Positions 1 to 64,000 of a DNA stretch of 64,000 nucleotides are shown here, piece by piece. The stretch lies in NCBI RefSeq assembly GCF_026210795.1, contig NC_089431.1:1550001-1614000 (forward strand), in the 5' to 3' direction. The notes under the pieces are model-generated. The model did not search any database. It saw nothing but the letters and a program-made list of their open reading frames with translations, and was not told where the DNA came from. The position numbers and the translations under genes were made by a program. Positions within the stretch are counted from its first letter, which is position 1; the number at the start of each line of letters is the position of its first letter. The stretch comes from Rhizophagus irregularis. Its lineage: Eukaryota.

Positions 1-1038
1 TATAATTTTAATATTAAAAATTACAAACATTTAATAGAATTATTGAAATTTTTAAAAATCTAAATATAATTTAAAAACAATTTGTCAATATTTCTATTAT
101 TATTATATGTTATGAATTCGGTGATATAATAATATTCAAACCGTCGGTAATTAATGTATTACGATCTCGACGGCATCTACTATTTTTTTACCATATATTT
201 CTACTCCTTTTTAACTTTAATAAGAAGAAACCTGTGCGTATTAGTATGTATTGATTTTGTTGTTGAGTTTGCATCAATTCGGTGTTATTCTTTTTACTAT
301 TATGGGAAAATAGTGATAATTGTAATAATAATGGACTCATTATTCTTGTACTTGTGTTTAGGGGGGCGGTTAAAAATATTGGTCACCCCGCAGGAGTGAC
401 ACTTTTATCCCACATATATCAATAACTAGGTTATTGCATGGGTCGACAACCATAATATCGACACTGTAAAAATCCCAAAGTTCACGGTAATTTTAAAAAT
501 GCAGTGGCGCAGTAGCGGTTCTTAATTAAAATATAATTTGATTCAAAATATTTGTAAATTTTATTAATACCAATGCAAATTTTATTAATAAATTTTATTA
601 ATATTAACTAACGTTACTATATTATTAATGAAAATTAAAAGAACCTTTTTTTTTTATTTTAATTAAAAGGACTATGTACTAAATTACTAATCTATCTTCT
701 AAAATTAGAAACAATTGCACTGGGGATCCCTATGCGTCGAACAAGTTATTATATATAGTAAAAGTATATAATAAGTAAAACTTATTAAAGGATTAATACT
801 GGGGATTAATATATGAAAATATGATTGCAAACATATTCGATACTTATTTAATATTTAGCCGATAATAGCCATTAACAGTCCGTAAAATAATCTTTCATAT
901 ATGGTAAATATTGCATTATTTAATTTAGAGGCGTATTCTAAATTTGGTAAATAATCGTCTTAATGTCATTTAAGTACCGTAATACAAAATATTTCTATAG
1001 AATTTTTTTTTTCATTCATTCCCATTCATTCTCAAAAA

Positions 1039-2080
1039 ATGATAGAGACTTAAGATTATTAATAAAATAATTACATGGTTCTATAGCATTTTAGTAACAA
1101 GGTCAGAAGTATTTAATAGATTACGGATGAAAGAACGTTATAAAAACAAAATTTCTTTTCCAAAATTAGTTCTTCTGTAATAAAAATATTTACACTGGTT
1201 CAATAAAAAAGAGTCTTTAAATAAAAATAATATAATTGAAGCTTGACTTTTTACAATTATCAAACCTTCAGGAATTTATTATTAAAACTATTAAAAAATG
1301 CGGATTATATGGAAAATTATTCACCAGAATTATTTTCAAAAGCTGTAGAAATAATACCATTATCAGAAGATAATATTATCTAAATTCATTGATTGAAGAG
1401 TACATTGAATTTGTTCGATTATCTACAGTATCTTTTATCTTACATGTATGAAAAAGAAAAACCTTTTATCGTTCTAAGTATATTAAGTTTTCGATCTAGT
1501 GTTATCCTTTGCAGCAAAACAAGTTTCTAGTGATGCACATGAAACCCTTAAACAAATGGGTACTTCAGCCCAAGTAGAAAACAAATCTATTACTGTTTAA
1601 CAAAAAGTTGCAAAGAATTAAAGCTTTGATAGTTCGAATAAAAGAATATAATAGTACCATCAAAATTGTCCCGTCCAATATAATTATAGATGTCTATCGA
1701 TAAATAGCAATTTCAAGTGAAATTCGAGGAATACCAACACTCAAAGAATCAGATTATGTTTTAGATGAATCAACATGTAGAGAAGCTTATTATTGAGGCA
1801 CCAAATAGTTGTGGACTTCAAAGTGTTAGAACTAAAGACGCTTTTAGCCAATAAAGAAATTTTTGGGATGTCTACTGGATGGGTATTAGGTTCCTGTGGT
1901 AATGTTCATAATTCTAATACGGTGTCATGTTATTGTTCGCAGTTTCAAAATGATAACATATGAACGAAAGAATTTGTATTTTTTCAGTTAATGGTACAAA
2001 GTATTCGGAAGTATCAGGTAGAATAAATTACCACTCTTATCCAGTTGTAATATTACGTCATCCTCATCGAAAAAGTTAAA
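1039..2080 (+). pseudogene. Decayed BTB/POZ-SPRY family copy
   Basis: Nucleotide similarity along its length to the intact copy at 2397 (e.g. acaaggtcagaagtattt, gaaaattattcaccagaattatt, ctactggatgggtattagg, tttttcagttaatggtacaaag). Many indels and stops; no long ORF. Confidence 0.85.
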
Positions 2081-2396
2081 CTGTATTATCATTTATACTT
2101 ATTTTGGAATTTTTTTGCTTCAACATATTATAATATTCTATTATTTTATTAATATGAAAAACAGCGTATTAAAAAAAATGAAATTTGTAATGATAAGAAA
2201 ATTACTATATTCTTTCATGTGCTTGGGTAAGCCTTCCACATATCTAATTAGAAACCAACTGAATCATAGTACTCTGAATTTGGTAAATATTGACATAATT
2301 ACGCTAGATGTGATATCATACCATCTATACTTAATAAATATGGTCTAGTTTTATTTTTAAAGGATCGCTTTTTTCTCATTCCTATTCATTCTCAAA

Positions 2397-3788
2397 ATGA
2401 CAAGGGGATATTCATTAGAACAAGATTTAAAGTTATTAATAGATAATCCAAAATATAGTGATGTAGAAATATTATGTGAGGATGAAAAGAAATTACATGG
2501 TTCTAGAGCAATTTTAGCAGCAAGGTCAGAAGTATTTGACAGATTACTTTACAATGGGACGAAAGAAAACCAAATTTCTTTTCCAAAAATTAATTTTTCT
2601 GGAATGAAAATAATATTAGAATATATTTATACTGGTTCAGTTAAAAAAGAATCTATAAATAAAAACAATATAATTGAAGCTTTTCATGCTGCGGAATATT
2701 TTCAATTACCGAATCTTCAAGAATTTATTATGAAAACTGTTAAAAGTGCTCTAGAAAATAATTACGTGAATAATTATTCACCAGAATTATTATCCAAAGC
2801 TGTGAAAATAATGCCATTATCAGAAGATAATGTTATTATAAATTTATTGGTTGAAGCGGTATCAATTATACCATTAAATACTATTGAATTTGGTCGATTA
2901 TCTATCACAGCACTTCAGCATCTTTTATCATGTACGCATGGAAAAGAAAAATCTTTTGTCACTCCAGAATATGAAGTTTTCCGATATAGTGCTATTCTCG
3001 CAGCGAAACAAGTTTCTAATGATGCATATGAAACTCTTATGGAAAGGTTGCCAATTTTTGAACAAATAAAAAATTCAATACAAGCATCAAATAAACTTAT
3101 AACTGATCATCAAAAAGTCGCAAAAGAATTAGAGCCTTTGACAAAATTTATTGATTTTAGCCGAATAAAAGGACAAATTTTAACAGATATTATTGAACCC
3201 TTAGAAATTGCTCCATCGAAAATAATTATGGATGTTTATCGGCAAATAGCTAAATTAAATAATTTAAATTCAAGTGAAATTCGAGGAATACTACCAACAA
3301 TTTACGTTTGGGATGAATCAGCATGTGGGTCGGACCTTATTATTGAGGATAATGGAAAATTTGTATACGGTAAGAATAATGCACACCAAATTGTTAGAGC
3401 TAAAAGGATACTGGATAATAAAGGAATTTTTGAATGGGATGTTATTATTGAAAAATTTTGTAAAGATGCTTGGATTGGAGTATGTGCAACAGAAAATTTT
3501 AATTACGAAACCTGGCCAGGAAATCAACCTACCGGATGGATATTGGGTACAAATGGTTATTCTTATAATTCTGGTAAGAGGACATTATATTGTCCATCGT
3601 TTCAAAATGATAACGTAAAAGTAACAGTTCATTTAAATATGAATGAAAGAACTTGCGCTTTTTCAGTCAATGGTACAAAATATCCAGTAGTATCAAATTG
3701 GAATAATTTACCATCAAAACTTTATCCAGTAGCATCATTACATTATCCTGGTCGCCTTCGGATTCAGCCTTATCAATTTTTATTATAA
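2397..3788 (+). CDS. BTB/POZ + SPRY(B30.2)/ConA-like domain protein, 463 aa, intronless
   Basis: N-terminal BTB motifs (YSDVEILC..LHGSRAILAARSEVF, ILEYIYTG, AAEYFQLPNL). C-terminal SPRY-like motifs (GIFEWDVIIE, WIGVC, VTVHLNMNERTCAFSVNG, LPSKLYPVASL). Confidence 0.9.
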   Translation: MTRGYSLEQDLKLLIDNPKYSDVEILCEDEKKLHGSRAILAARSEVFDRLLYNGTKENQISFPKINFSGMKIILEYIYTGSVKKESINKNNIIEAFHAAEYFQLPNLQEFIMKTVKSALENNYVNNYSPELLSKAVKIMPLSEDNVIINLLVEAVSIIPLNTIEFGRLSITALQHLLSCTHGKEKSFVTPEYEVFRYSAILAAKQVSNDAYETLMERLPIFEQIKNSIQASNKLITDHQKVAKELEPLTKFIDFSRIKGQILTDIIEPLEIAPSKIIMDVYRQIAKLNNLNSSEIRGILPTIYVWDESACGSDLIIEDNGKFVYGKNNAHQIVRAKRILDNKGIFEWDVIIEKFCKDAWIGVCATENFNYETWPGNQPTGWILGTNGYSYNSGKRTLYCPSFQNDNVKVTVHLNMNERTCAFSVNGTKYPVVSNWNNLPSKLYPVASLHYPGRLRIQPYQFLL

Positions 3789-5760
3789 TTCTTGAAAAAT
3801 TGATTAATTCATATGACGTTCGCGGTTCTATTACCTTTTGCTCGATAATTAAAATTTAAATGATTTGAAAAAAAAAACAAATTACTTCTTTATTTAGTCC
3901 TTAATATATATCAGTAAATAGTAATATTTCTATGTATAACGTTCCCTTAGATAATATAAATTAATTTATCTACTTTTGAAATGTTTAACTAATTGCTTAC
4001 TTATGGTCGATAATATCAAGTATAAAAACTTACCGGCTTACCGTGTAAAATGATAAATTCATTGTCTAAAAACTATCAAAGTTTTAAGTGAGATCGTGTC
4101 CACTAAAAACTTATATATAGATGGTGGAGATTTTTTAAAATCTTATGTTCGTATCTTTGAAGAATCTATTAAAATTATGAAGAATTGCACTACATTCATT
4201 GTTTTCAATACCAGTAATGACAATTCTTGTTATTTTTTTTTTTAATGGATACTGATTCTTGATTTAAAAGAGAATTTATTAACTTCCTCTTTATCTGGAA
4301 AACAAGTGAGATAATCCAATTTAAATCAAATCAAATATTGTATCTTGTTCATTACTTGATAAAACAAGTTATCAAATCTCCTTCTTCTTGTCACTTTATT
4401 ATTAACCCCATAATCCGATAATTTTAATCATACTATATTAAGGTTATAATGCAGGCTACATTACATAATTTCTTTTCCAGAGCTTTTACTCCAGTGAGAT
4501 TTCGGAAAAAATGATATTACGTTTTGGGTAAACTATAAAAAATTCTTCTATCGCACAAGTCTATTATACAATACCTCGTTTCTAAATCTAGACGTGACAA
4601 CCTCGAAAACTGTATAAGAAATACATTTATTTTTCTTAATACTATCGTTATTATTTGGCGCTGAATGATGATGACAGGTTTAAGTGATGACGTTCACCTT
4701 TCATTAATCATATACTATACGTTACCGACAATAATGGCAATGGAATTCGCGACTCTTCAAGGAATTTCTGCACCATTATTATAGTCAATGAGATGGGACA
4801 GGGAGCTACAGCTTGCTGCGAAATGAAAATGAATGGCGGAAAATTCGGATCGTTAACAATACGCTGTTGAAATAGTTATAACTATAATAATGATGCAAGT
4901 TTTATCTAGCTTTTTAGGATTATTTCCAAAATTAATGAAAATGCTATTCCTAAAGAATTTCTTATTAATGGAGTTTGAATTTTCTTAAAATTGTGAAAAA
5001 TTTTATTAATTCATTGATTATTAAATTGAAAACCATACGGAAGGTTTCCGTTTCAAATATAATAAAAATAGAGTAGATGTTTCAAGGAGTCTATCTATAT
5101 AATGAAGGGTAAAAGTCACCACATTTTCGAAATTTTCTAAAGTATTTTAATTGTTTTCATAATAATTCGCAGCACGAAAAGCTTTCTATTTTATTTAGAT
5201 TCTTTTTAATTGAACCGGTATAACTATGTATTCTAGAATAATTTTTCTTTTAGAAGAATAGATTTTTGTAAAATAATTTGATTGTAAAATACTTTTGACT
5301 TTCCGCTAAAATTTTTCTAAACCACATTCTTGCATATTACATATTTATATAATATTTACATATAATTTTTACTAATTTTTACTAACTAGTAAATTCTTTA
5401 TTTAAAAATCATTTAATAATATAGCTCGCATTTTAATTCTATCATTACATATTTATATATTTCTATATTTATTAGATTAACCTTCTCGTCATATCTGAGA
5501 ATGAAAAAACGATTTTAATATGAAAGATTTCAATATTATACAAAGAAGACAGAAGACATCAAAAAAATTTGGAAAAAATTTGTCGCACATTTCATCGCCT
5601 CAAATATAAATATATATTATCTCTCTTTCATATTAGTAAAAACAAATAAAATTACATTTTTGTTATTCTAATAATATAAAATTCGAACGTTCAATGTTAA
5701 TGAAAAGTATTTGCTATAAAAAAATTTTTCAATAATCATACTAATACATTTTTTCTTTAA

Positions 5761-7149
5761 TTATCGAATTATTTGATAAGGCAGAATTCGAAGACGACCA
5801 GGATGACTTATTGATACTACTGGAAAAAGTTTTGACGGTAAATCCTTCACTGATATTTCCTTATACTTTGTACCATCAATTGAAAAAGCACAAGTTTTTT
5901 TATACATATTTAGGTGAACAGTTATTTTTGTATTATCCTTTCTAAATTGTAAACAATAATTTGATCCTTTATTAGAATTCTTAAAATGACCATAGGAACC
6001 TAATACCCAACCGGTAGATTGATATCCTGCCCGCTTTTCATAATCAAAATTTTCTGATGCACATACCCCAACCCAAGTATCAACACAATATTTTTCAATA
6101 ATAACGTTCCATTCAAAAATTCCTTTATAATCTAATGGCATTTTAGCTCTAACACTTAGATGTCCACAACCATCCGGTGCATGCACAACTTTTCCATTGT
6201 CTTCAATTGATCCACATGCTGATTCATCCCAAACATAATCTGATTCTGTAAATTTATACATTGATATTCCTCGAACTCCACTAGGAAATAAATTATTTGA
6301 TTTAGCTATCTGACGATAAACACTTACAATCATATTAGATGGAGTGATTTCTAATGGTTCGATAATATCGGATAAAATTTGACTTTCTATTTGACTAAAA
6401 TCAATAAAATGAGCCAAAGGCTCCAATTCATTGGCAACTTTTTGATGACCAGTAATAGAATTATTACGTACTTGGTTTGAATCCTCTATTTGGTCTAAGG
6501 CCGGTAACTGTTCCATAAGAGTTTCATACGCACCATTAGAAACTTGTTTTGCTGCAAGAATAGCATTATATCGAAAAACTTCATATTCTGGAGTGGCAAA
6601 AGGTTTTTCTTTTTTATACGTGCAGGATAAAAGATGTCGAAGTGCTTTAATAGATAATCGATCAGGTTCAATAGTATCCAATGGTATAATTGATACCGTT
6701 TCAACCAATAAATTTAGAAGAATATTATTTTCTGATAATGACATTATATCCATAATTTTGGATAATAATTCTGGTGAATAATTTTCCAAATAATCCGCAT
6801 TTTTAATAATATTCATAATAAATTCCTGAAGTGATGGTAATTTAAAATTATCTGCAGCATAATAAGTTTCAATTATGTTATTTTTATTTAAAGATTCTTT
6901 ATTAATTGAACCAGTATAAATATATTCTAATATAATATTCATTACGAAAGAATTAATTTTTGGAAAAGAAATTTGGGTTTCTTTCATCCCACTATAAAGT
7001 AATCTGTCAAATACTTCAGACCTTGCCGCTAAAATTGCTCTAGAACCATATAATTTCTTTTCATTTTCACATAATATTTCTATATCGCTACATTTTTCAT
7101 TATCTATTAATAATTTTAAATCTTGTTCTAACGAATATCCTCTCGTCAT
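5761..7149 (-). CDS. BTB/POZ-SPRY family protein
   Basis: ORF track 5761..7311; start placed at the family-conserved MTRGYSLEQ ATG (7149). Same motifs as the 2397 copy. Confidence 0.9.
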   Translation of the reverse strand: MTRGYSLEQDLKLLIDNEKCSDIEILCENEKKLYGSRAILAARSEVFDRLLYSGMKETQISFPKINSFVMNIILEYIYTGSINKESLNKNNIIETYYAADNFKLPSLQEFIMNIIKNADYLENYSPELLSKIMDIMSLSENNILLNLLVETVSIIPLDTIEPDRLSIKALRHLLSCTYKKEKPFATPEYEVFRYNAILAAKQVSNGAYETLMEQLPALDQIEDSNQVRNNSITGHQKVANELEPLAHFIDFSQIESQILSDIIEPLEITPSNMIVSVYRQIAKSNNLFPSGVRGISMYKFTESDYVWDESACGSIEDNGKVVHAPDGCGHLSVRAKMPLDYKGIFEWNVIIEKYCVDTWVGVCASENFDYEKRAGYQSTGWVLGSYGHFKNSNKGSNYCLQFRKDNTKITVHLNMYKKTCAFSIDGTKYKEISVKDLPSKLFPVVSISHPGRLRILPYQIIR

Positions 7150-7604
7150 TTTTGAGAATGAGAGAATTTTTAACCACATAAAAAACGTACAATATGTCCA
7201 ATAAATGTCAAGTAAATGTTCATAATAGGGTCGATTTTCCGAACAAAAAACCGACAGTGTTTGGACAATATTTTTTACAGGGATACTTATCACATGGTAT
7301 TGACGCATCACAATTTAATTTCGAACTTAACAACCCTAAAAAAAAGTAGGATCAAAAGATCAGGCCAACCAAAACAAATCAAATCCAACCGAAAAACCCA
7401 ACCGACCGGGACATAAACAGGCCTTATATTATCCATAATATTGCGAACAGGGCTTTTTCTTAAGAAATTTCAATTTTTAATAAAGAAAAATTCTTATTTC
7501 GTTATCTCAAATATATAGTACATTATCGCTATTCAATTAATAAAAATAATAGTGATTTATTATTCAATAATCAGAAATATATATGATTTTTTTCAAATAT
7601 TCAT

Positions 7605-7655
7605 AAATCAAACTTTACGATAAGGCAGAATTCGAATGCGAGCGGGACGCTATTA
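7605..7655 (-). pseudogene. Last codons of a deleted BTB-SPRY copy
   Basis: tcaaactttacgataaggcagaattcgaatgcgagcg matches the 3' end (..ARIRILPY..) of the 8529 gene and is followed by the same 3' flank. Confidence 0.7.
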
Positions 7656-7834
7656 TACATTATTATGTAGCCAAATGGGATCATGTTGTTTTTAACATAC
7701 TGATATTTTTTAAATAAATTATTATTGCGTAAATATCTCTGATATTTTTGACGCATTACGTCATATAGATTATTATCACACATTTACTATGCTTTTCATA
7801 TGGAACATGATCTTGGACGTCTGCATAATAACAC

Positions 7835-7914
7835 AGTTATTAGGTAGGGGGGTTAAAATATCATCCGAACTGCTTCGCAGTTCGGTGATATTTCAACTCC
7901 CCTACCCAATAACT
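7835..7914. repeat. 80-bp near-perfect hairpin (fold-back / mini-MITE)
   Basis: agttattaggtaggggggttaaaatatcatccgaactgc-ttc-gcagttcggtgatatttcaactcccctacccaataact; arms of ~38 bp with about 4 differences. Confidence 0.85.
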
Positions 7915-8528
7915 ATTATATATTTGTTATAATTTAATACAAGATGCGGTGATTGAGAATTTTTAACCACATAAAAAACGTACAATATGTCCAATAAATG
8001 TCAAGTAAATGTTCAGAATAGGGTCTATTTTCCGAATAAAAAACCGACAGTGTTTGGACAATATTTTTTATAGGGATACCTATCACATGGTATTGACGCA
8101 TCACAATTTAATTTCGAACTTAACAACCCTAAAAAAAGGTAGGATCAAAAGTTCGGGTTTAGTTTGTGTTGTACAAAAAAAACTAGGACAACCAAAACAA
8201 ATAAAATCCAACCGAAAAACCCAACCGACCGGAAATAAAAAGGCCTTATATTATCCATGAGATCGCGAAATCGATCACCAATTTTTGGACCGGTATCAGC
8301 AACCAATTATCTAGGAGTACAGTACAAATCTGCGATCAATCCAGTCTGATCTAGAATTGAACAGGGCTTAAGTTTCGCGGTTTCTTAAGAAATTTCAAGT
8401 TTTTAATAAAGAAAAATTCTAATTTCATTATCTCAAAATATACGTTATCGCTATTCAATTAATAAAAGTAATTGTGATTTATTATTCAATAATCAGATAT
8501 ATATATGATTTTTTCAAACATTCATAAA

Positions 8529-9932
8529 TCAAACTATACTATAAGGCAGAATTCGAATGCGAGCGTGACGGTATAATGATACTACTGGATAAAGTTTTGA
8601 TGGTAATTCCTTCACTGATACTTCCTTATACTTTGTACCATCAACTGAAAAAGCGAAAGTTTTTTTATTCATATCTAGGTGAACAGTTATTTTTGTATTA
8701 TTCTTTTTAAAGTGTGGACAATAATTTGATCTACCACCATTATAATCGCTAATATTACCATCTGTACCTAATGCCCTTGAAGTAGGTTGTCCCACCCACT
8801 TTTCATAATTAAAATTTTCTGATGCACATACCCCAACCCAAGTATTTACACAATGTGTTTCAATAATAACACTCCATTCAAAAATTCCTTTACAATTTAA
8901 TGGCATCTTAGCTCTAACACATTGATGTTGTTCACAACCATTTGGTGCGTACACAACTTTTCCATTATCTTCAATAATAAGTTTCGATCCACACGCTGAT
9001 TTATCCCAAACATAATCTGATTCTTTGAACTTATACATTGTAAATGGTATTCCTCGAATTTCACCTGAAACTAAATTACTTGATTTAGCCATTTTCCGAT
9101 AAACATCCATAATTATTTTTGATGGAGCAATTTCTAAGGGTTCAATAATATCTGTTAAAATTTGTCCTTTTATTCGGCTAAAATTAATAAATTCAACCAA
9201 AGGCTCTAATTCTTTTGCGACTTTTTGATAATCAGGAATAAATTTATTCGATGCTTGTATTGAATTTTTTGTTTGTTCTAAGGCCGGTAACCGTTCCATA
9301 ATAGCTTCATACGCATCATTAGAAACTTGTTTTGCTGCAAGAATAGCACTATATCGAAAAACTTCATATTCTGGAGTGGCAAAAGGTTTTTCCTTTTCAT
9401 ACGTGCAAGATAAAAGATATCGAAGTGCTTTAATAGATAATCGATCAGGTTCAATAGTATCCAATGGTATAATTGATACCGTTTCAACCAATAAATTTAG
9501 AAGAATATTATCTTCTGATAATGGCATTATACCCACAACTTTAGATAATAATTCTGGTGAATAATTTTCCAAATAATCCGCATTTTTAATAGTTGTCAAA
9601 ATAATTTCCTTAAGAGATGGTAATTGGAAATAATCCGCAGCATAAAAGGTTTCAATTATATTATTTTTATTTAAAGATTCTTTTTTAATTGAACCAGTAT
9701 AAATATATTCTAGTATAAATTTCATTACGGAAGAATTAATTTTTGGAAAAGAAATTTGGGTTTCTTTCGTCCCATTGTAAAGTAATCTGTCAAATACTTC
9801 TGACCTTGCTGCTAAAATTGCTCTAGAGCCATGTAATTTCTTTTCATTTTCACATAATATTACGAGATCACTATATTTTTCATTATCTATTAATAACCTT
9901 AAATCTTGTTCTAATGAATTTCCTCTCGTCAT
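8529..9932 (-). CDS. BTB/POZ-SPRY family protein
   Basis: ORF track 8529..10013; start placed at the conserved MTRGNSLEQ ATG (9932). Full BTB and SPRY motifs. Confidence 0.9.
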   Translation of the reverse strand: MTRGNSLEQDLRLLIDNEKYSDLVILCENEKKLHGSRAILAARSEVFDRLLYNGTKETQISFPKINSSVMKFILEYIYTGSIKKESLNKNNIIETFYAADYFQLPSLKEIILTTIKNADYLENYSPELLSKVVGIMPLSEDNILLNLLVETVSIIPLDTIEPDRLSIKALRYLLSCTYEKEKPFATPEYEVFRYSAILAAKQVSNDAYEAIMERLPALEQTKNSIQASNKFIPDYQKVAKELEPLVEFINFSRIKGQILTDIIEPLEIAPSKIIMDVYRKMAKSSNLVSGEIRGIPFTMYKFKESDYVWDKSACGSKLIIEDNGKVVYAPNGCEQHQCVRAKMPLNCKGIFEWSVIIETHCVNTWVGVCASENFNYEKWVGQPTSRALGTDGNISDYNGGRSNYCPHFKKNNTKITVHLDMNKKTFAFSVDGTKYKEVSVKELPSKLYPVVSLYRHARIRILPYSIV

Positions 9933-10071
9933 TTTTGAGAATGAAAATGAGAATGAGAATAAAAAAAAAAATATTAAGGCTAAGCATCTAAGTACGTAAT
10001 AGTGCATCGGCATTTACCAAGTTTAGAATACCATGATCAACAGAAATTTCCCCTAAATTGGATACTCTGCT

Positions 10072-10305
10072 AGGACCCAGAAATATATATATAGGGGTCA
10101 GGTGATGAAAAAAATTTTTTACTATGAGCTGTACGCATTTTTTCAGGGCCGGAATTATGATAATGCCAGTCGGTTACTATAATAGGAAATAAAAGTCTGA
10201 CTGGCATTATCAAAAATTATCTAAAAAAGGAAAGATTTTCATGACTTTTTTAGTTCAAAATATGCAAACTCAAACCTGACCCTTTTATATATATTTCTGG
10301 GTCCT
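10072..10305. mobile_element. MITE (AGGACCC...GGGTCCT family), copy 1
   Basis: TIRs aggacccagaaatatatatataggggtcagg / cctgacccttttatatatatttctgggtcct. Flanks actctgct / actcttct look like an 8-bp TSD with one mismatch. A related copy lies at 24233. Confidence 0.85.
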
Positions 10306-10370
10306 ACTCTTCTGCTGTTCAATTAATAAAATATTCAATAAATATCATGATTTTTTTCAAACATTCAAAA

Positions 10371-10700
10371 TTAAACTTTTCGATAAAGTAGTATTCGAAT
10401 GCGAGCAGAATTACATAATGATACTTCTGGATAAAGTTTTGATGACGAACTATTAACTAATACTTCCGAATATTTTGTATCATTAACTGAAAAAGCGCAA
10501 GTTTTTTTATACATATTTAAATGAACTGTTACTTTAACGTCATTATTTTGAAATTGTGAGCAATACTTCAATCCCTTGTTAGAATTATGGAAGTAACCAC
10601 AGGTGCCTAAAGCCCATCCAGTAGGTTGACATCCTGCCCAGGATTCATAACTAAAATTTTCTGATTCACATATTCCTTATACCAAAATTTCTCAATAATA
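10371..10700 (-). pseudogene. SPRY-domain (3') fragment of a BTB-SPRY copy
   Basis: Translates to ..SENFSYESWAGCQPTGWALGTCGYFHNSNKGLKYCSQFQNNDVKVTVHLNMYKKTCAFSVN.. and is nearly identical to 40540-40720. The upstream part is missing. Confidence 0.85.
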
Positions 10701-10709
10701 CTTTGCTAA

Positions 10710-10876
10710 GGGCAGTGACATATAGCTAATATTATTTTAATAGTAACGTTTACTCCCCCACCCCAGGTAAGATTTTATGATCAATCACAACCATTTCACA
10801 TGGTTCATATTATGTGTAACCTAAGATTTTCTTTCTCCCCCACCCCCTAAATATTAGCTAATATATGTCATTGCCC
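10710..10876. mobile_element. PIF/Harbinger-like MITE
   Basis: TIRs gggcagtgacatatagctaatatt / aatattagctaatatatgtcattgccc with TAA on both sides (10707-09, 10877-79). A 3-bp TAA TSD and GGGC ends are typical of PIF/Harbinger. Confidence 0.75.
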
Positions 10877-12369
10877 TAACAACCTAAAATTTTTAAATGT
10901 ACTATACAAACCATGATAAAATACTTGTTATTGGGTTTGTAGAGCCATTTCAACGTATTAATTTATCGATATATACGTAGTATATTGCATTATGAAAAAG
11001 ATGCCAATACATATCCCGAAATTCTGATAAAGTCATCAAAATGAAAATTGATTAATAAAATATATTAATTAACATGTAACGAAATAGAAGAGCAAAATTA
11101 ATAAGTTATGTTATACAGCTAAATAGAAAAACTCATTGTGCAAATATTCCAAATTATTTGTTTATGCTCATTTGTACAATTTGCTTTACAGAATTACAGT
11201 TATGTACAAAATGTACGTGCAAATTTTGATCAATAATATGAAAAGAATGAATATGAGGCCATAAGTCGTCCTTTGATTCTTGAAGACCATAGATTCTACA
11301 TCCAGCAAGGTCATCTATTCGGCCAGTATCATAATACCAATCTAAAATAAAAAATACATATTTTTTATAATCATTTGCTTGGTGCGTAAAAATTCCTCTA
11401 ATAAGGGCGTGTCCCGTTCCATCATCTTCTATATCACCTACATGAAATCATGAATATTGGCAAAATCATATGTTTAGATAATTAGTAGCCAATCATTTTC
11501 TGATCACATGATAAAATTATATGTCAAAAACTATCACCCAGCGCAGTATGATAAAAAAATAAGGGCTGTGCGAATCGCATATATTATTTTTTAGTTTTAC
11601 TGGGGTGTTATCCTATTTCTTCAAAGTCGGAAAGAATAATGAAATAGGACCGCGGTATACCGCAATGTGAAAAATTCTTTGTTGCAACACAGGACCTACT
11701 CTATAAGTAAATAATGACGACGAAAGCATGTGTTGTGAAGGGGAATCCGTCAAGTTTATTAGCAAATGTATCGTTCTTGACCCACTACGCGGTGTTGACT
11801 TGACCTGCATAATATATTTTACAATAAGGAGGGTCAAGATGATGCCACCAGAAGGGTCAAGTCCGATACTTTTGCAGTTTATTATCCTGGGAGTGTGGAC
11901 GAAAGACGTATGCAAACACAGGCTTTGATTTCCGCTTATTTCAAAGGAGATCCACCAGCAAATTTATACCATGTAGTGGCGTCCCCCATACCCGCCAAGT
12001 TATTAGAATTTTTTTATCTATATTCACATCATGTAGCATCTATTTGCAATTTTTATGTATTGTAAGCCAGTTCCGGCAACGTTTTTTTATTTTCTTTAAA
12101 GCATATATTATATTCTTGTCGTAAATCCACCCCCTTGATCTATCAATTCTATCCCGAAAAAATTCTACCTATTTTCTCCTGAAATATTCTCTGGCTTCGA
12201 GCATGTGCGAGCAATAAATGTCACGTGAAATGATACAATGCCTGTGTGACATAAAAACCTATAAATTGTTCACTTCAGTGAACGCCTGCCACAGAAAATA
12301 CTTTTTCCCTACTCCGAACGTAACACATCTTTTTACCCGAGCCTAATACCCATATAAAAACGCAACACT

Positions 12370-13095
12370 ATGTCTGTATCTGAAACTAACACACCAGCTT
12401 CCACCTCCACTTCCGCTAGAGCAACTGGAAATGAGACGGTCATGCTGGCGGAAGAAATAAAAAAATATAAACAGCTGAGCTTATCTCATTCTTGCAGGAC
12501 TTGGAGCTTAGTGGGAAGATTTTCGAAATTTTAGAAAAGGAGGAGATTAACGGCCGTGACTTCCTCAAGGTGACCGAAGAAAAGCTTCGAAGTGTTGGTT
12601 TAGGTTTGGGACCTGCGACAAGCTTGCGAATTTCGCCAAGGAGTGTGGGCAGAAAAAGTTGCGGTCCTTTTCCTCGTACCTTGGTATAGATAGTATTCCG
12701 CTGTTCTCTACGAAATTCAAGACAGTAATAAGGTTTTCAAGCGTTGTATTGAAGAAATTTTGGTAGGTTGCGCTCCTACGGCACCTTACAACCGGTGCGT
12801 AATGAGTATGTTGTGGCACTCCTTCATTCAGTCATTCATATCATTATGGATGAAACGAACAAGGATCTTAGCATGCGTCCTCAATATGGGATAGTTGGTG
12901 AGGAAAGCCGGGGTCGGGTTGATTACGCAATAAAGGAAGCTGAAGAACTTATCAACATCACGGAGGATAAACAGCATAAGGTTCCTCGCTCAGAATATCA
13001 AACAGCCTAAGTGCGCATGCGAGACGAATAAGAGGAAGAGAAAGCAGGGCGATGATGGTTTCGATTACCTTTATAGTATCGTTGGGACTGGCATT
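12370..13095 (+). pseudogene. Frameshifted SAM-like + PD-(D/E)xK-like nuclease-fold family gene
   Basis: Pieces in different frames: FEILEKEEINGRDFLKVTEEKLRSVGLGLGPA (SAM-like) and GEESRGRVDYAIKEAEELINITEDK (D...ExK-like spacing), then ETNKRKRK..FDYLY. Several frameshifts. Confidence 0.6.
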
Positions 13096-13326
13096 AAAAA
13101 TTTTGGGAAAAGTTTCATTTTATATGGTACCACACTTAGTTGACTAATATACCGGCAAATATCACGTGATCGAGAAACTTGCGTAACATTATTGCGCCGT
13201 GATCATCATCCTTAAATAACATCATTTCATCATTTTAATTGATCAGTGAATCATGTATAAAGTAACTTACAAACTTTTAAATTTTTTCTTTTTTTTCAAA
13301 ATTAAAACAATCTACAAAAAATAATC

Positions 13327-13969
13327 ATGGAAAAGTGGAACCCCAAGCGAATTGTTAAACCTTTAATCTCTGAAAAAACGAGAGTTGAGAAGCTCGCCGA
13401 TAAAATGAGAATGAGTAAGTAAATACTGGAAAGCTACAACCTATATTTTATTTGTGTAAATGAACCAATTATTTTTGTTTTTAGCACCCACGACTCTTCC
13501 AATTGCTATGCAAAACGAGAATAACGCAAGATTAATTCTCAAGGCAGTGAAAGCAATGAATATAGATGATCCCGCTATTTTCGTTCAATGGAATCCTAAC
13601 GGATTCAACGACACTGCAACGCCAAATGTCCGCAACGGCGTTGCAGGCCAAACATTACAAGCTCTCGTAACCTATATTACTGGAAGTGGAGGTGTAGACT
13701 TTAACGGACAAAATTCTTTATTCATATTTAGGAACAACATGACAATTTCCCAATGTCAAGGAGGGTTTCCTCAGTGGTATGAGAACCTCGTTGGTATTTT
13801 TGGATCTGTTAACCATGTTTTAATTATTTTCTTTTCTACTTTTTTTTGTTAAAGGGCTCATCATCAGGCAACTATTCCGGACGTTTGTAGTTCGATTTGC
13901 CGTATTAACAAGTTATCAGCTAATGGTGCGATCGATTATGAGTTGTTTGAATTTCCATTAACAAAATAA
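13327..13969 (+). CDS. Hypothetical protein, 3 exons (13327-13414, 13485-13776, 13855-13969), 164 aa
   Basis: GT..AG introns join MEKWNPKR..KMRM / TPTTLPIAMQ..GGFPQW / AHHQATIPDVCSSICR..FEFPLTK* in one open frame. No recognisable domain. Confidence 0.75.
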
Positions 13970-14220
13970 TAAATAATATAAATAATATAAATAATATGTT
14001 TATGAAATTTTATTGGTTTGATTTGATGTAACATTCCATGTAGATGAACCAATTAAACAAACTTTTATCATGCTCGTGATTGATGTTTCCATTTATAGAA
14101 TTGTCAATAAACACGAACCTTTTTGAGTTATTGAGTATAACTTAGATTTATCATAATCCATAAAATAAACTCCTACCATCCAAAAATTTCGATTTTTGAA
14201 AAAATAAAAATAAATCAGTT

Positions 14221-14415
14221 TATTAGAATTTATGTAAATATGTTCGGCTAATGTTTTCTACTACATATAAAAATAAAACAGATCATATATTAGAATCTAT
14301 GTAAATATGTTTGGGCTAATGCTTTCTATTACATCAAAAAATAAATTAGAGGGGGGGACCATTTTTAGAATCTATATATATGTAAATATGCACAGCGCCG
14401 GCCAATGATTTTATT
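14221..14415. repeat. Three degenerate ~70-bp tandem units
   Basis: ttagaat(c/t)tatgtaaatatg....gg(c)taatg recurs at about 14223, 14290 and 14365. Confidence 0.6.
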
Positions 14416-14422
14416 CAATCAG

Positions 14423-15365
14423 TCAGCATTGGTACCCATCCTCATTTAGATCTAAACCATCGAATTGATCTTCAAGCCAATTTGGTCGAGAAGAATTCGT
14501 TCTAATCCTTTCTTGAATGATCTTTATTTCTTTATCAGTAAATTTTCCAAAAGACGATGGTGAAATTCTCCTAATTCGCTTGATCTCGTCTCTTCCTAAA
14601 CCTTCTGTTTTGAATATGTTGTAAATATTTTTAGCTGAGCGTTTTTTCTTGTTAAAGATATTACAAGACATGTCAGAGGGAAATTGTCGCTTAATTTCTA
14701 CATTAAGCAAGATTCGCGCGGTTTGAAGAGGATGAATAGATGCAAATTCAGCCAATTTCTTCTCCAATGCTTCCCCGAGAGAATAGTGTGAGTCAAGGAT
14801 GCCATATTCTGCGCGAGATACTTCACGTGTTTTTCTTTAAGAATCTTCTCAGTATCAAGTATTTTATTGTGTAATTCGACGAACACCATATCTGGAGTTG
14901 TAGGGTCCCCGTTTCCACATTTGCCACCGGCAACGGATTAAAGTCTTGTGGTCTGTTGGATAACTCTTTAAAAAATTTTTTAACCCCATCTTCTTCTTGA
15001 GGATTTAACCTTGCATCATCATCATCGCCAAGATAAATAAGTGACAACGTTGACATGTCGTATCTTTTTTTAAGGAAATAATAATACATCTAAGATGGAA
15101 GCTATGAAGACAGGACAATCTCACGACTGGTTCCATTAGGTTCGAATAATGGATCGGGTTCATTACACAAAGAACATGTTTCGGATTCCCCTTGATCGGA
15201 TTCCTCTTGAGCGGATTCCCTTTGAGAATTGGTAGGTGCGGTGAGTTGAATATTGCGATAAGGGAGATTTCCGTCGAGTATACCCTCATATTGGGGCCCA
15301 AATATTTCTTCTTCAATGGTAAATGGAACACGCGGAGGGGTGTTATTGGATCTTTCTGATTCCAT
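14423..15365 (-). pseudogene. Frameshifted RING-finger-containing gene
   Basis: Five overlapping ORF pieces assemble to ..ETCSLC / VVRLSCLHSFHLRCI..TTCQRC (RING-H2 pattern), followed by a helical C-terminal region (..AKNIYNIFKTEGLGRDEIKRIRR..). Confidence 0.65.
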
Positions 15366-18244
15366 TAGTATTTTTTTGAGATGCGATTTATGGGAAAAAT
15401 GTTATGATGAGCGAAAGGAGGGCGGTTAATAAGTTTTGCGACGGAAAGGGGGAACATCCGTGAAGCTTTAATCTAACACTTTATCATTATCATTATTTAT
15501 TTGCTAAAAGCCCGTGGTAGCTTGCATCAGTGAAAATTTCCGCATCTATACAAACGCTCGTAATGTATACTCTTTTAGGCAGGACCTGCTTGAATTAGGA
15601 AAAAATTTAGAAGTAAATTTAATTCTTAGAGTATTCTTAGGGTAGCTAATTGATTAAGATTTATCTATAGACTTCCGTAGAAGAGTAATGTTCGAATACT
15701 ACTTAAATTACTATTTAGATTTAGATCATCCCGCCAGCCCTCCTTAAGAACACATGTCGTATAAATGGTTTTTTGAAATTTTTTTTTGTAATTATAATAC
15801 GAAATCGTCAAAGTGCATCTTGAGGTTTAATATAAATAAGCCTGTTGTAAAAAAATCACCCCAAACATATCGATATGATCAAAAAAAAAAATTTTATTAT
15901 GACGACCGGCTTTTCTACATTTTATTATACCATATTATTACGAGATATTTCATTGAGTTTAAGTAATTATAATGAACTGCTACAATATTCGAATGTGAAA
16001 TTCCAAAAGTACAAAATCCCGAGAAACATAGCCGAAGTAGGATTAGGATATTCATTAAATTCATTACATTCATGTGAACACAGGATTTTGAAAGCGCGGT
16101 AATAATATTATTAGTATATAAATAAATAATTAGTATTTATTAGTATGATTTATATCATATAAATAGTCTAGGGATACATAAATAACACTACTAGAAAAAA
16201 CTACAATTGTATAAATGTCTAAATGGTACAAAACCAAAGCTATATTATTGAATTAAGAAGGAAATAGAAAAAGCAAAGAAAGTCATATTTATTTTGAATC
16301 ATTGACCTTCTTAACACTAATAGGATTTACTAAAAACAAACTATAATTATATAAATGTCTAAATGGTGCTATCATAAACCAATTGAGATTAAAGACAGAT
16401 TAGGAACTTGCAAGGTTGATCAGGGCAGAGTAAGCACGACACTTTCGACAAGAGAGGCGTCAAATTTCCTAGTAAGACCGATAAGAATAGCAGGCAAAAT
16501 TTTGGCTTCAACATTACAAAATGATCGTGTAACAGCAGCAAAAATAGCCAAGATGAAGAAAAGGTAGAAAAGAAGAAAAGATTAAATTTCATTTTGATTT
16601 TTCGGTTGACTTTTTTGATTTTTTACAAAGAAATGTTTTTTGATCGTTCGTTCAAGTTGTATGGAATTGAGGGTATATTTATAACAAAATTTGAAAGGTT
16701 GTCTTTATTCTGCACTTAAATTCAAAGAATGATTCAAAGAATATTCCACAATTTTAATTTTTAGTGCAATAAATTTTTAAGATAATGTTCCTATTGCTCA
16801 TTTGCAGTTACTGTACCGTTAAAACTGTTGGCCCAAACAATCAATTCTGAGGTAGCCTAATTTTGAACTGGCATAGTGAGCCATTGTTTACCTCAAAATT
16901 GATTCGCATCACGTTCTGTAATATATGACCGCATATTTGTTTGATTTTTATTCTACTTTTTACGATATTAAATAAAATTATATTCATAAATATTTTCAAC
17001 GATAAAAATAAATGCAAAAAAACCCACATACGTAAAAAAATAAAAGATAAAAATATAAAAAAAATCATCCAGATGTACAAATCGCCATTGACGCAAATCA
17101 CGGGGCACAAATAAATTTCATGGCGATTTTTTTTATCAAATTTTTTTTAGTTATATAGGTGATTGATTCTTTTTGTTTATACTCTGTTTTATATACAAAA
17201 AGTTTTTTAGATAGATACCATGCAATCAAGAAAACTATCAATAAATTTTAATTATTGTAAATGATTAGATAATTAAATTGGATACTTAACTTCAAATAAT
17301 ACAATAAGCCCAAAGAGACGTGAAAAATCGGTCATTTTCGGAACCCCAAAAACGGAAATTCGATCGAGATCTGTAATGCAGTAGATGATTGAATAATAAA
17401 ACTTCCATTTTGAAGTGAAGCGACACTTTCTTTTTGGTTTCATTTCGATCAGCATTCTATTCAACGATTATTGTAAATACAAAACTTCCATTTTTATGGC
17501 GTGCCATAGTCAACGACAAAATCGTTATAATGAAAATTAATAAATTATTCGTACATTATTTGACTCCTTACATGTGTTGTAATAATTTGCGTAATAATAC
17601 ATTATCTGATATAGATAGTATGACGAGAAATCTTCCGAAAATAAGGATAATAATTTTCTCCTTAAAGTTCTTATTTTCTTATTTCTCATTCTAAGTTCAG
17701 TCTAAGTTCTTATTATATCCACTTTATTCAAACTGATGGGACAATAGACAAGGAAATGATCGAAATTATTCAGAAATAAGAACCGGTTGATATATATATT
17801 GTGGAATCGAAAAAAGGAAAAAACTAATCAAATGATTTCGTTTTCGTGGTGACTACATGTGAAGTAAGTAATAATGTGAAAATTTGCGCTAATGCGTTTT
17901 TATTTTATTTCTTGTAATGCAGACGATTTCATGGGTAAGAAGTAATGAAAATATTAATATTAATGGTATGCAAAAAATGTAATATTAATCGAGAAAGTTT
18001 AAATTACATAAAATTAACATATTTATAGAACTGTATATTATACGATAATCACTTTGGCGCATCGAATTTGGATATCAGCATACATTTTTTACTTTCGAGT
18101 TTCAGATATCACGAAAGAACAAGCATAATGTTGACAATTTTTTTATTAGATAATTTAGATAATGGAATACATAGCTCATTTGAAATTTATAACATAAAAT
18201 AAGAATAGAAAAAATCAAAAAAAAATTCTTAAAATTTTAATACA

Positions 18245-19737
18245 TTACGGAAAGATAACAGCACCTTTTCTGAAAAAAACATTTGGATCATATTTTCTTT
18301 TCAATTCTTTTAATCTTTCAAAGTTTTCACCCCACACATTTTTCAATTTCTTTTCATCATACTCTTCATAATCCGAAGTATCCACAAAATTAACATAAAG
18401 AGTTTCATCCCCATCCTTACTCAAAATATTTTGTATTGATTTGGCCCAATTATAAACAATTTTGTCATCATGTTCATTTTTCCATCTTTGAATTATAACT
18501 ACGTTATAAACTTGTTTACGAGGATGAAATGCCGTAGAATCAGGTGGTATTGCAGCAAATTTCTCCGCACTATGTAAATCAAACACAATATCTGTTTGAG
18601 AGGTTTCCGGATTTTCATTAGTAAATTTAATATAAGAATCATAGACTTTACGAATGCTTGAGATGTTTAAACAATTAATTTGTGCGTTAAGCATTGCTTT
18701 ACGATCTCCGTAGTCGTTGGTTTGGCTTACCAACATATTTAATTCGGGATATGACATACGTTCTACTTTTTCAATTATTGGTTCACCACATTTATAAATA
18801 AGTGAAAATTTTTCTCGAAAAACTTGTTCTGATGGATCATTAGAAAATAACAAAGCCCCGATAGTTGGCTGAAAGAAATCAAAAAAATCAATGTCATCAT
18901 TTAACAGATTGAGTATAAGCTAGGATATGATGTAAATACCTTATTTTCTGGAGGAAATCTATTAAAGAGGAAGGAAGCATTTTCATCAACCCCGCGAACT
19001 TTAAGCCATAAATTAAAGGCTTCAACAAGAGAATCTAATTTTTCAGCAGGAAATAATAATAAACCGGTAAAAACTTCTTTTTGTTCATGCGCTTTAAAAA
19101 TGAATTCGTAAACAACTCCGAAATTGATTCCACATCCTCTAATAGCCCAAAATAAATCTTCGTTCTTGTTGGCTGATAATTCTCTAACTTCTCCATCTGC
19201 AGTAACTATTGTGGCCCCCATAATATTATCAATTGTTAATCCATGTTTACTTGTTAGGTGCCCAAAACCACCTCCTAATGATAATCCGCCAATTCCTGTA
19301 TGATGAACTAAACCTCCTACAGTGGCTAACCCATGTTTCCAAGCTTCACTATCAACTTCACCGAATAATGCACCTCCTTGAGCATAAATTAATTTTTTTT
19401 CGGCATCAACTCTTACTTTATTTAATTTTCTCATATCTAAAACTATTCCTCCTTCAGAACTTGAACTACCGGAAGTTGAATGTCCTCCACAACATGTAGC
19501 GAAGTCCAAATTATTTTTATTGGCAAAATTAACAGTTTTAACGATATCTTCGAGGCAAGTCGCTTGAACAACAATACCTGCTTTTTTAATTGCGTTGTCA
19601 GCCCATCTTAATATACTCTTTTCATAACCTTCATCACCTTCTGTTAATACTTTAGTATTAATATTGAACGATTCTTTAAATTTTTGAACATCGTTGGGAT
19701 CGATATCCTTTATCAATTTTTTTGGTTGATAATTCAT
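18245..19737 (-). CDS. FAD-linked oxidoreductase (berberine-bridge-enzyme / FAD_binding_4 family), 2 exons (19737-18940, 18868-18245), 473 aa
   Basis: GGHS flavin-attachment motif, [27 protein letters not shown], and C-terminal BBE motif [24 protein letters not shown] 71-nt GT..AG intron keeps the frame. Confidence 0.93.
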
Positions 19738-20174
19738 GATCGAAGATTTTAATATGAATTTTTTTAATCGAATTTAGGATTATTTATAATAATCTCGTAT
19801 TTTTGATTTGATTATCTGTTAAATTTGTTTCCTTCTTATTTTCATTGAATGAATGAATTGTACTGTTTTACATATTTTAAAGGAAAATAAATTCCTATTT
19901 ATGTTCAATTATAATATGAATAATATCAACAATTGAAGAAATGCAGACCATTATAAAGGTTACGTCTCATTCATCTCATTCTTAAAATCATTTTATCGCA
20001 ATGTTTATTTTTTAGTGTGACAAGGTCTGGGGTGACAAATTGTAGAATGATTATTAATTATATTTACTAAATTCAGTTACGCAGGGAATTGGGGATCCAG
20101 GATGTCCGTCCGTCACGTGACGATATACTGTACAACTTAAATAGTTACTAAATATTATTAGATCATTGGCAAAT

Positions 20175-20532
20175 GACGACTAGTAACTTTTTACATTCGG
20201 GTTCTTGGGAAACCCATAGAGATCGAATTTGGTTCGATAATATAGAGTTATTTCATAATTTTTTTATAACCTTATAGGTAAAAATTTCAATACTAGATGT
20301 ATTTTTATGTACGTGTTATAGTGTGTTTTTTTATTCTCCCCTTGGCGGGTGAGTCCCCGTGAGTGATCTTGGATTCCTCTCGTCTCTCGTTTCGAAAAGG
20401 TCAGAAATCATCGTCTCCTTTGGGTTGCGGTTTGGTTGTAAGTGTTAGAATTATTTTCGACTCAATGTATATTTTGTCCGTATAATTTGTACTACAACTT
20501 GGTTTTTCTGCGTCATAAAAATAAAAATAAAA
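20175..20532 (+). mobile_element. 5'-truncated non-LTR retroposon fragment with 16-bp TSD
   Basis: tagatcattggcaaat is repeated at 20159-20174 and 20533-20548. The insert ends in an A-rich (taaaaa)n tail and begins with a short open stretch TTSNFLHSGSWETH..* followed by a UTR-like region. Confidence 0.8.
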
Positions 20533-20662
20533 TAGATCATTGGCAAATTACATTCTCTAATAGGGCACGAACTAAGATAATCAAAGTGTAAACCTAATCA
20601 TTATTCTAACGGATATCCATTTTTAAAATTAATTTAAGGGAAAATTCTATTATACTACGTTA

Positions 20663-20927
20663 TTCGTAAAGGCAAAAAAATATGATGAGTTTATAAATAA
20701 AAAGAGTTTTATATGATTATGCTAAAGAGATACCACATTGCAAAATTTTAAAGAATAAGCCACTTTTAAAATTAAATTAAGCTGTGTCTTATGCTCATTA
20801 TTAGGAAAATGCTATTAGGCTATATTTTTCGTAAAGGCAAAAAATATGATATGCTTGTAAATAAAAAAGTTTTATATGATTATGCTAAAGAGGGGGTCCA
20901 TGTTGCAAAAATTTTAAATAACAAGCC
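20663..20927. repeat. ~100-bp direct repeat, 165-bp spacing
   Basis: ttcgtaaaggcaaaaaa.tatgat...ttttatatgattatgctaaagag...ttgcaaaaattttaaa..aagcca at 20663 and 20828. Confidence 0.8.
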
Positions 20928-21056
20928 AATACAACTGATAATATGCTGGGTTTGCATTCTTATTTATAAATAAACTATTCGAATCCGATATTGCATGCGC
21001 ATAAATAAGATAACCAATTTACTTTCCCTACTTCTTATAAAGAATCCCTTTTCACG

Positions 21057-21407
21057 ATGACTAAAAGATTCACTTCTTCTTTCTTATTTGCCTGCATTTT
21101 TTTTGTTCTTTGTTCCTTTGTTTTGGGAAGACCAAAAGATATTATACCCGAGCTCACAGATACTTTTAAAGCTAACCTTGCTGCAACAACACTTTATGGA
21201 AAAATTTTTCTTCTCGATAAAGATCAACAACCTTGTGTGAAGTATAAGCCCAATGTAGATTGGCCTATGAAAACAACTGTAAAACTCATTCGAAATGGTA
21301 CTATTGTGGATGAATATAAATATAAAAATGTAAAAGACAAGAAATTTATTGTTTTAAAAGACAATTTATCAAACATAATTATCAGTTTAATACTCAATCT
21401 CTGCTAA
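21057..21407 (+). CDS. Small putative secreted protein, 116 aa
   Basis: N-terminus MTKRFTSSFLFACIFFVLCSFVLG has a basic/hydrophobic/small-residue signal-peptide pattern. TATA-like tataaataaa lies ~90 bp upstream. The 3' end could be spliced differently. Confidence 0.6.
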   Translation: MTKRFTSSFLFACIFFVLCSFVLGRPKDIIPELTDTFKANLAATTLYGKIFLLDKDQQPCVKYKPNVDWPMKTTVKLIRNGTIVDEYKYKNVKDKKFIVLKDNLSNIIISLILNLC

Positions 21408-22079
21408 CAAAGGTATGAAAATAGCGGAAGGGAATGTATCTTTGTGTACTAAATGTTATTTTTAGTATATAATTACTTCTTATATATATACTTTATTATA
21501 ATTATTTTATTTTGTATTTATTATTGTTTTTAGTATAGGGATTTTTGAGATTAATAAAGAGAAAATTTAACGTTTAATAAAAATAAAAATACAATAATCA
21601 TGAATCGTATAAAATCATATACCAGTTAAATTAAAAAACTTAAAGTATATTCAATAATGCATAGGTTAATTTTTCCATGCAAAAGTTTCTATCCACATAA
21701 TTAGTTGTTCGTTTGACATAATTATACAATTGCTCATTTTTTTTTAAAAAAAGCGAATGACATAGATGCGCATAAATCATTGGGAAACTTGCTGTGCAAA
21801 ATACTTATCTGTAACATGGCCAAATTGCAAATTTAATTGAAGTTAATAAATGTGATTCATGTCGTTAGCCGTTAAGTGCTTTTGAAATTAGAGAAAACTC
21901 TTCTACCTTTTTTATTATCAATTTAGGAACTTTATTTATACATATTAAAGGAATTTTTACTAAATTTATCGTCAGCTAAACTGATGTTTTTAATTTATTT
22001 GTTTTTAGATCAAATACATTTTTTTTATTTCTGTAACTTACACAGAAGATTAAATAAAATTTTGAAATATCTGCAAAAA

Positions 22080-22448
22080 ATGATACTTTGTTTTAATTGT
22101 TTGAATTGTTTGAGGACGATTTATTCCAAAATATATTACAAAACTTTTAAAACTTTTGAAAAATGCTTGTCCAATAAAAGATTGCAACACTCTCATGACT
22201 TTTGTATATCTTGTTATGACAAATTATCAATTGATAAAGATAATCTTGAAAAAAACACATTATTGAAAAAAATCGTGAACTTTATATGGAATTCGATTTC
22301 GGATTTGAATTTCATAACGCCAGAAAGATTTTTTTATAATCTGAAAATTACAATTAATATTGGCAAACTTGACCTAGAAATGAAGCCAGATTTAGAAAAT
22401 GAATACTTGAAATTAGAAAATCATAAAAATTTTTTTAAAATTAAATGA
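22080..22448 (+). CDS. Hypothetical Cys/His-rich protein (possible degenerate Zn-finger)
   Basis: Within ORF 21984..22448: CFNCLNC...C...HSHDFCISC. No other support. Confidence 0.3.
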   Translation: MILCFNCLNCLRTIYSKIYYKTFKTFEKCLSNKRLQHSHDFCISCYDKLSIDKDNLEKNTLLKKIVNFIWNSISDLNFITPERFFYNLKITINIGKLDLEMKPDLENEYLKLENHKNFFKIK

Positions 22449-24232
22449 TTACGTCAACAAATTCAATACCGTTTACTTATCCGCGTCACAAAAAAAAAAA
22501 ACAAACGCTTAAATAATAATAATTAAATTTATAAATTTGACAAATTAAGATATTAATAATTAAATCAACTAGTTAACTATTAAAAACAATAGTAATACGT
22601 ATTAATATAAATTTTGTCAGTTTTACATGAATTTCGATAATTTTTTAATTTTATCACATGATATAATAACTTTTAATTATAGTATAAAATTTTATTAAAG
22701 TAGAATTCTTGTGTTTAAGTATAAAATTCAATGATAAAATATGTTGTCAGTTATCCACAAATAAAAGTAATCAGATCATATTGATTTCTTTAGAAAACTT
22801 TTTATTTTTATTTTTATTGCTCAAAATGAACCAGCAAAAGAGGAAAAAAATATATACATATGATCATACTATCCTATAACCAAGATGCAACAACACCTCT
22901 AGCAACTAAACTAATTTATGCAAAGTATCTAATATTTCCACTAAGTTCTCGGATCGTAACTCTTTATGGGAATTTCTTTAGAATACTTTGACAACCTTTT
23001 AATTAATCACGTGATCATGATTTGCTGAAATAATATGCGCAGTTAAAAAATAAATAATGCAAGACATAGATCATTTGTGGCAGGTGCTCCTGTTTCAGAT
23101 GAAGCGCCGGATTGCAGGTTAACTGCAGCAGCTGTAGCAAATTTTGCAGCCGATCATTTTTTAAGCTTTTTACACTTTTTATCACATCAATTAGCTTTCA
23201 ATAATCGCAAAAAATTGTTACATGTAAAAATATTTTTTTTATTCTTTTTATAAAGTGGAATAAAGTCAATTTATAGTTTAAATTTTTAAATTTTATTTTA
23301 TTTTTTTAATTTCGCGGATTCACTATGGAGGCCACTTAGGTGAAAGTTAGAAGTTCTTAAAAAAATGCATAATTTAAATAAAGCCTTCAAAGATTGCTTA
23401 GGTAGAAATGCTGAATTGTTCATGGAGAGAGCAGAAATTTTCAGTAAAATTAAAAATTTATTTTACCATTGAAAAATTCTATGTTGAATCTGTCAAATTA
23501 CATTAAGGTGATCAATAAATAGCAGCCGTGAAATTAATGATATTCATGGATTCCCATGAAATAACTGTTTTATCCCCTGGAGACTAACGTCCCGTGATAA
23601 AAATAGTTTAATATAAAGCTTATAAGAAAGCTTATTGTATTTTTATTATAAAAAATCTATTTTATTTAAAAAGTGTGTCGTGTCTAAACTTACTCTTAAA
23701 ATTTAAAAATCTAAAATAAACTGCATTTCATGTTAATATTTTTCATTATTAAATATCACTATGAAAAATTACGTCGTTAATACACTTTAAATTATATAAT
23801 TATTTCTAAACACATTAAGATTTGTATATACCAAATCATTTTTTTCAATAGTAAAAATTATATTAAAAAAACTTTCGTAGTTACTTTTCGCATATTTTTT
23901 TTCGCAAAAGACAATGATATTGATACAATTATACGACGAATTAACAGTTAATAAAATTTTTTTTTAATATTTATATATACAGTATATATAATATATATAT
24001 ATTAATCTTTATAACTCCTGTCCAAAAACGAGAAACGAAAAAGTAATTTGTTATTTTCATTTTTTTTTTTTGATTATGCTCTTCATGTTCCATAATTTTA
24101 TAAATACAAATAAAGGGTATGCATTTTATATGGATATCTGGCTCTTTATTGATTTGATTTTTTTTAATCAAGAATACTTAAATTAGTCAAATATACATTT
24201 ACTGTATACAAAGTAAATGGTGACAATTTTTC

Positions 24233-24455
24233 AGGACCCCGAGCTATATATATAGAGGTAAAGGTACAGCCAAAAAAAATTACTATTAGCTCTACGCACT
24301 TTTTCAGGGCCGGAATTACAATAATGCCAGTCAGTGTCTAAAAAAGGAAATAAAATCCGGCCGGAATTATCTATAAAAGGAAAGATCTACATAATTATTT
24401 TTGTCAATTCTACGCAAACCCTTACCATACCTTTTTATGTATAGCTCGGGGTCCT
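24233..24455. mobile_element. MITE (AGGACCC...GGGTCCT family), copy 2
   Basis: TIRs aggaccccgagctata / tatagctcggggtcct. Internal tacgca.tttttcagggccggaatta..ataatgccagtc is shared with copy 1. Flanks aatttttc / aattttca. Confidence 0.85.
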
Positions 24456-24810
24456 AATTTTCAATGATTAATTTGTCAACGATCATATTGCCGACAACTA
24501 CTTCACCCGTTCACTGATATGTTCATTTCATCAATGATAATTTCAAAGAACTGTAACCCTGACGGAGAAGTGATTGTCATGACACACTGGTGAATTGAAC
24601 CCGTGATATATTATGTATGTGATAAAAATTTTAGTGCAACTGGCGCAATTAGGCGCACCTGCAGCAAACACTGTTAAACAATACGGTTATTGTATCATCG
24701 ATGAAGAATAAAATACATCTGATTTTTTATTTTCACGTATATCTGATATTTTCTTTTTAAATTTTATACTGTAATTCATTTTCTGACAATAACAATAAGT
24801 TAAAGGCAAA

Positions 24811-27800
24811 ATGGATGAAATTGGTAACCATAATTTCTTTTAATATTTTTATTAATAAACTGTTAAGTTTAAATGCAACAATAGAAATAGATACTTAATA
24901 TTTTATTTTAATAATAAAACTTTTATTCTAAAATTAAATATCTGTAGAGAGTAAGTTATTTAATTTTTATTGTATTATTTATGTTGTTTACATATAACTT
25001 AACTAACTTTTTATCTAAAAATATTTGATGATATTACAGTTGGTAAGTTATTTAATATTTATTGTATTATTTATGTTATTTACATGTAACTTAACTAACT
25101 TTTTATCTAAAATTAAATATCTGTAGAGAGTAGGTTATTTAATTTTTATTGTATAATTTATGTTGTTTACATGTAACTTAACTAACTTTTTATCTAAAAT
25201 TAAATATCTGTAGAGAGTAAGTTATTTAATTTCTATTGTATTATTTATGTTGTTTACATGTAACTTAACTAACTTTTTATCATATTTGTAGAGTGTAAGT
25301 TATTTAATTTCTATTGTATTATTTATGTTGTTTACATGTAATTTAACTAACTTTTTATCTAAAAAAATTTGATGATATTACAGTTGGTAAGTTATTTAAT
25401 TTTTATAGTATTGTTTACAGTATGTTGTTTACATGTAACTTAATCAACTTTTTATCTAAATTAAATATCTGTAGAGAGTAGGTTATTTAATTTTTATTGT
25501 ATTATTTACAGTATGTTGTTTACATGTAATTTAACTAACTTTTTATCTAAAATTAAATATCTGTAGAGAGTAAGTTATTTAATTTCTATTGTATTATTTA
25601 TGTTGTTTACATGTAACTTTACTAATTTTTATCTAAAATTAAATATCTGTAGAGCGTAAGTTATTTAATCTCTATTGTATTATTTATGTTGTTTATATGT
25701 AATTTAACTAACTTTTTATCTAAAATTAAATATCTGTAGAGAGTAAGTTATTTAATTTTTATTGTATTATTTATGTTGTTTACATATAACTTAACTAACT
25801 TTTTATCTAAAAATATTTGATGATATTATAGTTGGTAAGTTTATTTAATTTTTATAGTATTATTTACAGTATGTTGTTTACATGTAACTTAACTAACTTT
25901 TTATCTAAAATTAAATATCTGTAGGGCGTAAGTTATTTAATTTCTATTGTATTATTTATGTTGTTTACATATAACTTAACTTAACTTTTTATCTAAAAAT
26001 ATTTGATGATATTACAGTTGGTAAGCTATTTAGTTTTTTTGTATTATTTACAGTATATTGTTTACATGTAATTTAACCAACTTTTTATCTAAAATTAAAT
26101 ATCTGTAGGGCGTAAGTTATTTAATTTCTATTGTATTATTTATGTTGTTTACATGTAATTTAAATATTTGATGATATTATAGCTAGTAAGTTATTTAATT
26201 TTTATTGTATTATTTACAGTATGTTGCTTACATGTAACTTAACTAACTTTTTATCTAAAAATATTTGATGATATTACAGTTAGTAAGTTATTTAATTTTT
26301 ATAGTATTATTTACAGTATGTTGTTTACATGTAATTTAACTAACTTTTTATCTAAAAATATTTGATGATATTACAGTTGGTAAGTTATTTAATTTTTATA
26401 GTATTATTTACAATATGTTGTTTACATGTAACTTAACTAACTTTTTATCTAAAAATATTTGATGATATTACAGCTGGTAAGTTATTTAATTTTTTTTGTA
26501 TTATTTATAGTATGTTGTTTACATGTAATTTAACTAACTTTTTATCTAAAAATATTTGATGATATTACAGCTAGTAAGTTATTTGGTTTTTATTGTATTA
26601 TTTACAGTATGTTGTTTATGTATAACTTAACTAACTTTTTATCTAAAATTAAATATCTGTAGTTTGTAAGTTATTTAATTTCTATTATATTATGTTGTTT
26701 ACATGTAATTTAACTAACTTTTTATCTAAAAATATTTGATGATATTACAGCTAGTAAGTTATTTGATTTTTATTGTATTATTTACAGTATGTTGTTTACA
26801 TGTAACTTAACTAACTTTTTATCTAAAATTAAATATCTGTAGTTTGTAAGTTATTTAATTTTTATTGTATTATTTATGTTGTTAAATATAACTAACTAAC
26901 TTTTTATCAAAAAACATTTGATGGTATTACAGTGGGTAAGTAATTTAATTTCTATTGTATTATTTATATTGTTTACATATAATTTAACTAACTTTTTAAA
27001 TATCTGTAGATCGTAAGTAATTTAATTTCTATTGTATTACAGTATTTATGTTGTTTACATGTAACTTAACTAACTTTTTATCTAAAATTAAATATCTGTA
27101 GATAGTAAGTTATTTAATTTCTATTATATTATTTATGTTGTTTACATGTAATTTAACTAACTTTTTATCTAAAATTAAATATCTGTAGAGTGTAAGTAAT
27201 TTAATTTCTATTGTATTATTTATGTTGTTAAATATAACTAACTTTTTATCTAAAATTAAATATCTGTAGATCGTAAGTAATTTAATTTCTATTGTATTAT
27301 TTATATTGTTTACATATAATTTAACTAACTTTTTATCTAAAATTAAATATCTGTAGATCGTAAGTAATTTAATTTCTATTGTATTATTTATATTGTTTAC
27401 ATATAATTTAACTAACTTTTTATCTAAAATCAAATATCTGTAGAGTGTAAGTTATTTAATTCTTGTTGTACTATTTATGATATTTATATATAATAGTTTA
27501 AACTAATTTTTATAAAAAAATATTTAATGATATTACAGTTAGTAGGTTATTTAATTTCTATTGTATTATTTGTGTTTATTTACATTTAATAGTTTAAATT
27601 TAACTAACTTTTATAAAATAATATTTGATAATATTACAGTTGGTAAGTTATTTAACTTTTAGTATATTATTTATGTTGTTTACTTGCAATAATTTAAATT
27701 TAACTAGATAATTTCTATTGAATATTTGTAATTCTCTAAATTTAATTAAATTACAATTGCTTAATTTTTGCTTTAAAAGATTTAACTGTAATGAAATCTT

Positions 27801-30800
27801 TAGAAGAAAAGAATTCAAAATGGCATATTTCTATTAGTTCAGATGGAAAGTATTTTCTTACAATTAATCATGGTAAATATATATTTATTATATTACTTTT
27901 ATTATAATTCAAATATATTTTTACAAAATAATTTTATTTTTTTCTTATATTATTAAAGAAACTCATGAGTTTAATATTTATGATAAGATTAATAGTGATA
28001 AACCAATCAATTCCTATAATTTTAAAGAGGATTTTAAAAATAATCAAGAATTACAATCTACAGAATATGCTATTCCAAAATGGATGTTAGCTATATCAAA
28101 TTGCATTGATCAAAAATTTGTTTTTGTGGCAATATCTTGTGTAACAAAATTTGATATGTTAACTGAGAAAAGTGAGAAAATTGAAACAGAAAATTTAAAT
28201 AATTTATTAAAAGAAGATAATTTATTAAATAGTGCAGAATCTTTTGCAATTGGAATTGGAGATACAAATAAAGATCAAGAAAAAGAAGGGCAAAAAAATA
28301 ATATAAGTAAAAAATCAGGAATTACTATTATTTATAAAGTAACTTTAAATGATGGTAAAGTTCATAGGAATCCTATACATTATAATACTAGTGGAGTTGT
28401 TACTTTTATCCATAAAGAATCCACTTCTAATAAGATATTGAATTGTTTTATTTTTAATGCTAATGGAATTTATAAATTTACATGTGAAAATAATTCAAAA
28501 GATGATTTAAAGCATTTTAACTATCCAAGAAGATTTATGATTGAATTAAATACTTTATATAAGACAAAACCTTGTACATCACAATTAATAAATTGTGTCT
28601 TTGATCATTATTTTTATACAGTACAATACAAAGAAGGAATTCAAGTTATGCAATTATATGACTTAAAAACTATGCAAATACAACAAAATTTTAATATGCA
28701 TGAAGAATATTCAAATATATATGGCAAACCAATATTAGCTATTTCAAAAAATAGGCAAATGATTGCTTTTTCTTCTGGATATAGAAAATTAACCCTTTAT
28801 CTTATAGAAAATGGTTTAGAAATTGCTAGTAATGATTTTGGAAAAAATGTTAAAATAATTGATTGTCAATTTGAAAATAGTGATTCATTAATGATAATTA
28901 TTAAAAAGTCCCAGAAAGAATATGGAGAAATGCTATTTTGGAATTTATATGATTCTTCTACAAATAGATTTCATTATTACAATAAATTAAAAATTGATGA
29001 TAAGTTTACCTTACATATTGCAAGAATTCCTGATAAATTAGTATTAGTAAGAAATAATGGTTCCATATTATCAGTATATGATCATATACTTAAGAAAGAA
29101 AAGAAGAAGTCAAATAATTTAAATCATTATAAAATGCCAAATGAAATGAATGAATTTAAATATGAAGATCATAAAGATAACCAAAATATTTCAAAAGCTG
29201 AACAGCCTTTTGGACATAATAAAGAACCATGGATAAATGATAACTTTAAAAGAAAATTAGTATATCTTAATAATGATAAATCATTACAGTTATATATTGG
29301 AAAAAGTACCATTCAAGTATGGCGTAAGAAAAAAGAATATTTAACACTTGAATATATTTGGGCTCATAACGTTGAAGAAGAATCTAAAGATAATGCATTG
29401 GAAGAATTAGATTTAAGAGTTTCTAATAATAATGGTTTTTATCTTAAAGTTAAATGGAATGAATTTATTAAGGAAATTCAATGGCCATATGATAATAATG
29501 CTATTCCAACAATACATGCTTGTAATACTCTTGAATATTTACATTATCAACGGAATAAATTAGTTGGTGACAATAATCAGTGTGGTAAGTGTTTTTTTTA
29601 TATATTTTGTTATTTTGTATTTAATTATTTTTATTAAAAAATTCTATTTTTTATAATATAGTATTTGAAGAAATTAAGTATAATATTTCTTTTATTATCT
29701 GGAAATTTATCAAAAATTATCCTGATATTTGGAGATTAATGGATATCCGATATAACCTAATGGCAAAAATTATAATTGGAGGCTCAAATGCTCTTGTTAA
29801 ATATATTTTATTTGGTGATGAAAAAGTAAAACACAAAAATTTGCATATACCAAGAATAACTCGATGGATTGATGAAGAATTTAATGAAATTAGTAAAGAA
29901 TCTAATGATAATAGTGAATCAAATAAATCTAATAGCAATATTATTGATATTTGTAAATTAAGTGATTTAGAAATTGCAATTAATTTGTGTATATCAGGTA
30001 ATTATTATTTCTAAAAATCTTAAAATTTGATATTTGATTAATAAATATTTTTTATAGATCTTGAACGAAATCGTAGAATTTTAATTGTAACTTATTTACT
30101 TGAATATTATGCAAAAAATGCAACTAAACATCTTGGATGGTTAATTACTATTTCAAAAGCATTACCATCTTTATATTCTTATAAATTAGGTTTGTAATTT
30201 CATTTTTACAGTTATTATTAATTATAATCTGTTTTTAATATTTTTAAAAATTTCTTTTATAAATAGAATATTATGTAAAAGAATTATTTTATAAAAAATG
30301 TATGGAAGGTATAGAAATATCTAATATTATTGAATATAGTGATATTATACCTAAAAAAATTCAAGATACTTTAAATGATAACCAAAAGTTTCAAGCATTT
30401 AATCCTATTTCAGAACTTATTTTAAAAAGAAATGAAAAGCGAAAATTCCAAGCATTTAATTCTATCTCAAAATTTATTTTGTTAAAAATATTTAAGATAA
30501 AAAGTATTTCAAGTAATTATTCTCCAACCGTGAAAATGATTCCTTTACATAATTTTACAACTAGCAAAATACCTCAAAAAGAAAAAAAAGGTTGGCTTAA
30601 TAAATATATCTTTACAATTAAACTATTTCAATTATTATTTATTCCACATAGTTATTTGGTTAGCTATTCAAATGATGCAAAAAATCTCTCACAACTTAGT
30701 CCACTTGTTCAAATTATTAGATTAGATAATAGCGATGATATATTTAATAATCCAGTAATGGAAGCTGCAATTAACTATAAATGGCCTTCAGCAAGAAATT

Positions 30801-32334
30801 ATTTTCTCAGACTCTTTTTTATATATATTCTATTTGCAATTTGCTTTGCAGTTATTTGTGGAACTTATACAGCACACCTTGAAGCAACAGGACATCTCTG
30901 CAATTTCCTATTATTTCTTATTATCATTTTTTATTATTTAGGATGCTATTTATTAGTTGTAGAATTGATGCAGATAAGACATCGTGGTTTGAGGCATTAT
31001 CTTGATTTTTTTAACTTTGTAGATTTAACTTCAGCTATTGTAGCTATAGTTGTAATGTCAGTTTATATTGCTCCTTCATTTAGTACTGAAAATACATTTG
31101 CTAATGTTGTAACAACTAAAGAAACAGCTGTTGCAATTTCTTTTACAATGTTATTACTTTGGTTTGAATTTGTATGTACTGTATTTTTATATTTTTTTAC
31201 TAAAACATTTTGATTAAAATAAACTAACTTTTTTATATGTAAATCTTTCGATTCAGATTTTATATCTTCGGTTATTTAAAGGTAATACTATAAAATATAA
31301 AAATAATATAAAATATTAAATTATTAAGTTTAAATATATTAATTTATATTAATTTATTTAGAACCAGCAAAATATATTTATATTATATTAAATATTATTA
31401 AAAGTACATGGGTATTTCTTGTTTTCATGTTTCTTGTAATAGTTGGATTAGCACATACCTTTTTACTATTATTGCAATATCCTGATTTTATAAATCTTTC
31501 TGAGAACTCATCAAATGAAACAATAGATAACCCAGCCAAAGAATTTATTACCTCATTCCTTTCAACATATGGATGGTTAAGTGGTACTTTTTTACAACAA
31601 GATACATGGAACTTTTGGGCAGTTAAACTCATAACTCTTATTGCTAGTATTTTCTTAGTAACTATTTTACAAAATATGTTCATTGCTTTTATGGGGTAAG
31701 TTTCTTTTTTTTCTTTTTAAATTCTGCAATATATCAATTACTTTTATTCCTTTAATAAATTAATGATTTTATTAGGGGTGTGTACTCTGAAGCATATGAA
31801 AAAGGTCGTGCTGCATTATTGAGATTTCGTGCAGAATTAATTTCAGATTATGAAGCATTAGATGATATACATTTTTATACACTACCACCAGAACCAAAAT
31901 ATATTTATTATATAGGTAAATCAGAAAGTTGTGAAGAATGGGAAACAAATGTTAAAAAGCGTCAAACTAACAAAGAAAAATTATATGATGATTATGAAAA
32001 GAAAATGAGTGAAAGAAAATTAACATATAAAGAGAATGATGATGATAATAAAGATCATAATAAAGATGACGATAATAAAGATCATAATAAAGATGATGAT
32101 AATAAAGATGATAAAGATGATGATGATGATGATGATGATGATGGTGATGATGATTATGAAAGTGAAGATGAAGATGAAGATGTTATAGACAAGGTTAAGT
32201 CACTTAGTAATAAAGTTAAAGAAGAATTTAAATTTCTTAAGAAAGAAATAGAAGAGGTTAAATCACTTAAGGAAGATATTAAATCACTTAATAGTAAGAT
32301 TGATCAATTGTTAAATAATAAGAATACAAATTGA
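24811..32334 (+). CDS. TRP-like cation-channel family protein with beta-propeller-like N-terminal region; predicted start exon 24811-24823, 31 three-nt micro-exons, then exons 27780-27872, 27959-29584, 29662-29997, 30058-30189, 30267-31171, 31257-31281, 31362-31695, 31776-32334
   Basis: All junctions from 27780 on are GT..AG and phase-consistent. Multiple TM helices (FLRLFFIYILFAICF.., YLLVVELMQI, FNFVDL, LLWFEFILYLRLF), pore/S6 and TRP-like ..ILQNMFIAFMGGVYSEAYEKGRAALLRFRAELI. WD-like ISSDGKYF and LAISKNRQMIAF. Acidic tail plus coiled coil. The 5' micro-exon part is less certain than the body. Confidence 0.85.
24930..27700 (+). repeat. Tandem array of ~31 units (74-101 bp), each a complete GT-AG intron plus a 3-nt exon
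   Basis: Unit: gtaagttatttaattt(t/c)tattgtattattta..tgttgtttacatgtaacttaactaactttttatctaaaa + (ttaaatatctgtag | atatttgatgatattacag) + NNN. Confidence 0.95.
32038..32182 (+). repeat. Coding acidic repeat (DDDNKDHNK)n / (GAT)n
   Basis: gatgatgataataaagatcataataaa units and a GAT run within the last channel exon. Confidence 0.9.
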
Positions 32335-33804
32335 TCATTAACTTTAGATTGAATTTTGAATAGTATTTAAATATGAACTTTTTTTTATCAACCTTATAAA
32401 TACCATAAATATATCTTTTATTTTATAAATAAAAAAAACATTTATATATATATAACATAAGAATTGATTCATGGGTATCTTAATGATTTTTTTTTGACAC
32501 ATGTTACTAGTACTATTAACTAAACTATTCATATTGATAATAGATGGATTCAATAGTTAAGGCATTTTAATGCTTTAATTAAGTTGACATTCTAACACAT
32601 TGTACATTTGCTTAAGTTTCAAATGTATCCAATATTAAACTATTAAATTACTAAATCCTTTTTTTATTTCCAATTTAGATAAGATTTAACTATGATAAAG
32701 AACTTGATTATATCAAAATTCTTCGTTATAAGATGATTATGTTACTTAAGTATCCTTTATCCTGTATTCCTACGTTTTGGAAAAAGGGAGAATCTAATCT
32801 TTAAAATGATTTTTATCTACTAGAATTATATTTTCAAATTAAAATTGGTATCAGTTTATTTTTATATTTATATAAACAACAAAACTTTTTGTAATTTAAC
32901 TTTTTTTTAAAAAAAAGATTATAGTAAATTTTATTAAAATTTTGTCATCTAATTACAAAAACAACAAAAGATTGGATAGTGATAGAGTATTAATTTTGTT
33001 TCAAGTTATATATATATTTTTTTTGGTATGAAAGTTCATTTTTTTTAACATTGCAAAAAAGAGATAATAATAAAGACTGAATTTATATTGAAAAATACGA
33101 TTTCTGACAACTTCATCGATTTTTTTGTAAATTATTTCTAAATTTTCATCTGATGATTAATTTTTTAAAAATTTATCAAAGATAAAAATATTTTTTTACA
33201 TTAAATTTGAATAAAGTTATATAAATCTTAACGATTTAGGGTTGACCCTAATAAATAAATCAAAAACATCAATGAAAAAATAACACTTCTATCATTCTTT
33301 TTTTTTTGAGATCTTTGAATTTTTAGTATATATTATTGATACTTATTTATTATTTAATATCCATAGAAAATCAAGAGAAAAAAAAAGATGAGTTAAAGCA
33401 ACAAAGTGAATATTAGTTTTTTTCTTATATTGATAAAATAGACATAACGTAGTAATTAAAAGAATTTAAAATAATCAGATTATCCATTTTATTATTATAA
33501 AAACTCTCTTTCATTATATAAAAATTATGATAGATTTATATCTCAATTATTTATTTTTTTTAATTGCGTCAATAAAAATTTATTGCACACCCTAATAAAT
33601 ATATTATATTTTATATATTTTATCTTTTAGGAACCTAAATTATTTATAGTTTTTATGTTTGTGTTAATAGATACTTTTCAAGGAATAAAGTAGAAAAATA
33701 AAAATATCTCAAAGTGAATGAGTAAGTTTGGAAAAATTAAAGTATAAAATAACAAATCCAAATAAGGAAATACTCAGTATAATAAGCCACGTATGTTTCT
33801 GAAC

Positions 33805-33965
33805 CCCTATAAAAAAATATTATCCATTATTTCTGTAAAAACTCCGTAAAAATGAGCCTTTCACGGATCTATTCATGGAAAATGTAAATAAATCGATAAA
33901 TTCCGTGATAAGGTTACTAATTCCCTTTTACGGAAAAAAAGAATATAAAAAACGGATCTAAAATC
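33805..33965. mobile_element. Partial MITE of the CCCT(A/G)TAAAAAA family
   Basis: Starts ccctataaaaaaa..tatcc and shares ccgt/acgg motifs with the complete element at 38427, in inverted orientation. Confidence 0.55.
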
Positions 33966-34986
33966 ATAATTCTGGTGTTAACAAATATTAAAATAAATTG
34001 AGAATCTAAAATACTTTTTTAAGATGGATATGGAAAGAAATATATTAGCTAACGGCTTAATTTCATAGGAGAATAATTAGCTCAGTTATATACTTATATC
34101 AATATTTCTCTAGGTATCTTTCTCTACTAACTATAATAATTTCTTTGAAACAGTGTAGTATTTTCTGAATAAGGTGTAAGGACACTAAATTTTTTCAAGA
34201 TGGATGTGTAAAATATACGATATTATAATGCTAAACTTTAAAATCTATGTAGTAATAATGTTCGATATGTGAATATGTTGTATATATGTAACATTGATGT
34301 TGGTCACGTGATCATCGATCGTGGTTATTTTCTCACTATAATTAATTATACTATAGGGTTTATTTTAAGCACTGATTACTTCACCAAAATAAAAAAATGG
34401 TTTTTTTTAAAAAAAAATAAAAAAACAACAATTAGCGCGTATAAATAAAAGTTATAGATAGTCCTTAAATTGTCAGTTACTGTATACTAACATTTTATTA
34501 ATTATCGTCTTGATTTGTTTTTATGGAAATGAAAGTCACTATAACTATTCCTACAATCTTACTAAACTCTTGATTGTTAACTTGAAAAAATCAATGCCAG
34601 TATCGTTAAGTCAACAATCATTTTATTAATTAAAATAAAATGATCACAATATAGGCCATTACCATATATACTATCCTATAATAGTTGATGATATAAGCAA
34701 GGCTAACAGCAAAATTTCTTATAATAATGCACATACTAGTTCCATAGTTTATTTAAAGAACTTTTTTTTAATACTTCACAATAAAATCTCAAATACTTTC
34801 ATTCAATAAAATATTCATGTAGTAATTAAGTAATATTTTTTCACAATCAATATTTTGATGACAAATGATTCTATTTACCAATAGTTTTTTTTGGCTGAAG
34901 GTCAATAAGAATATAAGATGACTTTTTTCACATTATTTTCACCCTTCAATTCTTCATTTTACCTTATATTCATCTAAAACTAGGAG

Positions 34987-37268
34987 CTAAATCTCATATA
35001 ATTTCCTTTTATAAGGTTCTATTTGAATTAAATTTCTTATAATATCAAAGACTATAAAATGAAATTCAGTTTAAAAATTATTTAATAATAATTTATAAAC
35101 AAAGAATATAAAAAGAAAATTTTGATTTTTTTTTTTCAAACATTACCTTTTTCATATTTAATATTTATTTTTTTTTCTTTAGAATGGATCTGTTCACAAC
35201 ATGTTAAAATTTTGGTTAATTGTTTAGCCTTTTCATCACTTTTAGTTTTTTCATCTTTTTTTGGTTTTGGTTTAATAAAAAAAATATTTTTACCCAAGGA
35301 ACATTCTAAAAGTGTTACACCTAAAGCCCAATAATCATGAAAATGATTATATGGAATATTATTTAATGATTCAGGTGACACTATATATATATATATAAAT
35401 TACAATATTAATTAATTTTATATTTTAATCATTTATTGATTATTAATAATCAACTTACTATATGATCTAGTTCCACTATATCCAAATTTATTGCCTTCTT
35501 CATAAACTTTTGTCATTCCAAAATCTGCTAATACTACTTTAAATGGATTAGTTTCAGATACTAAAATATTGGCTGGTTTAATATCTCTATGAATTAATCC
35601 TTTTTGATGCATTTCCTAAAATATTTAAAATGGGTTTAAATAATAATAGATAAAATAAAATAAGAAAAAATTTAAAAATTATTATTTACTACCTTTAAAG
35701 TAGTGCTCATAATACTAGCTATTGCAAGCAATTCCTTATCTGAGAAATTGTATTTACTTAGTATATAATTTCTTAAGGATCCATGTTTAATACTAAATAA
35801 TAAATAAATTTAATAAGATAAATATTAAATAATATATAATAATAACAAAATAAATTATTACCAATCAGTAACAATAAACTGCTGTTTATTAGTTGTATAA
35901 TAGAAACCATCAATTAACTTGGTTGTATATTTCTAAAATAAAAAAAATAATAAATTAATATAATTAATATTCAAATTATAAATTATTTTTAATAAACTTA
36001 CAATATCTTGAACTAAATTCATCATAAGAAATTCATTATATAAAGAACGATTCCAAGTAAACTTTACTGCACATTGTTTACCTGTATTCTTATTTTCCAT
36101 AAGATAAACAATTCCATAACCTCCTCTATAATATTAATAAAAAAAAAGTGAGTAACTAATAGCAAATAAAAACGATGAATTGACTAGCTAATTTTATCGA
36201 GTGCTAAAAATAAATTTATACATACTTTCCAAGTTGTCTAATAAATTTATAACCATGATTTATACATGGTAAATCTGACATAATGTTTGTAATAGTATAG
36301 TGATTTTAAATTAAAAATAGATTAAAAAAAATTAACAGTTAATATACAAGAAATTATTACTTACTATTAGATGATTCAGCAGATGGTCCTTGTTTATCAT
36401 CAAGAGACATTTGACCTGGTGGTATATTTATATCAAAATTCTATATGAAATGAGTAGATTAGAATATACCATGTATTAAACTATTTATACAAATAAAAAT
36501 ACCTTAACACTTCCACAATGACATTGCCAAAAAATTAATTGAACTAGAATTTACACATAATTATTAAAATTATATAAATCATTATGAAGTAATACGATTT
36601 AAAATACTTACATTTCAATATAAATTCTTTATTTTCATCAGATAAAGAAACTTCAATTTGGTCAAATTCGTCAAGTAAACAGCTTTCCCCGAACTCAAGT
36701 AAGTCAGATGCAACAAGATTATGAATAATTCTTAAATTTACACTAAAACATTTATTAAGATTTTAGCAAATAGTACAAACTATCTATTTAATTAAATAGA
36801 AACTTGATTTACCATAATCTTGTTGCTTGAATACCAAACTCATTCTATTTATACAATGCAATGTAAATTATTTACTTATATTATAAAATATTTAACTTTA
36901 AACGAATTGTCTTACCTTTGAAATTGCAAAAGAATACTCTTCATCACTTAAAATATTATTATACTAAAAGTATCGAAAATTTAATTAGTATATACTGTAT
37001 TATCTTTTGATTTACTGGTAAGAATCTATTAAAAAATGTTATTATAACTTACATAACCACAAGTATCATTTTTTCCGAATATGTTATATGAAAAAAATAA
37101 ATATATTGTGCCAGCATCTTTGGCAGTTGAATTATCTATTGGAACAAGAATAGCCCAGGGATCATTTCCATAATTATCACTGACAATAGTTTTGGTAGCT
37201 TTTATTTTTTCTAATTTGTCTCCAAATTTAGTATCAGAAGAAGAACAAAACTTTTTTTTATACTCCAT
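34987..37268 (-). CDS. Multi-exon Ser/Thr protein kinase with an unrecognised N-terminal domain
   Basis: Spliced translation gives G.GGYGIVYLM, CAVKV, HGSLRNY, LIHRDIKPANILV, VLADFGM, SPE, DYWALGV, ending ..LIQIEPYKRKLYEI*. The first five exons that I checked are phase-consistent and open. Confidence 0.85.
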
Positions 37269-37359
37269 TTTAAAAAATTAATTTAAAACAAAATCAGAAA
37301 TATATTTAAGACATATAAAATTTAAAATCAGGTGAAAATCATTTCAATCACATGTTAAC

Positions 37360-37855
37360 AGGGGCATCATGATGTATGATGCTTTGGACATAATGTTGGT
37401 TGATGTCTACAATTGATCATAATCATGAATCATTGAATCATGATGTTGAGACATTATGAATAGGTACAGACATCATGTTGGATAACGCCTGTCGGGTATA
37501 TGTAGGATGATGTTTGTGGCTACCAAATATGGTAAATTTTTATTTATGGTAAGATTTTGTAAAATTTTTATAAGAAAAAAATAAAATTGATCCAGAAAAT
37601 TATTAAATTTAATAGAAAATTAAAAATTATCCCAAAAAATCGGTAAATTTACCATAAATAAAAACTCACTACAGTATAAATGGTAATTATGATTAGCATG
37701 ATGTCCGGGCATCATGCTGGTTGATGTCTTTAACATCATGTTAAATGATGTTTAATGATGTCTAAACATCAACTTTCATATATCCTATATGATGTCCAAG
37801 CATCAGCCGGCATGATGTCCAAGCATCAGCCGGCATGATGTCCGAGCATCAACCT
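37360..37855. repeat. Dispersed atgatgtc/catca motifs, a 23-bp tandem repeat and an internal inverted repeat
   Basis: catgatgtccaagcatcagccgg x ~3 at 37788-37852, related motifs at 37365-37410 and 37697-37772, and IR ttttatttatggtaa (37538) / ttaccataaataaaa (37649). Confidence 0.7.
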
Positions 37856-38426
37856 TTAGCTTGCAATACATTTCCTTGTCTAATCCATTAAGAACTTGGA
37901 ATGAGAAATAAGAGAATATGAACTTTAGGGGAATTATTTTTTCTGTTTTTTTTTCTGGAATATTTCTCAATGGTCATATATATGTATTATTATGCAGCAT
38001 ATGTTTATTCTTAATAAAATAAAAATTTTTTTACATATCAGTCAAACGATTTGGCAATTTCGTTGATTATTCAGTAGAAGTACACGGTCAGTCCCCATAG
38101 TGGGCGCAAAAATACGCCAGCGTGTCTTTGCGGATTATATTTGGTATACTGAATTAAAAATTATGTATTTCGTATTTAAATTGTTGTTGCGATGGAATTT
38201 TATATTTGGAGATGGCGCGATAATGTATATTAGCGGAGGATTAATTTCTTAATTTTTTAATTATTACACAGCAATTAAAATAAGAAGGAATACTTAATGC
38301 TTATTGATATATAATGCCTATTCTTGACTGAAAGTAATTCTGGTCTAGCGTTAAGATGATATTATGGGTTGAACACTAATATGTGAAGCACATTCCTTTC
38401 ATTTTTAAATTGTCTTTAATCAAAAT

Positions 38427-38625
38427 CCCTGTAAAAAATCTGATCCGTGTTTTATCTTTCTATGTTTTTTCTGTGAATTTATCATTTTCATGGAATTAAT
38501 AGCCTTAAATCATGGAAACTTTCATCTCGCTAACACGGATATCCGTGAATGTATCATTTTCACGGAATTTTTACGGAAGACACGGAGAAATAATGGAAAT
38601 ATTCGGATAAAAATTTTTTATAGGG
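38427..38625. mobile_element. MITE, CCCTGTAAAAAA...TTTTTTATAGGG
   Basis: 12-bp TIRs with one mismatch, AAT on both flanks (possible 3-bp TSD), and repeated subterminal ccgt/acgg motifs (CACTA/CMC-like organisation, inferred). Confidence 0.75.
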
Positions 38626-39443
38626 AATGGTGCGGTAAACTGTGATAGTAACGGTTAAAGTGTTATTTAAAATTGCGCGTTATATTAGGATAAATTTCGA
38701 AATTCGTTCTGATTAATAGTTATTTTTATGATTATAAATTATCTAAGAATGTCTGAAAGAAAATTCTATTTTATCCGATTCTTTGAAAATGGTCGAATAT
38801 ATAAACTTTTTCGTTATATTTTAAATAGCCATGCAGTTCTGAGAAAATTTTATACATTACTAATAGTATCAGCATAACCATTTCACTCATTTCACACAAT
38901 TTCACAATCGCAGACTACTAAGTAATATCTTCTAGAAAGAAATTGCCAATTGCAAAGTTGCTTCTTTTAAATCAGTGGTGTGCTTGGAAGGTTTCTGATA
39001 ACTTTTATTGGAATTGGAAGGCATGTTGGAAGATTTGAAGTTCCAATATATCATGTGCGTTGAAAGCTTCCAATACTTTCAAAACTTCCAAGTTCCAATT
39101 ATATATCCATGAAAAATTTTTAAATAGATAAAAATTTTTCTCAAACGTTTCTTTTATTTTACATTTACCAACTTAAAAACAATGACCGCTAAAAGAAAAC
39201 ATAAACCTAAAACCATCGTCTATTCGCCTAACACAGTACTTAGCAAACAAAATAATCGGAAATAACCGTTTTAATATCTAACGAAGTTTAAATCAGTAAA
39301 TCATATGGTTTAATTGGATAATGGAATTCTTCAATAGGTTGATCATAATTACGTCATGTTTACCATGTTTACCATATTTAGAATATTTATTACGTACAAA
39401 TTTTAAATTTTTGATTTTTTTTCGCTCATTCTCGTTCTTAAAA

Positions 39444-40841
39444 ATGACGAAAGGATATTCATTAGAACAAGATTTAAGGTTATTAATGAATAATGAAAAA
39501 TATAGTGATATAGAAATAATATGTGAAAATGAAAAGAAATTACATGGTTCTAGAGTAATCTTAGCAGCAAGGTCAGAAGTATTTGACAGATTACTTTATA
39601 GGACGAAAGAAAATCGAATTTCTTTTTCAAACATTAATTTCTCCGTAATGAAAATTATATTAGAATATATTTATACTGGTTCAATTAAAAAAGAATCTTT
39701 AGATAGAAATAATATAATTGAAACCTTTTATGCTGCGGGTCATTTTCAATTACCATCTCTTCAGGAATTTATTCTGGCATCTATTAAGAATGCGAGTTAT
39801 TTAGAAAATTATTCACCAGAATTGTTATCCAAAATTGTGGATATAATGCCATTATCAGAAGATAATATTCTTCTAAATTTATTGGTTGAAACAGTATCAA
39901 TTATATCATTGGATACTATTGAACATGGTCGATTATCTATTAAAGCACTTCGACATCTTTTATCTTGTACTTATAAAAAAGAAAAACCCTTTGCCACTCC
40001 AGAATATGAAGTTTTTCGATATAGTGCTATTCTTGCTGCAAAACAAGTTTCTAATGATGCATATGAAAATATTATGGAACGGTTACCGGCCTTAGATCAA
40101 ATAAAAAATTCAAATCAAGTACAAAACAATTCTATTACTGATCATCAAAAAATTGAAAAGGAATTGGAGCCTTTGACTCATTTCATTGATTTTAGTCAAA
40201 TAGAAAGACAAATTTTAACTGATTTTATCGAACCATTAGGAATCACTTCATCAAATTTGATTTTAAATGTCTATCGTCAAATAGTTAAATCAAATAATTT
40301 ATATTCTAGTGGAATACGAGGAATATCAATGTATAAATTTAAAGAGTCAAATTATGTTTGGGATGAATCAGCATGTGGACCCAAACTTATTTTTGAAGAT
40401 AATGGAAAAGTTGTGTACGCGCCAGATGGTTGTGGACATCAAAGTGTTAGAGCTAAAATGCCATTAGATTATAAAGGAATTTTTGAATGGAGCGTCATTA
40501 TTGAAAAATATTGTGTAAATGCTTGGGTTGGGGTATGTGCATCAGAAAATTTTAGTTTTGAATGGTGGGCGGGATGTCAACCTACTGGATGGGCTTTAGG
40601 CACTTGTGGTTACTTCCATAATTCTAACAAGGTATTGAAGTATTGCTCACAATTTCAAAATAATGACATTAAAGTAACAGTTCATTTAAATATGTATAAA
40701 AAAACTTGCGCTTTTTCGGTTAATGATATGATGTATAAGGAAATATCAGTGAAAGATTTACCGTCAAAACTTTACCCAGTAGTATCATTAAAGAATAATG
40801 GTCGCCTTCGAATTCTGCCTTATCAAAAAGTAAATTTTTGA
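39444..40841 (+). CDS. BTB/POZ-SPRY family protein
   Basis: ORF track 39321..40841; start placed at the conserved MTKGYSLEQ ATG (39444). Confidence 0.9.
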   Translation: MTKGYSLEQDLRLLMNNEKYSDIEIICENEKKLHGSRVILAARSEVFDRLLYRTKENRISFSNINFSVMKIILEYIYTGSIKKESLDRNNIIETFYAAGHFQLPSLQEFILASIKNASYLENYSPELLSKIVDIMPLSEDNILLNLLVETVSIISLDTIEHGRLSIKALRHLLSCTYKKEKPFATPEYEVFRYSAILAAKQVSNDAYENIMERLPALDQIKNSNQVQNNSITDHQKIEKELEPLTHFIDFSQIERQILTDFIEPLGITSSNLILNVYRQIVKSNNLYSSGIRGISMYKFKESNYVWDESACGPKLIFEDNGKVVYAPDGCGHQSVRAKMPLDYKGIFEWSVIIEKYCVNAWVGVCASENFSFEWWAGCQPTGWALGTCGYFHNSNKVLKYCSQFQNNDIKVTVHLNMYKKTCAFSVNDMMYKEISVKDLPSKLYPVVSLKNNGRLRILPYQKVNF

Positions 40842-41294
40842 TAGCTAAAAAAAAATTATTGTATTTATTTTGGAAATTTTTACATCAACACAATTATGAT
40901 TTATTGTTCTTATTAACACTTGTCAAAAGAACATCTTTATATTTTCCCAACTGATTGTTGAATAATAGTACTATGAAGAATCATCGAATGATGATGACAT
41001 TTAAATATGGATTTATTATTTTGTTGTATTTTTTTTTTAAATAAAAGCTATAGTTTTAGCAGCCAAATAATTTCTTAAGTATTCAAGTTGTAGATATTAC
41101 TTCTAAAACTGTGTGGTAATTTTTCATTGATTTACAGATGCAGTTAAAATCAGATTGAAATTTGGTGGTGTGAAATGTAGGACAGGTTGACTTGTATAGG
41201 AAAGCCTATTTTTTCACATTGGCGGTGAAGCGTAATTTTTTTTCACAAAGGTGAATGGCACACTTGCATAATTACGTCACTTAGCATTTTACTT

Positions 41295-41531
41295 TTAAAT
41301 AAATATGGTTTTAAATTCTTTAAGCTTGTATTCATCGCTTTCAGTGACGTCAACCTTCCAAAGATTCATAAAGTCAGCATCATCGATTCCTAACGTATCT
41401 TTTTTCCTATCCAAAATAAGGACAATTTCGACATTAATACGATAAATCTCGGTAACATTAGCAATGTTAATCGCAAAAGCATCATCAAAAGAAGTCTTTC
41501 CTAAGAGTAAACAATTTAGTGACGCCACCAT
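41295..41531 (-). pseudogene. Crinkler (CRN) N-terminal domain fragment
   Basis: MVASLNCLLLG..FDDAFAINI...LWKVDV matches the ubiquitin-like CRN N-terminus pattern (L.C.V.G..AF.V.I..LWKV). No C-terminal domain follows. Confidence 0.7.
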
Positions 41532-42371
41532 TTTGTAAATAATTCTGTAAAGATGACAAAATGAATTTTTAGAGAAGAAATATTTTTTAGAGAGAGAAAG
41601 TTTTGGATATATATACTTGTAAAAACCTTTCTGAATTCATCATGATTAATAATACTTGATCAGTGGCTTATAATGACGATATATAGGTACTTTGAAAAAT
41701 CAGTAAAAATCTATGCGAAAGAAATGATTAATATGAAGAGTATTAAAAAAGTGAATTAACTGTTACGCAAATTTTTCGGTCATACGGGTCGTATCCATTT
41801 GCCTATTTCATACCAGAATTTTTTTTATGGAAACGACAATATAATCAACACAAGATAAATTACTAATTGTGAGTATTGTACTACCAACTTAATGCTTTTG
41901 TTTACTATAAACTCGTATATAATTCTTCCACATGGAATTAATTATAAATAAATATTATAATACTGATAAGTATTATCAGTTATATACCAATTTTATTAAT
42001 TTATATGTAATTATTTAAAAAGTATTCATTTATTATATATTATCAATAAAGCTAATCAATAAATGTAAAAAAAAATTTATTTATTCATTAAAAAATTTAT
42101 TTGACTACTAGTAACGTAATTAATTATATTGAATATATTGAATATACAGTATTAGCAAATCTTAAAATAAAAAAAAAAGTACGACCAAAAAGAATGAGAG
42201 TCAGAAGGTATATTTTTAATAATTAACAAATTTATAATATTAATGATTGTTGTTTATTTAAATTTTGATGATGATAGGAAAAGAAACGCTATGTTAAATG
42301 TTCTCAGAAATGATTTCAAAATTAAAAGTGCAGTAATAATTCCCTAATTACTAAAGTTAAATATAATATTA

Positions 42372-42732
42372 TGTTAGCATATATCAATAATCAAGTATGC
42401 CCATAACATAGAAATATGTGTCACTTCCACGGGCACCACGGCCTGCCCTCCCATATGAGTCAGCTTGTGGGACCACCTATATGGCATCATTGTAGTTACG
42501 ACATTGTGCACAAAGCAGATGACTACTAGTCTGTAGCATATGGTACGTACTATGAACACATAAACCCCTATGTCATAACACTTAAAATGACGCACGCCCA
42601 TAAAGCAAGTAGAACCATACAACGGAAATACTTGCCTTAAATCCTTATGTTTTTTTGATGTTAGTGATCAGTGATCCGCAGTTGAATTAGTGATCCGCAG
42701 TTGAATTTCGTGTTAAAAACAAATATATCACA
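42372..42732. mobile_element. Probable solo LTR (361 bp)
   Basis: GC-richer island bounded by TG (tgttagcatatat) and CA (atatatcaca), with ATTA on both sides (42368-71, 42733-36). Internal duplicated agtgatccgcagttgaatt. Confidence 0.55.
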
Positions 42733-44388
42733 ATTATAAACCACTAGGCCTTGTTGCACTGTCAGTCGATTGTATTGTATTGGTTTTGCAATTGGCTGAA
42801 AGAGTAATGGATTTTTGTATGTATGTATTTAAAAAAGTGGATTTTTTGAGTGCGAAAAAGGTGATTTTTATAGTTTTATGGAATATATTTTCTCTGAGAT
42901 TTTTACTCATGTTGAATCATCAATCATAAACAAAGATCTTTTATGACTCGGCATGAACACACTATTTTTACCAGAATACTTGAGAATTCTCATGCGAACA
43001 TAAAACGCTTTTATGACTCAGCATGACATATTTACTTATTATAAATAAAAATATGGATAATAAATATACACATGAAATACATCGTCATCCTTATTATGTT
43101 GATGACTCAAGTCTAAACCCGATTACAATAAAAATTTTATTGCTGCTGATAAATTCATTCTGAATGGGTAAATACTAATTATGATTCATATTTAAACATA
43201 TTAATTATATTTTTAATTTTTTTTATTTGATAACCAATAAAATCGATTCTGATTCGATTAATTCAATTCGATAGCGACATTTTGATAACTGTTTGCGTAA
43301 TAGTGTTTGTTAATTAATATACTAATAAATGATTTAATTATAATTCCTTGCCATTTTTTTAAAACTCTATTATGTAATTACCTATATTTGACAAATTATA
43401 TATTATTTATAAAAATGACCCGTAAAAAAAGTTTTAAATTTCTTTTTTCCATAAAAGGCTAATAATTAATAGCCTTATATCTTATTATACGTGAATGAAT
43501 CCGGGAAAGGCCATTTTTACAGAGTTTTTGCAAAAATAACAAAAAATTTTTTAAAAAAATTGATTGGCCGGTTTTATCTACAAAGTTCAAAATGGGATAT
43601 CGTTACTTCAAAATGGCATTCAATAGCAGTCTCAAGTTATTCAAAATAGGGATGAAAAAAGGCGATATCCTACGACTAAACCCATAATTTAAAAAATCAA
43701 ATAGTTTTTCGTTTAATTCAATAAAAATATTTTTGAATGGTTGTTCTACGCGAATCATGACATTTGTTAAAAAACATTTTTTGAATGGATCTTTAATAAA
43801 TTTTACAGGAAAAATTAAACATATAGTAAATAAATTTTTGTATATCGTATGTGAAGTAGTGTATTTAATAATTTATATATTTTATTGAGATTGATCCTGA
43901 ATACGGTAATAATAATTTACCATTGATTCAAATATGTGGATTTTTTATAAATAGGAACACTATTATACTATTTTATTGACTAATTATAGCGTAAGAAATT
44001 TCAATAAATAAATTTGTTAGAAAATTTTCATTTCAAACAAACATAATATATATATTTTTTTTGGTTTACTGATTTTAGGTCTTTTTTTACACTTAGAATT
44101 TTCTAATTTACATTCATGTGTATTTTTAGTTACAGTATTTATTTATAAAAATGTAAAAATATTTATTATAGCGATAAGCATGTCTAAAATAGTTTATTAA
44201 ACTTGTTTGTATAACTGTTACATAATTACAGTACATAGCATTCAGATCATACTAAAATTCAGATTTTGAAATTTAATTTTTTTTTTAAAAAAAAAATTTT
44301 TTCATTTTTCCAATTTATATTTGTATTTATTTTAATAATAAAATAAAAAAAAATTTTCATTTTAAACCTTTATTATAAAAATTGTATT

Positions 44389-46660
44389 ATGTCTAATATT
44401 CGATGAGAATTAATTTATGCAACAGCTAATAGAGCATATTCGTTAATTGATTATAATATTCACACTGACTCGCACAAACGATATGAATTTCAAAAACAAT
44501 TTATTCTAGATGATAAACTTCTTACAGATGATGAAAAAACTGAAGCAATAATAAAATTAACTAAAACTTATGACCGAAATAAAATTCTTAATAATTCAGG
44601 AACAAAAAGAATTTGTGAAAATTGTAATCAAGAATGTTTAGCAACATTATATTGTGAATATTGTGTTCGAAATTATTTAAAAGCAAATTTTAAAAATTGG
44701 ACATCCGGAAATAATGATATTGATAATTTAATACAGAAATGTCAATCAGAAGCACTTAAGCCAAATAAAGTAGTTGAATGGATCCCATATAATAATCTAA
44801 AAAATATTAAATATCTAACAAAAGGTGGATTCTCCGAAATTTATACAGCAAGATGGATTGGTGGAAGATATGATAAATGGAATTCTAATGAACAGCAATT
44901 AGAAAGATTTGGAACTATTACAGTAATACTTAAAAAATTAGAAAATGTCGAAAATGCAAATCAAAGTTGGCTTGAAGAGTATGAAATTTAAAGTTTTTTA
45001 TATTAACAATGGCATGTTATCATTTAGGTTAAATCACATTTAACTGTAGGCAATAAAACTCCTACTATTGTCGGTTGCTTTGGTTTAACACAAAACTTAT
45101 CAAATGGAAATTACATGCTTGTAATGAGAAAAATGGATATAAATTTAAGAGAATATTTGCAACAAAATTATAATCAACTTACATGGAAAGAAAAAATTAG
45201 AATTGCTTTTGAAATAATTTATGCACTTTATTTTATTCATTTTGAAAAGGCAATTCGTAGAGATTTGCACTCTGGAAACATATTATATTCACAACATAAT
45301 CATAGTTGGCGTATTAGTGATCTTGGATTTTGTGGACCTGCTGATAAATCATCATAAAGTATATATGGAAATCTTCCTTACATAGCACCCGAAGTTATTA
45401 ATGGAAAAGGATATACTTTTGCATCTGATATTTATAGTAATGCAATACTTATGTGGGAAATCTCATCTGGATATTCACCATTTATTGATAATATAAAGCA
45501 TGATGATTATAATCTTGCAATGGATATAATTAATGTATGAGACCAGAAATTATGTCAGATATTCCTTTAGAATATAAAGTTTAATGGTACAATGTTGGGA
45601 TGCTGATCCATTAAAAAGACTTGAAATACGATCTCTTCAGAGAAAAATAAGAGAGATTCATCTATCATATCAAAATATGCCAAATGAATTTTTCCAGTTA
45701 AAAGCAGTGAATAATTTTGAAATAAAAACTAGTATAAATTATACAAGTAGCAGATTATTTACGAGCAAAGTTCATCAATTTGAAAATTTACCCGAACCAA
45801 AAAATGCAACAGAAGGTATTATTTATTAAGTTTTTTGTTTATTGATTGATATATGATGACGTTACTAATTTTTTTTTAATTTAAATGTACTCGTTATAGA
45901 AGAACAAGAAGGTTAGCTTTTTATTGTTATTTTATTAACTATTATAATAATTTATAACCTATTTTTCTTATTTTTTAAATAGCATTTCATAGTAAAACAT
46001 ATGACTTTAGTATTCCTGATAATAGTAGGTATTTATTGGAATTTTCATTTGATGAAATATTTATTAATCAAATTTTTGTTTTTTAGTTGAAGATTTTAAT
46101 ATTAATAATTCAAACGATCAGAAGATTAATAAAACATCAAAAATAAATAGTATTTTTAAAGGTAATTTATTTATATATTCAAATTTTTGAAATAATGATA
46201 CAAATTTATCTCGATTTTAGGTGATAGTAAAAGATTATCTAAAGAATTTAAAAAGTTACAAATAAGTTCAAAGAATGGTAAATAATATTATTCTAAATTT
46301 TAATCGTTTATTAAGCAATATTTATTATAATCTTAATTATTTATTTATTTAAAATTTAGACATTCCAATTGATCATAAAAAAGAAACAATGCAACAAATG
46401 AAAGGATCAGTTAACGGCAAGTAATTTTTTTTTGCTATAAATTTTTCATTTTATTTTGCAGTGTTTAAATTAAAAACTTTTGTCCTTTTATAGATGATGA
46501 CGAAATACATAATAATCCAAACTTTCATTGAATTTGAGATTCCCGATGGTTAGTTTCTTAATATTTTTCTATTTCTCTTAATATTGTATAAATAATATCT
46601 TAATTACTAATTTATATTATTTATATGTATTCTTTTTTAGATGGATTTTAAAATAACAAA
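44389..46660 (+). pseudogene. Tyrosine-kinase-like protein kinase pseudogene with short 3' exons
   Basis: CENC..YCEYC, NWTSGNNDID, EWIPY, KGGFSEIYTARW, RDLHSGNIL, ISDLGFCGP, YGNLPYIAPE, CWDADP. Stops at 44404 (TGA) and 45355 (TAA), frameshift near 45535, HRD changed to RRD. Confidence 0.9.
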
Positions 46661-47034
46661 CGATATTGGAAATTTTATTTTGAATTATTTAAACACTAAG
46701 ACTAGAGTAGTAAAATATTTTACGCGTTTCTTAGTTTGTAATTTAAATAATTTAAATAATTTTTTTTATATATTATATATTATCAATAAATTTAAAACTC
46801 TCATCACTGATGATTTTATATTGCTTTTTTGGCAGCCATTTTTCCAAAGTTGTGATAAGCTGAATAACTTATAAATCTAACCAGTTGAAAACCGCAGAAC
46901 TCAGGATTTTAACTTTTGGAATTATTTGCTTTCAAGATTTTTGATCATTAAAATCACGAACCATCAGCCGAAAAAAAGCAGACTCGTGATAATTGCCGCA
47001 GTTCTTTTATTGGAATTTCGTGATTACTGTAAAA

Positions 47035-47358
47035 TATAAATAATCCAATGTATGGTGATATAGAAATGTGAAAAGAAATTACATGATTCTAGAGCAATTT
47101 TAGCAGCAAGATCAGAAGTATTACAGATTACTTTATAATGGGATGAAAGAAAACCGAATTTCTTTTTCAATCATTATATGTTAGAATATATTTAAACTGG
47201 TCCAATTAAAAAAGAATCTTTAAATAGAAATAATCTAATTGGATCCTTTTATGCAGCGGTTCATCAGAATTTATTTTGTCAACTATTAAAGATACGGATT
47301 ATTTGGAGCAGAATTATTATCAAAAATTGTGGATATAATGCCATTATCAGAAGATAAT
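47035..47358 (+). pseudogene. BTB-domain fragment of the BTB-SPRY family
   Basis: tctagagcaattttagcagcaagatcagaagta..aaaaaagaatctttaaatagaaa..ataatgccattatcagaagataat with indels. Similarity stops abruptly at ~47358. Confidence 0.85.
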
Positions 47359-47378
47359 AACAAATTTCTTACATATAA

Positions 47379-47414
47379 CTAGAATATGCAATTTGCCGGG
47401 GGACTTCGTCCCCC
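47379..47414 (-). mobile_element. Helitron-like 3' terminus
   Basis: Minus strand reads hairpin gggggac-gaa-gtccccc, ~15 nt spacer, CTAG, then T. The 5' end of the element was not located. Confidence 0.55.
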
Positions 47415-47934
47415 AAATATAACATTTATAATTAAAAAAATTCTTTGATATAAATAAATTGAATTGTATGTAAAATCACTAAAATATTACTGAATAATAA
47501 AATTTATTATAATTAGATCCTATAAAAAATCATGTTTTTAATAAGGTTTTATACAATTTTTTGTTAAAAATAATATTTCTAATCTATATAGGAATACAGA
47601 AAATGCACGATTCCATATTACAAAATGCATCATTTGCATGATTTGACCATAATTTATGCTGAATTTATATTGATTTGATCACAGAAATTACATACTTTAA
47701 GCATAGAATTTACATGATTTGGTTAATGAATTTACTATTAGTTGCATTTATATGAATTTGATTTTAATAATATTTTATTAAATTATTAAATCAAATATAA
47801 AAATAAAAAAAAATCCTTAGTATCAATGTGATTATAATTAGCCAATAATATAAATTAATTCTTATGATTTAAAATAATGATGTAAGTTGTAATAAGTGTT
47901 TTAAATTTAATACAGCTACAAAAAAATGAAATCT

Positions 47935-48899
47935 TATAAAAATTAATATTCAAGTAGAATCAACCCGCCTGAACAACTTTCAATTAATAAATGAAGTTGA
48001 TTTCATTTGTCCAAAGTAGATATATTACGCTCTAAATTAAAAAAACAGAAAAGAGAGTTAATATCGTTAAGAAAAATGCAATTTTCTTTAAGCACTACAC
48101 CTACATTCATAAAAATTAATATTCAAGTAGAATCAATCCACCTGAACAATTTTTAATTAATAAATAAAGTTGATTTCATTTGTCCAAAGTGGAGATATTA
48201 CGCTCTAAATTAAAAAAACAGAAAAGATAGAGAGTTAATATCATCAAGAAAAATGCAATCTTCTCTAAGCACTACACCTATATTCATGAAAATTAATATT
48301 CAAGTAGAATCAACCCACCTGAACAACTTTCAATTAATAAATGAAGTTGATTTCATTTGTCCAAAGTGGAGATATTACGCTCTAATTAAAAAAAAACAGA
48401 AAAGAGAGTTAATATCATCAAGAAAAATGCAATCTTCTCTAAGTACTACACCTATATTCATGAAAATTAATATTCAAGCAGAATCAACCCACCTGAACAA
48501 CTTTCAATTAATAAATGAAGTTGATTTCATTTGTCCAAAGTGGAGATATTACGCTCTAAATTAAAAAAACAGAAAAGAGAGTTAATATCATCAAGAAAAA
48601 TGCAATCTTCTTTAAGCACTACACCTATATTCATGAAAATTAATATTCAAGTAGAATCAACCCGCCTGAACAACTTTCAATTAATAAATAAAGTTGATTT
48701 CATTTGTCCAAAGTGAAGATATTACGCTCTAAATTAAAAAAAAAAACAGAAAAGAGAGTTAATATCATCAAGAAAAATGCAATCTTCTCTAAGCACTACA
48801 TCTACATTCATGAAAATTAATATTCAAGTGCTTTTAACCCGCCTGAACAACTTTCAATTAATAAATAAAGTTGATTTCATTTGTCCAAAGTGGAGATTA
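47935..48899. repeat. Tandem repeat, ~5.5 copies of 173-177 bp
   Basis: attaatattcaag recurs at 47942, 48115, 48292, 48466, 48639 and 48816. Confidence 0.95.
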
Positions 48900-50474
48900 T
48901 AGTGTGTTTGGAAAAAGAAGTTTAATTTAAAAAAATTTTATATAAAAAAAATGTAATATAAAAATTAAGAACTGAGTTGACAAAAATTTGAAATAACATG
49001 AATTTTAAATTAATTCTTTCATTAATTATAAATTCAAGTAGTTTAAAAATAAAAATAGTAAAAAAAAATATTTTTTATGAAATATCACAGTATTTTTTAA
49101 AAGAAATACACTTATAATTTTAATTTGTAATTATGTAATATCCAAATATTTAATCTTACAAATAGAAAAAATGTAAAAAAAATTTTATGATGTTTTTGAA
49201 AAAATTTTAAATTTTTGAAAAAAAATTTCGTCTAACACTTTTTTAATTGATTATCACAAGATCTGCATGATCATCTATACGTTTTTAATTTTTTTAACTT
49301 TATTTATTTCTTAAATAAGGGGGACTTCGTCCCCCAAGCATATCATTTGTTCATATATGCCAATTTTTGGAATTAGCACTTTTTGATTCTAAAAAACAAA
49401 CTTTACCAAATTACCGGTTGCACAAAATAATAATCTATGAATAAAATTGTTAATCATATTTTTTTTAATACACCATTATTAAAATTTAAATAATCATTAT
49501 AAAATTCTTGGAACAAAATTGCAAATAACTTGATGTCTATGTAAGATAAATGGATGAATTTATATTCATCCAAAAGAGAAAATTAAGACCTATCTAATGA
49601 ATCCAAAAACAAATGAATTGATTCACTGGTTGCTGAGCAAATGCATTCAATATATTTTTTTTTAATTTTTATCTTTGATTGTTGATATCACCATGCCTAG
49701 TAATGCTAAAATAAAGTACATTCTTACCTTTCAAATGAGTTTAAAATCATTTGATTAGTATATGTGAATGCCAAGATATTAATGAACTTGTTAATTGCAT
49801 AAACTAACATAAAGTTATCATTTCTTATCAAAAAAAAAATTTTAGAATCTTATTAACTTAAAAAAAATAAAAAATCTTATATTTTTAATATTTTATATAA
49901 AAAAAAGTAGGGAACTGAAGTTAAAACAAATAAAAAATAATTTTTTCTTATGAATAATAATTTTTTTTTTACTTACTGTTTAAAATAACCACTTTATATA
50001 TTTATTAATTTTTTTTAACAAAAAAGTGATTGAAAAGTGATTGAAAAAAAGAATTGGTTATTATCTTTATTTTTGAATATAATAAAAAAAATTTTTTTAT
50101 TTTCTGATAAATTTGGATTATCTGAACATATAACACATATTTAATTTAGGTTTATAAAAGTTAAATGGATAAAATTTTATGAAAAATTTAATTTTGGATT
50201 AACTTTACTAACTGAAAGTTTCTTGAAGTTAAATCAGATGACCTTTGATTAAATATGTATTAAATTTTTTGTGAAGTTTAAAAATTGATAAGTATTGAAT
50301 AAAAAGTAAAATAATTCTACAAAAAATAATATAGTATTGAACAATACAATGAGCAATTCTTGAGTGAATAATGTTCAGTAAATGTCAATAATCAGTACAT
50401 AATATTATTTTGCGTATTGTTTAAAGCTTCTGGCCAAATGGTTCCAATTTTTATTTTTTTTGATAATGTGTCAA

Positions 50475-50593
50475 AATAACTCGCCATCTATCGATGCTAA
50501 AATGATGATTTTGGCATCATTTGAAAGCTCTCGATAAGAGGATTCTAATGAGCTCTTAATCGTCTTTCTACGACCACTGGATGGTGAGTTATT
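50475..50593. repeat. Imperfect inverted repeat
   Basis: aataactcgccatc..atgatgatt / aatcgtc..gatggtgagttatt around tttgaaagctctcgataagaggattctaatg. Confidence 0.6.
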
Positions 50594-51377
50594 ACGTGAA
50601 AACGATTCTGACCAATTAAAAAAGAATTGAAAATTGGAACTGTTCGGAGCTTTTTTATTATTCAATGTTTTGATCATTGAAATGATCAACGCACTAGTAT
50701 TATTGGTTTAATTTTTAATATAAAAATTATATTGTAATGGATAAAATAATTAAAACAATATATTATTTTTATTTAATAAATTTTAGTAAAAACTTCATTA
50801 TTTAATTAAATGTTAATTAAATTTAATTGTTTTTTCATTTTTAATTTTTTTTTAATTTTTTTTTATTTATCTCTTTGACGATGATCAAAGAAAAAAGATG
50901 ATCAACAAAATTTTTTTTTTACAAAAGTTTATTATTTGATAATTAAACTTAACAAGCAATAAGAGTATCACAGAAGTGCCCAATTTATGATTTTATTCTA
51001 ATGATGTCAAAAGAAGCAATATTTGCATATAGCAATATTTTTTGAAATATTAGCATTAAATAATGTATTACTATTGAAATTGCGAATATGCATATGCATA
51101 AATTTGAACTCTAAAGTTCGCGTTGCACACTTCCAAATTTCTGAAAAAATACTTGAAGATCACACAACAAATACCAAATTAAGCGAAAAAGTACATTTAT
51201 TTGGAAAGTGATCATCAATAACTATCACATTAAAAGTATACTATCGCGAAATATCAAAATACGATTTTGAAAAAAAAACTTCTTCTTCTTTGTATTCAAG
51301 ACCATTTTTACTGCGGAATTTTTAAAGGAAAAAGTTCAATTTTAAGAGTAAGTTTATTAAGTTTTAACTTGTTCGAG

Positions 51378-53468
51378 ATGTCAGGGTCGCAACTTAGGGT
51401 CCACGCCACTCGGTCAAGTACAAGACAGCAACAAGATAAAGAAGTTAACAAACCAGGACAACAGCAAACTCTTCAAGACTCGATACATAAACCAGTCTTC
51501 AATATCAATCCTATTATTCAGGATTGGCAACCTGCAAGTTCTCGTAAAACTAAAAGAAAAGATAAAGAAAAACAAGTTGAACAAAAACAACAGAAAAAAC
51601 AACCTCGTTTGTCTTTTAGGCAACATAAATCTACTGAAAAAACTACTGATGATATGGATATTAGTCAAGATACTTTTGCTTCTTCATCTGAAAGCGGTGG
51701 CGCAGCAAAATCCAATACAGATAATCAAGTAACACCAGAAAATCTAGATGCACCAATTGATGGTGAAAAAAATGATGAAATGATCGTTGACAATGGAAAA
51801 ATTGATAATCAAACAGATGATCAATCTTTTAATAAGGATAATCAGAAAAATGGTGATACTAATGACATAATTAGTGATAATCATTCAGAAATTTTTAATA
51901 AGGCTAAACCTATTTTAGTTAAAATCAAAAAAGATTCTATTCCAGGAAACAATATTATTCAAAAAAAGTTTAATTTGAGAAAACAACTAGCTGGAATTAA
52001 TGTTACCCTGGCCGGGGGAGTTATCTTAAATAAGAAAGAACCCGAATTTATCATTTTACCAATCATGAAAAATGATTATGATAAAATTATTAATCTAGAA
52101 ATTGATATTATTGATGATGAACAGTCACATGAAAATGGTGAAGATGCAGAGTCGAGTACTAATAGTAAGGTTAAGGAAATAATAAAATTTACACCATATC
52201 AAAAAACTAAAAAAGTTTTTACTGAAGAAGAAATTAAAGACAGAAATTGTAGAACGATTAAAGTTATAAATATTCCAATTGAAATTCCTAATTATCAAAT
52301 TAGAGCTGTATTTAACAAATATGGTGAAATAGAAGAAAATGGCTTTTATACCAGAATTAGAAATTTATATATTCAAGCTTTTATTACATATAAAAAAGAA
52401 GAAAGTCTACAAAAATTTTACAAAGGCATATGGTCAGAATGGATTGGAAAACATCAAGTACTTATTGTGCCAAAAATTTTGTCAGAAGATGAAATAGAAA
52501 AAAGATCAATGTATACAGTTAAATTAACTGGATTACCATGGAATTCAACTGCTTATGATATACATGAAGCTTTAGAAGTTAACAATCCTAAGTATATTTT
52601 TATACCACGTAATCCAAATAATAATAAACCATTGAATTATGCAATAGTTTATTATGAAAATGATGAAGATATAGGTATTGCAGCAGAAAGAAATATTATT
52701 TTTTGTAATAGAACGCTTCATTGGGGAACTCCAGGTGAAAAATCATGCCATAGATGTGGTTCCTTTGATCATTTAATTAGTAAGTGTGATATTGAACCAT
52801 CTGCTAAACCACGTGTAATGAATAGAAAGCAAAAGCTTAAGGAGTTTCGTCAAGAAAATAACAAGAAGTTTAAAAAAGGCAGTTATGCAAATGTAACAAA
52901 ACAAAATTCATTTGAAAAACGTCAGCAAAGTAATAATTCAAATAATTATTCTAAATATAATAATGGAAATATTAATAGATATTGGAATAAAAATATTTCA
53001 CGTGATAGAAATAATAACGTTAATGAAAAGTCACTTGATCAAGGAATTTTCACGCAAATTAAACAACTTAATGAGAATTTGAATAAATTAGCTAATGATT
53101 TCAAAAAAATCCAACAAGAAAACTATCGTATTAAATCTGAATTTTATAAATATAAAGAAAACAAGTCTACAACAAGTTCAGGAAAAAATATTAAAGTCAA
53201 TCAAGATAGAAGTACAATCGCCTTACAAAATGAGAATAACAAAAGATCAAGAGTTGATAATGAACAACTTGAAGCCTCAGGATCTTCAGATATAGAAAAT
53301 AGTTTAAATAAACAAAATAATGAAATTAATAGATTCGGTGATGCTTTATCAACTATGAGTAAAAATATCTCAAAAATTATGGAATATTTTACTTCTGACA
53401 ATAATAATGACGTTAATAATTTTCAAGGGGATAAAATTATTGACAATAATGAATCCCATGAGGATTAA
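51378..53468 (+). CDS. LINE ORF1 (two RRM-like regions, CCHC zinc knuckle, coiled coil)
   Basis: RTIKVINIP..IRAVFNKYGEIE, YTVKLTGLP, CHRCGSFDHLISKC (C-x2-C-x4-H-x4-C). First ATG is at 51378. Confidence 0.88.
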   Translation: MSGSQLRVHATRSSTRQQQDKEVNKPGQQQTLQDSIHKPVFNINPIIQDWQPASSRKTKRKDKEKQVEQKQQKKQPRLSFRQHKSTEKTTDDMDISQDTFASSSESGGAAKSNTDNQVTPENLDAPIDGEKNDEMIVDNGKIDNQTDDQSFNKDNQKNGDTNDIISDNHSEIFNKAKPILVKIKKDSIPGNNIIQKKFNLRKQLAGINVTLAGGVILNKKEPEFIILPIMKNDYDKIINLEIDIIDDEQSHENGEDAESSTNSKVKEIIKFTPYQKTKKVFTEEEIKDRNCRTIKVINIPIEIPNYQIRAVFNKYGEIEENGFYTRIRNLYIQAFITYKKEESLQKFYKGIWSEWIGKHQVLIVPKILSEDEIEKRSMYTVKLTGLPWNSTAYDIHEALEVNNPKYIFIPRNPNNNKPLNYAIVYYENDEDIGIAAERNIIFCNRTLHWGTPGEKSCHRCGSFDHLISKCDIEPSAKPRVMNRKQKLKEFRQENNKKFKKGSYANVTKQNSFEKRQQSNNSNNYSKYNNGNINRYWNKNISRDRNNNVNEKSLDQGIFTQIKQLNENLNKLANDFKKIQQENYRIKSEFYKYKENKSTTSSGKNIKVNQDRSTIALQNENNKRSRVDNEQLEASGSSDIENSLNKQNNEINRFGDALSTMSKNISKIMEYFTSDNNNDVNNFQGDKIIDNNESHED

Positions 53469-53491
53469 ATACCCTTTAAATATTATCTTTA

Positions 53492-56400
53492 ATGATGAAC
53501 AATAAAAAAACACATTCTTTTAAGAAAAAACATTATAATAATCCTTCCCCTGTTAATCAAAAATCACGTTCAAATTTAAATAATCAACAAATTTATCGTC
53601 CGAAAACACGTCAACGACTCAATTTATCAGATATAATTAAAATAGCTTCATTGAATATTAAAGGTATAACTGATGTTAAAAAACAATTCTTAATTGATAT
53701 ATTAGGTGAATATAATATAACTATTTTGGGTCTATCAGAAACTAATATATCGAACAAAATGGCAAAACATTCTTTTAATTTTTATAGAAATAATTATGTT
53801 ACTTATTTTGCAAATGAGGAAACTAATTATAGGGGAAATGGCGTAGGTCTTATTATTAAGAAAAATTATGCACGGCATATAGTCAATTATAATAGCTTCA
53901 AAGGAAGAATTATATATGTTGATTTTATTTTTAGTGGAAATAAAAAAATGAGAATCATTAATTATTATGGAAAATCTGGACGAGTTACTTTAGACAATTT
54001 TAATCAAGAAGTTAAAATTTATTTTGATAAAATCAAAGAATTGGTTAGAGAAAGTAAAGCACAAAATGCAGAAATTATTCTTCTTGGTGATTTTAATCTT
54101 CATTATGAAAAATATCTGGATGATAAAAATAATAATCGTAAAATGAAAAAAGAACATAAACTTTTTGAATGGATTGAAGATGAACAAAATTTTTATGATC
54201 CTTTCTATATCATGTTCGATAATTTATCACAACATTTCTTAAATACTTTCTATCCTTTTAATACAAATCAAAATCCTTCTAGAATAGATTACATTTGGGT
54301 AACAGAAAATTTATTTTCAGAAACACAAGAATGCAAAATTGTTAATACAACAACAATTAATACTGATCATAGAATGTTAGTGTATTCAATATGGTCAGAA
54401 GATTTGATTGGGAATATTGCTAATATCAAACGGAAGGAAGGATTTAAAGAAGTTTATAAGTATGATAAAATGGATGGAGAGCAGTGGGAATTATTTCAGA
54501 ATGATCTTAATAAATACATTTCAAATTCAGAAATTTTAAAATTTAATTTTAACGATAAAAATAATATTAATCATATATGGGATAAGATCAAAAAAGGTCT
54601 TGTTCAAGCTAGTAAAAATTGTATTCCAATAGAAAAAATCAAATTAACTAAAAGTCGAGTCAACCCAATGAAAATATCTAATGCATATAAAGTAATGAAA
54701 TTTTTAATAAATTTCAGACGTTCAATTAAAGATTCAAGAAAAAGAAATCATGTGATCAGAAATTGGATTACATATAGAAAAAAATTATTGGAAATTGGAA
54801 GAGAAAAAAGTGATTATTGTTGGAATAAAATTCCTAAGGATGATAAAAGTGTCAAGGAAATTTTTGAAGAAATAAAAAATTTATATCAAATTTATTTAAT
54901 CCTATATAATCACGATCTTTTACAATTCAAAGAAGAAAAAATTAAACTAGCAATTGACCAACGCTGTGAAGATTTATTAGAAAATCAAAAACGTATGATT
55001 AATAGTGTAATGGAACGTGAAATTAAATCCATTGTATTAGACAGAGTTCTAATTAAAGAAAATAATGAAGATAAATTAATCACTGATGAAGAAAAAATAA
55101 AAGATATTGTAAATGATCATTTTCAAAATATTGCAGGATCAACAAACCAACCTAAGATTTTATCAGAATATTAGGCAAAATTTTATTTTCCACAAGATGA
55201 AATTAATGATAAAATTTATAAAGATTTGATGGTAGAGCCTACAAATGATGAATTGAATGAAGCTTTAAATAAATTATCTAATAATAAAGCTTCTGGACCT
55301 ACGGGTATTAGTAATGAAATGTTGAAACACACATCTCCAGAATTTAAAGAAATTATTAGAAAATTAATTATTTTAATTTTTAATAATCAAGAGATACCAT
55401 TAGAATGGAAATATGCTAATGTTTATCCTATACCAAAACCAAAGCCATGGGGTTGTCAACTAGTTAATACACGCCCAATAACTTTATTGGAAACGGCTAG
55501 GAAATTAATGGTATCAATAATGAATGCAAGATTATCAACAATTCTTCAGAAAAACAAAATTCTTAAAGGTTTACAATTTGCTGGATTGCCTTTCAGTTCA
55601 ACTTTTGAACCATTAAGAATTATTAATGAAATAATTCAAGATGCTAATGAGAATGATAAGGAACTGTGGATTTTATCATTAGACATGTCAAAAGCGTATG
55701 ATCGTGTTAATATTTTTATGTTAGAAAAAGCAATGCAACGTCTTAAAATACCAAGTTCTTTTATTAATTTAACAAAAAAGTTGTTTTTAGGACGGAAAAA
55801 TAGTGTATTTACAGCAGGAGGATTAAGTAATCCATATGATGTAATGGTTGGAATCGATCAAGGGGAAATAATCTCACCACTTTTGTGGTGTATATATTAT
55901 GATCCACTTCTTACTGCCATACAGCAAGAACACTTTGGATATCGTGTAAAGGCAAAAAAGAAAATCAATTTATATGAAAATATAGAGGTAGAAGTAAAAC
56001 AAAATATTACCAGCATGGCATATATGGATGATACTAATATGTTAGCTGGCAATAAAGAAGAATTAGAAAAAATATTAAAAACAGCTGATGACTTCTATAC
56101 TCTTAACGATATTCAAATAAATAAAGAAAAATCTGAATTGTTACTTAAGAAAAAGAATTTTAATTTTAATGAAAAAATAGAGTTAGAATTTGGCAATCAG
56201 AAAATCAAAATCAAACCTAAAGGAAAAACAGAAAGTCTTAGAATCTTGGGTGTTTGGTTCAATATATATAATGATAACAATTTTATCAAACAACAAGCCT
56301 TTGATGAAGTCAAAAATTTAAGTAATAACCTGCTGAAGAACAAATGCATAACAGATAAAATTAGTTCCTATATTTTTAATGCTGTAATATTACCACGTAT

Positions 56401-58996
56401 CGAATATAGGACACAAACGATAATACTATCAGAAAAAGATTGTGAAAAAATCATGGTTCCTTATAGAAAAAATTTTAAAAATAAATTAAAGTTAGCTTCA
56501 ACTGCACCAAATATAATTATGGAATTGAATTTATTATATAATATTCGTTCAATTTTTGATAATCAATTGCAAGCTAAGGTTAATAATTTTATAATTCAAA
56601 TTAATGATCAAGGAATTCTAGGAAAAATAATGGAGATTCGTTTAGTAGATATTCAAAATAAACTACTTTTACCTTTCAATCCTTTAATTAATTTTCCTTT
56701 TTCTAATAAAGATTTAATCTTTATGGGTCAACATTTGCGAAATAATTTTATTATTAATAATTTATTATTAATGAAAAGTTATAATTTTAGTATAGAATTT
56801 AATAAACACAATATTGGGAAAAATAGTACTGTATTAGGAAGGGGACGTCATATTATGGAAATTGTTGGAACTGAAAGTTTTTTGAAAAATATAAAAATTT
56901 TACGTATGAATAATTTATACTTTTTGGACCAATTTTTATCTCCTGATAACAAAACTCTTCTGACATGGTGGAATATAAAAAATAAGATATTTGCTCTTAG
57001 TAATAATAGAAATAGTAATGTAGTTAATACGCCAAATATATATAAAAAAATTCAGTCTTTAGTTACAACTAATGGAAAAAATTATAATGTTAAAGAGGAA
57101 TATATAGATAATAATGTAGTCACAAATTTGGGTGGTTATGAATTTTTACCAATTAATATTCATATTAATAATATTATAACATCTTTTAATATGTTTCATT
57201 TTGAAAATATTTATGGAAAAATAATTGAAGAAAAGCCCTTTACATATATTTTTGAACATTTTAAAAGAATATCGAACACAAGTGAAATTAATTTGTTTAT
57301 TAAAGTATGTAATGGTTGTGAATATAATATTGGTCAAATAGAGGGTAAATGTATAATAGAATCAATGAAAACTGAAATATATGAAGTGAGATATAAAAGA
57401 CTTATTAAATGGAAGGGATATAAGGCATATCTTCTAAAGAAAGCACAACATAATTATATGGAAAATATTATAAGATATGATCAATTTTTTAAACGAAACC
57501 CTTTATATTACTCTTCATATGATAATTATCAATTACGTTTTGATGAAAATAGTTTAGATATTATTGAAAAATATATAGATTTATCATTAGATAAACAGAA
57601 ATTATTTGATTCAAGAAAAATTTTATATGATTCAAATGTTAAAGATTTTGTTTGCTATACAGATGGTTCAATTAAAGATATTACCAAAGAATATGTATCA
57701 GCTACTTTTGGAACAACTTTTTATAATTTGTCCTTGCAAAAAATTTTGGAATTAATATCATCTTATAATAATTGGATTTCATCAACACGTGCAGAAATTT
57801 TTGCTTTATTAATTACTTTGCTAATAGCACCTTCTAATAGTAATTTAACAGTTTATACAGATAGTGCTAGCGTTATTAGTAATTTTGAAAAATTTAAATT
57901 TTATAATTTTACTTTAGTTACTAGACAAATTTTTAAAATTAGTAATAACAACATTCTTTGGAAAATAATTATGGATATTATTAAAGAAAATAATTTATCT
58001 GTTAATATATTTAAAGTTAATGCTCATACAGATAATTCTTTAAATAATTATGTCGACAATATTGTTTCTTTGGTACATAATGATCAAAATTTAGGCATTA
58101 ATTTAAATTATAATAATTTTTATGATCTTCCTTGGATTCCCAAATGGAATGGCATAGTTATAGAAAAATCTTTAAGAAAGTTAATTACATTAACAACCAA
58201 TACGAAAAATTTGGAAAGGTTTTTAAATTTAAATAGAAATGATAAGTATAGAAAATGTGAAATAGATTGGTCAATTTTTTTTAATAATTTTTTGGGAGAA
58301 AAACAAAAATTATACACTGATTTCAAAGAATCAAAAATTAGAAGACGCAAAATTCAGTTGATGATTGAAGAACTTCCTTGCATTGAACAAATTAAAAGAA
58401 CTTTATTTTCATTATATAAAGAAAGGTTTTGTCCTATGTGTGAAGAGGATGAAGAAGATTTCAATCATATCTGGTTTTGTGAAGAAAGACGAGAGGATAT
58501 GGATGATTTAATTTCAGGAGTACAAAATTGGCTTCTTTTAGAAATTAATAAAATTTTAGATCCTATTAATCATATTACTCTTGAACATATTAAAAATCTC
58601 AATGATATTTGGAAACTTGAAGTATCAGAGGATCACATAACTTTCATAGATTTAATTAAAGGTTTCTTTCCTTGTTCGTTAATTAATTTTTTTAAACAAT
58701 TATTATCTACGAAATCAAAAGTTGAAATTTTGTCATATAATTTTAGGAATGAAATTTTGGATAAATCTATGATTTTTTGGAAAGTGAGGTGTAATAAACT
58801 TAATGAAATTGATAGAGGTTTGGGAATTGATAAAAATGTTAAAAAACAACATTTTGGTAAAGAGCAGTTTATTGACAAAACGCGTAAATCAAAAAATAAG
58901 AAATACTTTAATCTACAAAGTCTTCAAAGTCATATTTATTTTGGGGGTAATACAATAGATTACTATAATATTGTTGATTACGGTAGTGTTTCGTAG
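53492..58996 (+). pseudogene. LINE ORF2 (AP endonuclease, reverse transcriptase, RNase H, C-terminal Zn finger) with one in-frame TAG at 55172-55174
   Basis: APE: ASLNIKG, GLSET, LGDFN, SRIDYIW, TDH. RT: RPITLL, LDMSKAYD, GIDQGEIISPLLW, AYMDD. RNase H: YTDGS, RAE, YTDS, KVNAH..N..VD. Zn finger: CPMC..HIWFC. Copy 2 has TGG at the stop position. Confidence 0.93.
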
Positions 58997-59313
58997 TATT
59001 ATTTTTATTATCTTTTGATGTTGTAGTAGTAATTAAAGGAGTTGTGGTGAGTTTTTATATAACATTACCGAAGTCCATACGAATAGTAGTAGTTATGCGG
59101 ATAGTTTAGTGAACCTATTTGGGTGAGCAGGATGGTAGATAGTTCTTTTGAACATAAAATCTTAAGTCCCTAATAATATTATAGTACTAGTTCGATCGTG
59201 TTCTTTACTAAATGTTATATAATGTAGATCTTTTCCTTTTTTGTAATTTTTCTTATTTCTAAATAAAGTTGACTTCGTTAAAAAAAAAAAAAAAATATCA
59301 AAATACGATTTTT

Positions 59314-62300
59314 TTATAGGGGAAATGGCGTAGGTCTTATTATTAAGAAAAATTATGCACGGCATATAGTCAATTATAATAGCTTCAAAGGAAGAATTAA
59401 ACATGTTGATTTTATTTTTAGTGAAAATAAAAAAATGAGAATCATTAATTATTATGGAAAATCTGGACGAGTTACTTTAGACAATTTTAATCAAGAAGTT
59501 AAAATTTATTTTGATAAAATCAAAGAATTGGTTAGAGAAAGTAAAGCACAAAATGCAGAAATTATTCTTCTTGGTGATTTTAATCTTCATTATGAAAAAT
59601 ATCTGGATGATAAAAATAATAATCGTAAAATGAAAAAAGAACATAAACTTTTTGAATGGATTGAAGATGAACAAAATTTTTATGATCCTTTCTATATCAT
59701 GTTCGATAATTTATCACAACATTCCTTAAATACTTTCTATCCTTTTAATACAAATCAAAATCCTTCTAGAATAGATTACATTTGGGTAACAGAAAATTTA
59801 TTTTCAGAAACACAAGAATGCAAAATTGTTAATACAACAACAATTAATACTGATCATAGAATGTTAGTGTATTCAATATGGTCAGAAGATTTGATTGGGA
59901 ATATTGCTAATATCAAACGGAAGGAAGGATTTAAAGAAGTTTATAAGTATGATAAAATGGATGGAGAGCAGTGGGAATTATTTCAGAATGATCTTAATAA
60001 ATACATTTCAAATTCAGAAATTTTAAAATTTAATTTTAACGATAAAAATAATATTAATCATATATGGGATAAAATCAAAAAAGGTCTTGTTCAAGCTAGT
60101 AAAAATTGTATTCCAATAGAAAAAATCAAATTAACTAAAAGTCAAGTCAACCCAATGAAAATATCTAATGCATATAAAGTAATGAAATTTTTAATAAATT
60201 TCAGACGTTCAATTAAAGATTCAAGAAAAAGAAATCATGTGATCAGAAATTGGATTACATATAGAAAAAAATTATTGGAAATTGGAAGAGAAAAAAGTGA
60301 TTATTGTTGGAATAAAATTCCTAAGGATGATAAAAGTGTCAAGGAAATTTTTGAAGAAATAAAAAATTTATATCAAATTTATTTAATCCTATATAATCAC
60401 GATCTTTTACAATTCAAAGAAGAAAAAATTAAACTAGCAATTGACCAACGCTGTGAAGATTTATTAGAAAATCAAAAACGTATGATTAATAGTGTAATGG
60501 AACGTGAAATTAAATCCATTGTATTAGACAGAGTTCTAATTAAAGAAAATAATGAAGATAAATTAATCACTGATGAAGAAAAAATAAAAGATATTGTAAA
60601 TGATCATTTTCAAAATATTGCAGGATCAACAAACCAACCTAAGATTTTATCAGAATATTGGGCAAAATTTTATTTTCCGCAAGATGAAATTAATGATAAA
60701 ATTTATAAAGATTTGATAGTAGAGCCTACAAATGATGAATTGAATGAAGCTTTAAATAAATTATCTAATAATAAAGCTTCTGGACCTACTGGTATTAGTA
60801 ATGAAATGTTGAAACACACATCTCCAGAATTTAAAGCAATTATTAGAAAATTAATTATTTTAATTTTTAATAATCAAGAGATACCATTAGAATGGAAATA
60901 TGCTAATGTTTATCCTATACCAAAACCAAAGCCATGGGGTTGTCAACTAGTTAATACACGCCCAATAACTTTATTGGAAACGGCTAGGAAATTAATGGTA
61001 TCAATAATGAATGCAAGATTATCAACAATTCTTCAGAAAAACAAAATTCTTAAACTTTTTCAATTTGCTGGATTGCCTTTCAGTTCAACTTTTGAACCAT
61101 TAAGAATTATTAATGAAATAATTCAAGATGCTAATGAGAATGATAAGGAACTGTGGATTTTATCATTAGACATGTCAAAAGCGTATGATCGTGTTAATAT
61201 TTTTATGTTAGAAAAAGCAATGCAACGTCTTAAAATACCAAGTTCTTTTATTAATTTAACAAAAGAGTTATTTTTAGGACGGAAAAATAGTGTATTTACA
61301 GCAGAAGGATTAAGTAATCCATATGATGTAATGGTTGGAATCGATCAAGGGGAAATAATCTCACCACTTTTGTGGTGTATATATTATGATCCACTTCTTA
61401 CTGCCATACAGCAAGAACACTTTGGATATCGTGTAAAGGCAAAAAAGAAAATCAATTTATATGAAAATATAGAGGTAGAAGTAAAACAAAACATTACCAG
61501 CATGGCATATATGGATGATACTAATATGTTAGCTGGTAATAAAGAAGAATTAGAAAAAATATTAAAAACAGCTGATGACTTCTATACTCTTAATGATATT
61601 CAAATAAATAAAGAAAAATCTGAATTGTTACTTAAGAAAAAGAATTTTAATTTTAATGAAAAAATAGAGTTAGAATTTGGCAATCAGAAAATCAAAATCA
61701 AACCTAAAGGAAAAACAGAAAGTCTTAGAATCTTGGGTGTTTGGTTCAATATATATAATGATAACAATTTTATCAAACAACAAGCCTTTGATGAAGTCAA
61801 AAATTTAAGTAATAACCTGCTGAAGAACAAATGCATAACAGATAAAATTAGTTCCTATATTTTTAATGCTGTAATATTACCACGTATCGAATATAAGACA
61901 CAAACGATAATACTATCAGAAAAAGATTGTGAAAAAATCATGGTTCCTTATAGAAAAAATTTTAAAAATAAATTAAAGTTAGCTTCAACTGCACCAAATA
62001 TAATTATGGAATTGAATTTATTATATAATATTCGTTCAATTTTTGATAATCAATTGCAAGCTAAGGTTAATAATTTTATAATTCAAATTAATGATCAAGG
62101 AATTCTAGGAAAAATAATGGAGATTCATTTAGTAGATATTCAAAATAAACTACTTTTACCTTTCAATCCTTTAATTAATTTTCCTTTTTCTAATAAAGAT
62201 TTAATCTTTATGGGTCAACATTTGCGAAATAATTTTATTATTAATAATTTATTATTAATGAAAAGTTATAATTTTAGTATAGAATTTAATAAACACAATA

Positions 62301-64000
62301 TTGGGAAAAATAGTACTGTATTAGGAAGGGGTCGTCATATTATGGAAATTGTTGGAACTGAAAGTTTTTTGAAAAATATAAAAATTTTACGTATGAATAA
62401 TTTATACTTTTTGGACCAATTTTTATCTCCTGATAACAAAACTCTTCTGACATGGTGGAATATAAAAAATAAGATATTTGCTCTTAGTAATAATAGAAAT
62501 AGTAATGTAGTTAATACGCCAAATATATATAAAAAAATTCAGTCTTTAGTTACAACTAATGGAAAAAATTATAATGTTAAAGAGGAATATATAGATAATA
62601 ATGTAGTGACAAATTTGGGTGGTTATGAATTTTTACCAATTAATATTCATATTAATAATATTATAACATCTTTTAATATGTTTCATTTTAAAAATATTTA
62701 TGGAAAAATAATTGAAGAAAAGCCCTTTACATATATTTTTGAACATTTTAAAAGAATATCGAACACAAGTGAAATTAATTTGTTTATTAAAGTATGTAAT
62801 GGTTGTGAATATAATATTGGTCAAATAGAGGGTAAATGTATAATAGAATCAATGAAAACTGAAATATATGAAGTGAGATATAAAAGACTTATTAAATGGA
62901 AGGGATATAAGGCATATCTTCTAAAGGAAGCACAACATAATTATATGGAAAATATTATAAGATATGATCAATTTTTTAAACGAAACCCTTTATATTACTC
63001 TTCATATGATAATTATCAATTACGTTTTGATGAAAATAGTTTAGATATTATTGAAAAATATATAGATTTATCATTAGATAAACAGAAATTATTTGATTCA
63101 AGAAAAATTTTATATGATTCAAATGTTAAAGATTTTGTTTGGTATACAGATGGTTCAATTAAAGATATTACCAAAGAATATGTATCAGCTACTTTTGGAA
63201 CAACTTTTTATAATTTGTCCTTGCAAAAAATTTTGGAATTAATATCATCTTATAATAATTGGATTTCATCAACACGTGCAGAAATTTTTGCTTTATTAAT
63301 TACTTTGCTAATAGCACCTTCTAATAGTAATTTAACAGTTTATACAGATAGTGCTAGCATTATTAGTAATTTTGAAAAATTTAAATTTTATAATTTTACT
63401 TTAGTTACTAGACAAATTTTTAAAATTAGTAATAACAACATTCTTTGGAAAATAATTATGGATATTATTAAAGAAAATAATTTATCTGTTAATATATTTA
63501 AAGTTAATGCTCATACAGATGATGCTTTAAATAATTATGTCGACAATATTGTTTCTTTGGCACATAATGATCAAAATTTAGGAATTAATTTAAATTATAA
63601 TAATTTTTATGATCTTCCTTGGATTCCCAAATGGAATGGCATAGTTATAGAAAAATCTTTAAGAAAGTTAATTACATTAACAACCAATACGAAAAATTTG
63701 GAAAGGTTTTTAAATTTAAATAGAAATGATAAGTATAGAAAATGTGAAATAGATTGGTCAATTTTTTTTAATAATTTTTTGGGAGAAAAACAAAAATTAT
63801 ACACTGATTTCAAAGAATCAAAAATTAGAAGACGCAAAATTCAGTTGATGATTGAAGAACTTCCTTGCATTGAACAAATTAAAAGAACTTTATTTTCATT
63901 ATATAAAGAAAGGTTTTGTCCTATGTGTGAAGAGGATGAAGAAGATTTCAATCATATCTGGTTTTGTGAAGAAAGACGAGAGGATATGGATGATTTAATT
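59314..64000 (+). mobile_element. Second, 5'-truncated copy of the same LINE (runs off the window)
   Basis: Colinear with 53827 onward at a constant offset of 5487 and very high identity. It starts inside the endonuclease domain. No stop-terminated + strand ORF is reported, which is consistent with an open ORF2 to the window edge. Confidence 0.95.

Follow-up and report, generated by a model that had tools for sequence, protein, structure and literature searches.

The locus described here, in the root-symbiotic arbuscular mycorrhizal fungus Rhizophagus irregularis, raises the question of whether a 2.8-kb repeat in front of a predicted channel gene is satellite DNA or coding sequence. In the following, the window is the whole 64-kb stretch of DNA that was analysed, and all features discussed lie on its forward strand. 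The answer that we consider probable is that the repeat consists of real coding three-base exons separated by copied spliceosomal introns, with at least ten of these exons joined in one probable transcript. Joining all 31 would add 31 N-terminal residues to a predicted propeller/TRP-like channel, likely diversifying its front end.

Organisation of the repeat and of its host gene

A motif search for [CT]AG-NNN-GTA[AG]G[TC] returned 31 matches, the first at 24948-50 and the last at 27640-42, which reproduced every acceptor-NNN-donor unit of the initial annotation with its position and triplet. The repeat is thereby confirmed as a succession of 31 copied introns split by three-base exons. By motif matches and repeat comparison, the array proper (24948..27642) comprises the 31 three-base exons together with 30 introns that are related to one another, with a mean identity of 0.84. 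Despite indels that spread the lengths of the 30 inner introns from 71 to 98 nt, covering all three remainders modulo 3, the order of acceptor, 3 nt and donor was kept in 31/31 units, so that the earlier claim of an unbroken spacing holds. Two acceptor types were found, one in 18 units and another in 13. With a stricter donor (GT[AG]AG) and spacers of 0-12 nt considered, 28 spacers of 3 nt were counted within the array and 1 in the remainder of the window, and no spacer of any other length in this range occurred inside the array. A CTAAY motif lies 15-45 nt from the 3' end of 26/32 introns, in line with the branch motif previously noticed in most units. Exact 100-nt repeats within the array indicate recent copying.

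The array is flanked by two longer introns. The first (24824..24947, 124 nt, GT..AG) represents the repeat unit in partly degenerated form: its alignment score to the array introns was above that of all shuffles. The last array intron (27643..27779, 137 nt) is absent from the assembled contig 1 of run X3.

The full gene model has 40 exons, with every intron GT-AG, and encodes an open protein of 1371 aa with no internal stop, which upholds the claim that the array is in frame with the whole channel. A probable 5' UTR (24723..24810) was assigned from a match to an X9 contig. This contig (3225 nt, RNA-type by guess) equals 24723-24814 with 2 differences and continues with other letters; it stems from an allele or paralog and not from the exact copy of the gene analysed here. 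The first coding exon (24811..24823, 13 nt) was placed from the sequence and the open frame of the model, and ends in phase 1. All micro-exons are 3 nt long and of phase 1-1 (31/31); they contribute 93/4113 coding bases and encode residues 5-35 of 1371. The phase-1 join of the array is open, which alone is weak evidence, as 14% of shuffled orders are equally stop-free (P 0.14). Exon 33 (27780..27872, 93 nt) is covered by X3 contig 1 and contains an internal ATG at 27791, where the database proteins P0001 and P0002 begin. Exon 34 (27959..29584) encodes most of the predicted beta-propeller domain, as indicated by RNA joints at both ends, a strand-rich model and matches to propeller proteins. Exons 35-40 (29662..32334 as a block) encode a helical linker, the TRP-like membrane part, an acidic tail and the stop. 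Individually, they were placed by the open GT-AG model at 29662-29997, 30058-30189, 30267-31171, 31257-31281, 31362-31695 and 31776-32334. RNA joints cover 5/7 introns downstream of exon 33.

The host protein is predicted to combine a beta-propeller with a TRP-like membrane part. Its family profile matches TRPV6/TRPV5 chains (best TRPV6, E 1.7e-6, profile 864-1047), which supports the earlier description of the gene as TRP-like. PF08016 stayed below the cutoff for P0001 (E 0.005), and relatives carry precomputed PF00520/PF23317. The structure model, built without the micro-exon peptide, is of low confidence (mean pLDDT 48, membrane half <50). No NACHT or ankyrin match was obtained for P0001, P0002, P0013 or the window ORFs. 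The nearest relatives are labelled Rhizophagus irregularis, and a TRP-CC expansion has been reported in Glomeromycotina (PMC8778642). In close paralogs annotated with a complete start, an N-terminal extension of ~19-95 residues precedes a conserved W-x-I-S motif; the host protein has 10 residues there without the array and 49 with it. By eye, the micro-exon peptide appeared to resemble a strand of the propeller or the N-termini of paralogs, which a motif look-up in 73 homologs did not support.

Splicing of the three-base exons

Transcript-type sequence covers the 3' part of the array. X3 contig 1 (252 nt, depth 8.8) matches with 0 mismatches, lacks the GT-AG intron 27873-27958, and bears 47 extra letters before 27779. 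All 30/30 displayed loose letters equal the last base of exon 21 followed by exons 22-31, in order (26753..27642). The joined string does not exist in the window DNA on either strand. The complete 47 letters fit exons 16-31, reaching exon 16 at 26280. Taken together, one assembled sequence, probably a transcript, joins ten or more three-base exons in their genomic order. In total, 30/93 micro-exon bases were seen joined, in one contig of one run. The initial view that the spacers are exons is thereby borne out for exons 22-31, whereas exons 1-20, like the join of exon 1 to the ATG exon, were not seen. In the case of this latter join, no contig in 4 runs contained it, runs X3, X4 and X7 gave no match in the upstream part, and the sole match diverges right after ATGG. 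In the case of run X7, no contig covers exon 33. The raw RNA reads of X23 and X24 lie mostly on conserved 3' parts with 90-95% likeness, with almost no depth over the 5' part and no cover at the array end.

Run X3 was taken as RNA by the guess of the tool, and among the listed runs with a match none is recorded as RNA. A run that is RNA only by guess would suit an untranslated satellite, lying ahead of the gene or within a single long intron, with the joined sequence derived from an intronless DNA copy; the start of the database proteins at ATG 27791 would fit as well. However, an intronless copy with ordered spacers would itself stem from spliced mRNA. In the X3 contigs, four GT-AG introns further downstream are also missing, with 0 other letters in the contigs for which this is listed, and the longest record of the 42-Mb run measures 14.9 kb. 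Other arrays, with their avoidance of stops and their open frames (see below), also speak against it, and we regard this explanation as very improbable.

A different question is whether all exons are normally included. The array could chiefly be an alternative-splicing cassette as in Tuber, from which transcripts pick subsets, with the ordered join of X3 contig 1 being one of many isoforms and skipping of the whole array maybe common. All exons are symmetric in phase 1, 454/465 forward exon-exon joins are stop-free (11/465 create a stop), and skipping the entire array likewise keeps the frame; Tuber arrays are in addition reported as extensively alternatively spliced. Moreover, the end of X3 contig 1 coincides with an exon boundary if exons 16-20 are included, which is branch-like but has a chance of 1 in 3. 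Against this, the only contig shows ten consecutive exons and no skip, with the reservation that contigs lose rare variants. We hold a predominant cassette function to be improbable. It overlaps with the optional skipping considered in the mechanism below, and differs in that splicing, not DNA change, would be the main source of variety.

Triplet variability, related arrays and a possible mechanism

Comparing each unit with its nearest sister unit, with ties resolved conservatively, 28/93 exon bases differed versus 77/2149 bases of the intron flanks, an approximately eightfold higher change in the three exon bases. Exon diversity exceeded the mean intron diversity in 19/19 arrays, and every 3-column intron window in 17/19. 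Stop triplets were avoided: in 23 less AT-rich loci, 0/355 were found versus a mean of 15 and a minimum of 4 in 5000 shuffles, a count that leaves out nine apparent stop triplets that are parsing artefacts shifted by 4 nt. In 7 AT-rich arrays, the window included, 0 phase-1 stops occurred in 87 triplets (P 0.02 versus base shuffles, 0.07 versus order shuffles).

The low intron diversity could, however, result from conversion or from constraints of splicing, without selection on the peptide. Taken further, the exons would be spliced, but the array would be a neutral, self-amplifying intron repeat tolerated through its frame-keeping, its peptide a dispensable floppy leader and its intron interiors conserved by conversion or splicing constraint. 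Such a repeat would agree with the exact 100-nt copies, with paralog N-termini that are unconserved and of variable length ahead of the propeller, and with the searched peptide motifs, which 0/73 homologs carry. It is less easily reconciled with exons 10 and 22, which show 0 flank differences in 70 nt and yet differ at all 3 exon bases, with the excess of exon diversity in all 19 arrays, or with the non-random set of hosts, though few hosts were identified. Overall, we judge neutrality unlikely.

These hosts were obtained from a generic array scan, in which 30/109 metagenome loci were positive, a few being duplicate or spurious. The arrays lie before AT-rich kinases, after GTPase-like domains, and within one NACHT-ankyrin gene (L027), whose three-base exon array was thus recovered by the generic scan. 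Together with the channel gene, kinases, NACHT-ANK and GTPase-like genes make up the few identified hosts. In locus L006, the first exon, 18 exons and the kinase form an open frame. A profile of the array introns (nhmmer) searched against the other 61 kb of the window and the 109 loci gave no significant match (best E 0.92). Pairwise scores against AT-rich kinase-type arrays, examined for a common descent of the introns, were ~2 SD above shuffles per intron in 7/8 loci; the best identities to AT-rich loci (0.69-0.79) fall partly within the range reached by five ordinary introns (0.67-0.75). Only the extended 11-nt donor GTAAGTTATTT is clearly common to both, present in 21/27 array donors, 45/68 donors in 8 AT-rich loci, and 0/22 in the remaining window.

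For coding three-base exons, the reading that we prefer, the following mechanism can be proposed. The short introns possess a consensus donor and a U-rich tail as well as a YAG acceptor and, in most cases, a CTAAY branch, so that recognition across the intron would be possible. Introns may be removed successively, each triplet being appended to a growing upstream exon. Units of one intron plus one triplet, homologous to each other, would be copied and shuffled via unequal crossing-over. Since each unit comprises exactly 3 coding bases, gain or loss preserves the frame. With every intron in phase 1, the codon of each residue is split between two adjacent exons, so that reordering of units makes new residues. 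The eightfold triplet change most likely reflects diversifying selection on the peptide. Optional skipping, as reported for Tuber, could give many isoforms. The variable peptide would be cytoplasmic, ahead of the propeller, where by analogy it likely tunes channel binding or response, perhaps with a role in non-self sensing.

A wider reading, which we offer tentatively, is that one-codon-per-exon arrays are a general and repeatedly evolved fungal diversification system missed by annotation. A single ancestral intron cassette would then, in arbuscular mycorrhizal fungi, have become attached to the 5' ends of expanded signalling families, namely TRP-like channels and tyrosine-kinase-like kinases. 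It would generate hypervariable N-terminal recognition peptides via unit shuffling, positive selection on single triplets and combinatorial exon skipping, in the manner of a variable-region generator for non-self sensing.

As a whole, transcript-type evidence indicates that the spliceosome can join at least ten successive three-base exons, which makes the order and fidelity of their splicing testable. Sequence that annotators would class as satellite in the genomes of arbuscular mycorrhizal fungi can be coding, and the host gene is represented in databases by proteins that miss the N-terminus. One-codon exon arrays occur in channel, kinase, GTPase-like and NLR-like genes. The hypervariability of their triplets suggests that single residues are under selection, which bears on how these fungi diversify the proteins of their expanded signalling families.

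Comparison with known systems

The initial annotation named the schistosome micro-exon genes (MEGs) as nearest analogue. MEG exons are mostly 6-36 nt long, symmetric and multiples of three, and runs of them are thought to generate protein variation. They provide the bulk of the coding sequence, the encoded proteins are secreted, and the introns between them are long and unrelated. The present exons are likewise symmetric multiples of three (all 31 are 3 nt). Unlike in MEGs, they are uniform in length and account for only 93/4113 coding bases, and their introns are short tandem copies. Many related introns can also arise by copying, through tandem-duplication intron gain or introner-like elements. 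Introner-like mobile introns are near-identical and dispersed across unrelated genes. Here, the intron and its attached triplet were copied head to tail, and a search of the remaining 61 kb and the 109 loci gave no significant match to a dispersed copy.

A closer counterpart than the schistosome genes is found in the truffle Tuber melanosporum, so that uniform 3-nt exon arrays, of which the initial annotation knew no description, are an architecture already in print. Its NACHT-ankyrin (nank) genes contain tens of codon-sized 3-bp mini-exons (Iotti et al. 2012, Fungal Biol 116:261; cited in PMC4986451, PMC3689799, PMC9815663, PMC13449251, PMC10197012), and the mechanism has been called lineage-specific (PMC13449251). 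In Coprinopsis cinerea, exons of 1-3 nt have long-read support (bioRxiv 10.1101/2024.05.10.593147); its 27 three-base exons are distributed among 26 genes, as opposed to 31 in one array in R. irregularis. As far as the accessible Tuber text goes, both the nank genes and the present gene have tens of successive 3-nt exons in a member of an expanded fungal gene family, and in both any gain, loss or skip of a unit preserves the frame. In R. irregularis, the array is of phase 1 and residues are spelled across exon pairs; the accessible Tuber text gives no phase. Splicing is described as alternative in Tuber, whereas here the one contig shows the exons in order with no skip. A literature search, which missed most subscription papers and supplements, found no description in Glomeromycota. 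What has been cited as a peculiarity of truffles appears here in a fungal lineage far removed from them. By these same sources, what is new relative to Tuber is the host, a glomeromycete instead of an ascomycete; the gene, a predicted propeller/TRP-like channel instead of a NACHT-ankyrin NLR; and the position, an N-terminal phase-1 array instead of one in a C-terminal recognition domain.

Anatomy and splicing of the array

The micro-exon array is real, and its transcript support is direct but thin. In the window DNA, a tandem repeat with a period of ~87 spans 24918-27700, and parsing recovered all 31 acceptor-NNN-donor units (24948-27642) claimed by the initial annotation. The spacer measured 3 nt in 31/31 units, although the inner introns vary from 71 to 98 nt and take all remainders modulo 3. 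Likewise, the branch motif reported for most units was found as CTAAY, 15-45 nt ahead of the acceptor, in 26 of the 32 introns. When a stricter donor (GT[AG]AG) was used with spacer lengths of 0-12 nt, no spacer other than 3 nt occurred inside the array, and one 3-nt instance lay in the remaining window. The array introns are mutually copied (mean identity 0.84), with exact repeats of 100 nt, two acceptor types (18 vs 13 units) and a vocabulary of 12 triplets.

The region 27710-31950 was compared with contigs and reads of four sequencing runs. Contig 1 of run X3 (252 nt, depth 8.8, 0 other letters) aligns to 27779-27871 and 27958-28069, so that the GT-AG intron between them has been removed. 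Ahead of 27779, 47 letters do not match the DNA there. The 30 visible letters are the last base of micro-exon 21 and micro-exons 22-31 joined (30/30 identical), with the final G read at 27779; this string is absent from both strands of the window DNA. Together, the 47 + 1 letters amount to 16 micro-exons, extending to the 16th provided none was skipped. X3 was typed as RNA by guess only; it fits a transcript assembly, given its size of 42 Mb, its longest record of 14.9 kb and three more introns removed. Splice support comes from this one contig of one putative RNA run and covers 30 of 93 micro-exon bases. Runs X23 and X24 have almost no depth at the 3' end of the array, and X7 has no listed contig across exon 33.

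At the 5' end, a contig of run X9 (3225 nt) aligns with two differences to 24723-24814, i.e. the probable 5' UTR and start, and then diverges into run-like repeated triplets; the other three of four runs compared with 24470-24900 gave no match. By eye, 6/10 of these triplets in the phase-1 register belong to the vocabulary of the array, against 2/9 in each other register. This contig may come from an allele or paralog that has an array of its own, and does not confirm exon 1 (24811-24823).

Further features surround the gene. A MITE-like element of 223 nt with 28-nt inverted ends (24233-24455) lies ~350 nt before the start codon, and a 177-nt unit is repeated in tandem at 47939-48897 (5.5 copies, 93% matches). 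ORF analysis found four paralogous ORFs (2361-3788, 5761-7314, 8529-10013, 39300-40841), which by eye we take to resemble BTB-SPRY proteins, and three long consecutive ORFs (51234-58996), presumably resembling a LINE-type retroelement, again by eye.

Triplet variation and the encoded protein

Each unit was compared with its nearest unit as judged by both 35-nt flanks. Differences affected 28/93 exon bases vs 77/2149 flank bases, and in some pairs with identical flanks all three exon bases differ. Among 19 arrays, hand-picked as longer ones, exon diversity exceeded mean intron-interior diversity in 19/19 and every 3-column intron window in 17/19. The stop-free frame of the window array alone has a P of 0.14. 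Of 465 possible forward joins between exons, only 11 create a stop, so skipping would be mostly harmless; omission of the whole array also keeps the frame. Direct observation covers the unit anatomy, ten exons joined in one contig, the open frame and the hypervariable triplets. Splicing would be intron-defined and stepwise, array growth may have proceeded via unequal crossing-over, the triplets may be under diversifying selection, and the micro-exon peptide could act in binding or regulation.

Requiring GT-AG at every intron gave a single model of 40 exons and 1371 aa with no internal stop, in agreement with the proposed frame. Downstream of exon 33 (27780-27872), 5/7 introns were seen as RNA joints. 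The nearest proteins in the database carry the label Rhizophagus irregularis (88-99% across exon 34, 27959-29584), and two database proteins, P0001 and P0002, begin at the ATG within exon 33 (27791). All named members among 73 relatives are Glomeromycota; three are unnamed JGI proteins. The TRP-like assignment of this predicted channel held, as a profile of 22 relatives matches the membrane parts of TRPV6 and TRPV5 (best E 1.7e-6). An expansion of TRP-CC in Glomeromycotina is described in PMC8778642.

The structure model of P0002 has a mean pLDDT of 48; its N-terminal half is strand-rich and resembles, with low TM-scores, proteins such as Sec12 and Apaf-1, which are beta-propellers. The N-terminal half is accordingly a predicted beta-propeller. 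Close paralogs carry 19-95 residues ahead of a conserved W-x-I-S motif, where this was found; the window protein has 49 with the array and 10 as annotated without it. In the paralog P0004, the annotated start reads through a similar three-residue motif where the window gene has the exon-33 acceptor, and may hide a missed upstream array.

Three-base exons in other genomes

A scan pattern of splice signals only, with no other sequence of the window locus, matched at least 111 metagenome stretches, and 109 loci were analysed. Among the matches listed, 30/109 loci passed a rule that asked for 4 or more units at a spacing of 55-125 nt and for at least 3 different triplets. These 30 include two duplicates of L075, the spurious L065, which sits in a long open frame, and four others with just 4 units. 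Most remaining loci are simple satellites.

Eight AT-rich loci resemble the window array by eye, five of them passing this rule. Kinase sequence lies downstream in 4/8, above the Pfam cutoff in L006, L020 and L070 and below it in L049; in L006, a phase-1 frame is open across 18 exons. Intron comparison did not establish shared ancestry between window and kinase-type introns. Five loci (L009, L034, L040, L043, L075) have 9-34 three-base exons behind GTPase-domain-like exons (weak Pfam matches for the less AT-rich L034 and L043 only), and their intron units are unrelated to those of the window. The less AT-rich L027:3365-6061 holds a hydrolase-NACHT-ankyrin gene with ~30 three-base exons toward its C-terminal side, the Tuber-type layout. 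Across 23 less AT-rich loci, stop triplets numbered 0/355 vs 15 expected. Judged by gene families and intron signals, the metagenome arrays appear to be fungal. The scan gives evidence of a widespread three-base exon layout.

In the AT-rich loci L011, L021 and L074, three-base exons come after a first coding exon that is similar in all of them, and no downstream gene is on the contigs. L014:15-3180 consists of 45 units of 56-80 nt with an identical triplet between acceptor- and donor-like sites, and is either a satellite or a single-residue array.

From prokaryote genomes, 4/119 loci passed the same rule: one is a coding repeat, and the other three lie on two metagenome-assembled contigs whose introns look eukaryotic and which are probably contamination. 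L208:1-8000 and L196 form one contig in a bacterial metagenome-assembled genome, with 79 units of ~102 nt in which donor, pyrimidine tract, branch-like CTGAC and acceptor surround six different triplets, open in 2/3 joined frames. This contig is probably eukaryotic and could be an array outside fungi. Three intron-triplet units each are carried by L202 and L211, two short contigs rich in AT whose database entry assigns them to an endobacterium living in arbuscular mycorrhizal fungi; they are likely host DNA and hint at arrays in another glomeromycete family.

Comparison with described systems

The initial annotation knew of no described array of uniform 3-nt exons made from repeated introns. 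For Glomeromycota, no description was found in the literature searched, most subscription papers being outside its reach. For Tuber melanosporum, PMC4986451, PMC3689799, PMC9815663, PMC13449251 and PMC10197012, citing Iotti et al. 2012, describe NACHT-ANK genes with tens of codon-sized, alternatively spliced exons. For Coprinopsis, 27 three-base exons scattered across 26 genes are reported. The window locus is like the Tuber system in layout and unlike it in host gene and array position, and its lineage and gene class are new for this rarely described architecture.

What the first reader, a model, noticed from the sequence alone, without database searches (positions are those of the whole stretch)
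24948..27642. Phase-1 3-nt exons could act as a combinatorial protein-diversification device
Seen: variation is concentrated in the 3-nt slots (12 different triplets) while the flanking repeat is conserved, superficially like repeat/spacer arrays. Each codon takes the last base of one exon and the first two of the next. Skipping any subset therefore keeps the frame but rewrites the junction codon. Joining a T-ending exon to an AG-starting exon would make TAG. None of the five T-ending exons is followed by one of the ten AG-starting exons, which is only weak support (roughly 1 in 7 by chance). Inference: alternative splicing could generate many N-terminal variants or stop/NMD isoforms of a sensory channel.
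Basis: inference. Interest (0 to 1): 0.8.

Follow-up and report, generated by a model that had tools for sequence, protein, structure and literature searches.

The report
Spliced three-base exon array, mycorrhizal channel
A channel-like gene of a root-symbiotic fungus carries 31 three-base exons in a row, about ten of which are seen joined in one RNA-type contig; they likely encode a fast-changing front end of the protein, while the proposed mix-and-match skipping, reported for truffle genes, remains untested here.

Summary
At 24948-27642, 31 three-base slots (12 triplets) lie between 30 intron-like spacers of 71-98 nt, upstream of a TRPV-like gene identical to a Rhizophagus irregularis protein. 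One spliced contig (run X3) carries, 5' of acceptor 27780, 30 letters equal to the predicted join of the last ten slots, so the microexons are real. All 8 database versions of the protein start downstream and miss them. Slots vary 4.6 times more than flanks, and the introns are recombinant mosaics. Combinatorial skipping is not shown: the only isoform seen includes slots 23-31 without a skip, and the link to the upstream ATG exon was not covered. The architecture is known from Tuber nank NLR genes (secondary citations read), and this scan found it before on other DNA. I found 24 more distinct arrays in metagenomes, some before Glomeromycota-type kinases. New here: Glomeromycota, a channel host, an N-terminal position, and phase-1 geometry, which would rewrite rather than merely delete codons on skipping. 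Verdict: new variant of a known kind.

The parts
24811..24823 (+). Predicted first coding exon (ATG plus 4 codons and 1 base; phase-1 donor at 24824)
   Evidence: in frame with the slots and the downstream gene. No RNA cover, so the link is inferred.
24824..24947 (+). Diverged first intron (124 nt) whose 3' end matches the type-A acceptor of the array
   Evidence: inferred
24948..27642 (+). Array of 31 three-base phase-1 exons separated by 30 near-identical introns of 71-98 nt (two acceptor types, 18 A and 13 B)
26843..27642 (+). Slots 22-31: the part seen joined in RNA (23-31 unambiguous; the 22nd could also be its duplicate, slot 20)
   Evidence: loose end of run X3 equals the tail predicted, 30 of 30 letters
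27643..27779 (+). Last intron of the array (137 nt, GT..AG), removed in RNA
27780..27872 (+). First ordinary exon; holds the in-frame ATG 27791 at which database proteins start
27959..32334 (+). Rest of the TRPV-like gene: exons 27959-29584, 29662-29997, 30058-30189, 30267-31171, 31257-31281, 31362-31695, 31776-32334; beta-rich N-terminal region, then helical and membrane region
   Evidence: identical to P0023, 1332 aa; introns 27873-27958 and 29585-29661 seen spliced; TRPV5/6 match E about 1e-6; low-confidence model

Best explanation
This is a real array of 31 spliced three-base exons at the front of a TRPV-like gene of Rhizophagus irregularis, which likely encodes a 39-residue N-terminal extension whose sequence is likely varied mainly at the DNA level, by duplication and recombination of intron-plus-slot cassettes and by fast substitution in the slots. 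Each short intron carries its own donor, branch-like motif and acceptor, so it would be removed on its own (intron definition; inferred). The main mRNA includes the slots one after another (shown for the last nine to ten). Each codon is made from the last base of one slot and the first two of the next. Unequal crossing-over in the middle of the near-identical introns would add, remove or swap single slots without shifting the frame, and would rewrite junction codons. Skipping in RNA would have the same effect and may add minor isoforms, but is not shown. The extension is predicted to have a charged start and an 11-residue hydrophobic stretch, and to sit just before a beta-rich, probably propeller-like cytosolic region.
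For: Shown: layout. Shown: a spliced contig with 0 other letters, one GT..AG intron skipped, and a 5' tail matching the joined slots 30 of 30, where the longest contiguous DNA match is 11. Shown: slot mismatch 4.6 times the flanks. Shown: 12 of 19 intron pairs at least 95% identical differ in the downstream slot, and all four combinations of 5' intron marker and 3' acceptor type occur. Shown: 29 of 30 introns would put a stop in frame if retained. Class-level coding signal: 0 of 396 slots in 26 variable metagenome arrays is a stop triplet, against about 27 expected (filter caveat). Host; a group of 32 TRPV-like genes is reported in this species (PMC10234402, passages). Hydropathy.
Against: Only one contig of one run shows the join; its RNA status is the tool's guess, backed by the skipped intron; only 30 of its 47 loose letters were printed. 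The stop-free order alone is weak (P = 0.14). All 8 database versions start at ATG 27791, and the diverged allele P0001 keeps that Met. No alleles of the array from other isolates were seen, so DNA-level turnover between strains is inferred from one copy. In Tuber the reported mechanism is alternative splicing, not DNA turnover.
Confidence: 0.55

Rival explanations
1. One reading: the array is mainly a combinatorial splicing device. Each transcript skips a different subset of slots, which gives many N-terminal variants and some stop isoforms.
For: Precedent in Tuber nank genes, described as extensive alternative splicing of tens of codon-sized exons (secondary passages only). Geometry allows it: 28 peptides from 31 single skips, and 69% of subsets stop-free. 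The X3 contig ends exactly on a slot boundary (47+1 = 16 slots), as a branch in the assembly graph would, but this has a 1-in-3 chance anyway.
Against: The one isoform seen has nine consecutive slots with no skip. Near-identical strong splice sites on short introns favour removal one by one (inference). Contigs drop rare variants, so the absence of a second isoform is weak either way.
Confidence: 0.25
2. The slots are spliced but lie in the 5' leader; translation starts at ATG 27791 as annotated, and the array acts through intron load or not at all.
For: 8 of 8 database versions start there, and the C2 allele keeps the Met. No RNA link to the upstream ATG exon was seen (no cover, so not evidence of absence).
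Against: The upstream ATG exon, all 31 slots and exon 27780 are in one open frame. Several paralogs have comparable extra N-terminal length before the conserved WHISIS-type motif. Variable arrays elsewhere avoid stop triplets. Aligners miss 3-nt exons (established knowledge), which explains the annotation.
Confidence: 0.1
3. Neutral expansion: one intron-plus-codon unit was amplified like a minisatellite and is tolerated because splicing removes it and the frame is kept; slot variation reflects only constraint on the splice signals.
For: Clear tandem duplication blocks and mosaic units. The flanking columns next to the slot are splice consensus and so constrained. 36 of 108 metagenome hits are invariant-slot repeats.
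Against: Slots vary more than inner, non-consensus intron columns (0 of 151 windows as variable). 8 of 12 one-base triplet neighbours can never be silent within the array's alphabet (weak). Arrays recur beside NLR-type, GTPase-like and kinase genes.
Confidence: 0.1

Closest known systems
Codon-sized (3-bp) mini-exon arrays of the Tuber melanosporum nank (NACHT-ankyrin) NLR genes (Iotti et al. 2012, not held; seen through passages of PMC4986451, PMC13449251, PMC9815663, PMC10197012)
   Same: Dozens of 3-bp exons in a row, spliced into mRNA, in a member of an expanded fungal gene family.
   Different: The host is a TRPV-like channel gene, not an NLR. The position is N-terminal, not the C-terminal sensor. 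The lineage is Glomeromycota. The exons are phase 1; the phase and intron similarity in Tuber were not given in the passages read. Alternative splicing is reported for Tuber but not shown here.
Schistosoma micro-exon genes (MEGs; PMC10526429, abstract only)
   Same: Runs of very short exons (3-81 bp per the abstract) in highly variable proteins.
   Different: MEGs have long introns (up to 5 kb) and encode secreted proteins largely made of micro-exons. Here the introns are 71-98 nt near-identical repeats, and the slots give about 32 of about 1371 codons.
High-internal-conservation repeat arrays of fungal NLRs, reshuffled by unequal crossing-over (PMC9815663 and PMC13449251, passages)
   Same: Near-identical tandem units that recombine and so reshuffle a variable protein surface.
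   Different: There the unit is a coding WD/TPR/ANK repeat. Here the homology lies in introns and the payload is three bases.
TRPV-like ion-transport genes of R. irregularis (group of 32 genes, PMC10234402, passages)
   Same: Host gene matches TRPV5/6 (E about 1e-6) and is named 'Ion transport domain-containing' by UniRef.
   Different: No microexon array is mentioned in the passages found for 'exon' and 'splic'. Whether this gene is one of the 32 listed was not checked.

Membership tests
Tuber nank-type codon-sized mini-exon arrays | Tens of consecutive 3-bp exons | tested here: met
   31 slots
Tuber nank-type codon-sized mini-exon arrays | Mini-exons spliced into mRNA | tested here: met
   Last nine to ten slots joined in one contig
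Tuber nank-type codon-sized mini-exon arrays | Extensive alternative splicing | tested here: inconclusive
   One isoform, no skip, very low depth; upstream exon not covered
Tuber nank-type codon-sized mini-exon arrays | Host is a NACHT-ankyrin NLR | tested here: not met
   No NACHT or ANK match in Pfam for P0001/P0002; TRPV match
Tuber nank-type codon-sized mini-exon arrays | Diversifies the C-terminal recognition domain | tested here: not met
   Array lies 5' of the whole annotated gene
Schistosoma MEGs | Short symmetric exons | tested here: met
   All 3 nt, phase 1 on both sides
Schistosoma MEGs | Long introns; secreted protein mostly built from micro-exons | tested here: not met
   Introns 71-98 nt; membrane protein of over 1300 aa
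TRP-type channels | Sequence relationship of the membrane region to TRP channels | tested here: met
   Profile A1 hits TRPV6/5 at E 1e-6 to 6e-5; PKD_channel below its cut-off for P0001
TRP-type channels | Six-helix membrane fold with pore loop | tested here: inconclusive
   Model region 670-1066 has pLDDT under 50, and P0002 is shorter than the full gene
TRP-type channels | Cation conductance and sensory gating | not testable with these tools
   Needs electrophysiology
Satellite DNA without function | Units not processed as introns | tested here: not met
   Spacers are removed precisely in RNA

The most novel reading that the evidence does not exclude
Arbuscular mycorrhizal fungi use phase-1 three-base exon arrays as a portable codon-rewriting module: placed in front of channels and kinases, they let splicing, as well as recombination, compose new N-terminal peptides whose codons exist nowhere in the genome, and the module is hidden from current annotations.
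Probability: 0.25. Interest if true: 0.85.

Novelty: new variant of a known kind. Interest (0 to 1): 0.6.

Why it matters
It shows by RNA that about ten consecutive 3-nt exons are spliced in a model symbiont, in a gene whose public versions all lack them. R. irregularis has rich isolate genomes and RNA data, so the open question about these arrays (does the diversity come from splicing, from recombination, or both?) becomes testable with existing reads and one amplicon. It extends the truffle architecture to Glomeromycota and to non-NLR hosts. In phase 1, a skip creates a new codon instead of only deleting one.

Tried and rejected
No whole genome was held, so paralogous arrays in this genome were not surveyed. 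The run search listed no holder on record as RNA: no RNA holder listed, not evidence either way. Raw polyA runs X23 and X24 gave only 2 reads each at 99% or more identity and none at the array junction. The upstream stretch 24300-24900 had no cover over the ATG exon in 4 of 4 runs, which is uninformative. Acceptor 27804, first considered, is replaced by 27780 on RNA evidence. Pfam found 0 families in 5 window ORFs. The AlphaFold model is weak (mean pLDDT 47); its Foldseek hits are large complexes with TM about 0.1 whose chains I recognise from recall as WD40 proteins, so the propeller reading is a hint only. Shared ancestry of the window introns with the AT-rich kinase-array introns: 8 of 8 loci scored above their shuffle mean and 7 of 8 above the shuffle maximum, but one ordinary intron of the gene scored as high (0.36), and five control introns were cut with slightly wrong ends; suggestive only. 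No fetched protein (0 of 178) holds a 6-residue piece of the predicted extension. CRISPR-like or introner readings were rejected: the units are tandem spliceosomal introns, with no dispersed copy in the window beyond short AT-rich hits of 21-35 nt. Literature searches listed no paper on such arrays in Glomeromycota; the library lacks most subscription papers, and no supplements were read.

Full report
OBSERVATION. The stretch 24948-27642 is a tandem array that parses into 31 three-base slots, each between YAG and GTRAG; no other such site exists on either strand of the window. The 30 spacers are 71-98 nt; 26 start GTAAGT and 24 hold CTAAC; mean identity is 0.84. There are 12 triplets and two acceptor types (18 A, 13 B), and most triplets track the type.

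HOST GENE. Downstream lies an eight-exon gene whose translation from ATG 27791 is identical to P0023, a 1332-aa Rhizophagus irregularis protein. All 22 relatives found are from Rhizophagus, Funneliformis or Glomus. A 26-sequence profile matches TRPV6/5 at E 1e-6 to 6e-5. A group of 32 TRPV-like genes is reported in this species (PMC10234402, passages). The AlphaFold model is weak (mean pLDDT 47) but shows a beta-strand-rich first 480 residues followed by helices; the propeller reading is a hint only. An upstream 13-nt ATG exon (24811-24823), the 31 slots and exon 27780 form one open phase-1 frame that would add 39 residues. All 8 database versions of this gene start at ATG 27791, and none of 178 fetched proteins holds a piece of the extension.

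RNA TEST. Four runs were laid on 27720-29720. In run X3 a 252-nt contig (depth 8.8, 0 other letters) skips the GT..AG intron 27873-27958 and has 47 loose letters before 27779. The 30 letters printed equal the tail predicted from the window by joining the slots (compared by reading the two outputs, 30 of 30), while the longest piece of the joined slots found contiguous in window DNA is 11. So slots 23-31, plus one TTT slot (22, or its duplicate 20), are joined without a gap and spliced to acceptor 27780. The other three runs did not cover this junction. The run's RNA status is the tool's guess, backed by the skipped intron; a processed copy in DNA would also imply earlier splicing. No second isoform was seen. 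The contig ends exactly on a slot boundary, which would fit a splice branch but has a 1-in-3 chance anyway.

VARIATION. Within acceptor type, slots mismatch at 0.47 per site against 0.10 in flanks; 0 of 151 inner three-column intron windows are as variable; 8 minimum changes are seen against 2.0 expected (P about 0.001; units are not independent). Of 19 intron pairs at least 95% identical, 12 differ in the following slot. A 5-base insertion and a second marker in the 5' half of the introns occur in all four combinations with the 3' acceptor type, while the insertion follows the preceding acceptor type in 9 of 10 cases. This points to a cassette 'acceptor-slot-donor' that is reshuffled by crossing-over in mid-intron (inference). 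Skipping arithmetic: 31 single skips give 28 peptides and 1 stop; 69% of subsets are stop-free; 29 of 30 introns would stop the frame if retained.

RELATED LOCI. Of these, 44 had chains under 5 slots, 36 were invariant-slot repeats, 2 were variable but TAAG-microsatellites (1 and 9 stop slots; dropped), and 26 were variable arrays, 24 distinct because L103 and L104 lie within L074. In the 26, 0 of 396 slots is a stop triplet against about 27 expected. The microsatellite filter is not independent of TAA slots, but the kept arrays also differ from the dropped ones in having almost no extra donor words per spacer. Pfam on 15 ORFs from 12 loci named NACHT-type genes (2 loci), kinases (2) and weak GTPase-like hits (2); the rest stayed unnamed or had one weak hit. 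Many higher-GC arrays have stops in phase 1 and so read as phase 0. The AT-rich kinase arrays fit phase 1 best, though not uniquely, and the L069 kinase is Glomeromycota-like.

MECHANISM. Shown: real consecutive 3-nt exons, excess slot variation, mosaic units. Inferred: translation of the extension, removal of each intron on its own, turnover between isolates, and any role in sensing. I put most weight (0.55) on a coding N-terminal segment varied mainly at the DNA level with largely complete inclusion; 0.25 on combinatorial skipping as the main mode; 0.1 each on a non-coding leader and on neutral expansion. The first two are not exclusive.

KNOWN SYSTEMS. The closest is the Tuber melanosporum nank family, described as diversified by alternative splicing of tens of codon-sized exons (passages in PMC4986451; PMC13449251, which calls it lineage-specific; PMC9815663; PMC10197012). 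I recalled this precedent first and then checked it; the primary paper was not held. The array works like these in layout but is not a member: the host is not a NACHT-ankyrin gene, the position is N-terminal, and alternative splicing is unproven. Schistosome MEGs differ in intron length and protein type (abstract). Eight searches listed nothing on such arrays in Glomeromycota; subscription papers and supplements were not seen. This scan noted similar arrays before in other fungi and protists, two with RNA support by their own account; look-ups for this sequence, this genome and mycorrhizal terms returned none.

VERDICT. A real and striking feature, confirmed by RNA, of a kind already known from truffle. 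The variant is new in lineage, host, position and phase. The headline claim of combinatorial diversification is plausible and directly testable but not shown. Interest 0.6; 0.85 if the phase-1 codon-rewriting reading (probability 0.25) holds.

Noticed in passing
L043:3428-5718, L026:4365-6974: Variable three-base arrays directly 3' of a NACHT gene (L043) and of a hydrolase-NACHT-ankyrin gene (L026), the layout reported for Tuber nank.
   Followed up: partly
L006, L019, L048, L069: AT-rich arrays 5' of kinase genes. For L069, the 5 taxon-named hits among 120 listed are Funneliformis or Rhizophagus. Phase 1 fits best in L006, L019 and L069, but other acceptors are also open.
   Followed up: partly
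L033, L042: Arrays 3' of small GTPase-like ORFs (weak Pfam hits below cut-off).
   Followed up: partly
L011, L020, L073 and window 24817-24825: An exon upstream of these AT-rich arrays ends in a similar short motif before a phase-1-looking donor, as does the window's ATG exon.
   Followed up: no
L014, L067: Long chains with nearly invariant slots (45 x GGA; 27 mostly ACT/ACA) and no extra donor words; satellite or homopolymer-coding arrays, unresolved.
   Followed up: no
window 53827-58513 and 59314-64000: A 4687-bp direct duplication at 99.3% identity covering a LINE-like element (label recalled). Its two long ORFs, 53480-55174 and 55175-58996, are in one frame, split by a single TAG.
   Followed up: no
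window 2361-3788, 5761-7314, 8529-10013, 39300-40841: Four paralogous ORFs, 80-86% identical in DNA, that look like BTB-domain genes (label recalled, not scanned).
   Followed up: no
window 47939-48897: A 177-bp tandem repeat, 5.5 copies, 93% matches.
   Followed up: no
window 28069-28071: Two X3 contigs end and begin one base apart, as at an assembly bubble (possible variant or error).
   Followed up: no
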